Origin: a virus
Lineage: Duplodnaviria > Caudoviricetes
Virus record (IMG/VR): IMGVR_UViG_3300032265_002598
Span: 64,001 to 128,000 of that record
Direction: 5' to 3' (one strand)
Length of the DNA: 64,000 bases
Shown here: positions 1 through 64,000 of the stretch, one piece after another
Numbering within the stretch: the first letter of the stretch is position 1
Layout of the letters: every line of letters starts with the position of its first letter
Program-made: the position numbers and the translations under genes
Notes under the pieces: model-generated
What the model saw: only the letters and a program-made list of their open reading frames with translations
Databases searched by the model: none
What the model was told of the DNA's origin: nothing

Positions 1-2
1 AT

Positions 3-3000
3 GTATTTGATAGTAGTCCAACTGTTCAGTTTAATTTAGGATCATATGGCTATGAGTCAGTACAGAATATTAGTGGAAGTATTGATACTATATATTGTGG
101 ATATCCAACTATTGGCCTCTTCGTTAATGGATTGACTGCAAATTTTAGTGGTCAGCAAGCAATTATTAGTCCAGCTAGTATAAATTCTGGCACACTCTCT
201 CTGATTCCTAGAAGAAATTATGTAGCCACATATAATAGACAAGAAACAAATTTTCATAAATATGAAGCCATATATACTCAGTATGTATCAAGTAATGGGT
301 CTAGTAAAATTTCATTATTTGATAAAAATTTAGAAGCTATAGAATTACCCTCCACTCCATTTGTCTATTCTTTAGTTTGCGGACAAGGGAGTGATGATAA
401 CTCTTCTTTTAGTATACAAAATGACAGACTAATATCTTCAGAATCTTTTGATTATGAGACTAAATCTTCTTACAAGATTAGAATAAGAAGTACAGATATG
501 TCTGGTAGAAATAAAGAGAAATCTTTTACTATTAGTATTGGTGATATTACAGGTGCTGCATTTGATAATATTCATCTAAATGCTCCTAATGATTATTCTT
601 TTAATTTAACAGACATAGTGCTTTCAAATAGTATAATTTCAGAAAACTCCCCAGTAGGAACAACTATTGGCAAAATCACTACTCTAGGTGGATATTCGCC
701 TTATTTAGAATTTGCCACAGCATCCAATAGTTTTAGCGGAGTATTAGTTAGTGGAAGTAATATAATAAGTGAGTGTAATCCATTTTATAAAATATACTCT
801 AATACTAATCCTTTACGAAATGCCTCTGTGTATGGAACACCTTATACTTTAATTACTGGTTTAACTATACACACTTCCCATACCGGCTTACTCTCTGCTA
901 ATATCTCTGGTATTGCAGAATCTATTGCTGTTAATGGTTTTACTCAAACTAGTGGATATATTATTAGTGGTTGTTCACCATCTATAATTGGTTCTATTTT
1001 TTCTGGTATGAAATTATATTCTAATACATCTGGTTGGAACCCTGAATCTCGTGTACAAAGTATAACTTCTAATTCTATTACTCTTAATCTACCATTCACT
1101 GGAACACAGATCAGTCCAATCTCAATATCTGTTTCTACTCTTGGCAGAAGTTTTATTCTAGATGTCCCTTTCACTAATAGCGGTGTTGTTAATACTTTAG
1201 TCACATATAGCGGCATAATACCAAATACTAAAAACTATTATCCATCAGGTCTACAATATTTTTCTACTACAGAACAGTCTGGTTATTGTCCTGTTGACGT
1301 AACTAAATCTTATGTCTATGGTTTTTCAACACAGGCTGATCAGTACACGGTATCTCCTGGCTATTATTTAACTGGTCTTGTTTATTTTTATTCAAATACG
1401 GGCACTAGTCAAATTTCTGTAAATTTACCAGAAAATCTTTATTTAGAAGCAGACGAACCCAGCACATTCCTTAATTTTATTAGTTCTAATACTGGATCTA
1501 TTCCACTAGATGATAACTATACTAATCTTAGTGATCTGATAGAAACTGGATTTTCAGTCCAAAATGCTCATTTATATCCTAACGGTAATCCAAATTCCAC
1601 TGGTACAGTATTGGTTAGTATAGATAGAAACCATGGATTTAAAATAATAGACTCAAAAATACTAAATCAGATACCTGTTCAATTTGTTGATGCTCCATTC
1701 AATAACGCCAATAGAATTCCTAAAAATAATCTATTTGATATCTTAGGTATTAATGGTAATAAAATAACAATAAAAGATTCTCAAAACTATTTATTAACAG
1801 AAACTAATAAACCAAAATATTTTGAAAAATCTATCGAAGGTAGATATCGTATTGCTAATATCTTTAATTTTAGTGGAACAATATTTCATAATTATAATCG
1901 AATATTTAATATTGATAAGGCAGACATTACTTCTTATCTAAAGAAAAATAGTGTCATAGGAACAAATTCATCTTTATCTTATAATTCAAATCATATATTT
2001 CCAATTTCTATAACTAGAATAGATGAACCATTTAATTTTGGAACTAAGATTGTTCCAGGATCAAATATTGTAAAATACTGTGGAGAATCATTATGGCAAA
2101 CAAAAATATTCTCTGGGGTCAATTTATACTCCACAGATCCTTTAATTGGTAGTAATGGTTCTACAATAATTGATCATTTTATTAATCCAACATTAAGATC
2201 TGTATCATTAGATAAAACAAATTTTGAAGATCCACAACTATCTTATGATTTTTCTGCATCTTCTACTCCAAATACTGGCACAGACTATACTAAAAATTAT
2301 ATTGTTAGTGGTTGTAATGATGGATTTTTGAGTCTGTCTGGATATTGTTATTTTTATACTGTTAGCGGAGTAGGTTCCTATCCTAAAACCATTAACTTTG
2401 GTCCTTCTATTGGTGGTTTCACAGAGAACAGTGGATACGTTATTAGTGGCTGTTCACCATCTCCAATTAGTTCTCTTTCTGTTGGTATGAAGTTATATTC
2501 TACTACTTCTGGATGGAACCCAGATTCTATTGTACAAAGTTTAACCTCAGATTCTATTACTCTAGATTTACCTTTTACAGGAACACAGACTAGTCCAATT
2601 CCAATTGTAGTTACAGATATTAATAGAATTGCTTATGAAACACTATCCATGAATCCGAGCCAAGCTACTATTAAACGAATAAGTCCTAGTAGCAGTACAA
2701 ATACAGCTTTTAATACTACTTCATTATTACCAGCAAGCGTAGCAACTATTCATAACGGATCTATTTTAAATAGTATTCCTCCATACCCATTTTCAATAGA
2801 GAATACAAAGCCCTATGCTTCTGGAATGAAAATACCAGTTAGTATTAATATTCCTGTCAATTATCAAGATATATTAGAAATCAAAGCAACATCTGGGTCA
2901 GTTACTCATGTTGTGCCATCTCTTAATTCTAGTAATCAAATAATTTATACAACAGGTATTTATCCAATATATAACTTTTTTGACTTAAAAAATATCCAAG

Positions 3001-6000
3001 CTACCGGTATTATTCCTGATAAGTCCCTTGTCTTAGAAACCAACACCCCAAATCTTTACAATGCAGAAACTAGTTTGGTAGTTAATATTAAACCTAAAAT
3101 TTTTCTTAATAATAAAATATGTATAACAAATGGATATAATGGTCTTAGAAAAACTAATTCATATTTTTCTAATGGAGACTCTATTTATATAGATAATTTA
3201 TCTTTACCCAGAAGCTATTTAAATCCGGATGATCAACTAACTATTCTTAGCTATAATGGCAATAGTTCTTTTGGTTCCGGAGTAAGTAGAAATATAAGAA
3301 TTACAAATTCTAATCCAAGAGATACTGCTTTCAGTGGGGTTCCAGCAAATGGGAATAACAGTATTATATTAAATAAATATGGATCACCATGGTATAATCA
3401 GTATAGATTTACAAATCCGCTAGGTCTCACTTTGGACCAACAAATACAGCCAACAGGATATATATCATTTGTTGGTTCTGTTTCTGGGAATTGTAGTATC
3501 CCCTTTAATAATAACATATACTACCATTCACATGGTGGTTTTACAGCATCTTGGCCAAGAGATCCTTCTGGAACGAACGTACCTGCTCCACAGACGGGAA
3601 TATATACCATAGGAGTTCATAGTCAAAATTGTTCTTCTGGTACTCTATGCGTTAGAGTTGCAGTATATAATGATAATCAATTCCGTAATATACCAGATAT
3701 AGTTAATCGTCAAGATATTGGTAAACAATCGAATGTTACCAATACATCTAATGGTAGTGGCTATCTTAGACCATGGGGAGTTAACAAGAAATTCTATTTT
3801 GATTTTAGCGATGATACTCCAGAGCTTAATGGTAGCTATTATATTGCTGATAGTTTAGACTCAAATAATTTTACTCTTAATATGCCTTTTAATGCTGATT
3901 ATCTTGGTCGTAGTGGTTTAGTTTATATTATAGATAGCGATTATAATATTAAATCTAATAGAAATCCTAATATAGATAATGTTTTTCAAATATCTCAAGG
4001 AAATATTAATATAGGAACTAACTTAGTAGATTACTATATTAATTCATACAATGATCAGTCTCACAGATGGAAGCATTTGATCCATTTCAATAAAGATATT
4101 AATAATTTTGGAGGATATAGCGGCACTATACATTATGGACAAGCTGGCACACAATTGATATCCTTGCCTCCAGACCTTCTTAAGATTTCTCAAATTGAAT
4201 ATATGTTTAATGATGAGTCAGCATATAAAACTGTAACAGACAATAATGTCACTATTCCTTCTACTAAAAATCAAATTTATTTTAAATTTACAGTATCAAA
4301 TGGTGCTGGTAAATGGTCAGATAATCTACTCCGATCTGCTCCACGAATTAATATCTATGGATTTGGCTCATATAATATAGATTTTTCTAATATAATATAT
4401 ACTAATTCTACAAGACAATGGATGATTCCAGTAGTTATATCCGATGTAACACAGTATGTTAATAATAAAAAAATTACTATAACAGTAAATGATGAGAGTG
4501 GTACAGATTCTACGGATATATTTTTGACAACTAAAATATTGCCAAAAATAGGAAATGCCGGAACAACTTATGTATATAAAAATAGTTCTATTAATTGGAT
4601 ATTACCATTTGATATTAAAAATCTCTCATCAGATAGCCAAACCTATACCCTTTCAGTTGATAATTATCCAGGTTCTTATTACAATATTATTGATGAAGAA
4701 CTACTATATGCTTCTGGCACAAAAATAGTAGTTGGTTCTGCTGGCGCAAATACTGGTATATTTAATCCAATATTAAAAATTAGAGATTATGTAACATCTG
4801 AAATTTTAGCATCACAAAGTGGGACAGTAGTAGTTCTGGATTCTTCTCAATCTAAACCTATATACTCTATCAATCCGCAAGGCCTTGATAATGATATTTA
4901 TATTGATATTACAAATGCTAATGATGTAGCATCTTTTTCTTTCTTTATTCCAGCTGTTCTTGATTCTCAAAGTAATCCTGTTGTTAGCTTTACTAATACT
5001 TCTTCTTTATCTATCAGTTCTAGTATAGAATATAGTACTAGTTCTCAAAGATACAGAGTTACAGCATTAGTTAGTGGATTAGCAGGATACTATCCTTCTA
5101 TTAATGCTAATATTGCAATATCTCAACCAGTAATACAGAGTGATGACAGTATTAATTGGGTAAGATATACAAAAAATCAAGCATTCAATCTTACTTTATA
5201 CAAAAGAATATCGATTAACAAAACAGAACTTATAGAACCATTAGTTTATGACCCAGCAGGGCCTTGGGCTTTACAGTTCAAAATACAAAATGGTATAGGT
5301 TCTCATCGCAGTGATCTTCCTCCTAAAGTTAGATTATCTAATTTACCAACAATAGGAAATTATTCATCACAACCACTAGAGTATCTTCTTTTTACAAAAT
5401 ATGATGAGATTAATCATTTGTGGTTAGTGTCTGTTGATGGGAAAAAAGATATTTTTGGTAAAGAAACAGAGGTTTTAGGGTTTAGAGATATTCAAGTTTA
5501 CGCAGAAGATGGGGTGTCTAGCAGCACAAGCATCATTAGATTATTCTTTACAAAACAGCAATATTTAGATAATATCAAATCTATTATCTATGCAACACCT
5601 AATAATAGTTATCAATCTAATTTAGATATTAAACAAGCCCCGCCTCCACCAGAAGATCTCCCACAGGTCGCTGTAGCTGCCTCACCTCTTACAGAAAATA
5701 CTGTACAATTAACAAGGTCGTATGCTAAATATGATAAAGACTTATCTCTATGGGAATATGCGTATTCCGGTGCTCCATTAACTGCTAAATGGGATGCTTC
5801 TATTGATATTACTAATCAAAATACTTCATTAGGAGATAGTAGTTATTCTAGTCTATTAGTTAAATGCAAAGGTATTGCTACGGATAAAATTTATGGAGTT
5901 GGTAAACTTAGTTTAGTTGAATTAGATTCCTCATATTTAGCTAGTATTGGAGGCACAACAGTACCATTTCAGATAGTAGATATTCAAGATCCATATGAGG

Positions 6001-9000
6001 CCAAAGAAGGCTTTCCTTGGGAAGTGTCTTTTGGCACTATAGGAGGATTAGAGAATCCTAATTATCCTCCAACAATCTTATTATCTGGGTTTCCATCTTC
6101 ATGTTCAGGATATAATCCTAAAATTTCGATAGAAGATCAGGCAGCATGTTTTATTGGCAGAGCTTGGAATCCGGCAAAGAAAAAATGGACTTTCAGTTTT
6201 AGCGGACTTCCACTGTGTAATATCTCAGGCGCTAAACCAATTATTATTACTGCTATTGATACTGATACTACACAAAACTTATATTTGAGTTCAGATAAAG
6301 CACAAGCTATTATTTTATACAAATCATTAATAGAACAAGGCATAAGCCACCCTGGACCTACCATTAAAACAATGCAGGGCTCATCAGATAATATCGAATT
6401 ATCTCCACTATGTGGTCAAGCTCCAATTGATAGCTATTGGCAATTTTATACTAATACAAGAGCCCAATGCCCAGAAGCAACTGGAATATCAGGATGGATT
6501 GTTAGTGGCTCGTTACCTTCTGGTCTTCATTACACAGTATCATTCCCTGGAGGTACTCCAGTCTCTCCATATGATAATCTAGGTACTGGAACTTTAAGAA
6601 TATATGGGGAACCTCTAACATTTGCTAGTGGTGGTTCATATCCAGATATTTTCTTATTCAAAGTTGTTGATGCTAGAAATAAATATGCTATTAAAGAGAT
6701 AAAATTTACAGATATTTCTACAGCTAATCCAGCTTCTCCAATTAATTTGACAGTTTATTTTGATGGTACTAAACCAGCTTATACTCCAAGAGGCAATGAT
6801 ATAGGACAAGTTCAACAACCTTCCGGTACCAATCCGATAGACGCTGATGGTCAGCAAAATTACTGGCCGCCAGCTATATCAGACGCTCTAACATGTACCA
6901 GTATTTTACCTCATTCTAATTGCCAGACTTCTTCATTTAGCTATAGTGGAGGAAATTTTGCAGCAGGGGACTCTAATGTATATATTAATAATATTACCAA
7001 TACTAAACTAACTAATACTGTTGGTAGTCTACTATATATTGAATTCGATAATAATCCTTCTAATACTTTTAACAGTGCTTATATACTAAAACAAAGTGGA
7101 ATCCCCAGCATTAAATATATAACAATTCCAGGCCACAATTTTACCGTAGGATCTGGTAGATTTGTTCAGTCTGCTATTAAAGCAATAAATACTTCTAATT
7201 TAAATAATTTCAAAGGAACTGTAGATTCTAGTAGTAGTAAATCAATACTTGGTTGTGGCATAATTAAGCCTAGAAGCATATATGACCCTAACAATTATGG
7301 TTTATTTGGAAGAATGAGACCTTCATATTCTGCATCTTTACCGGTATCTGGATCTTTTCGTAATGATGATATCTTCTTTACTGGACTTAATATTTCTACT
7401 ATATCAGATTATAGTAGTTATCCTTCGGTATATACTATGAAAACTTCTAATTGTTGGGAAACTGGATATCTTAGAATTAGTGGTATTAGCGTTCCAAAAC
7501 CATCAGTAGAATTAACAAACCCTCCCCCAGCAGATACATTTGCTCCATTTTCATACAATAACCAAGCATATGCTGTTTTAAGTCGTTGCACATATGGTTC
7601 TTCTCAATACGAAAAAGATAAATCAGAAAATTATAGATCAACATCGATTAATTATTTTATTAAACATTGTGTTTCTGGAACTGTATTAAATAGTGGGTCT
7701 GTATCTAGTTTAGGTGCTGGCTCTAGTACTGGAGATACTATTCAATTCAATTATATTTTTAATTCTGGCGCTGTTCTTTCTATGTTTATAAATAAAGCAT
7801 CTGATAAATTTCCAACTTATAAATATAATGCTATGCCATATGCAGAAAATGAATATTTTTGGGTTCATAAAGGAGGAAATAGAGATGACAATCCTACTCA
7901 ATTAAGCTTTCCTCCGATTATTATTACTGGTATTAAAAATAGTATTAGCTGCATGAGCGGATCACCAATATCTGGATATAGTATTAGAGCAGTAGGTGGT
8001 TATATTCCATTTAGTGGAGGCAGTCAAAAAATACCTTTCTATCAATTATCAGATGGTACTGCTTGGGACTTGGTTGACTATCCTCCATTATTTACTGGTG
8101 TATTACAGAAAAAACTTAATGAGAAAATATTAACTGGAACATATCAACATTCTGGATTCTTTGGTGGAACTGACGGTCAAAAACTTAATATTTCTTTACC
8201 ATCTAATGCTAGTTCTATTTTCAAATCCACTGATTCTGTTTTAATAAATTTTAGTGGAGATAATATATCATTTACTACTGGAATGATTTTAAACGATAGC
8301 TATAACAGCACAATGACCTTGCCTTATGTATATAATGGAACATCTACAGTTGGAACAGTAACAATATACGATAAATGCTATATTCAATCAATAGATAGTA
8401 CATCAATACTTTTACATCATAATAATATTCCTTATAAAACAGGAGATTATATAGATATATCAGATAGTGGTTCTCTATCTACAGAGAACAATAATCTATT
8501 ACCATATAATTATAAGCTATCTATAATTTCTGGAGATAATAGCTCTATAACAGCATCTTTCAATGGACCTAGCAGTTATTCTTTTGCTGCTGGATTTAAT
8601 GTTAGCGGTTTTTATGATATTAAGAAAAATGAGTATAATCAAATCAAATTAAACAATATTCTATATAATAAAAAGGGAGAATGGAGATTTGGATTAAGTG
8701 GTACTCCAACAGGCCTATATAAAGACTATAAATATAAAATATTTTCTATGGAGAACAGTGGATTACCAGCATTCTCCGGTACTTCTTTAATTCCTAAAAA
8801 ATATATAACAGAATACCCTGTTTATATTAATAAACCACTCAAAATTATTCTTCCTCAATCTATCATTAACTCTGGTATTATTAATAATAATGGATCATGG
8901 AGTTTCAGTTTTGAAATTGATGGAGGTCTTAGGCCTATTTATAGTAATACTCCAGAAATTTTAGTTAACAATAGTATGTGCATTTTTTCTAGATCTTTAG

Positions 9001-9170
9001 ATACAGCTAATATGAGAGATAGCTATAATAGTACTACAGACAGATTAACTATTACTTTATCTAGTACTAATAGTGTAAATTATGATTGGAGATCTATACA
9101 GACTCTTAATATTAGAGCATATGATGATACTGGTTCCGATACAGTAACAGTAAACTTAAATCAACCATAA
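3..9170 (+). CDS. Giant virion structural protein (5'-partial, >3050 aa) with cadherin-like and Ig-like repeats
   Basis: The frame is open from base 3 (VFDSSPTVQFNLGSY...) into the listed ORF at 132, so the true start lies upstream of the window. It contains a cadherin signature (YSLVCGQGSDDNSSFSI...FDYETKSSYKIRIRSTD), a putative-Ig motif (SGSLPSGL...GTLRIYGEP) and an S/T/N/G-rich beta-type composition, and sits in the structural block. Confidence 0.75.
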   Translation, partial: VFDSSPTVQFNLGSYGYESVQNISGSIDTIYCGYPTIGLFVNGLTANFSGQQAIISPASINSGTLSLIPRRNYVATYNRQETNFHKYEAIYTQYVSSNGSSKISLFDKNLEAIELPSTPFVYSLVCGQGSDDNSSFSIQNDRLISSESFDYETKSSYKIRIRSTDMSGRNKEKSFTISIGDITGAAFDNIHLNAPNDYSFNLTDIVLSNSIISENSPVGTTIGKITTLGGYSPYLEFATASNSFSGVLVSGSNIISECNPFYKIYSNTNPLRNASVYGTPYTLITGLTIHTSHTGLLSANISGIAESIAVNGFTQTSGYIISGCSPSIIGSIFSGMKLYSNTSGWNPESRVQSITSNSITLNLPFTGTQISPISISVSTLGRSFILDVPFTNSGVVNTLVTYSGIIPNTKNYYPSGLQYFSTTEQSGYCPVDVTKSYVYGFSTQADQYTVSPGYYLTGLVYFYSNTGTSQISVNLPENLYLEADEPSTFLNFISSNTGSIPLDDNYTNLSDLIETGFSVQNAHLYPNGNPNSTGTVLVSIDRNHGFKIIDSKILNQIPVQFVDAPFNNANRIPKNNLFDILGINGNKITIKDSQNYLLTETNKPKYFEKSIEGRYRIANIFNFSGTIFHNYNRIFNIDKADITSYLKKNSVIGTNSSLSYNSNHIFPISITRIDEPFNFGTKIVPGSNIVKYCGESLWQTKIFSGVNLYSTDPLIGSNGSTIIDHFINPTLRSVSLDKTNFEDPQLSYDFSASSTPNTGTDYTKNYIVSGCNDGFLSLSGYCYFYTVSGVGSYPKTINFGPSIGGFTENSGYVISGCSPSPISSLSVGMKLYSTTSGWNPDSIVQSLTSDSITLDLPFTGTQTSPIPIVVTDINRIAYETLSMNPSQATIKRISPSSSTNTAFNTTSLLPASVATIHNGSILNSIPPYPFSIENTKPYASGMKIPVSINIPVNYQDILEIKATSGSVTHVVPSLNSSNQIIYTTGIYPIYNFFDLKNIQATGIIPDKSLVLETNTPNLYNAETSLVVNIKPKIFLNNKICITNGYNGLRKTNSYFSNGDSIYIDNLSLPRSYLNPDDQLTILSYNGNSSFGSGVSRNIRITNSNPRDTAFSGVPANGNNSIILNKYGSPWYNQYRFTNPLGLTLDQQIQPTGYISFVGSVSGNCSIPFNNNIYYHSHGGFTASWPRDPSGTNVPAPQTGIYTIGVHSQNCSSGTLCVRVAVYNDNQFRNIPDIVNRQDIGKQSNVTNTSNGSGYLRPWGVNKKFYFDFSDDTPELNGSYYIADSLDSNNFTLNMPFNADYLGRSGLVYIIDSDYNIKSNRNPNIDNVFQISQGNINIGTNLVDYYINSYNDQSHRWKHLIHFNKDINNFGGYSGTIHYGQAGTQLISLPPDLLKISQIEYMFNDESAYKTVTDNNVTIPSTKNQIYFKFTVSNGAGKWSDNLLRSAPRINIYGFGSYNIDFSNIIYTNSTRQWMIPVVISDVTQYVNNKKITITVNDESGTDSTDIFLTTKILPKIGNAGTTYVYKNSSINWILPFDIKNLSSDSQTYTLSVDNYPGSYYNIIDEELLYASGTKIVVGSAGANTGIFNPILKIRDYVTSEILASQSGTVVVLDSSQSKPIYSINPQGLDNDIYIDITNANDVASFSFFIPAVLDSQSNPVVSFTNTSSLSISSSIEYSTSSQRYRVTALVSGLAGYYPSINANIAISQPVIQSDDSINWVRYTKNQAFNLTLYKRISINKTELIEPLVYDPAGPWALQFKIQNGIGSHRSDLPPKVRLSNLPTIGNYSSQPLEYLLFTKYDEINHLWLVSVDGKKDIFGKETEVLGFRDIQVYAEDGVSSSTSIIRLFFTKQQYLDNIKSIIYATPNNSYQSNLDIKQAPPPPEDLPQVAVAASPLTENTVQLTRSYAKYDKDLSLWEYAYSGAPLTAKWDASIDITNQNTSLGDSSYSSLLVKCKGIATDKIYGVGKLSLVELDSSYLASIGGTTVPFQIVDIQDPYEAKEGFPWEVSFGTIGGLENPNYPPTILLSGFPSSCSGYNPKISIEDQAACFIGRAWNPAKKKWTFSFSGLPLCNISGAKPIIITAIDTDTTQNLYLSSDKAQAIILYKSLIEQGISHPGPTIKTMQGSSDNIELSPLCGQAPIDSYWQFYTNTRAQCPEATGISGWIVSGSLPSGLHYTVSFPGGTPVSPYDNLGTGTLRIYGEPLTFASGGSYPDIFLFKVVDARNKYAIKEIKFTDISTANPASPINLTVYFDGTKPAYTPRGNDIGQVQQPSGTNPIDADGQQNYWPPAISDALTCTSILPHSNCQTSSFSYSGGNFAAGDSNVYINNITNTKLTNTVGSLLYIEFDNNPSNTFNSAYILKQSGIPSIKYITIPGHNFTVGSGRFVQSAIKAINTSNLNNFKGTVDSSSSKSILGCGIIKPRSIYDPNNYGLFGRMRPSYSASLPVSGSFRNDDIFFTGLNISTISDYSSYPSVYTMKTSNCWETGYLRISGISVPKPSVELTNPPPADTFAPFSYNNQAYAVLSRCTYGSSQYEKDKSENYRSTSINYFIKHCVSGTVLNSGSVSSLGAGSSTGDTIQFNYIFNSGAVLSMFINKASDKFPTYKYNAMPYAENEYFWVHKGGNRDDNPTQLSFPPIIITGIKNSISCMSGSPISGYSIRAVGGYIPFSGGSQKIPFYQLSDGTAWDLVDYPPLFTGVLQKKLNEKILTGTYQHSGFFGGTDGQKLNISLPSNASSIFKSTDSVLINFSGDNISFTTGMILNDSYNSTMTLPYVYNGTSTVGTVTIYDKCYIQSIDSTSILLHHNNIPYKTGDYIDISDSGSLSTENNNLLPYNYKLSIISGDNSSITASFNGPSSYSFAAGFNVSGFYDIKKNEYNQIKLNNILYNKKGEWRFGLSGTPTGLYKDYKYKIFSMENSGLPAFSGTSLIPKKYITEYPVYINKPLKIILPQSIINSGIINNNGSWSFSFEIDGGLRPIYSNTPEILVNNSMCIFSRSLDTANMRDSYNSTTDRLTITLSSTNSVNYDWRSIQTLNIRAYDDTGSDTVTVNLNQP
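357..683 (+). other. Bacterial cadherin-like repeat fragments within the giant virion protein
   Basis: PFVYSLVCGQGSDDNSSFSIQNDRLISSESFDYETKSSYKIRIRSTDMSGRNKEKSFTISIGD is the C-terminal part of a cadherin repeat. It is followed by TDIVLSNSIISENSPVGTTIGKITT, the N-terminal part of another. Confidence 0.7.
933..1133 (+). repeat. 67-aa internal duplication, copy 1
   Basis: NGFTQTSGYIISGCSP...GMKLYSNTSGWNPES...TLNLPFTGTQISPISISV; 49/67 identical aa to the copy at 2412-2612 (manual alignment). Confidence 0.9.
2412..2612 (+). repeat. 67-aa internal duplication, copy 2
   Basis: GGFTENSGYVISGCSP...GMKLYSTTSGWNPDS...TLDLPFTGTQTSPIPIVV; same length (201 nt) as copy 1. Confidence 0.9.
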
Positions 9171-9185
9171 GGATATAAATAGATT

Positions 9186-10340
9186 ATGGCTACTGTTAAT
9201 ATCACTCCATCGTCTCCAAAAATTTTAGTTATCAATCAGTCTATAGCTGGATCTGATACTCCTAATGTAATTACTACAAATCTTAATATTATAGATGGTT
9301 TTGATAATACTGTTAGTGTAGTTTATGCTGAAAGAGGATTAACTGGATTAACTGGACCTAGCGGTTTGCGAGGAGAAACTGGTCCCGCAGGCCCTCAAGG
9401 AGAAATCGGTCCATCAGGTTTGCAAGGGCCTCCAGGCAGTGGGTTAACTAAATTAAATGTTGGAAATATCATTATAAAAGAAAATGATACTTTAAATATA
9501 GTTGGAGCAGGAGGAACTTCTGTCTCATTTTCTCCCAATACTAAAACAATTAATATTTTATCAGATAATTTAAGTTCACAGTATTCACCTTTGGGTCATC
9601 ATCATGTTTCAAGTGATATTAATAATTTCAATGAATCTGTTGACGATAGAGTTGCAGACTTATTAAAAGCAGGAACCTCTTTACAGCTTAATTATGCAGA
9701 TCAGGATTTTAATACTCTAACATTATCTGTTACTGGCTTAACTATTGGAACAGACATCCAAGCCTATAATGACAGATTAACACAATTAAGTAATTTACAG
9801 ATTACTCGAAATCAGCTTATTTACGGGACTGGAGTTGATAAATATGGAACAATACCTATTAGCGATGCTGGTAAAGCTCTAATTAATGACGTTTCAGCAT
9901 CTGCTCAAAGAAATACATTAGGTTTAGGAACTGTAGCAATTTTGTCAGCAGATCTTTTTGCTAGGCTTGAGGGAGGAAATAATTTTACAGGCACCCAATC
10001 TTTAGGAGACGGAGAGTTAACACGATTCTCAGCCTCTTTGCAAAATATTTCATCTTCTGGCTATAATATAACCCAAGCAGACAATGGTAAAGTTTTAACA
10101 TTTACTAATAATGATCATGCAATTAATATACAATTTAGTGATAATTTATCTCTAGGTTTTAATTGTTTGCTTTCTCAATTAGGTTCTGGTCAAGTTAGAG
10201 TCTCTGGAGTTGGATTATCTAACAGATTAGGTCACTCCAAATTAGTCGGACAATACTCAATTGCAACTCTTGTAAAAGCTGGAGTTAATACTGTAATATT
10301 ATCTGGAGATACTACTGATGCTAATGGTGGCCCAGATTAA
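9186..10340 (+). CDS. Collagen-like tail fibre protein
   Basis: About 11 Gly-X-Y triplets at 9336-9437, an HHH motif (GHHHVSSDI) and fibre-type segments (GTDIQAY, DAGKALINDVSASAQRNTLGLG). AGGA precedes the ATG. Confidence 0.75.
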   Translation: MATVNITPSSPKILVINQSIAGSDTPNVITTNLNIIDGFDNTVSVVYAERGLTGLTGPSGLRGETGPAGPQGEIGPSGLQGPPGSGLTKLNVGNIIIKENDTLNIVGAGGTSVSFSPNTKTINILSDNLSSQYSPLGHHHVSSDINNFNESVDDRVADLLKAGTSLQLNYADQDFNTLTLSVTGLTIGTDIQAYNDRLTQLSNLQITRNQLIYGTGVDKYGTIPISDAGKALINDVSASAQRNTLGLGTVAILSADLFARLEGGNNFTGTQSLGDGELTRFSASLQNISSSGYNITQADNGKVLTFTNNDHAINIQFSDNLSLGFNCLLSQLGSGQVRVSGVGLSNRLGHSKLVGQYSIATLVKAGVNTVILSGDTTDANGGPD

Positions 10341-10351
10341 CGGAGAAAATC

Positions 10352-10543
10352 ATGATCTTACCTCCATTTTTTGGATATCCATTATCTTATAAAGACAGAG
10401 AAATTTACAGAATTTATTATTCATCTTTGGGTCATGATTTTTTAACATATAAAACTCCTGATTTTTCAGCATTGGTATCGTATGTTGCTGTAGAAGTATT
10501 ATTGTATGATCTTCCGTGTGACTTACAGATTTCAATAATTTAA
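10352..10543 (+). CDS. Small hypothetical protein (63 aa)
   Basis: ATG preceded by GGAG, fills the gap after the fibre gene, co-oriented with the operon. Confidence 0.6.
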   Translation: MILPPFFGYPLSYKDREIYRIYYSSLGHDFLTYKTPDFSALVSYVAVEVLLYDLPCDLQISII

Positions 10544-10546
10544 ACC

Positions 10547-10564
10547 GGTGTATTAAATCTATAG
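10547..10564 (+). promoter_or_regulatory. Candidate phage promoter motif GGTGTATTAAATCTATAG
   Basis: Lies just after a stop codon in an intergenic gap and resembles the motif at 13996-14013 (shared GGTGTAWTWAAT). Function is inferred only. Confidence 0.35.
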
Positions 10565-10624
10565 GACTATATTGACCAATATAATGATCATATTAAGCAA
10601 TATAATTCTGGTCTAGGAGATACT

Positions 10625-13066
10625 ATGGCTACTTTATTTTTTGAAGGCTTTGACAAAGGAGTAGTTTTTAATGAACTAGATCCTAAGTACTGGTCTACTC
10701 AATTCAAATATTTTCCCAAATACTCTTTTGGTGGATATGCTCCAACTACTATAGAAGATCAAGCTATGGATGGAATATTTGGAAACAATATAGGTGCAGA
10801 TAAATTGGCTTTCATATATAAATATTCTACTCCAGTATCTATCAATGGTTTGGTTCCTAGCGGAAGATATACCGACAATAGAGCTGTTTTAGATGGCCAA
10901 TATGGTAGCACAGCTTATACTAAAAATTCTTATCCTGGTTTTGGAAGTCCACCAGGATTTTTAGCATTTACTAATATAGAACTAGAAAATAGTACTAGTG
11001 TAGAATATCCAACATACTTACAGACTAGTGGATTTCCAGTTTCAACAGGAAACATATCATATCTGTCAATGAGATGTCTTGGTTTGGAATCAAAACACAC
11101 AGACTACTCTTCATATCCTTATCGACACACGCTATTCAGTTTTAATAGCGGAGATTTTCCTTCTTTAACTGTTAACATTGTTAAAATAACTGGAAATAAT
11201 TTATTATCCATTAATAATAAGAAAGAAACATTAGCAATAGAGATACAACAGAATGATCAAACTCTTGGTTATTTTGACCTTAATCTTTCTGGAATAATTA
11301 GTCGATACCAGATAAGTTCTATTTTTAATTCAAGCAATAATAAAATACTAACTATTACAGATACTAATAGAGGAGATGGATTTAGTGCTATGATTAGTAG
11401 ATGGTGTCATTTAGAATTTTCAGTAGATAAATCCACAAGTCCTCCTTTGTTATATATTAATGTCGAAGATATTAATTTACCAGTAGTAAATACAGGAATA
11501 GCTAAAGAACTATGGGATACTAGTCTACCAATCAGTGGTTTTAATTTTAATAACTTGCGTTTTTATAATAGAACATACTCTAGCTCTATAATGAATGGAG
11601 TTACTGCGTCTATCCAAGGACAAGATATATGGAAAGATTCATGGTATTACATGAATGGAAGAGTATGGTTGTTAGACGACCTGGCTCTGGTAGATAACAC
11701 AGATCCCCCTCCTTCATATTGGTTGGGGAGTACTGCTAAAGTGATGTCAATATATCCTGGCGTTAGTGGTAGCTTAGTAGATAATTATGGTTTTTCTGAT
11801 GGATTATTAAAATGGTTTAAAGATCCAAATGTTCGTTCTATATCAAGGACTGTTACTGATGATTCTACATATGTACAAACATATTCTGATTATAGTAGTC
11901 ATCGACGAGCTTTTTTAATTCCAGATGCTGATGGAAATAATATAGAAACTATAGATAGCGGTAATATTGATGCTATTATAATGACCAAACCAAACTATCT
12001 TTTAAATACCCTGTACAATTCTTTCGACACTGAATCAATTTGGAGAGGTAATTTTAATGATGCTATTGGAGGAATGAAAGTTTATAATAGTGCTAGAAAA
12101 AAATATCTTGATACAAAATTTATTAATGTATTATATTCAGGACAAAGCGATATTTATGAACCAAACATTTCTTTGCTTTTGCATGGAGATTCTAGTCCTA
12201 TCATAGATAATGCCACAATTCCAAAAACTCTTAATATTTATGGACAAACTAATTCTACAGCTTCAATTAGTAAAATGGGTACTCGTAGTATTAGTTTTCC
12301 AAATAAGAATTCTTACATATATTTAAATCATCCAGACCTATCATCTTCTCCTTTTACAATAGAGTCATGGGTTTATTTTCCAAATAACACAACATCTGTT
12401 TCTTTATTTGATAAAGTTTCTTTACCAGCATTAGATACTATTGTTGTTGATCCTCAAGATTTTAATTCTAAATTTTATTCTTTTAGTGCTAATATTAGTG
12501 GAATCCAGTATATATCTGATTATGCGAATAATTATAACCCACATAAAGTTATTAGACAATTAATTTTTCCAAGTAATGCATCCACTGGAGTTTGGCATCA
12601 TGTTGCTATTACTAGAAATTCTAGCAATAATATAGTATGCTATCTTGATGGTCAGTCAGGAAATTCGTATAAATTATCAACCAGTGGAAACTTTTTTGGT
12701 GGATCTGATTATGAAACAACAGGAACATTTAATACTATTTATACTATTCCGAATGCTGTATCTGATATATCATCTTATTTTATTTCCTATAACAGCACTA
12801 AACCATATCTTAGTATTGGTAAAGATGGATATATAGATGAATATAGAATAACTTCGGGCATTAATCGTTATCCAACTAATTTTAATGTTCCAACTTTACC
12901 ATTTAAAACTAAAGCAGATGACTATGTAGAGATTGGTCCTGCTCATAATGTTACTAAAACTAGCTATAAAACATATCAATATTATGTTAATCAAAATCCG
13001 ATCACACAACAAAACTGGATATTACCAGATGTTACTGGTTTAGTTTTTGGAGTCAAAAAACTATGA
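10625..13066 (+). CDS. Virion/tail protein with LamG (concanavalin A-like) domain
   Basis: LamG hallmarks at about 12170-12905: SLLLHGD, FTIESWVYF, WHHVAITR, YLDG, GYIDEYRIT...RY. AGGAG RBS. Confidence 0.75.
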   Translation: MATLFFEGFDKGVVFNELDPKYWSTQFKYFPKYSFGGYAPTTIEDQAMDGIFGNNIGADKLAFIYKYSTPVSINGLVPSGRYTDNRAVLDGQYGSTAYTKNSYPGFGSPPGFLAFTNIELENSTSVEYPTYLQTSGFPVSTGNISYLSMRCLGLESKHTDYSSYPYRHTLFSFNSGDFPSLTVNIVKITGNNLLSINNKKETLAIEIQQNDQTLGYFDLNLSGIISRYQISSIFNSSNNKILTITDTNRGDGFSAMISRWCHLEFSVDKSTSPPLLYINVEDINLPVVNTGIAKELWDTSLPISGFNFNNLRFYNRTYSSSIMNGVTASIQGQDIWKDSWYYMNGRVWLLDDLALVDNTDPPPSYWLGSTAKVMSIYPGVSGSLVDNYGFSDGLLKWFKDPNVRSISRTVTDDSTYVQTYSDYSSHRRAFLIPDADGNNIETIDSGNIDAIIMTKPNYLLNTLYNSFDTESIWRGNFNDAIGGMKVYNSARKKYLDTKFINVLYSGQSDIYEPNISLLLHGDSSPIIDNATIPKTLNIYGQTNSTASISKMGTRSISFPNKNSYIYLNHPDLSSSPFTIESWVYFPNNTTSVSLFDKVSLPALDTIVVDPQDFNSKFYSFSANISGIQYISDYANNYNPHKVIRQLIFPSNASTGVWHHVAITRNSSNNIVCYLDGQSGNSYKLSTSGNFFGGSDYETTGTFNTIYTIPNAVSDISSYFISYNSTKPYLSIGKDGYIDEYRITSGINRYPTNFNVPTLPFKTKADDYVEIGPAHNVTKTSYKTYQYYVNQNPITQQNWILPDVTGLVFGVKKL

Positions 13067-13995
13067 GTGAATACAAAAGAATAAGATTACGAAGAGCACA
13101 AAGCGGAGAATGGTTTTCAGCTAATCCAACTCTTGGTCTAGGAGAACCAGGATATGAAACCAATTCACAAAGATTAAAAATAGGAGATGGAATATCTGCA
13201 TGGTCTGGCTTAGACTATATAAAAGTTCATCCATCTTCTATATCATATCCTAATATTTTATTTTCTATTTATGATGGATCTGAACCTAGAATAAATCTGA
13301 ATCTATCTAGTGGAGACTATTTGAATGTTATAGGTTCCGGTGACACAGAAGTGAAATATAATGCTTTTAGTAACACAATGACTATTAATACTCAAGCAGG
13401 ATCTTCATTTCTTACTGCTGCTAATATAGCAGATAGATTAGGCTATGTGCCACAAAGATCTGGTCAGTATAGCTTATTGGGTCATACTCATATTATTTCA
13501 GAAATCAATGGATTATCTGGAATATTAGATAGCAAACAGCCTAGTGGCAATTATGCTTCTAGTGGACATATTCATACTTTCTCTATAGGAGATGGGACTG
13601 CCAGTAGAATTAATTATAATTCTAATGAGAGGCTAGATATTATTGGTGATGGATATACGAATATAAATTATAATAATGCTAACAATAGTATTACTATCAG
13701 TTCAATTGGTAATAGTGGAGTAGTATCTTTTAATAACAGAACAGGAGTGGTAAATCTTTCTTTTCCTGATGTAACAGGAGCATTAAATTATACCCCTCAA
13801 CCAGTTGGTAATTATGCTCTTTCTGGCCATCATCATCCAGTATCCGATATTACAGGATGGAATCAATTTCCATTTAGAACCCCACCAGCTTCTTTATCAC
13901 AAGGAATAGCAGGAGAAATTTGTTGGGATTCATCTTATCTATATATTTGTATAGCTAGTAATCTATGGCATAGAATACCTCACTATGGCTGGTAA
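13063..13995 (+). CDS. Tail fibre protein with Mtd_N-like N-terminal domain
   Basis: The N-terminus RIRLRRAQSGEWFSANPTLGLGEPGYETNSQRLKIGDGISAWSGLDY matches the major tropism determinant N-terminal pattern. It has three HxH motifs and a fibre-type C-terminus (GEICWDSSYLYICIASNLWHRI), and overlaps the previous stop. Confidence 0.8.
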   Translation: MSEYKRIRLRRAQSGEWFSANPTLGLGEPGYETNSQRLKIGDGISAWSGLDYIKVHPSSISYPNILFSIYDGSEPRINLNLSSGDYLNVIGSGDTEVKYNAFSNTMTINTQAGSSFLTAANIADRLGYVPQRSGQYSLLGHTHIISEINGLSGILDSKQPSGNYASSGHIHTFSIGDGTASRINYNSNERLDIIGDGYTNINYNNANNSITISSIGNSGVVSFNNRTGVVNLSFPDVTGALNYTPQPVGNYALSGHHHPVSDITGWNQFPFRTPPASLSQGIAGEICWDSSYLYICIASNLWHRIPHYGW

Positions 13996-14013
13996 GGTGT
14001 AATTAATAATAAG
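13996..14013 (+). promoter_or_regulatory. Candidate phage promoter motif GGTGTAATTAATAATAAG
   Basis: Directly follows the stop of 13063-13995 and precedes the neck/tail-tube gene run; similar to 10547-10564. Confidence 0.35.
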
Positions 14014-14038
14014 CAATTATTCTTTTGAGGAAAATATT

Positions 14039-14572
14039 ATGGCCAACCCTTTTGAAGCTTTGATATCTCCAGAATTTAAAACGCTGTATAATCAAGCAAT
14101 TGATGCAATATTGGCTAATACTGCGCTCTCCGTTCCTTGCATTATATCCTATGGATCTTCTAATAACTCATTATGTAATAATTGTTTATATGATCCTATG
14201 TCTCAAAGATCTTTACATAAATATAATGGAACTGGTCCGGTAGCTTTTGCTGATAGTAGTATTTGTCCAGTTTGTAATGGATATGGATTGATTGATAAAG
14301 CTAAGGAAGAAACTATTTACATGGCAGTTCTTTTTGATAGTAAATACTGGTTTAATTGGTCAACCAAACCAGATGCTATTAATATATCAGATGGTATGGT
14401 ACAGACAATATGCCCGATAGCATTATTGCCAAAAATAAAAAATGCTCAATATATTACAATTGATAAAAATATAGAAAATTATGGTGGTTATACATATGTC
14501 ACTGCTGGAGATCCTCAACCTTGTGGTTTAGGAGAGAATAGATACATTGTTACTATGTGGTCAAGAGCATGA
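14039..14572 (+). CDS. Putative head-tail joining/neck protein with Zn-finger (CxxC...CxxCxGxG)
   Basis: GAGG RBS; CNNC and CPVCNGYG motifs; first of three genes before the tail tube. Function is from synteny only. Confidence 0.5.
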   Translation: MANPFEALISPEFKTLYNQAIDAILANTALSVPCIISYGSSNNSLCNNCLYDPMSQRSLHKYNGTGPVAFADSSICPVCNGYGLIDKAKEETIYMAVLFDSKYWFNWSTKPDAINISDGMVQTICPIALLPKIKNAQYITIDKNIENYGGYTYVTAGDPQPCGLGENRYIVTMWSRA

Positions 14573-15213
14573 GAATAACAGCAAAAATACTAGAGTCTGA
14601 CTCATATATTAGAAATCAGATACTAACCAGTATTAAAGAACATATGGAGCAGGCTTTTAAAAAAGCCGTACCTGCTCTATCTAAATCTATACCACAAATA
14701 GTTTATAAGGTAATAGTAGGAGAACCAGAATATCAATCTTTATTATCTGGTAAATTAAAGTACGAATTCGGCATACCTTCATCTGCTCAAAAGGTAAATG
14801 ACATTGTTGATATATGGACTAAAAATATTACTATCAATGCCACTCCAATAACCATGTCATCCTCTGGTTTGAGAGGTGGATTTAACATCAATATGATTAA
14901 AGATAATTATGAAGATGTACTAACTAGTGACTCAGCTTTAGTCACAGACAGCACTAGCCAAGCTGTACTTCCATGGTTAGAGTGGCTATTATTATATGGA
15001 GATAAAATTATTGTTAGAAACTATGAGGTGGTAATTGGTCCTAGTCCATATTCAAGAACTGGATTAGCTATTATGAAACCATCTAAAAAGAATTGGAGAG
15101 TTCCACCAGAATTTGCTGGTACAAAAAATAGCAATTGGATTACTAGAGCATTAGAAAAATTAGATGAATCCATACCCGATCTTATTCAAAAAGAAATTGA
15201 GAACCAGATATGA
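14569..15213 (+). CDS. Putative neck/tail-completion protein
   Basis: The likely start is the ATG at 14569, overlapping the upstream stop (ATGA), rather than the GTG at 14557. Assigned by position between adaptor-like and terminator-like genes. Confidence 0.45.
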   Translation: MRITAKILESDSYIRNQILTSIKEHMEQAFKKAVPALSKSIPQIVYKVIVGEPEYQSLLSGKLKYEFGIPSSAQKVNDIVDIWTKNITINATPITMSSSGLRGGFNINMIKDNYEDVLTSDSALVTDSTSQAVLPWLEWLLLYGDKIIVRNYEVVIGPSPYSRTGLAIMKPSKKNWRVPPEFAGTKNSNWITRALEKLDESIPDLIQKEIENQI

Positions 15214-16172
15214 GTTGTGAAAATTATACTAAATTTAATAATGTTACTAAAATAGGAGATAATTATTTACTTAGTCAATTAGAAGAAAACCTTAAAGCTT
15301 TTTTAGATTGGGGTTTCTTAAATATTGGTGGATTTATTAATGTAAAAATTCCTACTAGTGGTTTATATGGTGGCACTTTTCATGAACTAAAAACATCAGA
15401 TCAAGCTGGTTTTACAAAAGGACAAGTTTGGCAAACGCCAAAAAAAGAATGGGTATGGGAAACGGGAGTGGTATATAATAATACTCAACCAAAAAATATT
15501 AGTAGTATTAAAGTAAATAATGTAGATTATCCAGCACCAACTGGTAGTGGTTCTATATCATACCATATTAATTATCCTCTTGGACAAGTAGTATTTGATA
15601 AACCATTGCAAGCAAATGCATCTGTTAGTATGGAGTATGCTTATAGATGGTGTCAAGTATATAAAAGTACAACAGATCCTTATTGGACAGAATTACAAGG
15701 TGCTACATATGATCCTACGCCAGCCATAGGACAAAGAGATAAAGGATATTATCAATTATCTTCTAATCATAGGATACAAATGCCATGTATAGTCATAGAA
15801 CCCATAGCTTCTAGTTCTTCTAAAGCTTGGCAAATTGGTGGAACAGATTTTATAATTTCTCAAGATATACTATTACATGTATTTGCAGAAAATGCTCAGG
15901 ATCAAAATAAAATAACAGATATTCTTAGATTACAAAAAGAAAAAACCATTTGGTTATATGATGTAAATAAAGTGGTCAATAGTGGAGTAAATCCATTAAA
16001 CTATCAAGGATCTTTAAATAATAATGGTAAAATTTATTGTGATCTAGCTACAAATCCGACATATCAATGGCGAAGATGTTTTTTTAAAGACATAGTTATA
16101 ACTGATATGGAAAGTCGAAATAAAAATTTATATTGGTGTACAATAAGATTAACGACCGAAGTTATCATTTAG
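15210..16172 (+). CDS. Putative tail terminator protein
   Basis: Immediately upstream of the tail tube gene. The C-terminal region (MPCIVIEP...QDILLHVFAENAQDQNKITDIL) fits a terminator-like pattern; ATGA coupling. Confidence 0.5.
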   Translation: MSCENYTKFNNVTKIGDNYLLSQLEENLKAFLDWGFLNIGGFINVKIPTSGLYGGTFHELKTSDQAGFTKGQVWQTPKKEWVWETGVVYNNTQPKNISSIKVNNVDYPAPTGSGSISYHINYPLGQVVFDKPLQANASVSMEYAYRWCQVYKSTTDPYWTELQGATYDPTPAIGQRDKGYYQLSSNHRIQMPCIVIEPIASSSSKAWQIGGTDFIISQDILLHVFAENAQDQNKITDILRLQKEKTIWLYDVNKVVNSGVNPLNYQGSLNNNGKIYCDLATNPTYQWRRCFFKDIVITDMESRNKNLYWCTIRLTTEVII

Positions 16173-16194
16173 CCAAATTTAATGGAGACATCTC

Positions 16195-17292
16195 ATGGCC
16201 AACCGTATTTATTATGCCTGCCAATCTGTTCAAATTAACGGACCAAGTGGTACATTATCTGGCAAAAATCCAGCATACGACACCATACAAGGTTTACAAA
16301 GTGTTGGTATGAATACCAACTTTAATCTAGAGCCAGTTTATCAAATGGGTCAGATTCAACTATATGATAACTATGAAGAAATTCCAGAAGTTGAAATCAC
16401 TCTTAGCAAGGTTCTTGATGGTTATCCCACAATTTACTCAATGGCTATGGGCACAGGCACACTAGCTAATTTGGCTAATAATCGTTGTGGTGTAAGAATG
16501 CAGCTATTCCCTGATACTCAAACAGTAGCTACTGGAACACCATTAGCTTCAGTTGAATGTGCTCCAGCTTACGTTTCTTCAGTAAGCTACAAGTTTCCAA
16601 CAGAAGGCAACTTTACAGAGGACGTTACACTAGTATCTAATGATAAGTATTGGGCTACTGGTACTTTAAGTAATACAGATGCTGTACTAGTTACTGAAAG
16701 TCCAAATCCAGATGTTGGCATTTTACGCAGAGGTTTATGGAGCAAGAACAGTGTTCTTCCCAATTCAGGTATTGGCTCAACTATTTCTGGTATTTATTCA
16801 TCTAATAGTGGTGGTATTCCTTCTGGTTCCAAAATTAATAACGTTACTGTTAGCATGAATCTTGGTCGTGAACAGATTCGTGAACTTGGTAGTAGAACCC
16901 CCTATTATCGTTATATCAAATTCCCTGTTGAAATTACAACAGAAATTGAAGTAACAGCTATTGGTGGTGATATGGTTGGTGTTTATGGATCAAGTAATGC
17001 AACTTGCAGTAATCCTAAAGCACTAACTAATAAACAAATTATTATTAGATTGTGCGATGGTACTACTCTTGATCTTGGTAGCAAGAACAAGCTAACCAGC
17101 GTTAATTTCACCGGTGGTGATACTGGCGGCTCAAATGCAACAATCACCTATAGCTATACTACTTATAGTGAGTTCACTTATACTGGACCAACAGGAACTA
17201 CAGGCTATCAATCTCCTGGTTCAGGGCTTGCCTATAATGATCCAAGTGGCGTAGTAGAAAGTGGTCTACCAGTTGCAGGCGTAGATTATTAA
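16195..17292 (+). CDS. Major tail (tube) protein
   Basis: 365-aa beta-rich protein with GGAG RBS and tube-like motifs (IQGLQSVGMNTNFNLEPVYQMGQ; RYIKFPVEITTEIEV), upstream of chaperone-like genes and the TMP. Confidence 0.65.
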   Translation: MANRIYYACQSVQINGPSGTLSGKNPAYDTIQGLQSVGMNTNFNLEPVYQMGQIQLYDNYEEIPEVEITLSKVLDGYPTIYSMAMGTGTLANLANNRCGVRMQLFPDTQTVATGTPLASVECAPAYVSSVSYKFPTEGNFTEDVTLVSNDKYWATGTLSNTDAVLVTESPNPDVGILRRGLWSKNSVLPNSGIGSTISGIYSSNSGGIPSGSKINNVTVSMNLGREQIRELGSRTPYYRYIKFPVEITTEIEVTAIGGDMVGVYGSSNATCSNPKALTNKQIIIRLCDGTTLDLGSKNKLTSVNFTGGDTGGSNATITYSYTTYSEFTYTGPTGTTGYQSPGSGLAYNDPSGVVESGLPVAGVDY

Positions 17293-17330
17293 TAGTTAAT
17301 TTAACATAAGACACAGGTTCGAGGACTAAT

Positions 17331-17465
17331 ATGGAAGATATTTTTTCAGTAATAGGTAAGCTTTATTTAGAGCTACTACAAAGTCAAAAAGTAATAGAAA
17401 GTCTGCAAAAAAAACTAGACGAAATGTCTAATTTGCAGACTTCTGTTATTTCTACAGATAACTAA
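17331..17465 (+). CDS. Small coiled-coil protein (44 aa) missed by the ORF track
   Basis: GAGGA RBS, ATG at 17331, MEDIFSVIGKLYLELLQSQKVIESLQKKLDEMSNLQTSVISTDN*, filling the gap between the tube gene and 17468. Confidence 0.65.
   Translation: MEDIFSVIGKLYLELLQSQKVIESLQKKLDEMSNLQTSVISTDN
17399..17442. other. Long RNA hairpin within the 44-aa ORF
   Basis: Perfect 11-bp outer stem AAGTCTGCAAA/TTTGCAGACTT plus inner stem TAGAC/GTCTA with a GAAAT loop. Confidence 0.5.
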
Positions 17466-17467
17466 AT

Positions 17468-18514
17468 GTGAATGAAACTAGGAAATATGAAATACTAGTT
17501 CATAGGATATTGTCAGGAAAGCAAATTTTTTCTCATAATAACAATACTTATGAGCTTAGGAAACCCTCTTTATCTTTAAAGATGAAAGCAGACTTATTAT
17601 ATATTTCTGCTTATGAAAATAATATTTATAGTGATTTTATTCTGATGGAAGATATTGATGAGCTATTATTTGAGACAAATATTATTAGCAGAGATCATAA
17701 AAAAATCTTAGCTAAGATAGAAAAAAGTTTAGATAATCAAAAAATCAGTCTTTATAAATCATATTATGATAATACTCAAAAAAATAAAATCAAACAAAAA
17801 ATAAAAAACACTAGAGAAGATATTAATAAATTTTACCAAGAGCAACATAGTTTAGATTATCTAACCCTAGAACATTATTGTGATAATATTAAGAATGAAT
17901 TCATTATTACAAATTCTTTATATCACTGTGACTCTGATAAATTAGTTTTTGATTATAATATTCCTATATCATTTAATCTTTTTAATAGTATCATGTCTAT
18001 TATTTCTCATAATGTTATTGATGTTTCCACATACAAAGCAATAGCTCGTAGCGATTATTGGAAAAATTATTGGAATAATAATAAAACAAATATATTAGAT
18101 GAACCAGTTAAAGAATGGTCAGAAGAACAAAAAAGTTTGATTAATATTTCTTGTATGTATGATAAAATACATGAACATCCAGAGTGTCCTAAAGATGATA
18201 TTATAGATGATGATGATGCTCTTGATGGATGGATGTTAGTTCAAAGACAAGAAAATGAGAAACAAAAAAAGGAAAAAGGTGTAGATAGTATGTTGAGTGG
18301 CAAGATAAGGGATTCTGCGGAAGTATTTTTGATGGCTGGAAATAGAGAACAAGCACAGGATATATTTAGTCTTAACTCGGAACAAGGATTACGAACAATA
18401 CAAGATAAAATGAACATGGTCATATCTAGTGATGTTCCAGTACGAGATGCAGAATTACCGGATGTAAAAGCTAGGATATTTAATCAATTAAAGGAACAAC
18501 AGAAACGAGGTTAG
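17468..18514 (+). CDS. Hypothetical protein in the tail assembly chaperone region
   Basis: 348-aa helical, charged ORF with a GTG start, between the tube gene and the TMP. Confidence 0.55.
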   Translation: MNETRKYEILVHRILSGKQIFSHNNNTYELRKPSLSLKMKADLLYISAYENNIYSDFILMEDIDELLFETNIISRDHKKILAKIEKSLDNQKISLYKSYYDNTQKNKIKQKIKNTREDINKFYQEQHSLDYLTLEHYCDNIKNEFIITNSLYHCDSDKLVFDYNIPISFNLFNSIMSIISHNVIDVSTYKAIARSDYWKNYWNNNKTNILDEPVKEWSEEQKSLINISCMYDKIHEHPECPKDDIIDDDDALDGWMLVQRQENEKQKKEKGVDSMLSGKIRDSAEVFLMAGNREQAQDIFSLNSEQGLRTIQDKMNMVISSDVPVRDAELPDVKARIFNQLKEQQKRG

Positions 18515-18515
18515 T

Positions 18516-18830
18516 ATGTACGATCCAGATAGACTTAAATTTTATATGGAAAGAAGAATTCAAACAACAATGATTGGAGCATTAGCTCGTATTGAAGAAA
18601 ACCTTGGATTTTTATGGGGACAACATAAAGATGGTGAGCTTACAAAAGAAGAAGAAGAATTTGCTGACATTTGGGATTTTACCAGAAATCAAATTTTGAA
18701 TAATGGTAATAATCAAATTAGACAAATTAAAGAAGACTTTTATAGATATGGTGGTATATTTAAATCAAGATATCACTATAATTTCCCAGTAACAAAAAAT
18801 CAAGATAATCAAAACTCTCAGGAAGGATAA
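18516..18830 (+). CDS. Hypothetical protein (104 aa) in the tail chaperone region
   Basis: GAGG RBS, tightly packed with neighbours. Confidence 0.6.
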   Translation: MYDPDRLKFYMERRIQTTMIGALARIEENLGFLWGQHKDGELTKEEEEFADIWDFTRNQILNNGNNQIRQIKEDFYRYGGIFKSRYHYNFPVTKNQDNQNSQEG

Positions 18831-18833
18831 ATA

Positions 18834-19727
18834 ATGAAAACTGAAAATTTTAGTGTTGTAGTTGATGGTGTCGAAAAGCATTTTACTGTTAGATCACCTT
18901 CTTTAAATGATCAAAGAGAAGGACAGAAAGCATACAATCAAGCTTTTACAGACGCTATCAAGTCTAAATCTGTTGTTAGGGCCAAGATGGACGATCTCCT
19001 TGAAGAACAAGGTTTGTGGAATCCGGAAAAGCAAAGAAAATTTGCCGATTTGCAACAAGAATTAATAGACGGAGAAAAGAAACTTGCCAAAGGTGGTTTC
19101 GGTCTTAAAGATGCTAAAGGACTGGCTTTAAGAATGAAAGAAATTAGATCAGAAATTAGAGATCTAATTAGTGTTCGTACCTCTTTAGATAACCATAGTG
19201 CAGAAGGTCAAGCTGATAATGCTAGATTTAATTATTTAGTCTCGGCTTGTGTGGTGTATAAAGATACAAATGATCCCTATTTTCGCAGTTTAGAAGAGTA
19301 CTTAAATAAGGCCGACGATCCTGTTGCCTTGATGGGTGCTCAGAAATTGGCCAGTATGATTTATGGTTTAGATAATAATTTTGAAAAGAATTTACCTGAA
19401 AATAAATTCCTTCAAAAGTATAAATTTGTTGATGAGAAACTAAGACTGGTAGACAAGAGAGGTCGGTTGGTAGATGCTGATGGTCGATTAATTGACGAAC
19501 AAGGTCGATTTATTGATGAGGAAGGCAACTACATTGATAAGAATGGTAATAGAGTCGACAGAGATGGTGATTATGTTGTCGATGCTGAACCATTTTTAGA
19601 TGAAGAAGGAAAACCTGTAGTTTTAGAACAAGACACCAAACCCGAAGTGACTAAAGATGAGACAACTACAACTACAGTATCAGAACCAGTCCCAGCAGAA
19701 ACCCCAGTACCCCCTGCAACTACTTGA
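18834..19727 (+). CDS. Putative tail assembly chaperone with 7-aa DxxG repeats
   Basis: Gene directly upstream of the TMP; helical N-terminal part, acidic repeat-rich C-terminal part; GGAAGG RBS. Confidence 0.55.
   Translation: MKTENFSVVVDGVEKHFTVRSPSLNDQREGQKAYNQAFTDAIKSKSVVRAKMDDLLEEQGLWNPEKQRKFADLQQELIDGEKKLAKGGFGLKDAKGLALRMKEIRSEIRDLISVRTSLDNHSAEGQADNARFNYLVSACVVYKDTNDPYFRSLEEYLNKADDPVALMGAQKLASMIYGLDNNFEKNLPENKFLQKYKFVDEKLRLVDKRGRLVDADGRLIDEQGRFIDEEGNYIDKNGNRVDRDGDYVVDAEPFLDEEGKPVVLEQDTKPEVTKDETTTTTVSEPVPAETPVPPATT
19443..19610 (+). repeat. Tandem 7-residue repeats (x-h-h-D-x-x-G)
   Basis: RLVDKRG RLVDADG RLIDEQG RFIDEEG NYIDKNG NRVDRDG DYVVDAE PFLDEEG. Confidence 0.85.
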
Positions 19728-19755
19728 TAATTTATTTACATCTTTTTTCACCATC

Positions 19756-19797
19756 GAAACACCATGTTGTATCATTGCAGCGTGGTGTTTCTTTTTT
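19756..19797 (+). terminator. Intrinsic terminator upstream of the tape measure gene
   Basis: GAAACACCATGTTGTA-TCAT-TGCAGCGTGGTGTTTC forms a 16-bp stem including G.U pairs, followed by T6. Confidence 0.75.
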
Positions 19798-19808
19798 GAG
19801 GTACAATA

Positions 19809-22800
19809 ATGGCTAAAGGATTTAATTTAACAGCACAAATTAATTTACAGGGACCATCTAATATTAATGTTATTGTATCTAACATTAAAAAACAATTAGG
19901 CACCATTTCAGCTAATGTTAATTTAAAGATAGACCCAGCATCGGCTAAAACAGTTGCCAGCTTAAATTCTTCTTTAAATCAACTTAACTTAACCCTTAAA
20001 GCGACGGCATCTTCTGCAACAAATGCTGCTGATGCAGTTAGGGATTTACTATCAGCTATGAATGGTGTTGCATCTGTAAAGTTGCCCAGTCAAGCAGCAC
20101 AAGTATCTTCATCTCTTAATAATGTAGCAGCTTCTTCTGCTAGCGCCCAAAAAGCACTATCTGCTTCAAGAACAGAGATAGAAGAATTTGGTAATCAAGC
20201 TGGTTTGGCAGTAAGAAGATTTGCTGCATTCAGCACTGTAACATCAGTAATATATGGATTAACAGGAGCAATTAGAGGTGGAATATCCGATTTTATTGAT
20301 TTTGATAAACAATTAACTAGAATCGCTCAGGTTACTGGTGAAAGTAAAGACGGATTAGGTAGACTAAAAGGAACCATAACAGAATTATCTACAGGTCTTG
20401 GTGTTACAGCTAAAGACTTAGCTGGCGTATCAGTTACACTATCTCAGGCTGGTCTTACCGCTAGAGATACTGAAAAAGCATTAAGAGCATTGGCTCTTAG
20501 CGCCCTAACAGCATCATTTGATGATATGAATCAGACGGTAGAAGGTTCTATTGCTTTGATGAGACAGTTCAAGATCGGATCTAATGAATTAGAAGCGGCT
20601 CTAGGATCTATCAATGCTGTATCAGCAAAGTTTGCAGTAGAATCTAGTGATATTATTGCTGCTATTCAGCGTACTGGTGGTGTGTTTGCCGCAGCTAGTA
20701 GAGGAGTTAGTGAAGGTAAAGATGCTCTCAATGAATTTATTGCTGTCTTTACTAGCGTTAGAGCAACAACCAGAGAAAGTGCTGAAACAATTGCTACTGG
20801 TTTAAGAACTATCTTTACCAGACTCCAAAGAGGAGACACTATTGAGGCCCTTAAAGAATATGGTGTTAATCTTACAGATTTAGATGGCAAATTCGTTGGT
20901 GCTTATAAAGCTGTTCAGTTATTAGCTGAAGGTTTAGGACAGATCGACCCTAGAGACCTTAAATTCTCCAAGATTGTTGAAGAGCTTGGTGGTTTTAGAC
21001 AGATTGGTAAGGTTATTCCATTAATCCAAGAGTTCACAACGGCACAACAAGCACTACAAGTTGCTCAAGCTGGACAAGGCTCATTAGCTTCTGATGCTGC
21101 TAAAGGACAATTAGCATTAGCAGTACAAATTAGTAAAACAAAACAAGAATTTTTATCTTTGATTCGTAGTATTGGAGATACTGATAGTTTTCAAAAAATG
21201 GTTACTGTTGGTCTTAGTTTAGCTAGTGCTTTAATTAAGGTAGCCGACGCTGCTAAAGGCATTATCCCATTAATAGGATTATTTGCCGCATTCAAGGGTG
21301 CTTCAGCTATACGACAGTTTAGTGCTGGATTTGGAACTGGCTTTGGTGGAGGAGCAGCTAAACAAAATAATAGACCATTAGGTTTTGCTACCGGTGGTTT
21401 AGTTCCCGGACAAGGTAATTCTGATAGTGTATCAGCAAGACTAACTCCTGGTGAGTTTGTTGTGAGAAAAAGTGCTGTTAAAGCTATTGGCTCAAATAAT
21501 CTACATAGAATGAATAGATATACAACTGGTGGAATTGTTAATCAAATAGGTGGTGTTCCAGGAAAAACAATAGTTCAAAATAGCAAAAATCAATTAGTAG
21601 GATTTAGTCCAAAAGACACCTATTCTATATCAGATGGTTCTGAAAATCTTATTATTAAATATGATAGTAAAAAACAAAATTATAGAGCTAGAGGTAAAAT
21701 ACTTGATCCTTCTTTAGTTAATCGTCTTTTTAAAAACAATTTTCAATCTACTGTGTCTTGGGAAGAAATTGTTGCCAAAAGCTATAATGGTAGATTAGTA
21801 AATGGAAAAAATGATAAATTCCCAATAGATATTATTGCTGGAAATACTTTAATAGATGCTAAATTTAGGCCAGAAGAATCATATAAGCCTATGGATGCTT
21901 TAGGAAAAGCATTAAGTTATCGTCTATATAAAGCATCGGGAGGTAGATACAACTATGAAAATAATGGACAACAAAAACTTAAACTTAATAGTTTAGTTAG
22001 AAATACTCTTACAGAAAATCAAGATAATATTAAAGATTCTGGTCAGATAAAATTTGTTTATCCAGAATTTCAAGATATTCCCACAGACTTACCCGGAATT
22101 AAGTCTAATGTAACAAAACGACAAGCTCAATTATCTAGCAAAAGAACAAGTTCAATGCAGAGGGGGTATGCTCAAAGTTCAATTGACATATTCGGTGGAT
22201 CTACTTTCAGTGGAAATAAAACAGATATTAATACTTTAAGCCCCTACGATAAAAAAAGTAGATTGTTTGGAGGAGGATCAGTTCGTAAATTTGAAAATGC
22301 GGGCTTAGTTACTCCAACAGCAGGAACAGCAGCTAATGCTAGTGAAATATTAAAAGTACTTACTTTGCCAGGAGCAATGGCAGCTAGTGGAGCAAGTGCT
22401 GGGGATATACTGAAAATACTAAAGAAAAAAAATGTACTTACTCCAAAAGAACAAGATATCAAAAATAAAATTTTAGGAGCATATACTAAAAAAACTTCTG
22501 GTATTAGATTAGCAGAGAATGCAGATATACAGAAGGCAATTACCGAAGGTCTTTTATTTGGTGCTGCTGGATTTAAAGGTAGAGCTTTTCCTATCACACC
22601 AAGAATGGATATTCCAGGATTAAAGAATGCAGTTAAGGTTAGAATTACTAGTGGTGTTTTAGATTCAGAGATGTCTAAAAAACTATTAAAGAAAATGACA
22701 GTGGGACTTAATAGTGTCGCTAATAAAACTTCAAGAAATATCATGATTAAAGATATCTTGAAACAAACTGGTCCATTATATGCTGATTTTGATAGAACAT

Positions 22801-25800
22801 TAGCCTTCGGTGCTGATAAAATTTTAGGAGATCCAACAAAGCCAAAATATAGTGAATTCTCTGATAGAAGCAAAGTTGCTGGGGCTTTAAGAACAGCTAA
22901 TCTTAGCATTTTAGGTAAAGCTATTGCTAGTACAGTAAGAAAAACCCCAGAATTTGCTAATAACCTAAATGTAATTTCTGCTAGACCACAATCAACAATG
23001 GATTTAATAGCCGGATGGTTAGCTAGCAAGGGCATTCCAATTCCATTAAATAGAATAAAGGGTGTTGGTGGGCCACAAGTTACTCCAGAACAGATTGCTA
23101 GTTTAAAGGCTGACTTGATGAATCCAGAGGGGGCCTTTGTTGACGATGATCCTAGAAATATTGCAGAATCAGAAAGAAGAGGAATCCGATCATATCTATA
23201 TAAAAAACAAAATGTTGGACCAACAGGAAGAAAAAAGCTTGGAGAAGCAAATGCTAAGGGTTATTTAGCCGAAAGAGTAATTCATGAGCTGGGCGGTCCA
23301 ATAGCTAATAAAGCTGCGACTAACTATGGTATCGACTTCCCAGATGGTTTAAAAAGTGCCGCGAAATACTTTGGTATTCCATCAGATATTCCAACAGACG
23401 CTAAACTTACTTTAAATGGTCCTGCTGAACTGAAGAGCCAGATTGGCAATTATCTCAAGGTGAGAGGATATGCTGGTGGTGGTTCTGTTACAGCAGACTA
23501 TTATAGCTTAGAAAAAAGTAGTGGATTAAAAAGTTTTGAATTTGATAATGCTGTAAAGTTTGCTAAAACTATGAATTATAGCATGTCAGAATTTCAAACA
23601 TATCTAAAGAAACTGCAAGTAGAAAAACAGAATAAATCTGGTGTTAAGACAGATAAAGATGCTCTAAGAAAATCTTTAATATCTGGAACCCCAACTGCTA
23701 CATCTAGACAAATGTCATTAGCAGAATCACTAAAAGGTCCAGCAGATGCTGGCTATAGACCAATATTAACAGAAGCTCAAAGAGTTGCTGCTGCTCGTGC
23801 AGATGTGAGAAATGCAACAAGAGGATTTGCTTCTGGTGGACTTGTTCCCGGAGTTGGTAATCAGGATACTGTTCCTGCTAATCTCAATGTGGGTGACTTT
23901 GTTATTCGTAAAAAAGCAGTATCTACTATTGGTGCTAGTAATCTAAGTTCATTAAATAAAAGAGCTAGTGGCGGAGAAATAAGCAACACCGTCCCTGCAC
24001 TATTAACTCCTGGTGAGTTTGTTATAAATAGAAAAACTGCTAGTAGCATAGGAACAGCAACACTTAATAGATTAAACTATGCAGATAAGGCTTCTAAATT
24101 TAATAATGGTGGCCCAGTAGGAACTGTTCAAGAGTTTGCAATAGGTGGAGCTGTACAAAGACTATTCTTTGGTGGTCCAAGCTTACCAGCTAAACCCTCT
24201 AATCCTACAGAGGGTAATGTTCAAATTTCTACTACTGTTGGTGACCAGCTTAGAGGTATGGTAACCGCTTTAAATGACTTAGGAATATCTTCATCTAAAA
24301 CAGCAGAGATTATTAAAAAGGGTGGACAGATCAGTTATCAAGCTGCTATAAAAGCTTATTCTGCTGATATCCAAAAAATGAGATTAAATGGTGCATCTGC
24401 GATACAAGTTGCAGACGCAGAGAGAAAGCTTAGAGATATTAGAGCAGACGCAGCAAAGAATATCGAAACTAGAAAAAAACTCTCTGGAGTTGGTGCAGAT
24501 CAATTACAGAACATAGATACCTCAGCACAGTTTGAGAAAGAAAGATTAACAAATCAAAAGAGAAATAGTTTAAGAAAAAAAGGAATTACTGGAGAAGCAG
24601 CGGATAAAGTATTAGAAGGTAGTGCTGCTAATATTGAAAAAATAGCATATCAAAGTGCAGCAAAATCACAAGGTGTTGATCTTAAAGGTATGGGTCTAAA
24701 TGGTCAGGATATGCAAAAATATATCCAACGATCAATGATGGATGCAAAAACTTTACAGCAAATGAATGCTCAATATTTACAAACTAGAAAGAAAGATTTA
24801 GAAGCAGTAGGACATAGTGCAGCAGAAGCTCATAAAATAGCTCAAAAAGAAATCAAAGAAAGAGAAGCCATACTTAGAGATGTTGCCAAGTCTCGTGGAA
24901 TGGCAGATCCTACAGGGAAGGGATCGTCTGAAAAACTCAGCCAAAGAATGATGATGGCCGGTTTTATGCTTCCTATGATAGGTAGTGCAGCATCTAGTCT
25001 TATTAATCCTGAAAGTAGTGCAGCGAGTGCTGCAACATCTGCTGGTATTCAAGGAGTAACTAATACAGTTGGTATGGGATTAGGCACAATGAGTATGATA
25101 CCTCTTGAAAAACTAGGTAAATTTGGTGGAATACTAGGTATGGCAGCAGTTGCAGCAGCAGCTGTTGGTCAAGCTATGATAGATGCTCGTAATGCTACTA
25201 TAGAGTTTGAGAAAAAGATGGGTCAGAATAAAGCAGAAAAAGCTTTAGAAGAAGTAGGTAAAACTTTTGAAAAACTTGAAAAAGATATAAAGAATATAAA
25301 TCTTCAGAAAATTATTATAACTAAACTAGCAGAAGCTAGTACAAATATCAAAAGTAGTGTAGAAGCTGATGTTAAAAGAGCTAAAGCATATTGGACTAAT
25401 TTATTAGATGCTTATTTCGGTGGAGCAGGAACATCGCAAGGAAATAGGGAAGCAGCAGAAAGAAGTAAAATTTTAGAAAAAGGAGGAGTAGGTAAATATT
25501 TTCAAGCTACAGGTTTTGGTCAAGCTATGATGGGTAATGTTTCTGGTGCTGATGCAGCAGCTAGTGCGTCAAGATCTGCACAAATAAGAGGTTATGCTCC
25601 AGAAACAGCACAGCAAAATGCCAAAATATTTGCTGATACTGCTAGCCAAATTAATCGTCTTATAGAACAAAAATTTAAAGGCGGAGAAAGCTTAGAAAGT
25701 ATTTTAACAAGCATTACAGATGCTTCACAACCAGAATTTCAACAGTTTGCAGAAGTCTTAGCTAAATCTAATGCTGTTATAGGACAACAAATTTTGTATA

Positions 25801-28800
25801 TAGAGTCTGATATACATCTTAAAGCCGATCAGAAAAAAGCACAAATAGAAGCTATACAAGCTACCTACGCTGAAGCAGAGGCCAGAAGAATCTATGGTGT
25901 TGTTGCTAGACAAAAAGAAATAAAATCTTTAGAACAATCGACTGGCTTATTTAGTCGTAGTCTTGAAAGAATGTATCAGAATATGGAACAGTCCATAAAT
26001 AGGACTATCTTTACTTTAGACAAAATGAGTAAAGAATTAGACTTAGTAGTTTCTTCTTTTAAGGGTGAAGCTACAGTAGGCCAAGGCTCATTAGACAGTA
26101 TTAATATGCTACAGAATCCTCGTGCTTATTCTAAGAATGATAGAGAATCTGCTCGTGATCAAGCTTCTAGTTTCTTTTCTGGTAATAGAGATCTAGTTAA
26201 AGGATTATTAAATGCTGGGGATAATTTAGAACAAGTTATTATGACCACTTTAAGTAATACTTTTAGAGATAATCCAGCAGCTAACAACGAACAAATTGGT
26301 ATTGCTATAGAAAGAAATGTTAAAGATCAACTAGCTAATTTATCTTTACCATCTGATGTTGGAGATAAGCTTGCTGCTGAAGTTCAAAAGGCTTTGGGAG
26401 ATTTAAGAAAAGAAGATAATAGTAAAGTTGATTTTGCTCAGTTAGCAGAAAAAATACCTCAATTATCAAAAGTTATTGAGAGTGCAAAAAGAGCACAAGA
26501 AGTAGCAATAAAAGCATTAGAAAATTGGCAAAATGCATTAAATAACTACTCTACTAGAACTAATCAGCTTGTTGATTTGCAAGTAGACACTAATAATAGA
26601 CTGAGAAAGTCAACTCAAATTTTAGCTGATAGTCAAATAGATTTAGCAAAATCTCTTGGTCAAGAAATAGGAGTATCTGATACTAGAAGAGTAGCAGAAT
26701 CTAAAACAGGACAACTAACTGGTGGATTAATAAGTCCAAAAGATATAACTGATAATATCTTAAATCTTGAAGGAAATAGAAGAGCACAAGAAACTGGATC
26801 TAATATTGCTAGAAATAGAGGAGCTAGTGGAGTAGATGATTTTATGAATATGCAGAAGGGTCTAAAAGACACAAATACTGCATTAAGAGAAAACTATGAA
26901 GCTCTCAAAAACTTAGCAGATAATTCAGATGTAGCATCAGCTGCTTTAGGTAAAATTCAAGAAGCTCAACAAAAAAATCAGGGACGAGTTAGTTTTATCG
27001 AAAAATTAGTCACCAGTACACCAGATGAAATGGATGGTTTAGGTAAAGCACTCGGTAGACTACAAACTAATATGAATGGTCAAGTTAATACTATTCAACG
27101 ATCACAAGGAGCACAGCAGGCTTATTATGAAGCTTTACAAAATGGAGCTTCTGGCTTTGAGGCTATGAGAGCTGCTCAAACTGCATTTGCTAATGAGAGA
27201 AAAGAAACGCTAGGTGCTCTTAATGATATTATGCCTTTCTTAGGAAATAATAAACAAAGCAATAATATTAAAGCTAATGTATTAGAAGGTATGTTAAAAG
27301 AATCTGGTCAGGGTGTTTCTCCAATAATGCAACAGGTATTAACTACCCTCAGAAATCCACAAGCTGATCCAGAAACCCAAGCAGCTATGGCTCAGTATCA
27401 ACAGGCCACCAACTTACAATCAGAAGCTAATAGACAATTAGCTATGTTAAATACTAATTTAGCTGGTCAAATAGCAGACGCTTCTGCAAAAGCTTTGAAA
27501 GACGCATTAACTGGAACAGCACTAACTTTCCAAAATGCAGAATTAACAAATATTCGAGACGATGTGGCTATTATCAAGAATTTAATAGGAGCAGGAACGA
27601 CTACACCGACAACCAAAGCTTCTGGAGGTGTTATATATGCTGCTGCTGGTATGGGTATTGATTTTTCTCCAAAGGGTACTGATACTGTTCCAGCAATGTT
27701 GACCCCCGGAGAATTTGTGGTTAATAGAGCAGCTACCCAGAGAAATCTCCCACTATTACGTTCTATCAATAGTCAAAAACATAGTAGTGGTGGTCCTGTT
27801 AGATATTATGCTGGTGGTGGATATGTTAGTAGTATTATGAAGGATCAAACAGATCTTAGGGGAGAAGGACTTAAAGTAACAGATAAAAACTATTTAGATC
27901 CAGATAGTGAAGATTTTAAAAATCTAGTTAGTGATAAATCTCCAACAGTATTTAGTGGATGGAAAAACTATACTAGAAGTCAGGCATCTGGAGAAGGAAG
28001 AAAAGAAGGAGATAACATATATGCTCCTGCTCGTTGGTGGTATGGAATAGCTGGGATGGGTCCTGGAGAAATTGCTTTTAATAACAGAGGGGCTTTATTA
28101 GCGGGTGCTGCTCCAAAAATTGAAGTAACTCCTGATGGATATTTCCAATATACCGCTACTCAACCAACTACAGTAGATCCTATTAATCAAGTTCAACCTA
28201 TGGGTCTTTTGATGTCTAAGGGTGTTATAGGAACAAGACCTATTCGACAAGATCAAATAATAAAATATAAAGAGAAAATTTTAGCAATTAAAAGAAATAT
28301 GGGGGCTCAGGCTTGGGGAGATGACCCATCAGATTTTGATATAGGATCACTTGAAGATATCAATGGTGTGCAAGGGAAAAGTGGTGGGCCAGGTAAAGAG
28401 TACGATCCTAATATCAGTATTGGTAAAAATATTGGTATAATTATTTCTCCCAATAAAAATAGGCCAATAATTACTCCAGTATTTCCTTCTGAAGAAACTA
28501 CAGATATACAAAAAGTTTGGTTGGAAATGACTACAGCTGCTAGTCTTGTTCCAACAGGATATTATGGAACTATAGTTTCTCCACACGCAGTTGAGACAGG
28601 AGGGACGTTAAGAACAGACAACAGCGAAACAGTTCCGGGTGCTAATAATAGTAACGCTGGTCAAGATATTAGAGATAAGGGATTAAAAATTGATTTACTT
28701 AGTACCCCAAGAACTAGCGTTGTTCCAAACGCAGCTATGGCTACAGTAGAAGCTAATTGGGTTAGAGCAAAAGCAGATATTGATGCTAAAATTAATTCTC

Positions 28801-31800
28801 AGAGAATAAATACAACATTTTATAAGGATACTTTAGCTTCTGTTGAAGCTGATAATTTTAAATTTGTAAGAACAAAGGTTAACAATAGACTAGATCAATT
28901 ACAAAAACAACTACAAAATCTATACGAAAACCGTAGTTTGGTAGAAGATATTGGCCCATCTAAAGAGTTTCTTGATTTAGAGCCTTTAAATGCTCCAGAT
29001 CCTATTGTAGATTTGCATGTTTTATCAGCTACTAAAAATAATGAATTACGACAAAAAATAAAAGAACTTCAAGCTATTTCTCCTACTATTCGTGAAGATA
29101 AAGGTTGGAGAGGATTAAATGTTGGTACTATAGGAGCAGCATTTGGTGAAAAATGGATGGACGGTAATGCTATAGATATTCAAGATGAAATGGCAGCTGG
29201 ACCCTTAAAAGAATTTCCTTGGATTGCTAATCTTGATCCAACCATTCTTTTAGCTAATTTAGCTGCTGATATAAGAAGGAAACAAGAAGACTTAGCTAGT
29301 GGTAAAGAGTATGGATTTAATGTTAGTCAAATTACTCATTCTGTTAATGAAAAATTACCAGCACCACTAGATCAATATTCTCTAAAGCATACCGAACAAT
29401 ATTTAAAATATACTGGTCCTCTTTGGAATCCTGATGATCCTAATGCTGATCCTTCTGGTTTCTTGACAGACAATCCTCTTAAAGATTACTTTGTTGTTAA
29501 ACCCTCTCCAGCTAAAGAAGACATGTTTCAATATGCCGGAGAGGCATTTAAAAATCAAAGAAATTTTGCTAGTAAGAATAAACCATTTGATCTTTCTGAT
29601 TTAATCTCTAAATTACAGCCAGCACAAACTCAAACTATAGCAGATTATATTAAGAATCCTACTGACCCACAATTAACCACTGATCTTAAGAATATTGCTG
29701 TTGGAGTTAATCCTAGTTTAATAACAGCTAAAACTGTCGGTGTTAGTAAACCAATTGGATTAGAAGGTTTTGATTTATTTTCTCAAGAAGATAATACTCC
29801 AATTAATCTTAATATTGGTAGTTATTTAACTCATGCAATTGAAGAGTTAGCACAAGAACAAAAAAGAAAAGCTTTAGGAGTAACTGGAGAAATAGATAAT
29901 GCTAAGGGGCTTAGTATTGGTATTGCAGATACTGATAAACAAAAGGCTTCTGTTAATCTAACTCGTGGAGCATTAAATGTTTTTGGTAGATCAAAGATTC
30001 CGGGATTTGCTAATGGATGGTTAGCCAGATATATTGGTAGAATGCCAAGCATATTAGGTATGGCTAAAAATAATAATATTGTAAAATCTGGTACTTCATA
30101 TATAGCCAATGTTTTCAATGAGGCTGGTGCTTATGCTAGTAAATTATTTCAAATGGCTCGTAATCCTCAACAATATAATGCTCTCAAAGAAGCATATGTG
30201 ATGATCTCTGGGGCTACCAGCGCTTTTAATGGATTATCCAATGGAGATACAAGGTTCTTAAAACTACTACAAGACCAAGGAGACTATTCAGCTCTATTTA
30301 GATCTTTAGGAGCAAGTTCTAGTTTCCAAAAAGCAGCAAATAATGAACTAACAGCAGACTATCAAGCTCAATTGGGTCAGGAACTTAAGGGATCAAAGAT
30401 TAGAAAAGTCGGTGCTGATGGTTCACTAAGTTACGCTGATTTCAATAATTCTGTACCAAAAACTTATCAAGACTTAGTAGATACAGCACTTAATCCATAT
30501 AATGAATTTACTAGTCCTTCTATTCGTAAGGGATTGATTAATACATTAATTGCTGATATTTCTAATGGTAAAGATAGTTTAGGAATGCCATTCTTTGATA
30601 AAAGAACTTTGGACTATATTAATAATAATCTTAGAACTCTACAGTCTTGGTACGGTGGTGATGGTAATGCATGGCCCGGACAAGACTCTTTTTATGACGA
30701 AACTTTAGATGCTAAGATCAGAACTGATAGTGTTATAAATGCTCTAAATAATAATGCTGCTGGTGGATTATTAGATCAGGCTAATTTAGCTAATACACAA
30801 TTGGGTGTTGCTACTAAATTTGGTAACTTGCCAAGTGCTCAATGGTTTGAGGCCAGAAAGATTGCACAACCTCAATTTAGAGCTACTGGCGGCATGATCT
30901 ATGCTTCTGAAGGCCAGATGATTAATTTTCAGCCCCGTGGCACAGATACCGTTCCAGCAATGTTAACTCCCGGCGAATTTGTTGTCAATAGACAAGCCAC
31001 CCAAAAGAACCTCCCATTGCTACAATCTATTAATAATGGTAATCATTATTCTAAGGGTGGTCCTGTTAATTATCTATCAGATGGTGGAGAAGCTGCCCCA
31101 TTTAATGCTATAACTGGCAATAGAGTCAAAGAAAAACCAGAAGATAAAGATTCTCCACTAACTAAATATAAAATCAGCTCAGTACTTTATCCCTATGTTA
31201 GTTATCCATTTGATGAGAGAGGATATTCTCAGGATTTACCTCCAGAACTAAAAATGCTTAATACTTTAGGGGGTTATGGCGGTGGAATAGGATATACAAA
31301 TATTTTCTTTGATACTGATTTAGCTAAAAGTTTGCGGTCTATCAGAAGTAATAAAAATAATCAGTATGCAACTAGTACAGCAGTAAATAACAGTTCTGCT
31401 GAGTTTATTAAACAGTTTAAATTTAGAGATATTGATAATAATGATAAATTAACTGGCTTTGATTTTTCTAGCTTTTTATCTGATAGTGATAATATTTTAG
31501 GTTTAATAGATCCAGATTTAGGTGATGGATTTGCTCCTAAAAATCTAATAGCATGGAAAAAAGCAGAAGATAGAGTCAAGGCCAGATCATCTGCTAAGGC
31601 TGTTATTGCTAATTTAACACCAGACTTAGAAAATATTAAAGCTGTTATACAAGATCAACATCCAGTAGATGGTTCAAATAATACTAATGATCGTAATTCT
31701 TATGGGGCTCAAGGTCAAGCTGCAATAGCAATGAGGATGTTGATTTACAATGTAATAGAAACATGGAAAAAAGATTCTATAGAAAGTATAGAGGGTCTTG

Positions 31801-34800
31801 GATCAGATAATGCTCAAGTCAATTCTCAACAAGTAGCAGAAGATATCTATAAAGGTAATAAAACGCCTTTGACGAAAAAATTAGTAGATTGGTTAGATAA
31901 AAAAGAAGGAGCTAAAACTTTAGTTGAAAAAGCTAAAGAATTATTTCCTGGTAGATCCCCTGATGATGCTCCAAATGACAAATTTTTAGCATCAGATTTT
32001 GCTCAAATAGGCGATTTATTTAGAAATGCTCCTAAGTTTATTGAGGCACTATATAAAGGTGAAACTCCATTAGCTAAGGGAAAGAAACATATTTTTTCTC
32101 TATTATCTCAAGGAGCCAGAGTTAAAGGCATTGAGGCTTTAATTAAAGCAAGAACATTATTTTCCGGTTCTGACCAATCAGTACTTGGTGAAAGAACAGT
32201 TTATGCTGATCCTTCAAGAACTCCAGAGAATACTATTGGAAGAGACAAATTAGTATATAGAAACAATCCAATGGGATCGGTATTTGGAGCTGATAGAGAT
32301 CAATCTGGTTTAACTGCCGCAGAAAAAGCTAAAATAGAAGAAAGACTTAGAGAACATGATTGGGCAGGATCATTAGATAATACGGGTTCCTCTCCATCTC
32401 ACGCCATGAGAGATCCTAGGTTTACAACTACTGTTGGTAATGATCTTAATTGGGATAAAGATGGTGATGGAAGAGTATCTAAAGAAGAGTGGTTAGAAAA
32501 ATTTAGTGGCATGGATAATGGTGGAAAAAGATTATTTAGTAAATATGATCTTAATAATAATGGATTTTTAGAGCTTAAAGAATTTACTAAATTTTATAAT
32601 GAGTCCAAGGGTACTCTTGGTCCAGAAAACGATGCGGCAGCTGTAGATTTGGGAAGGTCTATTAATGAAAGACACGCAAATAGAGTAAAACCAGTTGATG
32701 CTTTGAAGGCAATGTTTGAAGATAAAAAAATAAGAGAAGCATTAACAACGAATGCTAAATATTCTATTACAGAGACTTTTATACCTAAAAATCTAAAGAA
32801 TATATCTCAAAATGAAATTGATGAACCAAAAATTCTTAAAGAATTACAGGATAAATATAGCGAATTATATCCTAAGAGAACCACAATACCTGATATATTA
32901 AACAATGAATTACCTTTACCAAAATATATAGATGATAAATTTGCAGATTTATTTGCTGATAGGGCTGAATTTGCTCCCTTAGGTGTTTTAAATAATTATC
33001 ATATAGAAGACCTTCATAAAGTTATTAGAGAACCATTTCATTTTACCAATAAAAATACTTCACGTAATTTACTATTAGAAAAGAATTTTGATTTCAATAA
33101 AGAGCCGTGGAAAGAACTGGTTAAACCATACGAAAAATCTCCCTATCAATTACCGTTTGGCTTTCAATCAGCGACCCAGTTACTCAAATCTAATGCTGAC
33201 CATTGGTTTGACACAACAATATTTCCAGAAAATAATTGGAACAATCCTAGAAGTTGGAGAGATGATAAATATAGTATTGGAGTCATCCCATACGACCCCA
33301 AATCTGTACAACAAGGTCAATGGTCAATACCTCCCGGTCAACAAGTCGGTAACTCTGTTCCACCAGGGCAACAAGCAGGAACACCAGCTAGTCAAGCTGG
33401 AACAGTACCTCCCGGTCAACCACCAACCGGGACATCGGGATCAACAGTTCCTCCTAATAAACCAGTAGAAAACAAGTTAGTTGGCTCTACTATTAGAGAC
33501 AAATACTATGATGAATTAACATATAAAGAATATTTAGCTTCTTTAATCAAAGCTGAAAAAGCTCCAGAAGCTCCAGATAAAAAGTTATTCACAACACCAG
33601 CTTTCTATACTATCGGCCCAGATGGTCAAAAAGTTCGTGATACAGCTTATGACACTAGAGAAACACAAAGAAGAATTGGCGGAGGAAAGCCAATTGATAA
33701 AGATGATATTAATCATGCCATGGTGTCAACATTAGCTAATGATATTTATAATGATTACAATAATGTTCAATCTCATTTAGGAACATTTAAGAATCCAAGA
33801 AGTGATGCTAATGTTAAAGACCAATCTTTATCTGGAATAGAATTAGGCTATGGTAATTTAGTAAATAACTTAACAAAACTTAGCACACTAACTAATCTTT
33901 CCAAGATGAAAAATAAACCCATCATGGTCGGAGAAGCTAAAAATATTCCATTTAGTATTGATGATGTTGTTGATAGACTAAGAGTAATGAGAGAGATATA
34001 TAATAATGAAATCCTATCTAAGAAGAAAGAAAAACTTGGTAAAATTAATGATTCTATTCTCGACGATTTCTTCTCGTCTACTGCAAAAATCACTGAAACC
34101 AACAATGTTCCAACTCCTGCTGATGGCAAGCCATTTAGTGGAAAAGAAGTAAGAACAAATAGAGGTATTCCAGGGCCTATAAGAATGCCTGTTAGAGGTA
34201 TGACTGGAGTAGAAACTCAATATAAAAATTCTTATAATCACTATAGACGTATTTTAGGAGAATATAATTATCATCAGATGGTGGGTAGAGGCAAAAGATA
34301 TGCTCAAGGACATAAAACAACTACTAGAGTAGCTAAAACACTATCTTCTGGTGGAATGGTATATGCTAGTAATGGAATGTTAATTCCTTATGCTCCAAAA
34401 GGAACTGATACTGTACCAGCCATGTTAACTCCAGGAGAATTTGTTGTTAACCGAGCAGCTACTCAAGCTAATTTGCCATTATTACAGAGTATTAATAAAA
34501 ATAAGGGTGGAGAAATCAGTTATTATGCTACTGGTGGAATGGCTGCTCCTGATACTGCTAGTATTTCATACGACATTAGACAACAAGAAGCTAATACTCT
34601 TAATAATCAAAAAACCTCTATGAATAGCAGTAAAACATTGAATGCTATAATAGATACACAAAAAACAACCCAAAATATACAAAGTTCCACACAACAATTT
34701 ATTCCAAGTGTTAATAGTAGCTTTTCTTCTTTGTTTGTAGAATCAAAAAATATTTCAAAAGGAGTTCAAGGAGTAAGAAGAGATATTACAAATGTTGATT

Positions 34801-36848
34801 CTTCAATTTTAAAATCCAAAGATGAAACAAATCAGAATATAACTAGTCTTGCAAAATACAATTCTTCTAGTGCTAACTCTGTTGGAAATAGCATTGGAGC
34901 AATTGGTCAGCAGGTTGTAATGAAGTCAAATGATAATATTAAACACGTTTCTAAAGGTGGTACAGTATATGCTGCTGAAGGTCAATTAATTAATTTCCAG
35001 CCTCATGGCACAGACACTATTCCTGCGATGCTAACTCCTGGAGAATTTGTTGTTAACGCTAGAGCAACACAACAGAATCTTCAATTATTACAGGCTATTA
35101 ATAAAAATAAAGGAGGAATGGTTTATGCTCAAGATGGTATATTAGTACCTAATTCTAGAGAGCTTCAACAATATGGGGATATAAAACAGGACACATTTGA
35201 CCCATCAAAAGCAACAACTCCTAGTTCTGATAAGCGAAAAGCTAAAAGAAGTGAGTATTTACAGAAACAAATAGAGAGAGAAGAAGCAAAAGAATTTAAT
35301 AAATTAGGAATTAACTATAATAATAGTACTACCATAGAAGATATACTAAAAGCTTTGAAAAAACAAAGAAATTACCAAGAAAAAAACGATTACTATCTAC
35401 GTCAATTTATTTCGGATGAATCATTAGGATTAAGACTAAAAAGATTTCCAAAAATTAGCAAAGCAATTGAAACTATAAAAGAACAATCGACTATAAATCC
35501 ATTCGATCCTCCAACAACAGATCCTCTTAATCCTGCCAAACCATCTACAGTTGATGAGCCAAAAGTATATTATAAAGGTGTCGAAACAAAAGCAAATGGA
35601 GGAATGATCTACGCTGCTGAAGGAAAATTAATCAATTTCCAGCCTCGTGGTACTGATACTGTTCCCGCTATGTTAACTCCTGGAGAGTTTGTTGTTAATC
35701 GTCAAGCCACCCAACAAAATCTCTCTTTACTAAAAACTATTAATAGTGGTAATTATAAGGAATCTTCTAAAGGATACTCTCATGGGGGAGTAATATATCT
35801 GGAAAAGGGTGCTCAAGTTCCCCCAGAGTTGCGGGGACTTGAAAATAGTGCTGTTGGTCAAATAATATTAAAAGTCAAAGCTCAAGCTGAAAGTTATCCT
35901 AATCTTTTTGAGGCTCTTGATGATAAAGCTATAAATCAAAATCTTAAAAAAGATGAATTAGTGACAAAGTACGAAGATGCTTGGAAAACTATGGATCCTA
36001 GTGCTAGATATTCATCGGCCCAACAACAATTTAAAACAGATAAAGCTAGAGTAGATTATTTAGAAGAAATATATACTAACAGTATGAATGCTTATGATAG
36101 TATTTTGAAAAGTACTCTATCTCCAAGAGCTAACTATATTAAAGTAAAAGATAAAAGTATAATAGAAATACTGCTTGGACAAAAAGTAGCTAAATTAGAA
36201 CACGATGTAATACATGAAACTTGGGTTGAATTATTCAAAAAGCATCCAGAATTTCGTAGTGGTCCTATTAATGCTGGAGCAACCCAGGCCGCTGGAACAG
36301 GTACTGTAGCAGGACAAACAACGGTAGCAGCAGCAGGAAAACAATATGGTGGTATGATTTATGCTAATCATGGTATGATGATTCCTTATATTCCAAGAGG
36401 TAGTGATACTGTTCCTGCTATGTTAACACCGGGCGAATTTGTTGTTAATAGAGCATCAACCCAGCAAAATCTACCTTTATTACAAGCTATTAACAATAAT
36501 CGATATAGTCGTGGCGGCAGTGTTAAGTATTTAGCTCATGGTGCAATGGCTGATGAGTCTGGTGCTGGTGGTGGTGTATCTAATGGTGGAGGCTCATCCT
36601 CACCCAATATGGATGGATTAAGCCAGTTTACGACAAAATTTGAAGAATTTATTGGCCAATTAAAAGCAATAAACTTACCACCAATTATTAATGTTATGGG
36701 TAATCATAAGGTTGAGGTAGTATTTAATGGAGCAGAAGTATTGAAACAACTCAGTGAAACAGCCATCAGTGATATGGTTGTTGCAGAAGTTGGTAGAGCT
36801 ATGGGTACTCTTAGTGATCAAACAGAAGGCGCTTTAGGGAGAAAATAA
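19809..36848 (+). CDS. Giant tail tape measure protein (5679 aa) with multiple inserted cargo domains
   Basis: TP901-type core (FDKQLTRIAQVTGES...LSQAGL...AVSAKFAVESSDIIAAIQRTGG), Ala/Gly-rich helical and hydrophobic segments, position after tube and chaperone genes, and nine TPGEFVV-type modules. Confidence 0.9.
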   Translation: MAKGFNLTAQINLQGPSNINVIVSNIKKQLGTISANVNLKIDPASAKTVASLNSSLNQLNLTLKATASSATNAADAVRDLLSAMNGVASVKLPSQAAQVSSSLNNVAASSASAQKALSASRTEIEEFGNQAGLAVRRFAAFSTVTSVIYGLTGAIRGGISDFIDFDKQLTRIAQVTGESKDGLGRLKGTITELSTGLGVTAKDLAGVSVTLSQAGLTARDTEKALRALALSALTASFDDMNQTVEGSIALMRQFKIGSNELEAALGSINAVSAKFAVESSDIIAAIQRTGGVFAAASRGVSEGKDALNEFIAVFTSVRATTRESAETIATGLRTIFTRLQRGDTIEALKEYGVNLTDLDGKFVGAYKAVQLLAEGLGQIDPRDLKFSKIVEELGGFRQIGKVIPLIQEFTTAQQALQVAQAGQGSLASDAAKGQLALAVQISKTKQEFLSLIRSIGDTDSFQKMVTVGLSLASALIKVADAAKGIIPLIGLFAAFKGASAIRQFSAGFGTGFGGGAAKQNNRPLGFATGGLVPGQGNSDSVSARLTPGEFVVRKSAVKAIGSNNLHRMNRYTTGGIVNQIGGVPGKTIVQNSKNQLVGFSPKDTYSISDGSENLIIKYDSKKQNYRARGKILDPSLVNRLFKNNFQSTVSWEEIVAKSYNGRLVNGKNDKFPIDIIAGNTLIDAKFRPEESYKPMDALGKALSYRLYKASGGRYNYENNGQQKLKLNSLVRNTLTENQDNIKDSGQIKFVYPEFQDIPTDLPGIKSNVTKRQAQLSSKRTSSMQRGYAQSSIDIFGGSTFSGNKTDINTLSPYDKKSRLFGGGSVRKFENAGLVTPTAGTAANASEILKVLTLPGAMAASGASAGDILKILKKKNVLTPKEQDIKNKILGAYTKKTSGIRLAENADIQKAITEGLLFGAAGFKGRAFPITPRMDIPGLKNAVKVRITSGVLDSEMSKKLLKKMTVGLNSVANKTSRNIMIKDILKQTGPLYADFDRTLAFGADKILGDPTKPKYSEFSDRSKVAGALRTANLSILGKAIASTVRKTPEFANNLNVISARPQSTMDLIAGWLASKGIPIPLNRIKGVGGPQVTPEQIASLKADLMNPEGAFVDDDPRNIAESERRGIRSYLYKKQNVGPTGRKKLGEANAKGYLAERVIHELGGPIANKAATNYGIDFPDGLKSAAKYFGIPSDIPTDAKLTLNGPAELKSQIGNYLKVRGYAGGGSVTADYYSLEKSSGLKSFEFDNAVKFAKTMNYSMSEFQTYLKKLQVEKQNKSGVKTDKDALRKSLISGTPTATSRQMSLAESLKGPADAGYRPILTEAQRVAAARADVRNATRGFASGGLVPGVGNQDTVPANLNVGDFVIRKKAVSTIGASNLSSLNKRASGGEISNTVPALLTPGEFVINRKTASSIGTATLNRLNYADKASKFNNGGPVGTVQEFAIGGAVQRLFFGGPSLPAKPSNPTEGNVQISTTVGDQLRGMVTALNDLGISSSKTAEIIKKGGQISYQAAIKAYSADIQKMRLNGASAIQVADAERKLRDIRADAAKNIETRKKLSGVGADQLQNIDTSAQFEKERLTNQKRNSLRKKGITGEAADKVLEGSAANIEKIAYQSAAKSQGVDLKGMGLNGQDMQKYIQRSMMDAKTLQQMNAQYLQTRKKDLEAVGHSAAEAHKIAQKEIKEREAILRDVAKSRGMADPTGKGSSEKLSQRMMMAGFMLPMIGSAASSLINPESSAASAATSAGIQGVTNTVGMGLGTMSMIPLEKLGKFGGILGMAAVAAAAVGQAMIDARNATIEFEKKMGQNKAEKALEEVGKTFEKLEKDIKNINLQKIIITKLAEASTNIKSSVEADVKRAKAYWTNLLDAYFGGAGTSQGNREAAERSKILEKGGVGKYFQATGFGQAMMGNVSGADAAASASRSAQIRGYAPETAQQNAKIFADTASQINRLIEQKFKGGESLESILTSITDASQPEFQQFAEVLAKSNAVIGQQILYIESDIHLKADQKKAQIEAIQATYAEAEARRIYGVVARQKEIKSLEQSTGLFSRSLERMYQNMEQSINRTIFTLDKMSKELDLVVSSFKGEATVGQGSLDSINMLQNPRAYSKNDRESARDQASSFFSGNRDLVKGLLNAGDNLEQVIMTTLSNTFRDNPAANNEQIGIAIERNVKDQLANLSLPSDVGDKLAAEVQKALGDLRKEDNSKVDFAQLAEKIPQLSKVIESAKRAQEVAIKALENWQNALNNYSTRTNQLVDLQVDTNNRLRKSTQILADSQIDLAKSLGQEIGVSDTRRVAESKTGQLTGGLISPKDITDNILNLEGNRRAQETGSNIARNRGASGVDDFMNMQKGLKDTNTALRENYEALKNLADNSDVASAALGKIQEAQQKNQGRVSFIEKLVTSTPDEMDGLGKALGRLQTNMNGQVNTIQRSQGAQQAYYEALQNGASGFEAMRAAQTAFANERKETLGALNDIMPFLGNNKQSNNIKANVLEGMLKESGQGVSPIMQQVLTTLRNPQADPETQAAMAQYQQATNLQSEANRQLAMLNTNLAGQIADASAKALKDALTGTALTFQNAELTNIRDDVAIIKNLIGAGTTTPTTKASGGVIYAAAGMGIDFSPKGTDTVPAMLTPGEFVVNRAATQRNLPLLRSINSQKHSSGGPVRYYAGGGYVSSIMKDQTDLRGEGLKVTDKNYLDPDSEDFKNLVSDKSPTVFSGWKNYTRSQASGEGRKEGDNIYAPARWWYGIAGMGPGEIAFNNRGALLAGAAPKIEVTPDGYFQYTATQPTTVDPINQVQPMGLLMSKGVIGTRPIRQDQIIKYKEKILAIKRNMGAQAWGDDPSDFDIGSLEDINGVQGKSGGPGKEYDPNISIGKNIGIIISPNKNRPIITPVFPSEETTDIQKVWLEMTTAASLVPTGYYGTIVSPHAVETGGTLRTDNSETVPGANNSNAGQDIRDKGLKIDLLSTPRTSVVPNAAMATVEANWVRAKADIDAKINSQRINTTFYKDTLASVEADNFKFVRTKVNNRLDQLQKQLQNLYENRSLVEDIGPSKEFLDLEPLNAPDPIVDLHVLSATKNNELRQKIKELQAISPTIREDKGWRGLNVGTIGAAFGEKWMDGNAIDIQDEMAAGPLKEFPWIANLDPTILLANLAADIRRKQEDLASGKEYGFNVSQITHSVNEKLPAPLDQYSLKHTEQYLKYTGPLWNPDDPNADPSGFLTDNPLKDYFVVKPSPAKEDMFQYAGEAFKNQRNFASKNKPFDLSDLISKLQPAQTQTIADYIKNPTDPQLTTDLKNIAVGVNPSLITAKTVGVSKPIGLEGFDLFSQEDNTPINLNIGSYLTHAIEELAQEQKRKALGVTGEIDNAKGLSIGIADTDKQKASVNLTRGALNVFGRSKIPGFANGWLARYIGRMPSILGMAKNNNIVKSGTSYIANVFNEAGAYASKLFQMARNPQQYNALKEAYVMISGATSAFNGLSNGDTRFLKLLQDQGDYSALFRSLGASSSFQKAANNELTADYQAQLGQELKGSKIRKVGADGSLSYADFNNSVPKTYQDLVDTALNPYNEFTSPSIRKGLINTLIADISNGKDSLGMPFFDKRTLDYINNNLRTLQSWYGGDGNAWPGQDSFYDETLDAKIRTDSVINALNNNAAGGLLDQANLANTQLGVATKFGNLPSAQWFEARKIAQPQFRATGGMIYASEGQMINFQPRGTDTVPAMLTPGEFVVNRQATQKNLPLLQSINNGNHYSKGGPVNYLSDGGEAAPFNAITGNRVKEKPEDKDSPLTKYKISSVLYPYVSYPFDERGYSQDLPPELKMLNTLGGYGGGIGYTNIFFDTDLAKSLRSIRSNKNNQYATSTAVNNSSAEFIKQFKFRDIDNNDKLTGFDFSSFLSDSDNILGLIDPDLGDGFAPKNLIAWKKAEDRVKARSSAKAVIANLTPDLENIKAVIQDQHPVDGSNNTNDRNSYGAQGQAAIAMRMLIYNVIETWKKDSIESIEGLGSDNAQVNSQQVAEDIYKGNKTPLTKKLVDWLDKKEGAKTLVEKAKELFPGRSPDDAPNDKFLASDFAQIGDLFRNAPKFIEALYKGETPLAKGKKHIFSLLSQGARVKGIEALIKARTLFSGSDQSVLGERTVYADPSRTPENTIGRDKLVYRNNPMGSVFGADRDQSGLTAAEKAKIEERLREHDWAGSLDNTGSSPSHAMRDPRFTTTVGNDLNWDKDGDGRVSKEEWLEKFSGMDNGGKRLFSKYDLNNNGFLELKEFTKFYNESKGTLGPENDAAAVDLGRSINERHANRVKPVDALKAMFEDKKIREALTTNAKYSITETFIPKNLKNISQNEIDEPKILKELQDKYSELYPKRTTIPDILNNELPLPKYIDDKFADLFADRAEFAPLGVLNNYHIEDLHKVIREPFHFTNKNTSRNLLLEKNFDFNKEPWKELVKPYEKSPYQLPFGFQSATQLLKSNADHWFDTTIFPENNWNNPRSWRDDKYSIGVIPYDPKSVQQGQWSIPPGQQVGNSVPPGQQAGTPASQAGTVPPGQPPTGTSGSTVPPNKPVENKLVGSTIRDKYYDELTYKEYLASLIKAEKAPEAPDKKLFTTPAFYTIGPDGQKVRDTAYDTRETQRRIGGGKPIDKDDINHAMVSTLANDIYNDYNNVQSHLGTFKNPRSDANVKDQSLSGIELGYGNLVNNLTKLSTLTNLSKMKNKPIMVGEAKNIPFSIDDVVDRLRVMREIYNNEILSKKKEKLGKINDSILDDFFSSTAKITETNNVPTPADGKPFSGKEVRTNRGIPGPIRMPVRGMTGVETQYKNSYNHYRRILGEYNYHQMVGRGKRYAQGHKTTTRVAKTLSSGGMVYASNGMLIPYAPKGTDTVPAMLTPGEFVVNRAATQANLPLLQSINKNKGGEISYYATGGMAAPDTASISYDIRQQEANTLNNQKTSMNSSKTLNAIIDTQKTTQNIQSSTQQFIPSVNSSFSSLFVESKNISKGVQGVRRDITNVDSSILKSKDETNQNITSLAKYNSSSANSVGNSIGAIGQQVVMKSNDNIKHVSKGGTVYAAEGQLINFQPHGTDTIPAMLTPGEFVVNARATQQNLQLLQAINKNKGGMVYAQDGILVPNSRELQQYGDIKQDTFDPSKATTPSSDKRKAKRSEYLQKQIEREEAKEFNKLGINYNNSTTIEDILKALKKQRNYQEKNDYYLRQFISDESLGLRLKRFPKISKAIETIKEQSTINPFDPPTTDPLNPAKPSTVDEPKVYYKGVETKANGGMIYAAEGKLINFQPRGTDTVPAMLTPGEFVVNRQATQQNLSLLKTINSGNYKESSKGYSHGGVIYLEKGAQVPPELRGLENSAVGQIILKVKAQAESYPNLFEALDDKAINQNLKKDELVTKYEDAWKTMDPSARYSSAQQQFKTDKARVDYLEEIYTNSMNAYDSILKSTLSPRANYIKVKDKSIIEILLGQKVAKLEHDVIHETWVELFKKHPEFRSGPINAGATQAAGTGTVAGQTTVAAAGKQYGGMIYANHGMMIPYIPRGSDTVPAMLTPGEFVVNRASTQQNLPLLQAINNNRYSRGGSVKYLAHGAMADESGAGGGVSNGGGSSSPNMDGLSQFTTKFEEFIGQLKAINLPPIINVMGNHKVEVVFNGAEVLKQLSETAISDMVVAEVGRAMGTLSDQTEGALGRK
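21759..21863 (+). other. PD-(D/E)xK-like nuclease motif 1 inside the TMP
   Basis: WEEIVAKSYNGRLVNGKNDKFPIDIIAGNTLIDAK gives the E...D...D-x-K arrangement. Confidence 0.45.
22770..23201 (+). other. HAD-superfamily phosphatase domain inside the TMP
   Basis: All four HAD motifs in order: I YADFDRTL, II VISAR, III LKA, IV FVDDD. Confidence 0.75.
23259..23405 (+). other. PD-(D/E)xK-like nuclease motif 2 inside the TMP
   Basis: GYLAERVIHE...YGIDFPDG...IPTDAK gives the E...D...D-x-K arrangement. Confidence 0.4.
32454..32600 (+). other. Paired EF-hand Ca2+-binding loops inside the TMP
   Basis: DKDGDGRVSKEE(W) and DLNNNGFLELKE(F) both fit the 12-residue EF-loop (D1, D/N3, D/N5, G6, hydrophobic 8, E12); the loops start 31 aa apart. 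Confidence 0.8.
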
Positions 36849-39800
36849 TGGCTGACACAACAATTTCGGGTACACTAAATGTTGGTTCTGGTACAACTCC
36901 GGATATAAAACTATCAGATACCGCTGGTATCTCTAGCTCTTTTAATATTAACAAATTAGATATTGACTTTAGTATTAAAGGAACGGGTAATGGTTTGATG
37001 TATTTCGATGCCTCAACAGGAAGAGTTGGTATCGGAACCGGTGTGCCTGACGCTGTTTTGCACGTTGTTGCTCCATGCGCCAAAGACGGATTGATTATTG
37101 AAAGTGTAACCAATTGTCCAACTGGCGTAACTCTATTGTTAGTTCATAACCCCCAAACTGCTCCAGTATCAGGTAGTTATCCTGCTATAATTAATCTTGC
37201 TGGTCGTGATACTAATTATAATAAAATAGCATATGGACAAATTGTGTCTAAAATACTAGATCCTATCACAGGATATACTAGTGGAGAAATTCTTTTTACA
37301 GTTGATAATCGTGGTACTAATACTCCAGTATTTAAAGCTAATGTAAAAAATATAGTATTGGGAGGTAATAATAGCGTATCTGGTTATTCATATACTGTTA
37401 TTGGCGGTAGTAATGCTGTAACAGGCGTAGGTATCACTAGTATTGGAGCTTACAATAGTGGACTATCTAATAGTGGTCTAATTATTGGAAATGCCAATAT
37501 TTTTAATGGCACTAAAATTGTTGCCTTAGTAAATAATTCTAAATTTGTTGGAGCCAATAATATTGCTATGGGAGATACTGTAGCTATTACTGGTTTATCT
37601 AATATTTTTATAGGCAACTCAAATCTCCTTAGCGGATCAAATAATATTTTGATGGGAGATAACAATTCTTTTAATGGAGATATGAGTATTGGTTTAACTC
37701 AATTATCTTCAAATACCGGGTCATCAGGCATTATTTTTGGAGCTTATGCTACTAATAGTGGAAATAATAATATATACATAGGTAATCTTAATAATTTGAT
37801 TGGTAATTCTAATAATGTTGTTGGCTCCCTAGTTTCTGTTACAGGAGACAGCAATAATATTTATGGCAGTTCTGATTCTATCTTAGGATCTAAATTAATT
37901 TCTATAGGATCAAATCAGTTTTTAAATACTGTAACTAGTGGTATTTTTATTGGTAATGATATGTCATTATCTAATTCTAATAAACTTTTATTTTTAGGTA
38001 TGGGCAATACCAATACAAAAGATGGTCTAGCAAAAAGCATTTTGATTGGTATCAACAATAATCTAAGTAATGGTACCCCAGATCAAATTTTATTGATTGG
38101 TCAATCAAATATTATACAAAACATTACAGGTTCTGTTGTACTAGGTAATACTAATAATGTTAGCGGGTCTGTTTCTAATAATTTAGTTATGGGTAATTCC
38201 AATGCTGTATCATTAATTAGCACAAATAATTTAGTTTTAGGAATATTAAACAATCAAACTGGTATTTATATTGATTCTGCTGGTAGTATAACAGGATCAG
38301 GTAAAAGACCAGCTGGAACTGTTATTAATTCTATAGTTGCTGGTATAAATAATGTAGTATATGCTGGAAATAGTCATATTGTAGTTGGTAATAAAAATGC
38401 TATATCGGGTTCTAGTAGTAATACTTTAGGATCATATAATAATCTTCAAAATAGTACAAATGCTTATAATATTGGTAATTCTAACTTTTTAGTAGGTAGT
38501 CAACTAGCTACAGTTGGTAGTAAAATTAATTTGATTGGTCAAGAATCAGTGGTATTCAACACATCCAATCAACAAATGAATGTTTTTGGTAGTGGTAACA
38601 TTGTTTTAGGATACAACCAAGTTGTTAATAATGGTATTGCTGTAGGTACTTCTAATAGATTAGATGGCTTAAATAATATTGTTTATGGTCGTAATAATAC
38701 ACTGGGATATACCAGAAATACATGCTTTATGACTGATGCTGGTGGCACTACTATTACTATTCCAACTAAAGGAATGTTAGCCCAGTATTTACAGGGAGAT
38801 AAAATATTAGTTTCTTTTCAGAATCCCCCATCAACATCTAACACTTTTGTAAGAACTATTTCGGCAATTGTAGAAGATACAATTGAGCCAAAAACCTATA
38901 TTACTCTTGATATTCCAGTGATTCTTGATTATGGAAATGGTTATTATTCTATAAATAATGCATTTGATGATAATAATAGTCCTTCAAATGTTGTTAGTGG
39001 GCTTATCATGCCATACCAAAGAATGGGTGGTGCTGGTGGAGCAGAACTTAATCCTGTATATGGATCTAATAATATTATTGTTGGATCTAATAATAGATAT
39101 CCTTTTACTAGTGGTTTAATTTTAGGCTATAATAACTATATGTCTGGTGTGAGAAATATAGCTATTGGATATGGTTTGACCGGAGTTGCAGATGATACTC
39201 TATATTTGGGTACTAATAATAGTAATAAGATGATTCTTGATAATTATAAGATTGTTTTTAATTCCGGTAAACTACAACAGAATCTTATTGTTAAGTCTGC
39301 TTCAGATTCTACTAGTGTTCTCAATGCTAATCTTAATAATAATAGAGTTGGCATTAATACAGATTCTCCAACATCTGATTTTTCTGTTAGTGGACTTTTA
39401 ACCACTACAGATTTTAAATTAGGATTTTCTTCTCCAGATGCTTATGTATTAACCAGTAATACTAATGGAGTTGGAACATGGCAGCTACCAGTTAGATTAT
39501 CTGGTACTAATGGAGGCATGTTATTTAAGATTACTGATAAAGGAGCAAGTGGTATTGCAGAAATTGGATATGATCCCAATAATAAACAATTAGGATTTAA
39601 TTTAGGTGGTAATAATGAACTCTATATTAATAGTACTGGTTTATTTCTAAATGATCAGGCTTTAGCTTATAAAGTAAGAATTCGCGGTAGTGGTGGTGTA
39701 GATTTTGCAAGAATATTATTTGATACTGACTATCCTAATCATAGAATTAATTTTTATAATATCGGCGGTAATTCTGGTAATTTCAATAATTTTACTTTAA

Positions 39801-41218
39801 ATAGTGGATTAACTTTACCTATTAGTTTAACTGGAACTTATTTATATGTTAATAATAGTGGTAAATTATCTTCTTATGTAACTAGACCTAACAGTATTCT
39901 ATTCTCTAATAATGCTTCATATTCTACAGGAAATAGTAGCCTACGCTGGATCAATTCACAACAAGTTATGGCTATGGGAGCATCAGTTGATGTTACAGAA
40001 GATACAGTACCTACTAATGGCTATGATAGTTACTATAACATATTATTAAGTTCTAATTCACAAGTAGACACAGTATTTAATAATCGTGGATTCAATAATA
40101 GATTTGCTGTTTTAAATTCTGGCAATGATAGGACTATAGGTTTTCATATTGGTCCAACTGGTGCTGTAGCTATTAATACAGCATTGTCAAATTTATCATC
40201 TGTCAATCCAAAAGCAGCTCTTTATGTTAATGGTAAAACTTGGGTAACAGAACTAAAAATAGGAAATGATTCTGCTCCATCAGGATATTATTTAAGAACA
40301 GATGCTTCTGGAAATATTCGTTTTAGTAATCTTGATATTAATAATCAGTTTACTGCATATTCTACTGATGCTATTACTAATAGTTATCCTATTAACGTAA
40401 TTTCTACTACACAGGGTGTAGATGGTTCATTTATTACTAATTTTGGTTTTACCAAAAGAAACTCAAATGGAAATCCATTTACAGCAAGTGATGATGGAGC
40501 ATATGTTGCATATAATGGTTTAGCTTGGGTTACTGCTAGTGGTCTTAAAGCGTATCAAACCCAGCTGGAAACAGGTAATCCACAAAGTTCTCCTGGTATA
40601 GCTATTGGTTATAAACCTTCAGTAACTAGTACATTTAATACTCATGCATTCGCTGGCGGTTCATTTAGTCATACTAGCAAAACATATGATGGATCATCCC
40701 AATATGTTCAGTATTATTTAAGAACCCGCACAACAGGCCCAAGTAATACAACCAATCCTCTAGTTACTAATTGGTCAAAAACTAATGTTGTATCAGATGA
40801 AAGTCCTAATAACTGTATTAATTTTAATGATTTTTATGCTTTAGACTCTTATAGTCCTGGATATGATAGAGTTTGGGCATATAAAATTAGCGTTTCAGTA
40901 TTATGGCAAAATAGTACACAATCCACACCCAATAATACTGCTAGAAGATATGCTGGAACATATCAAATTGAGGGCGGTGTATATAGATCAGCCGATGGTT
41001 CTAATTTTTATAAGTTTGGTAATGAAAGCGTTAAATATTATGGAGATGCTATGCCATCTTTTATGGGATTATCTACTGAAGTTAGAAATACAAGTAGTAT
41101 TCCGAGACTCAGTATAGTTGCTAGTGGTGTTGGCGGATATACTGCTCTTTGGTCAGCTACCGCTAGAATTAATCAACTTAACCATCCCGGAGATCTTACT
41201 TTATACGGAACAGTTTAG
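36848..41218 (+). CDS. Tail fibre/adhesin with YadA-head-like beta-roll repeats
   Basis: Long 14-aa-period G/N-rich repeats and RVGIGT / RVGINT fibre motifs; the start overlaps the TMP stop (TAATG). Confidence 0.75.
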   Translation: MADTTISGTLNVGSGTTPDIKLSDTAGISSSFNINKLDIDFSIKGTGNGLMYFDASTGRVGIGTGVPDAVLHVVAPCAKDGLIIESVTNCPTGVTLLLVHNPQTAPVSGSYPAIINLAGRDTNYNKIAYGQIVSKILDPITGYTSGEILFTVDNRGTNTPVFKANVKNIVLGGNNSVSGYSYTVIGGSNAVTGVGITSIGAYNSGLSNSGLIIGNANIFNGTKIVALVNNSKFVGANNIAMGDTVAITGLSNIFIGNSNLLSGSNNILMGDNNSFNGDMSIGLTQLSSNTGSSGIIFGAYATNSGNNNIYIGNLNNLIGNSNNVVGSLVSVTGDSNNIYGSSDSILGSKLISIGSNQFLNTVTSGIFIGNDMSLSNSNKLLFLGMGNTNTKDGLAKSILIGINNNLSNGTPDQILLIGQSNIIQNITGSVVLGNTNNVSGSVSNNLVMGNSNAVSLISTNNLVLGILNNQTGIYIDSAGSITGSGKRPAGTVINSIVAGINNVVYAGNSHIVVGNKNAISGSSSNTLGSYNNLQNSTNAYNIGNSNFLVGSQLATVGSKINLIGQESVVFNTSNQQMNVFGSGNIVLGYNQVVNNGIAVGTSNRLDGLNNIVYGRNNTLGYTRNTCFMTDAGGTTITIPTKGMLAQYLQGDKILVSFQNPPSTSNTFVRTISAIVEDTIEPKTYITLDIPVILDYGNGYYSINNAFDDNNSPSNVVSGLIMPYQRMGGAGGAELNPVYGSNNIIVGSNNRYPFTSGLILGYNNYMSGVRNIAIGYGLTGVADDTLYLGTNNSNKMILDNYKIVFNSGKLQQNLIVKSASDSTSVLNANLNNNRVGINTDSPTSDFSVSGLLTTTDFKLGFSSPDAYVLTSNTNGVGTWQLPVRLSGTNGGMLFKITDKGASGIAEIGYDPNNKQLGFNLGGNNELYINSTGLFLNDQALAYKVRIRGSGGVDFARILFDTDYPNHRINFYNIGGNSGNFNNFTLNSGLTLPISLTGTYLYVNNSGKLSSYVTRPNSILFSNNASYSTGNSSLRWINSQQVMAMGASVDVTEDTVPTNGYDSYYNILLSSNSQVDTVFNNRGFNNRFAVLNSGNDRTIGFHIGPTGAVAINTALSNLSSVNPKAALYVNGKTWVTELKIGNDSAPSGYYLRTDASGNIRFSNLDINNQFTAYSTDAITNSYPINVISTTQGVDGSFITNFGFTKRNSNGNPFTASDDGAYVAYNGLAWVTASGLKAYQTQLETGNPQSSPGIAIGYKPSVTSTFNTHAFAGGSFSHTSKTYDGSSQYVQYYLRTRTTGPSNTTNPLVTNWSKTNVVSDESPNNCINFNDFYALDSYSPGYDRVWAYKISVSVLWQNSTQSTPNNTARRYAGTYQIEGGVYRSADGSNFYKFGNESVKYYGDAMPSFMGLSTEVRNTSSIPRLSIVASGVGGYTALWSATARINQLNHPGDLTLYGTV
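37361..38710 (+). repeat. 14-residue-period beta-solenoid repeats
   Basis: e.g. FIGNSNLLSGSNNI LMGDNNSFNGDMSI ... YIGNLNNLIGNSNN VVGSLVSVTGDSNN IYGSSDSILGSKLI; the repeat resumes at about 39062-39212 after an insert. Confidence 0.8.
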
Positions 41219-41240
41219 TTTTTAGGAAAGGATATTTATT

Positions 41241-42842
41241 ATGGCTACGTCAGCATTTCTTAGTTATGGTTCTTTTAGTTTTTCAGGAGTTAGTGGGTAT
41301 CCTATACCGGCTATTTCTATTTCCAAAGAATACCAAAGAAATGGAGCTGGAAAAACTATTGGAGCAACAACATCAGTAAATTTAGAAGGCAAATTATTTA
41401 CTGGTAGTGGAAATAGTGGACTTCCTCAATTATTAATACTAGAGAGTGGTCTTAGATCGGTTTTTATTGACGGAGGAACATTGACTTTTGGTTGTGGATC
41501 AACTAGTGGATCTTTTTCTGGAGGTAAAATATCAAGGTATTCTGCTAATAAAACAGATAATAATTGGACTACAACTATTGATTATAGTATTGATTTGCAA
41601 TTTGAAAATACTGTCACAACTGGCAATAATCCATTTTATGTTAGTAGTACTCAAGATGAATGGAGTATGGAAACTTTAGATGAGACAGCATTTGCTAGAG
41701 GGCCATTTAGTCTTGGTAATTATTTGCCAGGATATGGAAATCCTGCGCTTAATTTCAATCAAGGACAAAACTATCCTTTTTATAGAATTAGTCGCACTTT
41801 GGGAGCAGTTGGTAAATACATTCCATTTACAGGAGGTAGTGGAATTAGTGCTATTCAAAATGCTAAAGGTTGGGTTAATTATCAATTGGGAGATCAGCCA
41901 ACTTATAGTGGTGTAATCGGATTAACGTTGTATAATTTTGTCAGAAGCTTAAGCGTTAGTGAAGTTGAAGGATCTTTTAGATTAACAGATAATTGGATAG
42001 GAGTACCTACTGGAGTAACAATACCATATATAGAAACTTTTAATATTGATAGTTCATTAGATTCAGAACTTTTAAGAACAGTAACAATACAAGGAACAGT
42101 AAAGGGATTAGAACCATTTAATAGTGGTAATATATACAATTCTAATTTACTATCATATCTTAGTGGTTCTTTAAGTGGATCATTAAATCCTTTGTATAAT
42201 GATAATACTCATATAAATGGTATTAATAGTACTAAATTTATAAATGCATTAAGTGGATATGCTCAGATAAAATCTGGTTTACTTAATAGAATAAGCAGTG
42301 CTTTTGCTACTGGTACTTTAACTACTCTTGGTTATTCTACTTCTGCTACTAGTGGACTTTTGCCAATTAATCCTCTTCCAATGAGTATTACGGAAGGTAT
42401 GAATCCGGCAGAAGGTACAGTGACATACAATTGGGTTTTTAATAATAGACCAAGACCATATATAAACGGAGCTCTTAATGAGTCATTAACTATAGATGAT
42501 CGTCATGCTACTCCTATTATAGCTTCTATTTTCGTATTAGGGCGTAAATTAGGACCTATTTTACAAGACCTAGGAACTTTTAACGCATCAAGTAGAACAG
42601 TAAATTTTGAAGTGGTATTTCCTAAACCTAGTAGTTTAGTAGATATCGTATTCCCAGGAAACCATTACAATACTATAACAGGTGTAGTAGAGAGATTTAA
42701 TCCTGCTAGTTTTACAATTGGATATGCTGGTACAGTAGGAATTAAATCATATGTTACAGCTAATACTAGTAATTGGAATCCAAAAGAAGGACGAATCAGT
42801 GTTAGTAAAACCTGGGACTGGGTAAGATGTATAGAACAATAA
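41241..42842 (+). CDS. Putative distal tail protein
   Basis: 533-aa beta-rich protein downstream of the TMP; AGGAAAGG RBS. Function is from synteny only. Confidence 0.45.
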   Translation: MATSAFLSYGSFSFSGVSGYPIPAISISKEYQRNGAGKTIGATTSVNLEGKLFTGSGNSGLPQLLILESGLRSVFIDGGTLTFGCGSTSGSFSGGKISRYSANKTDNNWTTTIDYSIDLQFENTVTTGNNPFYVSSTQDEWSMETLDETAFARGPFSLGNYLPGYGNPALNFNQGQNYPFYRISRTLGAVGKYIPFTGGSGISAIQNAKGWVNYQLGDQPTYSGVIGLTLYNFVRSLSVSEVEGSFRLTDNWIGVPTGVTIPYIETFNIDSSLDSELLRTVTIQGTVKGLEPFNSGNIYNSNLLSYLSGSLSGSLNPLYNDNTHINGINSTKFINALSGYAQIKSGLLNRISSAFATGTLTTLGYSTSATSGLLPINPLPMSITEGMNPAEGTVTYNWVFNNRPRPYINGALNESLTIDDRHATPIIASIFVLGRKLGPILQDLGTFNASSRTVNFEVVFPKPSSLVDIVFPGNHYNTITGVVERFNPASFTIGYAGTVGIKSYVTANTSNWNPKEGRISVSKTWDWVRCIEQ

Positions 42843-42862
42843 TTTAGATATAAGGACAACAA

Positions 42863-45800
42863 ATGCCTCAACAGAATCCATTTACATGTTCTGGATCGTA
42901 TGAAGAAGTAGGGCCATATAATCAGACATTATTTTTAGGATGTAGTTTAACTAATTTTAATATTAATCTAGGTTGGGGAGCTGACGCTAGCTCTATAACA
43001 ATTGGTTTAGTATCAGACCCAGCATTTCATCCTGTATCACAAAGATATGGTCCACTCAACGCTTTAGTAAGTAGTACCAATGCTAATAATAATACTCCAT
43101 CTACAGCTTTAAGACAAAATGCAGATGGTTCAATTAGTGACACTGATGCTGGCAGAAACTTATTTAAAACTATATCTCCACAAATAACAGATCAAAATCA
43201 ATATAATGATTTGGGAAAAGTTTATTGGGATATTAATAATAGGAAAAAATATTGGACTGATCCTGATCCTGGATTTTTAGGATTAGCCAAATACCAACCA
43301 GATGGACAATTAGTTCGTAAAGCTTACGATATTATTGGTGTCCCAGCCTTTTTTAGATTTTCTTCTGGATTATCTTTTGGAGGTATGATTTCAGATTGGA
43401 AAGCTAATGGTGGTCAAGGAGGAAGTGGATTATTTGAAGTTACATTAAAAAGTTATTCCAGTTTATTAGCTGGTTGTTATTTGATTATTGATGATTATGT
43501 TGGTTCAATATCAACTTCAATTAATACTGATATTGCTGTTCCTTCAAATACTACTGGTGTTTATACCTCAGATATAGTTAAAGGAAATATACCAAATGTA
43601 TTTAATATTTTTGGATATTTAGAAGACAAAGGATTTGGATACGCTGGTAAAACAGATTCTGGAGTTTCAGCTCTACAGATTTATTATGCTTTACAGGATT
43701 TAACAGGAGGAACAGATTGTCCATTTTCCCCATATGGAGCATTGATTGCTAAACATCCGTTAACTATGGATGGCACTGTTGTTGACGTAACCAACCAAAC
43801 AGTATCTAGTCTTATTTCTTCTAATAACACTATGACTTTACAAGAGTGTGGCTTATGTCCTAATATTAATGCCACAGATGGTATAAAAAGGACAAAACTT
43901 AAACTAGATTTAAGTGAAGTACCAATACCTCCTAATGATTTATTTTTAAATACTGGTCCATATATTACTATATTAGATTTTATTAGCAAATTATGTGCTG
44001 GTGCCGGTTTTGATTTTTATGTTGATTTTCGTCTTCCGGAACAAAATGAAATCGGAAATTTTTCTGGAGTTATTGTTATCAGAACAGTAAGCAAAAGAAA
44101 TCAACCTCCAAGAGAAATTATTAAAAATATAGTAGCGAATTTGGTTAATGCTGGAGCAAAAGTCAGCTCTTACACATATGGACAAGAATATAATGATAAA
44201 GATATCAGAGCTATGTATATTGGTAGCAAACAACAAAGATTATTACAAGTCAGATCTGTAAATTTATCGATTAAACAAAGTAGTTTAGTTTTTGATCCAT
44301 ACTATAACAATGGTGTTGGTCATTTTATTGATTTTAATGCTAAAAATAATTCGAATGCTGGTAATGCCAATATCAATAAATATGAAAACTATTTTAGAAT
44401 CCCAGACCCAGGAAGCACAAGATATTCTCAGACTGCTACAGACGGAGGATCAGCAGTTGGTCAAATTAACGACTGGGATATTTTTCAATCCGTAGTACAT
44501 TTTGGTCCAAATTCTTTAGGTATTTTAAGAGGTAATTATTTTCCTACAGAAGAACAAGATCCAGCTTCTCTTTATCAAGGAAATCCCAATCCTGCTTTTG
44601 CAAATAATGAGAGCTATCCACTATATAACGATCTGATTAGTCCATATTTTGGTTACCATGGTCAAGATACGACTGCGACCACAGTACCATCTGCTATCGA
44701 TTGGCACGAACCAAGAAAAGTATATTTGGATCGTAAAATGGGTCAATTACAAATTGTTTTTAGAAATAATGATATTACTTCTTTATTAACAAAAGCTTTT
44801 ACATCTAGTGGTGAATTTGTTGTTTTAGAGAACGAAATCAGAGCAGCTGGAGGAGGATTTGAAGCTTGGTTTTCGTATTGTTTTGATAATATATTTAATA
44901 CAGATATTGCAGATTTGATGTACTCAGCATTTTGTGCTCAATACCCAGTTTTTGGAAATAGAAGAAATTTTCTAGCTGGTTTAAATATTATTAACTGGGA
45001 TGCTGTTAATAAAACTCCAGTTACTCAAACAAAAGAAACTAGAGCGTATACTATTAGTATAGAAAATGCTCAACCATATGTTCAATTTTTATATGCAGAT
45101 CTAAAAAAGATTCATTCTTTTTTTTCGGATATTTGTAACAACTATTATGCTAAAAAATTTATGGTTAAAACACCTAGAATGAGATGGTATCAAACATCTC
45201 CTTTTAGTAATAGCGAAGGTGAGACATTTGTTAAGTATCCAGATCCAAATGGTAATAATTTTGCTTATTCAGCTTCTAGTAGATTTTTTACAAATTGGGA
45301 AATATCCACAGATGGAGCATGGGAAGAAGAAGGTAATTTTATAGATGATACTATTGTTGTTGGATCTACTCAAGCAAGCTTATTTTCAGACAACGATAAT
45401 AAAATACAGCCTATTTTAGGATTTAATGCCAATGGAGATTTTGCTTCTAGAGACTTTTGGTCTCAAACATATTTAGCTAATCGTAGTAATCCTAATTCAT
45501 TAACTGCTTTAATGCTATCTAGATCACAACCTTTTGGATCAGCAGTAGATAGAGGATTATATTTTCATTTTCCTTTAGATCATAATATGGATCCTTCAGA
45601 TTATACCTATGTTCCATATATAAATCCAACATTAACTAATTTAGGTTTAACTAATCTGACTAATACTTTGGTTGGACAAACTTTAGCTCCAACAACTGCT
45701 CATGGAGAACCAGTTCCTTCTAATTGGCAATATAAAATGTATGCTAAGGCCGAAGTTGAGCCTAAAGTAATTTTCATAAAAGATGTTGATGATATTTATC

Positions 45801-48349
45801 GACCTAGAGCCATACTGTCTCTACAAAGTCCATTATATTTAGGAGGAGGTAAATCTGATACACAAGATTCTTTGTCGTACGTTCAATTACATGATGCTTT
45901 AATGATAATGAATAGAGGATCTTCCCAGCCACCAAATAATATATCTCGTACAAATAATTCTTTAAAAGTTACTTCCAATCCAATGAATTGGAAAGCTATT
46001 CTTTGTGCTTGGGGATTTTCTAGCACTATGAAATTAATTGGTGGTTACCATGGTGTGTCTATCAATAATTCAGCAGAAAATGTGTCTATTGTTAAAAAAG
46101 CTACTTGTCCAGAGTTTGCGGCAATACCTATTAAATTTAATAGAGCTACTTATGGTCCTTGGATAAATCATCCTGGGCTTCAAGGTGTTTCTTCATTAAT
46201 ATTTATTACTACAGATCCTAATGGATATGATCAAAATACTCTCAATAATTTAGTTAATAATTTAGTAGGTGGAGTTAAAGTAAATATTGATGATGGTCTT
46301 AATCCTTGGAGTTATGGAGGAACAAATGCTTTAGATGCTGTAGTTATGAATCAAATTAAAGATGATGTTAATTACCAGCAAGTTACTGAACATGGAAGTA
46401 TTAATGCTGTAGGTATGCTATTGAACGATCCTAATGGAAAACCATATAGTATAGGTAGCGTATTAAAATTAACTGCGGCAGATACAGCAGGACCAATAGT
46501 AACTAATTTGGGTCTCAGTTTAAATAATGGTGGTATTAGTTCTAACTATAATATGAGAACATATGTTAAGAAAATAGGATTTTTTAATAAAGAAAATTCT
46601 GATAGAATTAAAGACACAAGTCTAGAGTTTATGAGAAGACGCAGAGATACGAATAATAGTATCAATAATGCTTTAAATAAAATTAAACCAAATATTTTTC
46701 CTAATACTAGCAATAGTTTACTTGGAGGTTCAGATACTCCTAAGCCATTGAGATGGAGTCCTTTTGAAGTTTTAGCTGGAGCGGCATATCCGCAATTAAA
46801 TTTTAAAAGTTCTGTTGGAGATATTTATTCTGATTTAGGATTTTCTCCATCGTGGTCTAAATTACCATATTCTAAAGGAACAAGTTTCAATACTAAAGAT
46901 ATGTTGAGATATTTAACAAATGTCTCTGTTCAAGATATTCAAGAATTACCCAGAGAACTTAAAGATGATTATTCCCAAAAATCATTTATGAGCTTAGATG
47001 GATTATTATCTCCTATTTCTTTTTATCCAACTTTATATGGATCTACTTATAATATTACAAAATATCCTAGAGATCATTGTGAATTTTGTCGTGGAAGCGG
47101 AACTTATACTTGGGAAAAATTTGATATTCCTAGAGATTCAGGGTCTCAGCCGTCTGGTTTTGCGGGTTTAGTGCAGTTGAAGTCGAGTAAAACTGATACC
47201 TGTCCTTTCTGCGAAACTGCTTCTGATAAAGCTAAAAGATCTTATAAAAGCGCCTCCCCAAAACAAACTAATCCTCCATATATTCTAGCGAGTGGAGATG
47301 ATTTAACTATTATTTCTAAAAATGCTAATACTGGACAACCATCTGGTGAAAATAATCAAAATACAATTATTAATTATTCTACTTTAAATCCTGTAATATT
47401 AATTAGTGGTGAATTTAGTTGTTTTCAAAATAGACAATCCGGAGACCTAACCGGACATAGTATTGACTTGATTGGTTTTGGTTCAACAGTTCCAGAAACT
47501 GGTAATTCTTTAAAATTAGCTTATTCATCAACTATAGAGAAAAACTTTTTAGACTATGATCAAAACTATATCGATCATTGTACAGCACATTCTGTTCCTG
47601 GACCTACAGGTGCTTCGGGCACTCCAGCGAATAATGCAAGATTCTTTGGATTACGAGGACCACTAATGGTTCATGCTTGGGGATATGATTTAGAAGGATT
47701 CCCAGTGCCTAATTCTTCTGGTGAGCCAAAATTAGATTCTAATGGTGATATTGTTAAAGATGGTAGTGGTAATATAATATATAAAAATCAAATCCAAAAT
47801 TCTGATCAAACTTGGACACAGCCATATAAAGAAAATTCATTCTACAAAGGCTGGGGACAATTACCAGGAACATGGCCAGTTGGTCCCGTTGATCTTAGAT
47901 GGGATGATATTGCTGGAGTTTGGGTTGCTGGAGGCAATGGCTATAAGCCAATTTGGGTAGTTATAGAAACAGATTTAGTAGGAAATCAGCCATCTCGTGG
48001 CGAAATAGTAGATGACTCTTATAGTAATCAACCATTAGCTAGTGGATTACGTCGTTTAGTTTTTGTGAAAGATCCAATTGGAGTTAATGGTGCTCCAAGA
48101 GGTGCTCATATTTACTGCAATTATAATAGTCAAAATGGATTTTATGAACCAATTTATAATAAAGTAAGTTTAAGTTCAGGTATTATTAGAGGAGCAAATT
48201 CTGTAGATATGTATAATATGTATCGGAATACTAGTGGAATATATCTTACAACTTTTTCTAATCCTTTAGATTTTAATGTTAATGTTGGAGACGCAGGATT
48301 ATTTACTTTTATAGGTAGTGGATGGGTTTTACAATCTTATAGGTGTTGA
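42863..48349 (+). CDS. Putative tail tip/hub protein (1828 aa)
   Basis: Large beta-rich ORF following the Dit-like gene; contains CEFCRGSG...CPFC; AAGGA RBS. Confidence 0.5.
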   Translation: MPQQNPFTCSGSYEEVGPYNQTLFLGCSLTNFNINLGWGADASSITIGLVSDPAFHPVSQRYGPLNALVSSTNANNNTPSTALRQNADGSISDTDAGRNLFKTISPQITDQNQYNDLGKVYWDINNRKKYWTDPDPGFLGLAKYQPDGQLVRKAYDIIGVPAFFRFSSGLSFGGMISDWKANGGQGGSGLFEVTLKSYSSLLAGCYLIIDDYVGSISTSINTDIAVPSNTTGVYTSDIVKGNIPNVFNIFGYLEDKGFGYAGKTDSGVSALQIYYALQDLTGGTDCPFSPYGALIAKHPLTMDGTVVDVTNQTVSSLISSNNTMTLQECGLCPNINATDGIKRTKLKLDLSEVPIPPNDLFLNTGPYITILDFISKLCAGAGFDFYVDFRLPEQNEIGNFSGVIVIRTVSKRNQPPREIIKNIVANLVNAGAKVSSYTYGQEYNDKDIRAMYIGSKQQRLLQVRSVNLSIKQSSLVFDPYYNNGVGHFIDFNAKNNSNAGNANINKYENYFRIPDPGSTRYSQTATDGGSAVGQINDWDIFQSVVHFGPNSLGILRGNYFPTEEQDPASLYQGNPNPAFANNESYPLYNDLISPYFGYHGQDTTATTVPSAIDWHEPRKVYLDRKMGQLQIVFRNNDITSLLTKAFTSSGEFVVLENEIRAAGGGFEAWFSYCFDNIFNTDIADLMYSAFCAQYPVFGNRRNFLAGLNIINWDAVNKTPVTQTKETRAYTISIENAQPYVQFLYADLKKIHSFFSDICNNYYAKKFMVKTPRMRWYQTSPFSNSEGETFVKYPDPNGNNFAYSASSRFFTNWEISTDGAWEEEGNFIDDTIVVGSTQASLFSDNDNKIQPILGFNANGDFASRDFWSQTYLANRSNPNSLTALMLSRSQPFGSAVDRGLYFHFPLDHNMDPSDYTYVPYINPTLTNLGLTNLTNTLVGQTLAPTTAHGEPVPSNWQYKMYAKAEVEPKVIFIKDVDDIYRPRAILSLQSPLYLGGGKSDTQDSLSYVQLHDALMIMNRGSSQPPNNISRTNNSLKVTSNPMNWKAILCAWGFSSTMKLIGGYHGVSINNSAENVSIVKKATCPEFAAIPIKFNRATYGPWINHPGLQGVSSLIFITTDPNGYDQNTLNNLVNNLVGGVKVNIDDGLNPWSYGGTNALDAVVMNQIKDDVNYQQVTEHGSINAVGMLLNDPNGKPYSIGSVLKLTAADTAGPIVTNLGLSLNNGGISSNYNMRTYVKKIGFFNKENSDRIKDTSLEFMRRRRDTNNSINNALNKIKPNIFPNTSNSLLGGSDTPKPLRWSPFEVLAGAAYPQLNFKSSVGDIYSDLGFSPSWSKLPYSKGTSFNTKDMLRYLTNVSVQDIQELPRELKDDYSQKSFMSLDGLLSPISFYPTLYGSTYNITKYPRDHCEFCRGSGTYTWEKFDIPRDSGSQPSGFAGLVQLKSSKTDTCPFCETASDKAKRSYKSASPKQTNPPYILASGDDLTIISKNANTGQPSGENNQNTIINYSTLNPVILISGEFSCFQNRQSGDLTGHSIDLIGFGSTVPETGNSLKLAYSSTIEKNFLDYDQNYIDHCTAHSVPGPTGASGTPANNARFFGLRGPLMVHAWGYDLEGFPVPNSSGEPKLDSNGDIVKDGSGNIIYKNQIQNSDQTWTQPYKENSFYKGWGQLPGTWPVGPVDLRWDDIAGVWVAGGNGYKPIWVVIETDLVGNQPSRGEIVDDSYSNQPLASGLRRLVFVKDPIGVNGAPRGAHIYCNYNSQNGFYEPIYNKVSLSSGIIRGANSVDMYNMYRNTSGIYLTTFSNPLDFNVNVGDAGLFTFIGSGWVLQSYRC

Positions 48350-48355
48350 TATCAA

Positions 48356-51300
48356 ATGAGTTGCTGTACGTTATTTAATAGATCTTTATTCACTGAAGCT
48401 ACCTTAACCGGACTTAGTGTTGAAGTAGATATATCAAGTCTCAAGAATCTAATTCCTGCTTTCAATTCTGGAACCAGCGGACTATGGAGACCAATTATTG
48501 TTAGTGGAAATGTTTCAAATCATAATTATGTTGATTTGTTGACTCAGCCCCAAACAACTTTGCGTCAAGCTTTTGATCCATTCAATTGTTCATCTGCTAT
48601 TACTTATGCTGGAGACTATAATGATTTGGAAAAACCAATTTTTGGTTTAGATTGCGGTTATTGCAATCCATTAGAACCTATTGATACTATTTGTTGTACA
48701 GGATCTGGTTCGTGTGATAATAGAATGTTGAAAGATGATTATCTACCTAAAATACCATTATTAAATCAAAAATATCTGAATGAATTTTATGACTGGAAAT
48801 ATTATAATCAATTTCCATCAGTATCTAATAAACCATTAGGTCTTGAGCATTTTATTAAATTGTCTAATTTAAAGAATTTTACTATTACTAGTAGTAATAA
48901 TCAATCTAATACATCTGAAGCAAAAATGATGATCGATTGGTCTTTAAAAGAAAGAATGGGAGAGATACCTTATGATAAAGAAACATCTCAATATGATAAT
49001 ATAGATGATCATAATAAAGCATATGCTAAGTTTTTACAAGTTGGTAAGACTTGTGGAAATTTTATACTCACAAACCTTGAACCTGATGGATCTGGATATA
49101 ATCCATATTATCCTATATTTAGTGGACTGATAGGACCTACTGGACAAAATATTCCTTGGCCAAATTGGAGAGATGTTTTACCAACTCCCCAAGAATTTTC
49201 TGCAATACCTTATGGTTTTAATAATAAAACTTATGACAATATTTTTGTAAAACATAATAAACTTGGATCTCATTGGAAATGGAATTATACTTCAGGAATA
49301 TTAGGTTGGTACAGATATTACCAAACAGGAATTGTCAATGATCCTAGAGCAATTTCTGGTGTTGATCTTTATATTTCTCCAGGCGATGTATTTTATGCTA
49401 CAAATGATGGTCCAGAATATTCTCCATATAATGGAAATAGAACAACAGGCACAAAGTTTTGTCCATCTGGATTAAAATTAATTCAAAATAATAGTGTTGT
49501 TGGAATTATCCCTAGTGGTTCTAAATTCACATATATTTCTAATAATCTATATGATAGATTTTATAGTATTTATACGGCACTAGATTTTATTAATGAAGAA
49601 GATAATACTAGAAATTCTAATGTTAATCTATTAAGTCCTATAGAAATATTTGAGCTATCCGCATTATTATGTACTTCTCCAGAATATGATCAAATTACAA
49701 TAGATCTATTAAAAAGAAATCTGGATCAAAATTATATTCTTAATGAGTATAGACAACTATCTGGATTTAATAGTGATATGTCGGCTAGTAAAATTGGTTC
49801 AATTAGTAAACTAGATTTCGTACAAACAACTGGGGATCTAATAACAGCATTAGCCAATAAGTATGGAGCATATGTTTGGTTTCCTCCGCAGGCTACAACT
49901 ACACTAGAATTTACTAAAGATATTGATGCTGCGTGTTATATAGATTTAGATTTTGATATGGCTGTAAAATTATCAGATACTTATGCAATATCTTTCCCAG
50001 GATCTAATGGTATGAATGATTGTTCAGAGCCTTCTTTTTCAAAGAATTTTGATTATTCTCAATCTTTACAATTAGCTAATTTAACATTAGAAAGCAGAAG
50101 AGATATCAGAACCAGATTTGATCAGACTTGTAATAGTGGAATAATAAATATATCTAAAGTTGCAAAAATGGCTGGTATTTATTTCAATAATAATCTTATT
50201 AAAGAAATAGTTTATTCCACAGGAATAGAGCATTTTTATAATAAATATCCTAAAGCTGAATTAAGTAGAAAATATAAAGCTACTGCTGCTAATCTAAGAA
50301 TTGATAAAGCTGCTTTTCATAATCAAGGAGGAGTATATTATGATAGTAAAATATTTGGAGCAGATAATAGTACTATATTCGTTAATAATGTTTCGTTAAA
50401 TTTTTCTAATACACCAAGAGCTAAGATCAAATTTACTACCAAAGATGCTGGTATTAAACTTTATGGTTTAAAAATTGAAAAATTAAGAGGATCAACTTCT
50501 GGAACTTATGAATGTAGAGCTTTTCCTAATAAAAATAGTTGTGGATGTTTTGGATTATTAACTTTTCCAGAATATCCATACATCTGTAATGATAGTTCTG
50601 TAGTTTTCACTAATGATCCCTTACGATATACTCCTGGATTATCTACTGCAAATAGTCCAATCTTAAAATCATACGGAGGTTATTCAGCTAGCTATATAAG
50701 TGGAATATTAGGAAGCCAAACGATACCAAACCATCCAGCAGTAGGAACTTCATTGACTGCTGTTAATAAAAAAATTGATCCAGAAATGCCTTATGGTTGT
50801 GAACAATCTATTCAAGTTAGTCTACCTAATTATGTATATAGTTCGTGGTCTTTGTCTTTACCTAGTTATGATACTGTCCATGCAGATATTTGGGCACAAG
50901 TTTTAGAAAATGTTGATTTATTTAGAACTACATTATCGTGGCAAAATCCAGACAATCCAGACGGTGGATTCGATTCTATTCCAAATCCAGGATATCAAAG
51001 GTTTGCTAGCCAAGTAAATATTAATGATAATATTTCTGTATATGATAAACAAAAGAAAATAGTTGTACAAAAGGGGGACGGAGTTACTAATATAGGAGTT
51101 AAAATTACTAATCCATATTTATCAGCTATTTTAGAAAACACTCATGTCTTATATCCTCCAAATGGAAATTCTTGTCTTGCTAGTAATACAATTGGCGGAG
51201 ATGAGAATATTTTGGTTCCTATTAAATTTAGTAGAATACCCAGAAAACAATTAATCAATTTTGCTATTCCATCTACAACTGGTATGGGAGTTTTAAAAAG

Positions 51301-54300
51301 AGGATTTTTTCATCCTAATAGTGGACTTACATATAAAACCAATTTAAATATTAATGGAAATAATACTATAAAAAATAGCCCAATAGATTATTCAAGACAA
51401 TCGCCATATATCTCTTATGACCAAGAACTTTTTAATTCTGGTGCTCCATATAATTCTGGTTCTATATTAATAGGAAATTTTACGGATGATGTTAAAAACA
51501 TATTATCTCAAATAAATGGTTTTGGATCTCATAAAAAACCCAGATTATATTTGCAACTAGGTAATAGATGGTATGAGTATAATACTGATGACACTTTTGG
51601 ATTTAAAAAAGATAACACTACATATATTGGAGAACCATATCTATTTAAATATTCTAGTCAAGATTCTTTTGAAAAAGTTGATGGTCCAATAATACCAGTA
51701 TCTCCAAAAGGACACATTAACTTTAGTTTCATGTATAATTTCATTCCAAGTGGCAATAAAATTACACATCACTCAGAAAGAAAATATCCTTTCCTATATA
51801 CTGATTTCATTTCAAATCCAAACGATATTAGGACAGCCAAATTAAATGGAATAAGACTATATTTTCTATTAGGAGAAAATGATACGGCACTAATTACATC
51901 ATATGATTCTATTAGTCTTTTGACAGATGATGACCAAAATAAGATTACTGCAACATATCCCGAATTAGTATTGGCTAATGGAGAAAGATGGAAATATAGA
52001 GGAAATGGAGCAAAAAATAATCCTAATTCTTATGCTCTAGTAGACTATAATCGTTTATATACGAATTTTAGTGATTTGCATATTGACTATGAAAAAAGAA
52101 ATAGACAGGGATATATTTACGATACTAAAAAGAAATGCAATCAAACTGTTAAAATTTATAATAAAAAAAATCCATCACAAAATTATGATGCTAAAATTAT
52201 TGAAAAAAGTTTATATCATATAACCGTAGATAAAAATAAAAATAAAATTGTAAGAAAAAAGAATCTTATTAATGAGTATAGAAATTTTTACACAGAAATT
52301 AAATTTGATCAAGATATACGATATGCTCAATGCTATATAGATTTTAGTTTATTAGGTTTAGATTCATCTAATCAAGAAGGAGCGGATTCATTTTTTGTTT
52401 ATCAGAATCAACCTACTTTAAAAGGTGAGATTGATAGTTTATTAGTCAATGGAAATTATTCAACGAAATGGTCTGATATTTTTAATTTTGATGGTAAATT
52501 AACTAATGATCTATCTCAATATTTTCATGGGTCTGATTATTTGAATAGCATATATCCATCTAGTCTTTATGATAATAACTTTTTTAAGATTATTATCAAT
52601 AATGCTGACTATAAAATTCATAGATATAATATTAATCTAAATAACAATAGTCTATTTGTTACTCATTCTGGTTTAGCAAATTATGCTATACATCAACAAT
52701 ACAATATCGGTTTAGATATTTTAACTAATGGATCTATGGAAGATTATCAAAATTATCTTTCTTTTATAGATATTAATATTCCTCAGTCTGGTGATAATGT
52801 AAAAAATGATTTTAGAGATAAAATTCAACCTTATTTACAAAAAATGATTGATGATAATAAAATACCTTTGGGATCTATTAAAATTAGTGGTATTTTAGCA
52901 AATTTGGGATCAACACATACTTATGACAATGATTTTATTTCACCTACCGCTAATTTATTTTGGGTAAATTTAAAAGGTGGAAAATTACTAGAATCTGCTT
53001 TTATGATAAATCCTGGCAAAACTTTTTATACAAACACATTGAGGGTAGATAGTTCTCCTTTTCAACTTTCACAAATTAATTCTGCAACGAAAGTAAATTC
53101 AAATGGTTGTTATAAAGTTTTTTATCCATCGACTCCTACAAATACCCAAACTTTCGCAGATAACGTACTAGAATTTGATCATTTCAAACAAGTTCCTTAT
53201 ACTGGTGGTATTTTTTCTAGACTTCCAGTATATTGTGATACAGATAATCTTCCGGCCGGAGGATGTTCAAGTTTGGCTTGCGGAATGAATACTGCTGGAT
53301 ACGTTTCATATAGTGGAACATATAATATACAAGTTAATAAAACAAAAACATTAGAAGAATCAAACGATATTCCTTATATATTATCATATGATGGAGGTTT
53401 TTATAATCCAATAGGCAATACTGGCTTAAAATATATTCAAAGATTAGAATTATCTCCAAACAATACTCTATATCCTGTATCTAATTGTGATATCAATGTT
53501 TCTCCCAGACCAATAAATAATAGAATTTCAGTACTTAACGAAGAATATCAACAGTTAATGGGTAATAGTATAGTAAATGATCATACAACATTAGTTCAAA
53601 ATACTGATATATTAGCTAATGAAATGTTTTTTAGATTAATATATGGAGAAAAACAAAAAATTAATTTAAATACTATAGATAATGTTAATGATTCAATTTC
53701 TTTTAAAGATTTGATTAAATACAATTATCCTAAGATAGAAGCTAAAGATGTATATAAAAATATCCCATATGATTTGGATAAATTAGCAGATACTAGTAAT
53801 AGAAAAATTTCTGGTAATTTATCTATAAGAGGCATTTTAAAAGTTGGTGATTCTATTACAGCACAAATTGCTGATAAACAAATTGATATTTCAATAGTAA
53901 GACAAGATGGTAAGATAATGTCTGTAGCAACAGTAGATGGGAAAAGTGTGTCGGGGGTGATATATACTGAATTTTCTACTACTAACAATTTAATAGTTAG
54001 TAATAAAATACTTTCTGGATATACTTTTTTGAAAGCGTGCGTAGAATTAGAAAGAAGAAATCTTGGATTTTTACACGCCTTTACTTCAGGGAAAATTAAT
54101 GGAGAAAAAGACTGTGATGGTAATCAACTTGTTTACCCTTGGTGGCCTATTATGGATAGAACAGCATGGCTAGCAATTGCTCAAATAGAGAAAGATGCTC
54201 AAGCAGCTAGAAATGCAGGAAATAATGATCTTGCAGATTTATTATCGAAAAGTGCTCAAGATAAGTATAAACCATATGCTTGTCCATTCCCATCAGATTT

Positions 54301-56194
54301 TAATCAACAAATATATTTTAATACTCATTTTTATACTTGCAGTCCGGAGTTTCTCGATGTTCAAGGAAGAAAAATTCCAGAGTCGCCATTTCCTGCTGGT
54401 GCTGGTGGTTGTGCTTATACAAGTAGTGCGGGGCCACCAGTTAGAAACTGCACCAATTGGGGAGTTGGCCTTGGTGTAGATGCTTTAGATTCAAATATAT
54501 ACACAGTCTTAAGTACTAAATCTAAAAAGGTAAAATTAGGAGGAATTGCAAGAGGAATTTTTGGTTTAACCAAACCATGTTTCATGGAAGGAGCAAGCAT
54601 TAATCTTACTAGAAATGGATATGGTGATATTGAAGATCGTATAGGAGGAGGGGCTATTGCTAGTCCAGGAGCTATAGGTAGTAAAATTACTTCTACAACT
54701 AGTCCATGTGGAACCTGTTATACATTAGATTATAAAGATCCATTAACTGGATATAATTATTATGATCCAATAAAGAAAAAATCAGTACCTCCATCTGATG
54801 GAAATCTTGAGGATAATTGTGAATGTGCAAATTGGGATTATGGCTATTGTAGAAATTCTAATAATTCTAGTTGTTTATGTAGTACTGATTCATATGATTA
54901 TGATGAATTTGATTATAATTTTGAATATTGTAGATATAATATTTCTTTAAAAGCACACAAAAGAAAAATAAAACAAAATTCTAATGCAACATCCTCTTCA
55001 GCAGCTAAACCCTGTCAAAACACAACTCCGGGTGGAACAATAGGTGGAGCTAGTGTTAATGTAGGAGAAGTACAAGAGGAATTTAGTTTCTTGGAGAGTT
55101 CTGCTGGAGCCCCAGCAATATGGTATATACATAACGCAGAAAGAGTTTTTACAAACCCTGCATATGATCCTCAATGTCCAGATGACCTATGTTCTATTGA
55201 GTATGATAATAATACATTAACTATTACTATGCCGAGTGGCCCTAGTTTATGTATTAATAATAGTATTAGAAATAATTGTCCAATTATAAATATTACTGTT
55301 CCAAATAATACTTATACAGTATCTGATTCTATAAGTAGCAGTTGTGATAATTGCGGAGTTGAACCTAATAAAATTAGTATGGTTGATCAAAAACAAAATT
55401 GGGAAATTATTACTGAGACTAGAACATGTATATTAGGAACTATATTAAGTGCTGGAAATCCAAATGAAAATGGGCCTATAGAGATGGGTTGTCAAACAAT
55501 AGGTTGTGGATACTGTAACATATGTTGTACTGATCAATGTTGTAATGATGATTATACTAATTGTGGACAAGGATTAGCTCTTCAAGAAGCTCCAGACTCT
55601 TTTCCTTGGAGTGTTTGTATAACATATTCTGAACCAGTTGTTTGTATCGGTGGTAATAGTAAAGGTTCATTGGTTGGTGGTTGTGATATACCAATAGTAT
55701 ATCCTATTATAACATCTAATAATGCTGCAAATAATAGATATATAAAATTATGGAAAGATCAAATGAGCCAAAAAAGACTCAATACTGCTCCATGCTTTAA
55801 TAATAAAACGATAGATGTTAATGATATAGTAGAAGGTGTTGTTCCAGGATCTTGTAGCGATATTAATTTTACTACAGTTGTTTATAATGGTATGAAATAT
55901 AGAGCAACTATGGGAGATCCAGCAATCGGCTCAAATCCTGTAACATTCACAGTTGCTTCTTATACTTACCAGTATCGTAGACCAAAAACTATACAAGATA
56001 TTTTTAAAGGAGATGAATTAACAGCAAAATGTAATAATGTTGTAGCTTCATGTCCGTCAACAACCCCATTAAATATGACAGAAAGAATTAAAACACTAGA
56101 TTGCAACACTACTCCAACATGTTATGATAATAATATTCCAACATGCGATAATGATAATTATTGTTGTAGAACAGGAAAGACTTCAATATCATGA
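48356..56194 (+). CDS. Giant tail-tip/central-fibre-like protein (2612 aa) with Cys-rich C-terminus
   Basis: Last large gene of the structural block; about 40 Cys in the final ~640 aa (manual count), plus Cys pairs near the N-terminus. Confidence 0.5.
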   Translation: MSCCTLFNRSLFTEATLTGLSVEVDISSLKNLIPAFNSGTSGLWRPIIVSGNVSNHNYVDLLTQPQTTLRQAFDPFNCSSAITYAGDYNDLEKPIFGLDCGYCNPLEPIDTICCTGSGSCDNRMLKDDYLPKIPLLNQKYLNEFYDWKYYNQFPSVSNKPLGLEHFIKLSNLKNFTITSSNNQSNTSEAKMMIDWSLKERMGEIPYDKETSQYDNIDDHNKAYAKFLQVGKTCGNFILTNLEPDGSGYNPYYPIFSGLIGPTGQNIPWPNWRDVLPTPQEFSAIPYGFNNKTYDNIFVKHNKLGSHWKWNYTSGILGWYRYYQTGIVNDPRAISGVDLYISPGDVFYATNDGPEYSPYNGNRTTGTKFCPSGLKLIQNNSVVGIIPSGSKFTYISNNLYDRFYSIYTALDFINEEDNTRNSNVNLLSPIEIFELSALLCTSPEYDQITIDLLKRNLDQNYILNEYRQLSGFNSDMSASKIGSISKLDFVQTTGDLITALANKYGAYVWFPPQATTTLEFTKDIDAACYIDLDFDMAVKLSDTYAISFPGSNGMNDCSEPSFSKNFDYSQSLQLANLTLESRRDIRTRFDQTCNSGIINISKVAKMAGIYFNNNLIKEIVYSTGIEHFYNKYPKAELSRKYKATAANLRIDKAAFHNQGGVYYDSKIFGADNSTIFVNNVSLNFSNTPRAKIKFTTKDAGIKLYGLKIEKLRGSTSGTYECRAFPNKNSCGCFGLLTFPEYPYICNDSSVVFTNDPLRYTPGLSTANSPILKSYGGYSASYISGILGSQTIPNHPAVGTSLTAVNKKIDPEMPYGCEQSIQVSLPNYVYSSWSLSLPSYDTVHADIWAQVLENVDLFRTTLSWQNPDNPDGGFDSIPNPGYQRFASQVNINDNISVYDKQKKIVVQKGDGVTNIGVKITNPYLSAILENTHVLYPPNGNSCLASNTIGGDENILVPIKFSRIPRKQLINFAIPSTTGMGVLKRGFFHPNSGLTYKTNLNINGNNTIKNSPIDYSRQSPYISYDQELFNSGAPYNSGSILIGNFTDDVKNILSQINGFGSHKKPRLYLQLGNRWYEYNTDDTFGFKKDNTTYIGEPYLFKYSSQDSFEKVDGPIIPVSPKGHINFSFMYNFIPSGNKITHHSERKYPFLYTDFISNPNDIRTAKLNGIRLYFLLGENDTALITSYDSISLLTDDDQNKITATYPELVLANGERWKYRGNGAKNNPNSYALVDYNRLYTNFSDLHIDYEKRNRQGYIYDTKKKCNQTVKIYNKKNPSQNYDAKIIEKSLYHITVDKNKNKIVRKKNLINEYRNFYTEIKFDQDIRYAQCYIDFSLLGLDSSNQEGADSFFVYQNQPTLKGEIDSLLVNGNYSTKWSDIFNFDGKLTNDLSQYFHGSDYLNSIYPSSLYDNNFFKIIINNADYKIHRYNINLNNNSLFVTHSGLANYAIHQQYNIGLDILTNGSMEDYQNYLSFIDINIPQSGDNVKNDFRDKIQPYLQKMIDDNKIPLGSIKISGILANLGSTHTYDNDFISPTANLFWVNLKGGKLLESAFMINPGKTFYTNTLRVDSSPFQLSQINSATKVNSNGCYKVFYPSTPTNTQTFADNVLEFDHFKQVPYTGGIFSRLPVYCDTDNLPAGGCSSLACGMNTAGYVSYSGTYNIQVNKTKTLEESNDIPYILSYDGGFYNPIGNTGLKYIQRLELSPNNTLYPVSNCDINVSPRPINNRISVLNEEYQQLMGNSIVNDHTTLVQNTDILANEMFFRLIYGEKQKINLNTIDNVNDSISFKDLIKYNYPKIEAKDVYKNIPYDLDKLADTSNRKISGNLSIRGILKVGDSITAQIADKQIDISIVRQDGKIMSVATVDGKSVSGVIYTEFSTTNNLIVSNKILSGYTFLKACVELERRNLGFLHAFTSGKINGEKDCDGNQLVYPWWPIMDRTAWLAIAQIEKDAQAARNAGNNDLADLLSKSAQDKYKPYACPFPSDFNQQIYFNTHFYTCSPEFLDVQGRKIPESPFPAGAGGCAYTSSAGPPVRNCTNWGVGLGVDALDSNIYTVLSTKSKKVKLGGIARGIFGLTKPCFMEGASINLTRNGYGDIEDRIGGGAIASPGAIGSKITSTTSPCGTCYTLDYKDPLTGYNYYDPIKKKSVPPSDGNLEDNCECANWDYGYCRNSNNSSCLCSTDSYDYDEFDYNFEYCRYNISLKAHKRKIKQNSNATSSSAAKPCQNTTPGGTIGGASVNVGEVQEEFSFLESSAGAPAIWYIHNAERVFTNPAYDPQCPDDLCSIEYDNNTLTITMPSGPSLCINNSIRNNCPIINITVPNNTYTVSDSISSSCDNCGVEPNKISMVDQKQNWEIITETRTCILGTILSAGNPNENGPIEMGCQTIGCGYCNICCTDQCCNDDYTNCGQGLALQEAPDSFPWSVCITYSEPVVCIGGNSKGSLVGGCDIPIVYPIITSNNAANNRYIKLWKDQMSQKRLNTAPCFNNKTIDVNDIVEGVVPGSCSDINFTTVVYNGMKYRATMGDPAIGSNPVTFTVASYTYQYRRPKTIQDIFKGDELTAKCNNVVASCPSTTPLNMTERIKTLDCNTTPTCYDNNIPTCDNDNYCCRTGKTSIS

Positions 56195-56685
56195 ATAACA
56201 CAGCATATTGCGATTTAGAACTTCTAGATAGCACATTTAATAATAAACCACTTTATAAATGTAAATATTGTGATCTAACAGTTGCATTAGAAGATCCAGA
56301 AACTAAAATTATGTGTTTTAAAAAAATAGAAGATATAGCACATAAAATACATCAAAATCATACTGGTAATTTTGATTCAAAACCACCAATTCATATATCT
56401 GGTCAGCAAAACATTAAAGACGTGGTACTAGAAGAAACCAAAAAAGATGCAATAAAAAGAACTGCAAATTCTGGAACAGAAATATCTAGTAAGATGTGTT
56501 CAGAAAATGAGATAGCCGGAAGGCTAGCTATTTGTAATTCTTGCGAATACTTTAAAGAAAACTCTTGTTTATTATGTGGCTGTACGGTTATAAGAGAAGC
56601 AAATTATAAGAATAAATTAGCTTATAAAAATCAAAAATGTCCTGCTGATAAATGGGGACCTATTATTAGTTCCGAACCCTATTAA
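56191..56685 (+). CDS. Cys-rich metal-binding protein (DUF6171-like C-terminus)
   Basis: RLAICNSCEYFKENSCLLCGC...KLAYKNQKCPADKW plus an N-terminal CKYC; ATGA overlap with the upstream gene. Confidence 0.6.
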   Translation: MNNTAYCDLELLDSTFNNKPLYKCKYCDLTVALEDPETKIMCFKKIEDIAHKIHQNHTGNFDSKPPIHISGQQNIKDVVLEETKKDAIKRTANSGTEISSKMCSENEIAGRLAICNSCEYFKENSCLLCGCTVIREANYKNKLAYKNQKCPADKWGPIISSEPY

Positions 56686-57655
56686 ATCTTGCAACTTCCT
56701 TCATAGCCATACCGTAAACACACTCAGTTTGTAAGACTTTTGTTTCTCCATCAACTTTAATTATTAGAGTAACCGATACAGATCGAGATCCAGACCAATT
56801 TCTAAAGTTATGAAGAGACACAACAAACTCCCCATAAGGGGAATGTCCAGTAGGCCAAAACACATTCTCTACAGGTTTATCTGTTAAATGATATCTATTG
56901 GCATTCATATCTACATCTAGCATTCCACCACAAACTCCATGTCTGTTAGTCCAAGAAATATATGAATTTTGACCGAATGACCTAAAATGCACATGAACAT
57001 CTATATCATCAACAGTATTCCAACCTATACTCACTTGAACATCTCCTGTCTTGGCTCCCGCAGCATTTAGCCTACGACCAATGTCAAGGGCTGCTCCAGT
57101 CTCTCCAAAGCCATTGTTTAATCCATTAGAACCTGAAGTGGGTATGTTTTTAATAAGCTCTCCCAGCACCCCGGTAGCTTCATTTTGATTATTAGATGAT
57201 CGATTTTGTGATGCGGGAGATTCCTCAACTAGTTGAGTAGATAAATTTTCTATTGATATATCAGAGATTAAATTTAAAAAAGAATTATCTCTTGGTTCTT
57301 CAAAAGGTTCTGGTAAAATTTCTTCTGTTAGAGTTTCTGTGGTGCTATTTGCAGCTATAGCCTCTTCTAATAGCTCACTTTCATCAGAACCAGAAGCAGA
57401 CACTTCGGCATCAAAGTTTATTTCTACTGGTTCATCTAAGGAGATTCCAGCAACTTCACTTTCAAATGATATTTCTAAACTAATCTTTTTAGGAAGACTA
57501 GCAGATATTGATAAAGAAAGAATCAATAATATAGAAGTATGCCATATTATACTATGAAACATACCAATTCTATATAAATAGTTTACTGTTCTATTTAAAG
57601 AGCTGGGATAATTGTCTAGCTCTTCTCGCCCTGATTCTTTTGCCATTTGTGCCAA
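56666..57655 (-). CDS. Membrane-anchored protein with YfaP/DUF2135-like C-terminal domain
   Basis: Hydrophobic segment (MFHSIIWHTSILLILSLSI), acidic linker, then GAKTGDVQVSIGWNTVDDIDVHV...GGMLDVDMNA...PVENVFWP. The start codon is uncertain. Confidence 0.65.
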   Translation of the reverse strand: MAQMAKESGREELDNYPSSLNRTVNYLYRIGMFHSIIWHTSILLILSLSISASLPKKISLEISFESEVAGISLDEPVEINFDAEVSASGSDESELLEEAIAANSTTETLTEEILPEPFEEPRDNSFLNLISDISIENLSTQLVEESPASQNRSSNNQNEATGVLGELIKNIPTSGSNGLNNGFGETGAALDIGRRLNAAGAKTGDVQVSIGWNTVDDIDVHVHFRSFGQNSYISWTNRHGVCGGMLDVDMNANRYHLTDKPVENVFWPTGHSPYGEFVVSLHNFRNWSGSRSVSVTLIIKVDGETKVLQTECVYGMAMKEVARFNRVRN

Positions 57656-57948
57656 CCATTATTTGGTAACCAATTGTTTTCGTCATCTTTACGCTTGGGA
57701 AATAGGGTACCACCCTTTTTATGCTGACCGAAAGACAATACTGCCCCACAGTCCATACATCTTAGTTCATAATAATCGTTACCTTCGACATTACGAACTA
57801 TAAACTTAAGATTAGTACTCTTACACAGCCCGCACTTATCTTCTGAAAAGATTTCCTGAATTAAGGCTAATTCCTTAAAAATTTCCTTTTGTCCAGCAGC
57901 TTCTAATTCAAAAGATAGTTTGTCATTGGCCGTATAAGTTACTTTCAT
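57616..57948 (-). CDS. Zinc-ribbon protein (110 aa)
   Basis: CGLC...CMDC pairs. Confidence 0.7.
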   Translation of the reverse strand: MKVTYTANDKLSFELEAAGQKEIFKELALIQEIFSEDKCGLCKSTNLKFIVRNVEGNDYYELRCMDCGAVLSFGQHKKGGTLFPKRKDDENNWLPNNGWHKWQKNQGEKS

Positions 57949-57952
57949 AATA

Positions 57953-58681
57953 TCACTTCCAGTTTGGTAAGTACCCCGTTAATTCTTCTGTAATTTTACT
58001 CATATCTTGCTGATACGAAGTCAAGTGCTTGATCACACCAACTGCGTCCTCATGTGAGATATTATATATGTTCTCTTCAGCAATTGCAAGTGATTTTATT
58101 AAATTACTCACATTAACATTTAGTCTTTGAGCAATTACATCTATAAAATTAATTTGATTAACACTAATCTTAGATACTGAATTTTCATCTGGATGATCCT
58201 CAATATCTTTTGCAATTTCTTCAGCAGCAACAACTTTTCTTAGTTTCAGACCTCTTCTTAATGCACGACCTTCTGCTCTCGTTTCTGCAACAGCAGTGGG
58301 GTGGTTGCGATAGATCTTATCACAGTTGCCCCAATAAACGTCAGCAGCACCCGTAACAGCCCGATATTTAACTTCGTCTAGTGATGAGGAATCACCTTTT
58401 AATACATAACGAATAGTATGGGTAGCAGTTGCTCTTTTTTCATTTTCTGGGCTGGGAGCTTGAACAATTTCTGTAATAGCTTCAATAACATCACAATTTA
58501 AAGCTACTTCAAATATTCTCCTTAAACCATCAGTAGTAGGATTGCCAGAAATTTTTTCATCATCTGACAATAATCCTAATACATAGTCTGTCCATCCTAG
58601 ATCATTAGGTGTAACTTTTGCTGGTATTGATTCTGTTGATTCCACAACTACTTCTGCAACTTTCTTTTCCTTAACCATCAT
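57953..58681 (-). CDS. Putative Rad52/Sak-like single-strand annealing protein
   Basis: GAADVYWGN...PTAVAETRAEGRALRRGL resembles the conserved A-x-T-R-A-x-x-R-A-L helix of Rad52-like annealases; C-terminal ISVNQINFI motif. Confidence 0.5.
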   Translation of the reverse strand: MMVKEKKVAEVVVESTESIPAKVTPNDLGWTDYVLGLLSDDEKISGNPTTDGLRRIFEVALNCDVIEAITEIVQAPSPENEKRATATHTIRYVLKGDSSSLDEVKYRAVTGAADVYWGNCDKIYRNHPTAVAETRAEGRALRRGLKLRKVVAAEEIAKDIEDHPDENSVSKISVNQINFIDVIAQRLNVNVSNLIKSLAIAEENIYNISHEDAVGVIKHLTSYQQDMSKITEELTGYLPNWK

Positions 58682-59469
58682 TCATCCTCTATTTCTAATA
58701 CGGTTCCTAAATTATATTTTTTGTTTTTAAGACAATCTATTAGTCTAGAATAAATCAAATTTGCTCTAGCTGTAGAAAAGTCTTTTTGTTGTTTAACCCT
58801 AATTAATCCTAATCCCTTACCTATAAGAAGACCATTCTTCTTTTCATCATATTTCTGATTTTTCTTAAATGTTTCTTCTCCCCATATGGGAGAAAAATGA
58901 GATGGACCATCAACCTCAATCGCTAAGTTCATTGTAGGCAGAAAGAGGTCCACTTGCAACTTGGTATTTGATAACATTTGCTCTTTATGGAATTCTACAA
59001 CATAACCATCAGCTAGCAACTTTTCCAAAAGAAACTTTTCTAATTTAGATCCTGTTTTACTACTTAGTCTAGCTGCTGTATTTGCAGACTTAACAATATT
59101 AGCTTTTTCTTCTGAGCTTAAATTATTCCAATTCGCCCGACTTTTCTCTTTTCTTTGGTCTAGTTCATCCTTGCTTAGATTGTTCCAAGAATCCATAACC
59201 CCCATACCAATCTTCTCTTTGGTCTCTGTGCTTCTTTCAGATCCTTTAGTTGGGTGTTTATGTTTACCACTACTTAAAGCATTCTTTTGTGCCTGACTTT
59301 TATCTCTGATAGGAATTTCAAACTTTTTAGCATCTCTTCTTATTTGATTGGCATATGTATTATATTTTAAAGCAATATCTTGAAAGCTTAACTTTTCTAG
59401 TACATAGTATTTATTCAAAATATCTTTTTTAGCAGAGTCAGATAGTTGTTTGTACTTTATCGATGACAT
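58678..59469 (-). CDS. Free-standing endonuclease: HTH + NUMOD3-like + Vsr/DUF559-like domain (homing-endonuclease-like)
   Basis: LSFQDIALKYNTYANQIRR (HTH), HPTKGSERSTETKEKIG (NUMOD3-like), SKLEKFL...VDLFLPTMNLAIEVDGPSHF...YDEKKN (Vsr-like). Confidence 0.75.
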   Translation of the reverse strand: MSSIKYKQLSDSAKKDILNKYYVLEKLSFQDIALKYNTYANQIRRDAKKFEIPIRDKSQAQKNALSSGKHKHPTKGSERSTETKEKIGMGVMDSWNNLSKDELDQRKEKSRANWNNLSSEEKANIVKSANTAARLSSKTGSKLEKFLLEKLLADGYVVEFHKEQMLSNTKLQVDLFLPTMNLAIEVDGPSHFSPIWGEETFKKNQKYDEKKNGLLIGKGLGLIRVKQQKDFSTARANLIYSRLIDCLKNKKYNLGTVLEIEDE

Positions 59470-59917
59470 TTTTAATTTCCTTACTGTCTATTTTTTTAAT
59501 TAAACTGAGTGGTGTTTTCCAACAAATCTTGCATAATTCATATGTATCAATACTATCTGTGATTATTTCCATATTATCCTTCATATACATATTATACCAA
59601 AAACCATATGGAAGAGAAGAATTTTTATTCCATTCAACTTCCGTCATATACAAAATTTGTTTTTTTGGAACAGGAAATGTTTGTGTTAGCATTGCGCTCT
59701 TGGTATCAAAGACAAATAATATCCCATCAAAATATTTAGCTTGCTGTATATGTAAAGTATAATATTTATTGTTCATATTAATTCTATTATATTGATCATT
59801 AAACAATACAATATTGTCATATGGACATGACTTACATAAATCATTTAACGCTGTAAGAATATTATTTTGTGCTGGTACGTTTGGTAAAATATCTAGTAAA
59901 TAAAAGCCTATGTCCAT
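59438..59917 (-). CDS. Hypothetical protein, possibly a glycosyltransferase-related Rossmann-like domain
   Basis: MDIGFYL N-terminal strand and QILYM...W segments typical of GT-B N-domains; lies in the GT cluster. Weak assignment. Confidence 0.4.
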   Translation of the reverse strand: MDIGFYLLDILPNVPAQNNILTALNDLCKSCPYDNIVLFNDQYNRINMNNKYYTLHIQQAKYFDGILFVFDTKSAMLTQTFPVPKKQILYMTEVEWNKNSSLPYGFWYNMYMKDNMEIITDSIDTYELCKICWKTPLSLIKKIDSKEIKNVIDKVQTTI

Positions 59918-59919
59918 AA

Positions 59920-60702
59920 TTAACCCTCAAGAATTGTTGGTAAGAATTGATTTTGAATATAATATTTAAATGATGAAGTGTCTAAATCATATTGTGTATT
60001 TTTCAAAATCTTATTAGCTATATTAGAAGAAATATCATTTTCTATTTCAATATTATCTATTCCACAAACTTGTGCTTCAATAGAATATTTATCATCTAAA
60101 TCTATTAGACACATATAGGTATTAAGTATTAAACAAGCATCATATTGGTTTAGCATTCCTACATTTTGTGCAGGATTGAATGTTGGTGAATTAAATAATA
60201 CAAGTTTTTCATTACTATAAGGATACAACATGGGTCCTATTATGTCAATATTTTTTTGATTATTTTCTGATAACATTACAGCAATTTTATCATTCCTCGG
60301 TTTATTAGGATCTATTCTATAAAAAATATTGCTATCATACAATTTAGAATAGAGAAGAGGATTTTCTAAAACCGTAATTAGACATTGTTTTTTACCAGCT
60401 AGTATAATTTTATTTATATTCCAATATTCAATCAATTGTTCATCTGGGATATTAACATTAACAAAAATTATTATTTTACAGGATTTATTATGTTCATTAA
60501 TGAAGTCATGAAATTCTTGAGTATATTCATTTGCTGGTAAAATTACTATATTTGGCTTATGAGCATAAAATAATTCAAATAAATTACCATGAACACTAAG
60601 AGCTATAATTTCATTATCATCTGAGATGATAGGGTTTAAATTTTGAATGAAAGAGATATATTCATTTTCTTTTGCCACATGTATTAAAATTTTGTTTTTC
60701 AT
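59920..60702 (-). CDS. Glycosyltransferase-like (GT-B) protein
   Basis: MKNKILIH start and a C-terminal LNTYMCLIDLDDKYSIEAQVCG resembling the GT4 'EA..cG' motif. Confidence 0.45.
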   Translation of the reverse strand: MKNKILIHVAKENEYISFIQNLNPIISDDNEIIALSVHGNLFELFYAHKPNIVILPANEYTQEFHDFINEHNKSCKIIIFVNVNIPDEQLIEYWNINKIILAGKKQCLITVLENPLLYSKLYDSNIFYRIDPNKPRNDKIAVMLSENNQKNIDIIGPMLYPYSNEKLVLFNSPTFNPAQNVGMLNQYDACLILNTYMCLIDLDDKYSIEAQVCGIDNIEIENDISSNIANKILKNTQYDLDTSSFKYYIQNQFLPTILEG

Positions 60703-60705
60703 TAT

Positions 60706-61398
60706 TTAATCTTTAATTTTATGTTTATCTTTCATTCCTATTATATTGATAACTGAATCATTGTTTACAATAACTTGTTCGTATTTAGCATCATTACTGA
60801 TAGACTTATTTATTATTTCAAATAAAAACATATTATCATAATAAGATGCAATATTATTTTTTATCAAAGAAATATCTTCATTACAAATATAAACACTATC
60901 ACACCAAGCATAATCTCCAATATCATAAAAAATGTAATCTACTTGTCCTTTATTATCTGTCCTAGCTCCTAAAAACTTTGTATTTTGTTGAGATTTTTTG
61001 ATCGACTTGGAAAGGATCCATGATTTTTTTGTAGAAAGATTTTTGTGTGGTGATAAGTTTCTAATTAGCGTACCACTATTGATAATAAAAATTCCGTCAT
61101 AGCTGTCTAGTTCATAGTTAGCTAAAATGAGTTTTAATGCATATCCTTGGTTCTTAGTATCAAATTCATCATTACTTATTGTTTTGATATCTGTGGGTAT
61201 TTTTTTATGGAGTTTCTCTCCCCCAAATCCAGAAATAATAGATATATCTGTTTTTGGGAAAAGATTTTTTAAATTATTAATTTGACACAAAATTAATTCT
61301 CTATTGAATCCACTAGATTTTAAAAGTCCAATTGGTCCAAAAGATTTCATTCCTTTTGTTATCTCATAAGATAAAATAAAACATGCTATTCTGTTCAT
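60706..61398 (-). CDS. Nucleotidyltransferase-like (NTP_transferase/LicC-like) protein
   Basis: FILSYEITKGMKSFGPIGLLK...LILCQINNL...ISIISGFGGEKL...NDEFDTKNQGYALKL follows the sugar nucleotidyltransferase pattern, but with a degenerate glycine-rich loop. Confidence 0.6.
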   Translation of the reverse strand: MNRIACFILSYEITKGMKSFGPIGLLKSSGFNRELILCQINNLKNLFPKTDISIISGFGGEKLHKKIPTDIKTISNDEFDTKNQGYALKLILANYELDSYDGIFIINSGTLIRNLSPHKNLSTKKSWILSKSIKKSQQNTKFLGARTDNKGQVDYIFYDIGDYAWCDSVYICNEDISLIKNNIASYYDNMFLFEIINKSISNDAKYEQVIVNNDSVINIIGMKDKHKIKD

Positions 61399-61811
61399 TT
61401 ACTTTTTTCAATTACTGCAATAGAATAAACGTCCTCATGGATATGTTTTAATAGATTAAACCCATTTAAACCAGACACAAATCCGAGAAAATCACTTTCC
61501 ATCCAGGATGATCTTAAATCATTAACCAGGGAAGAGAATCCTTCACTCGATAAACTACCGTTTTTAATTTTATGGGCTAGTGCATCTGGATTTAAAAACT
61601 TAACCGTTATAGAACCACCATGATTTAATTTTTTACATAGTTCCATAAAAATTTTATTTCTATTTTCTTGATCCACTTTATCAATAGTTGTAAAAACAAT
61701 ATTATTAACATAACCATTAGTAATCTGAAAAATATTCTCTATTCCTATATTAGAATATCCTGTAACAATATCTTTCTCTTTATCTACAACAATATTGATT
61801 TGATTAATCAT
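61395..61811 (-). CDS. Methyltransferase-like protein (truncated class I SAM fold)
   Basis: IFMELCKKLNHGGSITV resembles the L-x-x-G-G strand of class I MTases; no recognisable motif I. Confidence 0.35.
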   Translation of the reverse strand: MINQINIVVDKEKDIVTGYSNIGIENIFQITNGYVNNIVFTTIDKVDQENRNKIFMELCKKLNHGGSITVKFLNPDALAHKIKNGSLSSEGFSSLVNDLRSSWMESDFLGFVSGLNGFNLLKHIHEDVYSIAVIEKSK

Positions 61812-62731
61812 AGCGTAAATGCCTCTCTATTAGCTTTTTGTATTATATTACTCATAATGTTACTAAAATTATTAAAATCAAATTCTTTCAATATAATTTC
61901 TGAATTATTTTTTCTTTCTTCATCGTTTATATCAAGCATTTGGGATAATGCAGGAAAGATTTCTTCTATATTATTTATGAATGTCAATCCATTAATATTT
62001 AAATACTCTTCTGAGGTTGTAGGTGTTCTTATTGATAGTCCAGCACATCCTGATGCTATTCCACATAAAAGATTCAGAATATTATGTTCAGCTAGATCAA
62101 TACATACTTTATAGTTATTCATTGTAGAATTTATATCTTCTATAGGAATCCTACAAGAACTCATAATATCACAGGAATAATTTTTTTCAATTAATGCTGC
62201 TTGTATTTGTTGTGCATGTGGGGCATTTTCATAATTTAAAATTAGAACATCTTTTCTTTTTGTTATATTATTGACGTATTGAAAATTGCTGGGCACCCCA
62301 TATTTCAAAACTATACTATTATCTAATCTCCAAGAATTTTTTGCTGACTCTGAAAAAAATATTTTCACTTCTTTTTTGAGTCTTTGACTCATAAGAGCAG
62401 AATCTTCTTTTTTTACATTTTGTGGTTTGTGTGAATGTGTTAAAATAATTGTATTTAAATGAAATTGTTTAATGGTAGGATTACCAGTATAATTTAAAAG
62501 TCTGTTCGTTATACATAAATTATAATTGTATAGAGACAGATGATCATTCGGCAAATCAATCATATTATCAATTTTATAATGAATATTATTACTACCAAAT
62601 ATGTAGTATCTATGTTTATCTATAGCTGAGATGCAATGATCTATAATATTATTCTGTGGATAATAGACTATATTATAATTATTTTCTGTAATTTTTTGTA
62701 GTATGTTTCCAGTAACAAAACTCAAATACAT
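61808..62731 (-). CDS. Glycosyltransferase-like (GT-B) protein
   Basis: IFFSESAKNSW, VLKYGVP, NNYKVCIDL...GIASGC fit a GT-B C-domain, with a degenerate E-x7-E motif. Confidence 0.55.
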   Translation of the reverse strand: MYLSFVTGNILQKITENNYNIVYYPQNNIIDHCISAIDKHRYYIFGSNNIHYKIDNMIDLPNDHLSLYNYNLCITNRLLNYTGNPTIKQFHLNTIILTHSHKPQNVKKEDSALMSQRLKKEVKIFFSESAKNSWRLDNSIVLKYGVPSNFQYVNNITKRKDVLILNYENAPHAQQIQAALIEKNYSCDIMSSCRIPIEDINSTMNNYKVCIDLAEHNILNLLCGIASGCAGLSIRTPTTSEEYLNINGLTFINNIEEIFPALSQMLDINDEERKNNSEIILKEFDFNNFSNIMSNIIQKANREAFTL

Positions 62732-63846
62732 AGTTTTTTCCCTATCGTATTATGGCTAAATTGATCAATTGATTGTAATCCTAGTTCTTTTTTTTGTTCC
62801 CATTCTTTCTTATTGCTCTTATATAGAGAGTATGCTGCTCTCATTTTTTCTATAAGATCATAAATATTTATTTGATACCAATATTCATTAGCATTATAAA
62901 TATCAAATTCATCTGATAAAATTTTATTATCAAGTACAACTGGTGTTCTATAGCTTTGTACAATATAACCATTCTTATTATTAATAAAATCTATCATCCC
63001 GGTATTATCCGGCACTATTGGAGTTTTACCGAGAACTAAGGCCTCTGCTGCTGTTCTACCAAAAGATTCGCCTTTTGAAGTAGAAATAAAACAATCACAA
63101 CAGTTATGCATTCTGATAGAATTTTCATAAGATAATTCTTCAGTAATGATAATTTCTTTCTTATATCTATGACTTATGTTAAGTCTTTTTTTGATATTTT
63201 CTATTTCTTTTTCTATGAATTTATAAGAGTCTCCAACAGACATATTTGGAATACTACTTTTTATTATTAACGATACTGGTTGATTAATATCAAAAGCTAG
63301 ATGAAAGGCAGTGATTAAATCTTTAAGATTAGCTTTTTCTGTATATTCTCCCATATAATAAAATTTAAATGTTTGCTTGATCATTGGGTGCAAATCTAAA
63401 TCTTTATCTCTATTATTATTAATCAAATCAATATCTAATGGTTGAGATATAACTTTTATCGGCTTGGTAATACCAGATTTTCTCAAAGACTTTTCTTCTT
63501 GTGTACTAGCTACCCAAATTTCATCCATTTGATTAACATTGAATATAGAAACAGAATTAGAAATATTATTTGTTTCTAACTTAATGCAGCCAATATGTTT
63601 CTTAAATTTACCATTATAAAATAGACAATGTGGAAATGTTTGTTGAATAACAGTATCATAAGAATCATACAAAGAATTTTCATATTCTAATATGTCTCTG
63701 TCAATCTTTTCTGATGGTGAACCTAAAAATATAGGTCTAGTAGTAAGATTATATTTTTGTTGAGAAGCTATTGCTTTAATATAGCTTTGAGAAGCTATTC
63801 CGAAATCGTCCTGTTGTCTATATGGTCCCAAAAATAATGCATTCAT
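62722..63846 (-). CDS. Glycosyltransferase, GT4-like
   Basis: LFLGPY...GIASQSY, DEIWVAS, FKFYYMGEYTEKANLKDLITAF, CDCFISTSKGESFGRTAAEALVLGK with an intact E-x7-E. Confidence 0.85.
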   Translation of the reverse strand: MNALFLGPYRQQDDFGIASQSYIKAIASQQKYNLTTRPIFLGSPSEKIDRDILEYENSLYDSYDTVIQQTFPHCLFYNGKFKKHIGCIKLETNNISNSVSIFNVNQMDEIWVASTQEEKSLRKSGITKPIKVISQPLDIDLINNNRDKDLDLHPMIKQTFKFYYMGEYTEKANLKDLITAFHLAFDINQPVSLIIKSSIPNMSVGDSYKFIEKEIENIKKRLNISHRYKKEIIITEELSYENSIRMHNCCDCFISTSKGESFGRTAAEALVLGKTPIVPDNTGMIDFINNKNGYIVQSYRTPVVLDNKILSDEFDIYNANEYWYQINIYDLIEKMRAAYSLYKSNKKEWEQKKELGLQSIDQFSHNTIGKKLCI

Positions 63847-64000
63847 TTGATACTTTCTTTCATATGAGCATATTGAATAAAGTCTTCTTCTCTTAATGTG
63901 TTTTGATTGTTTTTTACATTTTGGGCTACATTGTTATTATTGATAATATTATTTATCGAATTTATTGCATGTTCAGGAGTGTATGACTCAGTATGCATTC
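63843..64000 (-). CDS. 3' end of a truncated upstream gene in the GT cluster
   Basis: An open frame (...HTESYTPEHAINSINNII...LREEDFIQYAHMKESIK*) ends in a TGA that overlaps the ATG of the GT4 gene and runs off the window end. Confidence 0.55.
   Translation of the reverse strand, partial: MHTESYTPEHAINSINNIINNNNVAQNVKNNQNTLREEDFIQYAHMKESIK

Follow-up and report, generated by a model that had tools for sequence, protein, structure and literature searches.

A 5679-residue phage tape measure protein that probably carries exchangeable cassettes between copies of a lambda gpH-type module

The tape measure protein (TMP) described here is probably a ruler that also carries passengers (probability about 0.7). 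It would combine a conserved backbone with exchangeable, independently folding cassettes in two slots, with one kind of module at every junction. Its gene lies in a 64,000-nucleotide stretch of DNA (the window) that covers positions 64,001 to 128,000 of the IMG/VR record IMGVR_UViG_3300032265_002598. The genome record, 201,067 bp long, is complete and has direct terminal repeats, and 5679 codons stand open without interruption at 19809-36848 (+) of the window (Table 1). The cargo-carrying reading, for which the TMP of phage P23-45 serves as the precedent, is partly supported. The presence of the protein in the virion, its ejection and its enzyme activity are predictions made from sequence.

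Table 1. Features of the giant TMP gene, with nucleotide positions in the window
Feature	Residues	Nucleotides	Strand	Remarks
Whole TMP ORF	1-5679	19809..36848	+	5679 aa, without Cys; stop and the next gene's ATG share 1 nt
Block A	1-511	19809..21341	+	TP901-type TMP core (PF10145); in 118/120 relatives
Module 1	512-589	21342..21575	+	short lambda-like class: FATGG...TPGEFVV...YTTGG
Block B	590-1336	21576..23816	+	hypervariable slot 1
HAD-fold phosphatase-like domain	986-1133	22764..23207	+	predicted from motifs, Foldseek, VIA
Modules 2 and 3	1337-1451	23817..24161	+	short class; tandem, overlapping
Block C	1452-2599	24162..27605	+	helix-rich second TMP-like block; 120/120 relatives
Module 4	2600-2678	27606..27842	+	long class
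Block D	2679-3687	27843..30869	+	globular mixed alpha/beta, multi-domain; in 107/120 relatives
Module 5	3688-3767	30870..31109	+	long class
Block E	3768-4841	31110..34331	+	variable distal cassette; 3/120 relatives; P/Q/G-rich linker
Module 6	4842-4917	34332..34559	+	long class
Block F	4918-5043	34560..34937	+	S/T/N/Q-rich; rare in relatives
Module 7	5044-5118	34938..35162	+	long class
Block G	5119-5257	35163..35579	+	small variable cassette
Module 8	5258-5342	35580..35834	+	long class
Block H	5343-5507	35835..36329	+	small cassette common to 19 relatives
Module 9	5508-5586	36330..36566	+	long class
C-terminal segment	5587-5679	36567..36845	+	93 aa; Gly-rich stretch then strand/helix; 84/120 relatives

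The identity of the protein was given by two profiles, both well above their cut-offs. PF10145 scored 83.4 bits (cut-off 33.2) at residues 189-382 (nt 20373-20954), and TIGR01760 scored 94.3 bits (cut-off 28.8). By these matches the ORF is the single tail TMP of the 201-kb genome and belongs to the TP901 family, in agreement with the first-pass annotation, which had called it a TMP from the letters alone. Hydrophobic 19-mers lie at residues 464-492, 1714-1732 and 1769-1791, and helix-forming residues make up 46-51% of blocks A and C. The search of the genome revealed no sheath family, and the phage, which is uncultured, apparently has a non-contractile tail. Upstream of the gene lie tail-fibre-like ORFs, with two small ORFs (18516-19727) immediately 5' and a putative tube protein at 17468-18514, and downstream lie giant ORFs in a gene order that is kept in one relative. 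Tube, chaperone and distal tail proteins gave no family matches. Among isolates, the megablast search returned no match, and block C had no tblastn match in 50,697 phage records. No prior description of the motif letters or of a 'TMP polyprotein' was found in the literature.

The junction modules are the most distinctive part of this protein. A regular expression for the core G(E/D)FV located nine copies, at residues 548, 1362, 1402, 2634, 3722, 4876, 5078, 5292 and 5542. A profile built from 100 modules was then run in six frames over the whole 201,067-bp genome and gave exactly nine matches, with E from 7e-18 to 9e-32, every one of them inside the TMP ORF and none outside it, which is far beyond chance. 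The count of nine in the first-pass annotation is therefore confirmed, and its block sizes agree with those in Table 1 within the limits of the module definition. Each module spans ~70-85 residues with the pattern GG...GEFV...GG. Three belong to a short, lambda-like class and six to a long class, and the long ones share GTDTVPAMLTPGEFVVN near letter for letter. The first and last positions use different classes, short and long respectively, and the first module is of the short class in 119 of 120 relatives. Differences between the copies had been described as mostly synonymous, and the codon counts bear this out. In the 17-codon core, pairwise comparison gives 112 synonymous and 21 non-synonymous differences, and over 54 codons the dN/dS ratio lies at 0.07-0.34 and dS at 0.8-2.0, synonymous sites being saturated. 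Judged by these values, the copies are old and under purifying selection.

The fold of the module is less accessible. In AlphaFold2 models of blocks B and D, the modules had pLDDT below 50 both times. Within the PDB sequence set the module is carried only by Douge gp16 and lambda gpH, and in both the module region is without resolved structure; for gpH this holds in the cryo-EM maps (PMC13033339, PMC12617516, PMC10721106). The short-class pattern resembles LysM by eye. That reading was rejected, as hhalign against E. coli MltD gave a probability of 0.3% and Pfam scans of the 100 modules were inconsistent, with one LysM_RLK match at E 0.064.

The first-pass annotation had pointed to a related motif in lambda gpH. 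This motif, FATGG...GEFVF...YATGG, is present at gpH 732-786. The module profile aligns with gpH 732-784 by hhalign (probability 95%, E 3.3e-8), and hmmsearch of the PDB sequences returned 8iyk_H 732-786 at E 1e-6. The proposal that a lambda-gpH-type C-terminal motif has been multiplied is thus upheld in that the nine copies are homologous to the single one of gpH. In lambda, the cut in gpH falls in or near a Gly-rich stretch that directly precedes the module, and the released fragment, gpHC, has the module at its N-terminal end and remains at the tip of the tail (PMC12617516). The last helix of the segment beyond the module, gpH 787-853, docks onto gpI at the tail tip (PMC12617516, PMC10721106). 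The region of gpH that yields gpH* and gpHC (residues 691-853) and the present TMP share the order of hydrophobic and Gly-rich stretch, module and C-terminal segment. However, gpH has a single module and lacks inserted globular blocks, whereas here ~5000 residues and eight more modules extend from the first module to the C-terminal segment. That segment is taken to be the counterpart of gpH 787-853, by position only, and to dock at the tail tip. Among relatives the distance from the last module to the C-terminus has a median of 141 residues.

The module is widespread in TMPs beyond lambda. A broader module profile matched 29,984 cluster representatives, of which 1,515, carrying as many as 12 copies, reached E<=1e-30. 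In isolates, two copies were found in the TMP of Douge and one each in those of Fionnbharth and Domovoi. T5 pb2, the mycobacteriophage TMPs (TM4, Douge and Fionnbharth) and that of the Brevundimonas phage Domovoi resemble the present protein in carrying embedded functional domains, muralytic in T5 and SLT in Domovoi, but have one or two modules and one cell-wall enzyme. We know of no phosphatase, ADP-ribosyltransferase or EF-hand cargo, and of no cassette series, in these TMPs.

Relatives of the giant TMP provide the main evidence for cassette exchange. Homologues numbering 462 were found in many metagenomes with the same block order. All 120 relatives examined carry two to nine modules per TMP (by the nine-copy model), and TMP length in relatives is 3313-7872 residues. 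Two slots are hypervariable, one after module 1 and the other between block D and the C-terminus, and their blocks fall into 151 clusters, 91 of them singletons. Breakpoints of similarity gather at the modules: 52% of HSP ends lie within 30 residues of a module against 16% expected (28% when the ends are collapsed to unique 20-residue bins). One close relative has flanking genes of the same sizes, a TMP shorter by 800 residues and other cassettes. In 14 relatives slot 1 holds a homologue of a segment that scores above the cut-off for the ADP-ribosyltransferase family PF03496 in P0011. In such comparisons, a block and a module are gained or lost together as one unit. The first-pass annotation had expected conserved modules with variable cargo; the two slots and the breakpoints at modules agree with this, but blocks A, C, D and the C-terminus are conserved. 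These four, present in 84-120 of 120 relatives, form by their distribution a conserved backbone, so not every block is cargo.

Within the backbone, block A ends in a hydrophobic and Gly-rich stretch (residues 464-525) that resembles lambda gpH 691-730, and such a stretch precedes the first module both here and in 94 of 120 relatives. The hydrophobic segments of block C at residues 1714-1732 and 1769-1791 (nt 24948-25181) form a predicted transmembrane hairpin, as in ordinary TMPs. Block D was modelled by AlphaFold2 as compact globular domains with pLDDT mostly 80-90. No credible or significant fold match was obtained for it in the PDB, AFDB clusters or the Atlas, although so long a model tests single domains poorly. 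The best Foldseek match in the PDB had E 5e-3 and probability 0.23, a generic four-helix bundle at model residues 782-894 was all that VIA wide returned, and the ESM Atlas feature search gave no usable match for blocks B and D. Blocks C and D are conserved as much as the core, and much of the extra length may therefore be structural rather than cargo.

The cassette with the clearest fold lies in slot 1. The first ~270 residues of block B are variable and poorly modelled, whereas residues ~840-1310 are conserved and confidently modelled. Within the latter, the four HAD motifs occur in order: D993-x-D995-x-T997, S1057-A-R-P, K1100 and D1112-D1113-D1114. Among 29 homologues, whose identity is only 29-74%, the catalytic motifs are invariant except that position 1057 is S or T, the A-R-P that follows being invariant too, and the motif string is kept in 43 of 120 relatives. 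The domain model has pLDDT of 80-92. Among its Foldseek matches, HAD enzymes have E values between 3e-4 and 1e-2 and make up almost all of the best 50. The best structural matches by VIA are the 3'-phosphatase of T4 Pnkp (5uj0_B; Z 12.2, 124 residues aligned at rmsd 2.9) and Pnkp1 from the Pnkp/Rnl/Hen1 system of RNA repair in bacteria (Z 11.0), and the other rows are likewise mostly HAD enzymes. T4 Pnkp and Pnkp1 are DxDxT acylphosphatases with the four motifs in the same order. They differ from the present domain in that identity is 12-14% and that here the domain has no adjacent kinase P-loop and is embedded in a virion-type protein. No Pfam or NCBIfam HAD family matched the TMP at E<=0.1, and the domain profile met an HAD protein among PDB sequences only at E 0.5. 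According to the model, block B carries an HAD-family enzyme fold closest to polynucleotide 3'-phosphatases, and phosphatase activity is predicted. Further along the same block, D1176 and K1199 are invariant in the homologue alignment (residues ~1170-1210) and form a candidate PD-(D/E)xK nuclease motif; fold or profile evidence for that assignment was not obtained.

The distal slot appears to hold a Ca2+-binding EF-hand block followed by three small cassettes, Ca2+ binding being predicted. The EF-hand pair of block E spans residues 4216-4264 (nt 32454-32600) and scores 30.1 bits with EF-hand_5 (cut-off 25.9) and 27.0 bits with EF-hand_1 (cut-off 25.4). Its two canonical 12-residue loops start with DKDGDG and DLNNNG, and each has E at position 12. 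EF-hands recur above Pfam cut-offs among the distal cassettes of relatives. Blocks F, G and H are 126-165 residues long. The idea that the blocks between modules are something other than coiled coils fits block B with its HAD fold, globular block D and block E with its EF-hands. Block C is helix-rich and has the predicted transmembrane hairpin.

In every phage tested, the length of the TMP scales with that of the tail, and TMPs are the first phage material to enter the cell. To our knowledge, the one TMP that delivers a working enzyme is that of P23-45, with its virion RNA polymerase, and we know of no repeated junction module or cassette exchange described for it. This protein, gp96, and those of the Thermus phages P74-26, G20c and TSP4 resemble the present TMP as giant rulers with a delivered enzyme. 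In gp96 there is a single N-terminal cargo plus membrane and peptidase segments, no sequence similarity to the 5679-residue TMP was detected, and no Thermus phage is named in the summary of organisms for the module's tblastn matches among isolate phages (E<=1e-3). The RNA polymerase in gp96 is active (PMC10770324), and in P23-45 and P74-26 a TMP of 5002 residues accompanies a siphovirus tail of ~0.8-1 micrometre (PMC10770324, PMC10034513). For the phage studied here, a comparable tail of ~0.85 micrometres is predicted at 0.15 nm per residue. Three to six TMP copies would lie extended and metastable in the lumen of this very long tail, as other TMPs do, with the last ~90 residues holding the copies at the tip until they are expelled ahead of the DNA. 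Block C may then help to form the conduit across the envelope, and the cassettes, once refolded, would work as pre-made enzymes or sensors in the periplasm or the cytoplasm. Predicted folded domains cannot sit side by side in a lumen of ~4 nm, so delivery would require unfolding and refolding, as is assumed from other TMPs.

What the modules do in such a protein can be read in several ways. They are probably joints between units, acting as hinge or processing points, because they are homologous to the single module of lambda, close upstream of which gpH is cut. It is nevertheless unlikely that several of them are actually cut. In a true polyprotein, cleavage at or next to most modules, while the tail matures or once the chain has been ejected, would deliver separate proteins: the core, the phosphatase block, the conduit block, blocks D, E, F, G and H, and a tip-bound C-terminal piece. 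This proposal, and with it that list of pieces, is doubtful, even though lambda, which holds the sole homologous module with experimental data, favours it: there the module lies N-terminally in the released gpHC, just past the Gly-rich cut region (PMC12617516). T5 pb2 is likewise cut, after R1127, between a hydrophobic stretch and the muralytic domain, with involvement of the host (PMC10038345). The lambda-like stretch ahead of module 1, the gain and loss of cassettes together with a module, and a module conservation so extreme as to fit recognition by one invariant partner all point the same way. However, most long-class modules lack an upstream Gly-rich or hydrophobic stretch, and none of five protease families searched for (JAB, PF14464; NlpC/P60, PF00877; C48, PF02902; C39, PF03412; S78, PF04586) was detected in the genome. 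Nor were residues 840-1335 (B2) or block D found as free-standing genes in relatives, as one might expect of pieces that work alone, in a word-based search that distant genes could escape. A conserved unit of 70-85 residues is also far larger than a protease site, and modules stand in tandem without intervening sequence in 27 of 555 gaps among relatives. A bolder version is rather improbable. It holds that the lambda-gpH-type module is a self-contained processing element, triggered by assembly or ejection, whose multiplication in these widespread, uncultured jumbo siphoviruses produced a true injected polyprotein with swappable effectors; if so, it would explain the lack of an identified gpH protease.

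Alternatively, the modules may never be cut and may serve as docking or register elements that keep a long multi-domain ruler ordered during assembly, for example as oligomerisation knots or as contacts with the tube lumen, the tail chaperone or tip proteins. We regard this as about as likely as the polyprotein, well below even odds. It is consistent with the presence of the module in ~30,000 TMP clusters, usually as a single copy close to the C-terminus, with the low pLDDT of monomer models, which fits a fold formed only in a complex, and with the distinct classes at the first and last positions. The lambda module, moreover, belongs to the piece that remains at the tail tip (PMC12617516). Cassette exchange at the modules is left unexplained, unless these merely tolerate insertions. 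It is quite improbable that the protein does nothing but set the length of an extremely long tail, with the enzymes and globular blocks as relics or filler. The tracking of tail length by TMP length, as in the Thermus phages, and the spread of lengths among relatives suit such a ruler, but the HAD catalytic residues are invariant, a constraint under which filler would not be kept, ADP-ribosyltransferase and EF-hand domains of relatives score above Pfam cut-offs, and block D was modelled as compact domains. An artefact, in which adjacent genes were fused by an error of assembly or gene calling, is suggested by the unusual size alone and is almost certainly not the explanation, given the uninterrupted frame, the 462 independent giant homologues with the same block order, the syntenic locus in two independent assemblies and the complete record with direct terminal repeats. 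A ruler with passengers in two slots is the reading that we prefer.

This large family, known only from metagenomes, presents the TMP as a two-slot platform in which folded cassettes are exchanged at copies of one motif. If an injected polyprotein is true, the effectors that precede the DNA into the host would be a polynucleotide-3'-phosphatase-like enzyme plus a Ca2+-binding block here, and ADP-ribosyltransferases in relatives. T4 injects a pre-made effector, Alt, from its head. Do siphoviruses generally inject pre-made effectors via the tail lumen? The family bears on this question, with end-healing phosphatases, ADP-ribosyltransferases and Ca2+ sensors as candidate effectors. It also bears on the role of the conserved C-terminal motif of gpH and on the 40-year-old question of where and how lambda gpH is cut. 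Finally, the modules suggest natural insertion points for the engineering of cargo in phage tails.

The backbone of the 5679-aa tape measure protein (TMP) is conserved and has two slots that take exchangeable folded cassettes, with multiplied copies of a C-terminal motif of lambda gpH at the boundaries. A TP901-type core of tape measure proteins makes up its N-terminal part, where PF10145 (aa 189-382) scores 83 bits and TIGR01760 94 bits. The TMP is the sole PF10145 match in the whole genome, a complete virus record of 201,067 bp with direct terminal repeats and ~32% G+C, in which the tail-sheath family PF04984 had no matches. Nine modules centred on G(E/D)FV were found in the TMP by regular expression and then by profile. 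A profile of 100 modules searched against six frames of the whole genome returned the same nine only (E 7e-18 to 9e-32), bearing out the repetition noted in the first-pass annotation. Three modules (aa 512-589 and 1337-1451) form a short class resembling lambda gpH 732-786, and six form a long class with the common sequence GTDTVPAMLTPGEFVVN. The proposed relatedness to gpH also held: the FATGG...GEFVF...YATGG string is present in the fetched gpH sequence, and hhalign gave a probability of 95% (E 3e-8). The modules had no confident fold in structure models. A LysM-like identity was tested and did not hold. Recent duplication does not account for the nine copies: dS across 54 codons is 0.8-2.0 and dN/dS 0.07-0.34, and pairwise codon differences in the 17-codon core are 112 synonymous versus 21 non-synonymous, confirming the earlier claim of mostly synonymous changes and selection on the peptide. 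A 15-residue core is invariant in roughly 380 of 627 copies, in proteins that are overall only 30-75% identical.

A homologue search restricted to proteins of 3.1-9.9 thousand residues returned 462 giant TMPs, all metagenomic, from contigs as long as 241 kb; each of the 120 examined carries 2-9 modules. When these 120 were split at the modules and the 768 resulting blocks clustered, block A (118 TMPs), C (120), D (107) and the C-terminal segment (84) were near-universal. The other blocks formed 147 clusters, of which 91 were singletons, and the variable blocks have two homes, one after module 1 (slot 1) and one between D and the C-terminus. The idea that the inter-module blocks are cargo thus survives in part: it fails for C and D, which are conserved backbone in relatives, whereas the variable slots with their exchangeable folded cassettes agree with it. 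In pairwise comparisons of giant TMPs, homology breaks off and restarts at modules. For example, one TMP (P0001) has an extra F-module-G, relative to another (P0003), inserted between two adjacent modules. Among 60 TMPs, 52% of internal long-HSP ends fall no more than 30 aa from a module, where 16% would be expected; collapsing to unique positions gives 28%. In a relative with a 4878-aa TMP, the flanking genes are equal in size to those in the window. The median start of the first module is aa 516. This module belongs to the short class in 119 of the 120 TMPs, and 94 of the 120 have a hydrophobic stretch before it; from the end of the last module to the C-terminus, the median in giant homologues is 141 aa. 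The plan is therefore that of the lambda gpH C-terminal arrangement, differing by ~5000 inserted residues.

The blocks differ in content. The model of block B, built with 29 homologues, is confident at aa ~840-1310, and Foldseek matched it to HAD phosphatases such as AphA, phosphoserine phosphatase and T4 Pnkp. The top VIA-align match was the T4 Pnkp 3'-phosphatase (Z 12.2, rmsd 2.9, 124 residues), followed by T4 PNK (Z 11.2) and Pnkp1 of an RNA repair complex (Z 11.0). All four HAD motifs occur in order, with the catalytic D, K and DD invariant and S or T in motif II; curated sequence models did not detect the domain. The conserved region that follows (aa 1134-1336, nt ~23208-23816), with D1176, F1177, K1199 and T1201 invariant (...DFP...TDAK...), was confidently modelled, yet no fold match was found. 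Block C is rich in helix with two hydrophobic segments, resembling the channel-forming part of ordinary TMPs. The model of block D (49 sequences) is confident, multi-domain and mixed alpha/beta, without a credible match to any known fold. Block E contains a canonical EF-hand pair scoring over Pfam cut-offs. Twenty representative variable cassettes of relatives were also compared with Pfam. One, in a 5701-aa relative (P0011), has an ADP-ribosyltransferase exoenzyme domain over cut-off that adjoins a module on its upstream side; 14 of the 120 giant TMPs carry a homologue of this segment, which the window TMP lacks. EF-hand matches were found in four other cassettes, just one over the Pfam cut-off, and one further cassette exceeded a cut-off, for SHD1; the other cassettes could be assigned to no family.

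Features of the TMP region and the exoenzyme domain of a relative
Feature	Position	Strand	Remarks
Giant ORF, at least 3055 aa	window 3-9170	+	runs past window start; upstream of tail-fibre-like genes
310-aa ORF	window 13063-13995	+	N-terminus matches many tail-fibre PHROGs
104-aa ORF	window 18516-18830	+	position usual for tail assembly chaperones
297-aa ORF	window 18834-19727	+	position usual for tail assembly chaperones
TMP ORF	window 19809-36848	+	single open frame, 5679 codons
1456-aa giant ORF	window 36848-41218	+	directly downstream of TMP
1828-aa giant ORF	window 42863-48349	+	directly downstream of TMP
2612-aa giant ORF	window 48356-56194	+	directly downstream of TMP
ADP-ribosyltransferase exoenzyme domain PF03496	P0011 aa 1331-1531, slot 1		30.1 bits, cut-off 23.4

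The ORF at the window start is another giant virion-region protein. The orthologue of the 310-aa ORF in a relative (L005:3265-4197) has a PF18454 domain (Mtd_N), which in the tropism determinant of Bordetella phage is the N-terminal domain. The 104- and 297-aa ORFs lie in one frame with TAA and a single codon between them, a layout kept in a relative; the latter has a run of RLVD/RLID/RFID/NYID repeats. The TMP stop shares one base with the next ATG (TAATG, window 36846-36850), and this overlap suggests that the two genes may be translationally coupled. The three giant downstream ORFs presumably encode proteins of the distal tail or baseplate. The loci compared extend over the first two, whose counterparts in a relative are of nearly the same size (1458 and 1823 aa). 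When all three were compared with Pfam, their sole match was a weak beta-roll (LbR_Ice_bind) below its cut-off.

The first-pass annotation went further and proposed a polyprotein processed at the modules. Lambda gpH is cleaved, in or near a Gly-rich region around residues 690-710, into gpH* and the ~14-kDa gpHC, which begins about at the module and ends with the gpI-bound helix; residues ~690-817 are not resolved in the structures (PMC12617516, PMC10721106). Cleavage of T5 pb2 after R1127 separates a hydrophobic stretch from the muralytic domain (PMC10038345). These two cases would make processing of the window TMP at its modules plausible. None of five protease families searched for as a co-encoded protease was found in the genome, nor were free-standing versions of block D or of aa 840-1335 of block B. 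The polyprotein step is possible, if rather doubtful.

Of 1.84 billion cluster representatives, 29,984 matched the module profile, 1,515 of them at E<=1e-30; the best matches are proteins of 2.3-7.9 thousand residues with 4-12 copies each. Isolated phages carry one copy (lambda, Fionnbharth, Domovoi) or two (Douge), and no block C homologue was found in any isolate phage. No earlier account of TMPs that repeat the module or exchange cassettes was found in the literature. Overall, the best description of the TMP is a ruler with passengers. Judging from general TMP behaviour and from P23-45, whose 5002-aa TMP contains an active virion RNA polymerase (PMC10770324), the cassettes would be delivered at ejection.

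Follow-up and report, generated by a model that had tools for sequence, protein, structure and literature searches.

Architecture of the tape measure protein and its HAD domain

The 64,000-nucleotide window, taken from the complete 201-kb genome of an uncultured phage, contains one open frame on the plus strand (19809..36848) encoding a protein of 5,679 amino acids (P0002). Residues 189-382 (20373..20954, plus strand) match the tape-measure core family PF10145 (PhageMin_Tail) at 83.4 bits (E 2.6e-23; curated cut-off 33.2 bits), and the same ORF is also hit by several PHROG families annotated "tail length tape measure", with E values down to 1e-27. Full-length homologues span 3,490-7,733 amino acids, some of them named TP901-family tape measure by JGI, and the gene is flanked by tail-fibre-like genes upstream and large structural ORFs downstream. 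The N-terminal core and the tail-gene context identify the protein as a phage tail tape measure of the TP901 type. A regular-expression map places nine Gly-Gly ... P-G-E-F-V-V modules along the polypeptide (at residues 547, 1361, 1401, 2633, 3721, 4875, 5077, 5291 and 5541), with the first (residues ~525-575, 21381..21533, plus strand) forming the upstream boundary of a cargo block and the second and third (residues ~1335-1425, 23811..24083, plus strand) its downstream boundary.

The HAD domain lies between these module copies in the head-proximal fifth of the tape measure. The segment at 22770-23201 (plus strand), which corresponds to stop-free residues 988-1131, had been given in the preliminary description as a complete HAD phosphatase domain embedded in the tape measure, and both the PF10145 core and the predicted Rossmannoid fold bear this out. 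The domain as defined by the HMM envelope is slightly longer, extending over residues 984-1136 (22758..23216, plus strand).

All four HAD motifs previously read from this segment (DFDRT, ISAR, K and FVDDD) are present, and their conservation was counted in an HMM alignment of 111 homologous HAD domains, one per 50%-identity cluster, nearly all located within giant proteins of 1,900-7,900 amino acids. Motif I (D993-F-D995-R-T997, 22785..22799, plus strand, as are the following three) carries the putative nucleophile and general acid/base aspartates, with D993 and D995 each conserved in 110 of the 111 domains and T997 in 109. In motif II (N-V-I-S1057-A-R1059-P, 22968..22988, the S1057 codon at 22977-22979) position 1057 is invariably Thr or Ser (91 and 20 domains), A1058 and R1059 are found in all 111, and the proline in 105. 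Motif III is assigned to K1100 (23106..23108; 106/111) from its conservation and from the profile alignment with AphA. The predicted Mg2+ ligands D1112 and D1113 (23142-23147) are located in motif IV (F-V-D1112-D1113-D-P-R-N1117, 23136..23159), where D1112 is present in 110 domains and replaced by Glu in the remaining one, D1113 is invariant, and N1117 occurs in 104. Because the motifs are near-invariant in this alignment, in which identity falls to ~27%, their presence is far above chance. The domain is under purifying selection (dN/dS 0.12-0.18 in comparison with the two nearest viral contigs) and can be aligned in 16/16 diverse full-length homologues, with the flanking tape-measure regions varying. 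That the tape measure contains a genuine HAD-type phosphatase domain, HAD in fold and with all catalytic residues intact, is virtually certain.

Predicted fold and relation to known phosphatases

The AlphaFold2 model of the HAD domain (pLDDT ~88 across the domain and 86-95 in most of the core) shows five strands alternating with helices, a predicted five-stranded Rossmannoid HAD fold. Motif I ends strand 11-14 of the model and motif II ends strand 74-78, K1100 is carried by helix 114-123, and the acidic pair of motif IV ends strand 130-133. The top 50 Foldseek matches in the PDB are essentially all HAD-fold proteins (probability 0.98-1.00), and of the 999 chains compared in VIA, 161 reach Z >= 8, the listed matches being almost all HAD enzymes. 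The best VIA match is the T4 Pnkp phosphatase (Z 12.6, rmsd 3.3, 127 of 142 residues), followed by Pnkp1 (Z 11.5) and AphA (Z 11.1), the last with the longest alignment at 143 residues. The top BFVD match is a phage PNKP-phosphatase-domain protein (E 8e-7, TM 0.69), the named shape neighbors in the ESM Atlas belong to PF25109 HAD_PNKP (TM 0.67-0.74), and the feature neighbors there are viral T5-dNMPase, HAD_PNKP, HAD_SAK_1 and Acid_phosphat_B clusters (0.92-0.94). The nearest structural neighbors of the predicted model in the PDB, BFVD and ESM Atlas are thus PNKP-type phosphatase domains, then AphA.

T4 Pnkp/PseT 3'-phosphatase (PDB codes 5uj0 and 1ltq; PF25109) shares with the domain a phage origin, a minimal cap, the DxDxT nucleophile and acid/base pair, the Ser and Lys, and the DD Mg ligands. 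D993 and D995 correspond to Asp165 and Asp167 of T4 Pnkp, for which catalytic roles have been given (PMC3592404). The proposed likeness to cap-less HADs such as the T4 PNK 3'-phosphatase survives insofar as these are the closest structural neighbors; the domain is, however, not strictly cap-less, as motifs I and II are separated by 64 residues compared with 46 in T4 Pnkp. The gap contains a strongly conserved insert, 18 residues longer than in T4 Pnkp, and is better aligned with AphA (143 residues) than with T4 Pnkp (127 residues). T4 Pnkp is also an early cytoplasmic enzyme, whereas the HAD domain resides in a structural protein of the virion.

By sequence the domain fits no curated family, the segment having no significant match in Pfam, NCBIfam or PHROGs. 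PF25109 was not matched in the Pfam search, although the Pfam copy used may lack that model. A 56-sequence profile aligned with T4 PseT by hhalign reaches a probability of 13% over motif IV only, with no significant profile relation, so that membership of the Pnkp family is unsupported at the sequence level. The motif IV stretch is the source of the sub-threshold matches to solved HADs. Searched against the PDB, the 56-domain profile gives AphA as its best match (E 0.013, 18.8 bits), a sub-significant alignment that is nevertheless colinear over the four motifs and the insert and that places K1100 opposite the AphA catalytic Lys, the K154N and K154R mutant chains showing N or R in that column. 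AphA (class B acid phosphatase; PDB codes 1z5g and 2b82; HAD subfamily IIIB, PF03767) is a free homotetramer of the periplasm whose substrates are mononucleotides, and it differs in motif IV, which reads G-D-S-D-N-D compared with V-D-D-D-x-x-N here. Distant free-standing homologues of the domain reach Pfam DUF2608, with weaker matches to 5'-nucleotidase, Hydrolase and Acid_PPase families, and one of them matches PF03767 at E 0.081. In protein-language-model features, the closest named cluster (0.94) is T5 Dmp (deoxynucleoside-5'-monophosphatase, PF26880; hhalign probability 4.8%), which likewise has a T-A-R motif II and an h-h-D-D motif IV. A [ST]-[GA]-R pattern in motif II is common to T4 PseT (S-G-R), T5 Dmp (T-A-R), AphA (T-G-R) and the domain described here.

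The adjoining module and related tape measures

Directly C-terminal to the HAD domain is a conserved 88-amino acid module (residues 1139-1226, 23223..23486, plus strand) with an E1155 / D1176 / D1197-x-K1199 pattern. Its motifs (G-x3-E, i-D-F-P-x-G-L and P-T-(D/E)-x-K-R-T) follow the HAD domain in ~100 homologues, and among 136 homologous copies D1176 and G1180 are invariant, E/Q1155 is retained in 135 and K1199 in 130. The module had been described as a second nuclease-like motif; its conservation and its resemblance to a nuclease by motif stand, but a nuclease fold could not be confirmed. The AlphaFold2 model is almost strandless (pLDDT 71) and finds no fold match above Z 3.5 among 48,161 chains, with several PD-(D/E)xK proteins appearing at Z 2.2-3.0 amid unrelated folds, and a sequence search of the PDB returned no match.

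More than 100 related giant tape measures keep the HAD domain, which in nearly all homologues occupies a fixed position after the tape-measure core. Some relatives have the 88-amino acid module and not the HAD module. At the equivalent place the related tape measure P0056 carries an ADP-ribosyltransferase domain scoring above the Pfam cut-off, and other related tape measures have HIGH-nucleotidyltransferase-like regions. A distant HAD copy is found in a crAss-like giant protein whose start is a lytic transglycosylase domain. Neither 185,579 prokaryote genomes nor cultured phages yielded a relative, and no published account of a tape-measure HAD domain came up in a literature search. Searches of the complete 201-kb genome detected neither an AAA_33 polynucleotide kinase nor a PF09414 RNA ligase, and no kinase is fused to the HAD domain; PF09511 was also unmatched in the genome, its control search likewise matching nowhere.

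Proposed function and delivery

The conserved residues suggest that residues 984-1136 form a catalytically competent Mg2+-dependent phosphomonoesterase in which D993 would be the nucleophile yielding the aspartyl-phosphate intermediate, D995 would serve as general acid/base, S1057 and K1100 would hold the phosphate, and D1112 and D1113 would bind Mg2+. On the strength of sequence conservation and the model the domain is very probably an active enzyme, and within a large family of such giant tape measures it appears to be fixed cargo, fused to the small E/D/(D/E)xK module. The tape measure of 80alpha is present in three copies, with its N terminus at the neck and C terminus at the baseplate, and is believed to be expelled along with the DNA (10.1101/2024.12.10.627806). 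As a tape measure must exit the tail lumen ahead of the DNA, infection would release ~3 copies per virion into the host, where the phosphatase would act prior to any phage gene expression. If the enzyme is active, action in the host after ejection is likely, and if both hold, a nucleotide or nucleic acid is a somewhat favored substrate class. Taken together, our main reading is of an active phosphatase carried as cargo and acting in the host once ejected, with a probability of roughly 0.55; with the substrate class included, the proposal becomes tentative, its odds falling clearly below even. Phages with HAD-bearing tape measures would then probably bring a ready-made phosphatase into the host alongside their DNA.

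The likely substrate would be a nucleotide or a nucleic-acid terminal phosphate, through either Pnkp-like 3'/2' end healing or nucleotide dephosphorylation of the T5 Dmp/AphA type. The role in counter-defence or end healing put forward in the preliminary description is one that we only infer. The lack of a detectable kinase (AAA_33) or RNA ligase partner in the phage argues against a Pnkp-style repair pathway, T4 Pnkp differing in having a fused 5'-kinase. The gene for T5 Dmp is on the first-step-transfer DNA, the first to enter the host, and the enzyme thus acts from the outset of infection, but it is expressed after DNA entry instead of being carried in the virion. With ~3 enzyme molecules per cell, bulk nucleotide metabolism is an unlikely role, and bulk dNMP hydrolysis of the Dmp kind is implausible. 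A pre-made enzyme entering with the DNA has a parallel in the T4 Alt ADP-ribosyltransferase (by annotation), which is a separate particle-carried protein outside the tape measure.

An envelope-directed phosphatase, freed in the periplasm or cell wall and aiding penetration by stripping phosphomonoesters off periplasmic nucleotides or components of the envelope, is improbable. The sole well-documented enzymatic tape-measure cargo that can be cited here does act on the envelope: T5 pb2 has a muralytic C-terminal zinc peptidase domain, and the protein is expelled from the tail lumen and the domain may refold (10.1101/2022.09.20.507954). The pb2 cargo is at the tip-proximal C terminus, however, as is the case for envelope-active domains, whereas the phosphatase and nuclease-like module here are in the head-proximal N-terminal fifth. 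AphA, a periplasmic enzyme, gives the strongest sequence-profile match (E 0.013; structural Z 11.1), and the lytic transglycosylase domain of the crAss-like protein also points toward the envelope; against this, the ADP-ribosyltransferase of sister tape measures at the equivalent place needs cytoplasmic NAD+, and the envelope-related HAD families GmhB and KdsC are absent among the best matches. An injected protein phosphatase that dephosphorylates host Ser/Thr/Tyr/Asp-phosphate proteins, for example in kinase-based defence or signaling, as small-cap HAD protein phosphatases do, is equally improbable. Minimal-cap HADs often take macromolecular substrates, a signaling target would suit the few enzyme copies per cell, and the structural matches include MDP-1 (Z 8.8) and the HAD domain of the translocated Legionella effector Lem4 (Foldseek E 7e-4). 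In each of the three structure libraries, however, these two rank under the enzymes of Pnkp and AphA type, and the fused neighbors are nucleic-acid-like by motif or nucleotide-related.

A purely structural or assembly role, with the HAD fold as a spacer, stopper or chaperone-docking element and its phosphatase chemistry irrelevant or lost, would accord with the fixed position of the module behind the core in nearly all homologues. It would leave unexplained why it is just the seven catalytic residues that are almost absolutely conserved over 111 clusters, surrounding positions being variable, and the relatives that lack the HAD module while keeping the adjoining one argue against an indispensable architectural role; we regard this as very improbable.

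Extending the main reading of an ejected phosphatase, the giant tape measure may be a multi-enzyme delivery vehicle whose head-proximal block is a kit for nucleic-acid end processing, loaded in advance and entering the cytoplasm just ahead of the DNA, a speculative proposal that we consider unlikely as it stands. Such a kit, in which relatives would substitute an ADP-ribosyltransferase or a nucleotidyltransferase, would combine a HAD 3'/2'-phosphatase with the fused E/D/(D/E)xK module. It would condition the ends of the incoming genome, or else repair or disarm what host RNA/DNA-cleaving defences produce, ahead of phage gene expression. Tape-measure-like carriers with exchangeable functional domains are represented in contractile injection systems by Sle1 (PMC13277306), which differs in belonging to a bacterial injection system and in having its functional domain at the C terminus.

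Position and conservation of the HAD domain

The source record is a complete virus genome of 201,067 bp with direct terminal repeats, and the window covers its bases 64001-128000. The segment at 22770-23201 on the plus strand reads through without stops and lies within a single ORF of 5,679 amino acids (19809-36848), of which it encodes residues 988-1131. The N terminus of this ORF is that of a tape measure protein, with PF10145 scoring 83.4 bits (cut-off 33.2) at residues 189-382; the ORF also matches several "tail length tape measure" families of PHROG, with a best E value of 1e-27. At ~1.5 Angstrom per helical residue, a tape measure of this size would span a tail of ~850 nm, and the largest homologue reaches 7,872 amino acids. 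The gene is flanked by four other very large ORFs of the same orientation, at 3-9170 (4,112 amino acids in the full genome), 36848-41218 (1,456 amino acids), 42863-48349 (1,828 amino acids) and 48356-56194 (2,612 amino acids), which presumably encode tail or tip structural proteins.

The HAD motifs I-IV named in the preliminary description are present in the segment as D-F-D-R-T (D993-T997), I-S-A-R (S1057), K1100 and F-V-D-D-D (D1112/D1113), and their conservation across homologues settles that the motif set is real. A word-indexed search retrieves 36 giant proteins (3,490-7,733 amino acids) with 40-95% identity over the segment, nearly all containing PF10145, and five IMG/VR contigs carry the segment. 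Searching 1.84 billion cluster representatives with a profile gives 381 matches at E <= 1e-3, 72 of them at E <= 1e-30, and nearly all of the best 150 of the 381 are proteins of 1,900-7,900 amino acids. Among 111 full-length HAD domains aligned by HMM, each from a different 50% cluster, D993, D995, T997, S/T1057, A1058, R1059, K1100, D1112 and D1113 are each kept in 106-111 domains, and N1117 is kept in 104. The dN/dS values are 0.12-0.18 against the two closest contigs (L001 and L002), the comparison being confined to these because an indel invalidates the values for L005 and those for L003 and L004 are near saturation. A 263-amino acid ORF runs antisense across the HAD region (22244-23035, minus strand) and is probably spurious, since it is the plus frame that is strongly conserved and has the low dN/dS. 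The HAD domain and the module directly downstream align in all 16 diverse full-length relatives compared, whereas these relatives vary across tape measure residues 600-800, 2700-3600 and 3800-4800.

Predicted fold and relationship to known HAD families

The AlphaFold2 model, built from a 30-sequence alignment, has a pLDDT of ~88 across model residues 10-152. It opens with a strand and the insert helices, after which four strands alternate with three helices, and every HAD motif lies where its expected strand ends. Among the 50 Foldseek matches listed against the PDB essentially all have the HAD fold, with probabilities of 0.98-1.00. Upon VIA re-alignment the first-ranked structure is the 3'-phosphatase of T4 polynucleotide kinase-phosphatase (Pnkp, also PseT; 5uj0_B) with Z 12.6 and an rmsd of 3.3 over 127 of 142 residues, followed by the Pnkp1 phosphatase (Z 11.5), the class B acid phosphatase AphA (Z 11.1, 143 residues) and a long series of HAD enzymes at Z 8.5-9.6. 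The best BFVD match is a phage "PNKP phosphatase domain" protein (E 8e-7, TM 0.69), the named shape neighbors in the ESM Atlas are PF25109 HAD_PNKP clusters (TM 0.67-0.74), and the Atlas feature neighbors are viral T5 dNMPase, HAD_PNKP, HAD_SAK_1 and Acid_phosphat_B clusters (0.92-0.94). The predicted structure thus bears out the HAD fold, with T4 Pnkp as the closest VIA match.

Of the equivalent residues in T4 Pnkp, Asp165 is the nucleophile and Asp167 the acid/base, Ser211 and Lys258 contact the phosphate, and Asp278 is a Mg ligand (PMC3592404). T4 PseT (S-G-R), the T5 deoxynucleoside-5'-monophosphatase Dmp (T-A-R) and AphA (T-G-R) all share the Arg that is invariant in the tape measure domain two positions downstream of the motif II Ser/Thr. 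Motifs I and II are 64 residues apart in the tape measure domain and 46 apart in T4 Pnkp. The additional residues are themselves conserved, so that the domain is better termed minimal-cap; T4 Pnkp, named in the preliminary description, is indeed the closest structural neighbor, whereas the description as cap-less does not strictly apply.

Single-sequence searches with the window's own segment hit no family in Pfam, PHROGs or NCBIfam, and phmmer against the PDB returns only one HAD, at motif IV (E 1.9). A 56-sequence profile aligns AphA colinearly across the four motifs and the insert, weakly (E 0.013). Membership of the T4 PseT and T5 Dmp families was considered and is too weak to claim, with hhalign probabilities of 13% and 5%, respectively. 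Distant free-standing homologues of the domain match Pfam DUF2608, two of them just past the cut-off, and more weakly the 5'-nucleotidase, Hydrolase and Acid_PPase families. The domain is concluded to belong to the HAD superfamily, in an uncurated family that is closest to the Pnkp/class B group; with such weak profile matches it is not assigned to any one of these families.

Neighboring modules and alternative cargo

Directly C-terminal to the HAD domain lies an 88-amino acid module (residues 1139-1226) with the motifs G-x3-E, i-D-F-P-x-G-L and P-T-(D/E)-x-K-R-T, conserved in 136 copies, which adjoins a HAD domain in ~100 proteins and occurs without one in ~25. Its pattern resembles the PD-(D/E)xK core. 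The preliminary description placed a second nuclease-like motif here, and a conserved module does follow, but the AlphaFold2 model (pLDDT 71) is almost without strands and has no structural match above Z 3.5, and the module profile finds no match among PDB sequences. The label nuclease-like would denote the resemblance in motif, and nothing further is endorsed. The first "nuclease-like" motif, W-E-E ... P-I-D-I-I ... I-D-A-K-F at 21700-21920 (residues ~640-700), lies in a region common to only ~5 of 16 homologues, and the HMM shows no relation between it and the 88-amino acid module.

The whole cargo block is bounded upstream by the first and downstream by the second of nine copies of a ~50-amino acid module, G-G-x-hydrophobic ... 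(T/S)-D-(T/S)-V-P-A-x-L-T-P-G-E-F-V-V ... N-L-P-L-L, located at 21381-21533, at 23811-24083 and at seven further sites including residues 2633, 3721, 4875, 5077, 5291 and 5541 and their neighbors. These modules match PHROG 35029 (function unknown), are the most conserved part of the C-terminal two-thirds of the tape measure and delimit its variable blocks. Also within the tape measure is a pair of EF-hand calcium-binding motifs (32454-32597, residues 4216-4263), for which PF13202 and PF00036 exceed their cut-offs; PF13202 is found in 3 of the 36 listed homologues as well.

Relatives hold other enzyme-like regions in the slot of the cargo block. The 7,794-amino acid homologue P0056 has a PF03496 ADP-ribosyltransferase (29.3 bits, cut-off 23.4) at residues ~940-1060, upstream of its HAD domain; S-T-S and E-x-E-like motifs are visible in this region, and a second homologue, P0059, is listed alongside. 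PF16581 (HIGH_NTase1_ass) falls just below its cut-off upstream of the 88-amino acid module in seven homologues (P0127, P0105, P0113, P0116, P0118, P0123 and P0031), and P0127 is also near threshold for PF01467 upstream of its module. These tape measures are without HAD except P0031, which has both the nucleotidyltransferase-like region and a HAD domain. Because ADP-ribosyltransferases require NAD+, their presence in a sister protein suggests that the cargo block enters the cytoplasm.

Proposed delivery, candidate substrate and distribution

Phage 80alpha has three tape measure copies with the N termini at the neck and the C termini at the baseplate, which are thought to be ejected together with the DNA (10.1101/2024.12.10.627806). 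T5 pb2 is expelled from the tail lumen, and its muralytic domain may need refolding (10.1101/2022.09.20.507954). By analogy with this orientation, the HAD domain at residues ~990-1130 of 5,679, in the head-proximal fifth, would exit last, just before the DNA. The reading preferred here, with a probability of roughly 0.55, is an active phosphomonoesterase that is delivered with the tape measure and acts in the host after ejection. A handful of HAD molecules would be present per cell, for which a rare substrate such as nucleic acid ends would fit better than bulk metabolism, and the terminal phosphate of a nucleotide or nucleic acid is the favored candidate substrate of the predicted phosphatase. 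The complete 201,067-bp genome has no AAA_33 kinase (PF13671) and no RNA ligase PF09414, which counts against the classic Pnkp repair pathway; PF09511 also has no match in the genome, with an uninformative control search.

Tape measures are usually regarded as rulers and channel formers, and to our knowledge their documented enzymatic cargo is cell wall-degrading. A phosphatase directed at the envelope is nevertheless thought unlikely, and an injected protein phosphatase is similarly given little weight. The phosphatase active site is kept in >100 lineages of very long-tailed uncultured phages, and a purely structural role appears very improbable. The conservation of the HAD domain, together with its ADP-ribosyltransferase-like and nucleotidyltransferase-like slot-mates, suggests that tape measures can carry host-directed enzymes, a delivery comparable as a protein-level "first strike" to T4 Alt. 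The idea of a delivered phosphatase is directly testable in vitro, as the domain is small and has obvious catalytic residues.

Tape measures that bear enzymes are well known, as are HAD phosphatases; what seems new is their combination, a predicted HAD phosphatase as tape measure cargo, and full-text literature searches found no description of a HAD or phosphatase domain in a tape measure. The family is missed by current Pfam, NCBIfam and PHROG models, so such proteins are annotated only as tape measures, the source names of the homologues, where any, being "TP901 family tape measure" or "hypothetical protein." Residues 940-1260 give no tblastn match in 50,697 deposited phage genomes, and scanning 185,579 prokaryote genomes by pattern finds no relative and therefore no prophage copy from which to assign a host. 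A distant HAD copy with all catalytic residues kept is located at residues 2361-2530 of P0157, a 3,237-amino acid crAss-like virion protein. P0157 (contigs L008/L009, 8001-17714) has an N-terminal SLT lytic transglycosylase domain, and its gene adjoins the crAss_MUZ_C muzzle gene.

Follow-up and report, generated by a model that had tools for sequence, protein, structure and literature searches.

Accessory domains are a known theme in the tape measure proteins of long-tailed phages. The tape measure of Thermus phage P23-45, gp96, has an RNA polymerase at its N-terminus (PMC10770324), and in phage T5 the C-terminal fragment of pb2 degrades the cell wall, with peptidoglycan hydrolases also present in other tape measures (PMC12617516). 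Tape measures leave the tail before the DNA and build a channel in the periplasm (PMC12617516). In type I secretion, RTX repeats fold when they meet calcium, and this folding acts as a ratchet on proteins leaving the secretion ducts (Bumba et al. 2016, reviewed in PMC6891781). A published search of the structural proteins of phage TP-84 for the PROSITE EF-hand motif found none, and our own literature search found no paper describing an EF-hand in a tape measure protein, in agreement with the sequence-only reading of the DNA analyzed here, according to which a calcium sensor encoded in a tape measure is not a known feature.

Here we describe a canonical EF-hand pair inside a giant tape measure protein and compare it with these systems. 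Many long-tailed phages require calcium for infection, and to our knowledge only one calcium site in a virion is well described, the one in the baseplate of lactococcal phage p2. The conserved EF-hand pair, lying in a protein that is expelled before the DNA, offers a new candidate for the place where calcium acts.

The tape measure gene and its accessory cassette

The window, by which we mean the whole stretch of DNA analyzed (64,000 nucleotides), comprises bases 64001–128000 of one 201,067-bp contig with a G+C content of 34%, and coordinates below are window positions. The contig is from an uncultured phage: a gene for the large terminase subunit lies upstream, followed by a long run of very large ORFs on the same strand. 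One of these, at 19809..36848 (+), is a single open frame encoding 5,679 amino acids (hereafter P0001). It contains a PhageMin_Tail core (PF10145; aa 189–382, 20373..20954 (+)) with a Pfam E-value of 3.8e-23 and a score of 82.9 bits against a cut-off of 33.2, and a database search found 155 giant relatives of 3,100–7,900 aa, many named by their sources as TP901-family tape measures. On the strength of this domain and these relatives, we classify P0001 by sequence as a TP901-family tape measure protein. The sequence-only reading had placed an EF-hand pair inside a tape measure protein, and this placement is borne out by an uninterrupted ORF carrying PF10145.

The genes immediately beside the tape measure gene match no known family, and the whole block is on one strand with the terminase gene upstream. 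The ORF adjoining it downstream (36848–41218, +) encodes a protein of 1,456 aa, of which aa 208–279 come close to the threshold of an antifreeze-type beta-roll family (PF21300; score 28.8 bits, cut-off 30), with no other family match. Very large ORFs on the same strand are also found at 3–9170 (+; 4,112 aa in the full genome), 42863–48349 (+; 1,828 aa) and 48356–56194 (+; 2,612 aa), and the products of the last two matched no Pfam family. Two proteins, encoded at 13063–13995 (+) and at L012:11518–13083 (+), have in common an N-terminal domain of about 50 residues, which aligns with N-terminal sequences from many PHROG families of tail fibres and structural proteins (phrog_697 and others) and may be a common attachment domain. 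Within P0001, the sole strongly hydrophobic segment (Kyte-Doolittle of at least 1.6 over 19 residues) is at aa 1772–1793 (25122–25187, +), a candidate membrane-inserting stretch far upstream of the EF-hand cassette.

Nine copies of a conserved TPGEFV module partition the tape measure, with motifs at aa 545, 1359, 1399, 2631, 3719, 4873, 5075, 5289, and 5539. The fifth junction module (motif aa 3719; 30885..31088 (+)) forms the upstream border of an insert that we call cassette A (aa ~3762–4548, ~790 aa; 31092..33452 (+), borders approximate), and the sixth (motif aa 4873), another of the nine mapped copies, is at 34347..34553 (+). The closest backbone relative without cassette A, P0100, has a backbone 64–89% identical to that of P0001 and aligns to it through aa 3761, the end of the fifth module, and then again from aa 4549, with about 780 unrelated residues between. 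The alignment of P0101 breaks in a similar way, so that P0001 aa 3761 to 4549 (P0100) or 4566 (P0101) is replaced, homology to both relatives stopping just after the fifth module at aa 3760–3761. The downstream border is a Pro/Gly/Gln-rich linker read from the translation (aa 4505–4556; 33321..33476 (+)), within which homology to P0100 resumes at aa 4549.

Since P0100 and P0101 have unrelated sequence in this slot, the EF-hands lie in an accessory, swappable cassette; and since cassette A is missing from most relatives, including P0100, a tape measure can do its basic work without it. In P0105, P0127, and P0134, cassette A occupies a position one slot further along. The unrelated ~780-aa cassette of P0100 (aa ~4122–4900) has an HExxH motif (HELTH) and may be a zinc metallopeptidase insert.

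Apart from the EF-hands, cassette A gave no other Pfam family above cut-off, no PDB sequence match, and no ESM Atlas match. As this remainder matches nothing and models poorly, we claim no cargo enzyme beside the EF-hands. Among GenBank phages, megablast of 24 kb gave no match, and tblastn of aa 3700–4700 matched only the TPGEFV module, in Nodularia phage tape measures. No relative was found by scanning IMG/VR with a 300-aa fragment or metagenome contigs with a 521-aa block, and a back-translated NLTPDLENI pattern hit 11 loci in metagenome contigs, none of them related by tblastn. A word-index search for proteins of 913–2605 aa bearing the block likewise returned none.

The EF-hand pair and its predicted fold

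The EF-hand pair domain (aa ~4209–4266; 32433..32606 (+)) is delimited by the Pfam EF-hand_7 pair model, AlphaFold, and structural matches. It has two canonical loops of 12 residues, in frame in the tape measure ORF and 31 residues apart from start to start: loop 1, DKDGDGRVSKEE (aa 4216–4227; 32454..32489 (+)), and loop 2, DLNNNGFLELKE (aa 4247–4258; 32547..32582 (+)). Both match PS00018 and have the residues by which we recognized EF loops: position 1 is Asp, position 3 is Asp, Asn, or Ser, position 5 provides an oxygen ligand, position 6 is Gly, position 8 is hydrophobic, and position 12 is Glu or Asp. The first six residues of loop 1, DKDGDG, are the same as those of calmodulin site I. Used as a query, a 121-aa fragment scores above the cut-offs of four Pfam models: PF00036 (EF-hand_1; 39.3 bits, gathering cut-off 25.4), the pair model PF13499 (EF-hand_7; 39.6 bits, cut-off 30), PF13202 (EF-hand_5; 37.0 bits, cut-off 25.9), and PF13405 (EF-hand_6; 34.8 bits, cut-off 25). 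With a longer query, a 1,879-aa piece, PF13202 alone is above its cut-off (28.8 bits against 25.9).

By chance, PS00018 is expected at 0.021 matches per shuffled tape measure protein, and two matches within 45 aa occurred in none of 2000 shuffles of the protein. A six-frame scan of the whole 201-kb genome yields four matches, three of which are within cassette A. Given these shuffle rates and the rarity of the pattern genome-wide, the EF-hand pair is not a chance match. The sequence-only reading had proposed a canonical pair with this very spacing, to be checked against PROSITE and profile HMMs, and the PS00018 matches of both loops, the four Pfam models, and the shuffles all confirm it.

The third match in the cassette is an EF-like loop, DIDNNDKLTGFD (aa 3874–3885; 31428..31463 (+)), located 340 residues upstream of the pair. 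Because it matches the PROSITE pattern and no Pfam EF-hand model, we rank it only as a possible extra metal site. The fourth genomic match, DESPNNCINFNDF (40796–40834, +), begins at residue 1317 in the product (1,456 aa) of the ORF just downstream of the tape measure gene; as a single match it could be due to chance.

Among solved structures, the best sequence relative in a phmmer search is Entamoeba EhCaBP1 (1jfj, E 1.2e-6), through its EF pairs. Searching protein databases with a 300-aa fragment by phmmer gave 96 matches; setting aside the window's partial copy, P0002, all but P0090 align to the EF-hand part alone and are generic multi-EF-hand proteins, not tape measures. The closest non-phage sequences are also multi-EF-hand proteins, several of them with signal-peptide-like N-termini and short linkers.

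Assignment to other families was considered and rejected. Dockerin type I (PF00404) would call for a profile match and for a 22-residue segment that occurs twice, with loops that have Asp at position 12; there is no Pfam match at E-values up to 1, both loops have Glu at position 12, and loop 2 has its own entering helix. For the RTX beta-roll, the cassette translation has no tandem GGxGxD nonapeptides, and the Pfam scan returned no RTX family.

AlphaFold modeled the 521-aa block, from an alignment of four sequences, with a mean pLDDT of 38.5. The EF region reaches 58–76 and is modeled as loop-strand-helix, helix, loop-strand-helix, and a 111-aa model agrees; outside the EF region, the 521-aa model is poor (pLDDT below 50). 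The stretch before loop 1, corresponding to the first entering helix, also has pLDDT below 50, and the match to the pair model begins at position 12 of the 67 in the profile. In more distant homologues, the residues ahead of loop 1, AIRGLELW, look more like a helix.

The top 50 Foldseek matches are EF-hand proteins throughout, with E-values of 0.02–0.1 (for example, 4zcv over 53 columns with an rmsd of 2.3 Å, and polcalcin 5otj with a TM-score of 0.60 on the target). VIA-align, which is independent of Foldseek, returned rows that are nearly all EF-hand proteins with Z of 5.5–7.7, including 1ij6 with Z 7.5 and an rmsd of 1.3 Å over 54 residues. These Z values are middling for so small a domain, so the weight of the assignment rests on the near-uniform match list and on the sequence evidence. 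We have moderate confidence in the predicted fold, a paired helix-loop-helix with a short strand bridge, since the alignment behind the model has only four sequences.

Conservation and recurrence among giant tape measures

The cassette A block is carried by 9 of the 120 listed giant tape measures (P0001, P0003, P0004, P0090, P0105, P0108, P0119, P0127, and P0134), six of which are just 33–37% identical to P0001 across the block. In loop 1, Asp 1, Asp 5, Ser 9, and Glu 12 are invariant in all nine and position 3 is Asp or Asn; Gly 6 is present in eight, and position 8 is Val or Ile, with positions 2, 4, 7, and 10 varying freely. Loop 2 retains Asp 1 and Glu 12 in eight of the nine; it is gone from P0134 and has one extra residue in P0119. 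The third loop at aa 3874 is invariant in all nine at Asp 1, Leu 8, Gly 10, Asp 12, and Phe 13. The sequence-only reading had made its case depend on conservation of the loop residues, and they are conserved, in nine of nine homologues for loop 1 and eight of nine for loop 2. Fixed ligand positions amid varying non-ligand positions are the pattern expected under selection for metal binding.

From start to start, the two loops are 31, 44, or about 70 residues apart among the homologues. P0004 (aa 5099–5160) and P0090 (aa 3423–3504), for instance, have spacings of 44 and 69, through insertions between the exiting helix of the first loop and the entering helix of the second. Such wide spacing is unusual for a tight, compact pair.

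Across the family, cassette A included, PS00018 has 31 matches in 18 proteins among the 120 listed giant tape measures. Shuffling predicts 2.4 matches for the 120 proteins, with a maximum of 8 in 100 shuffles, so that the observed number is about 13-fold over chance. Thirty of the 31 matches fall at 0.67–0.85 of the protein length, and they are distributed over at least four non-homologous cassette types. EF loops occur 56–94 residues past a TPGEFV module in unrelated cassettes of P0101/P0102/P0121, P0109, P0151/P0155, and P0153, and 220 residues past the module in P0106. Given this recurrence in unrelated cassettes, calcium-type loops are a repeated feature of this region of these rulers and not a one-off capture, and the presence of a like domain in unrelated inserts of the same region points to selection for calcium binding there.

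Possible roles and comparison with known systems

Judging from its sequence, its conservation, and its modeled fold, the EF-hand pair very probably binds Ca2+. EF-hand pairs with such ligands typically do so at roughly micromolar affinity, and free calcium is sub-micromolar in the bacterial cytoplasm and far higher in water and in the periplasm. The role that we tentatively favor is that of a calmodulin-type pair that would bind two Ca2+ and confer calcium-dependent folding or stiffening on the ejected insert. During tail assembly in the low-calcium cytoplasm, the module would be calcium-free and pliable; in calcium-rich surroundings, as part of the free virion or within the host envelope once it has been expelled ahead of the DNA, it would load calcium and fold or stiffen. 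The loaded module would stabilize the working shape of cassette A and, by analogy with the RTX ratchet, could keep the expelled chain from sliding back. It would thus act as a compartment-dependent structural switch and not as a sensor of a changing signal.

A doubtful but conceivable alternative is that the calcium-loaded pair is a docking module that, in the manner of calmodulin or dockerins, clamps a helix or a whole protein and would thereby hold or aim the cassette; its partner might lie elsewhere in the tape measure, or be a protein of the tail tip, a chaperone, or a protein of the host envelope. Clamping target helices is a common way for EF-hand pairs to work, the predicted fold is like those of calmodulin lobes, polcalcin, and S100 proteins, and the pair recurs in unrelated cassettes of the same region; the linker between the loops, which varies among homologues, might serve to adjust an opening. 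However, no partner was identified, the neighboring genes matching nothing recognizable, and the resemblance does not extend to dockerins, which usually have Asp at the position 12 occupied here by Glu and whose Pfam model gave no match at E-values up to 1.

Calcium-dependent folding of the insert could also be part of something broader. Giant tape measures might in general carry EF-hand pairs in their distal cassette region, having acquired them repeatedly, and the energy of calcium-driven folding would then help to draw a ruler of several hundred nanometres from the tail and to fix it in the host envelope. We think this unlikely; if true, it would explain in molecular terms why DNA entry in some long-tailed phages depends on calcium, as has long been known.

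The sequence-only reading had suggested that the pair serves the tape measure as a calcium sensor, which might gate ejection or activate a cargo domain in the host envelope, and this we consider quite unlikely. That calcium improves infection by many siphoviruses, and that the loops are canonical and conserved, would suit a sensor, as would the calcium-induced rearrangement of the phage p2 baseplate (PMC6115969), yet known triggers act at the receptor-binding tip. This module would lie within the lumen of the tail, with about 1,460 residues between it and the C-terminus, which is the first part to leave. Calcium outside the cell is high and roughly constant and hence carries no trigger information, most relatives manage without this accessory cassette, and no enzyme domain was detected in cassette A. 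Gating is therefore unsupported.

We give still less credence to an EF-hand-like domain that does not bind calcium, whether captured and kept for its fold or binding another metal. The weakly predicted first entering helix, the only moderate AlphaFold confidence, the loss of loop 2 in P0134, and the Arg or Glu at position 6 in P0004 would fit such a domain, but the ligand positions are conserved while the others vary, and the motif is about 13-fold above chance across cassettes. Least credible is the reverse switch, in which calcium loaded in the virion locks a metastable tape measure and the calcium-poor cytoplasm releases or unfolds the cargo: the P23-45 tape measure does deliver an RNA polymerase (PMC10770324), but there is no sign of distal cassettes entering the cytoplasm, and the one strongly hydrophobic segment is far upstream at aa 1772–1793.

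Like canonical EF pairs (calmodulin lobes, polcalcin Phl p 7, EhCaBP1, and bacterial calerythrin), the tape measure pair has 12-residue loops in which ligands occupy positions 1, 3, 5, 9, and 12, position 6 is Gly, and position 8 is hydrophobic, with a short strand bridge joining the loops, and the spacing in the C-terminal pair of EhCaBP1 is close to its 31 residues. Unlike them, it is embedded in a 5,679-aa virion protein instead of a small soluble one, its first entering helix is uncertain, and its loop starts are 31 to about 70 residues apart among homologues.

The logic proposed for calcium-dependent folding would resemble that of RTX proteins: a chain unfolded at low cytoplasmic calcium, a narrow duct, folding at millimolar calcium outside, and no back-sliding. 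The analogy is one of function: the two have no sequence relation, RTX being a beta-roll of GGxGxD nonapeptides and the tape measure domain a helix-loop-helix. As in lactococcal phage p2, a virion-borne calcium site, here a predicted one, would be found in a siphovirus tail, and that of p2 is linked to the start of infection (PMC6115969); the p2 site, by contrast, belongs to the distal tail protein within the baseplate; it is not an EF-hand, and it makes the receptor-binding proteins rotate (PMC6115969).

As in P23-45 gp96 and T5 pb2, an extra functional domain is carried in the tail ruler and would be delivered with it, and as in P23-45 the ruler is giant, at about 5,000 residues or more. The inserts of P23-45 and T5 are enzymes with an evident job, whereas that of P0001 is a predicted metal-binding regulatory or structural domain with no recognizable enzyme beside it. 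In joining an EF-hand to a tape measure, P0001 shows a new combination of domains that belongs to the established theme of accessory domains in these proteins, and it would add a non-enzymatic, regulatory type to the short list of tape measure cargo.
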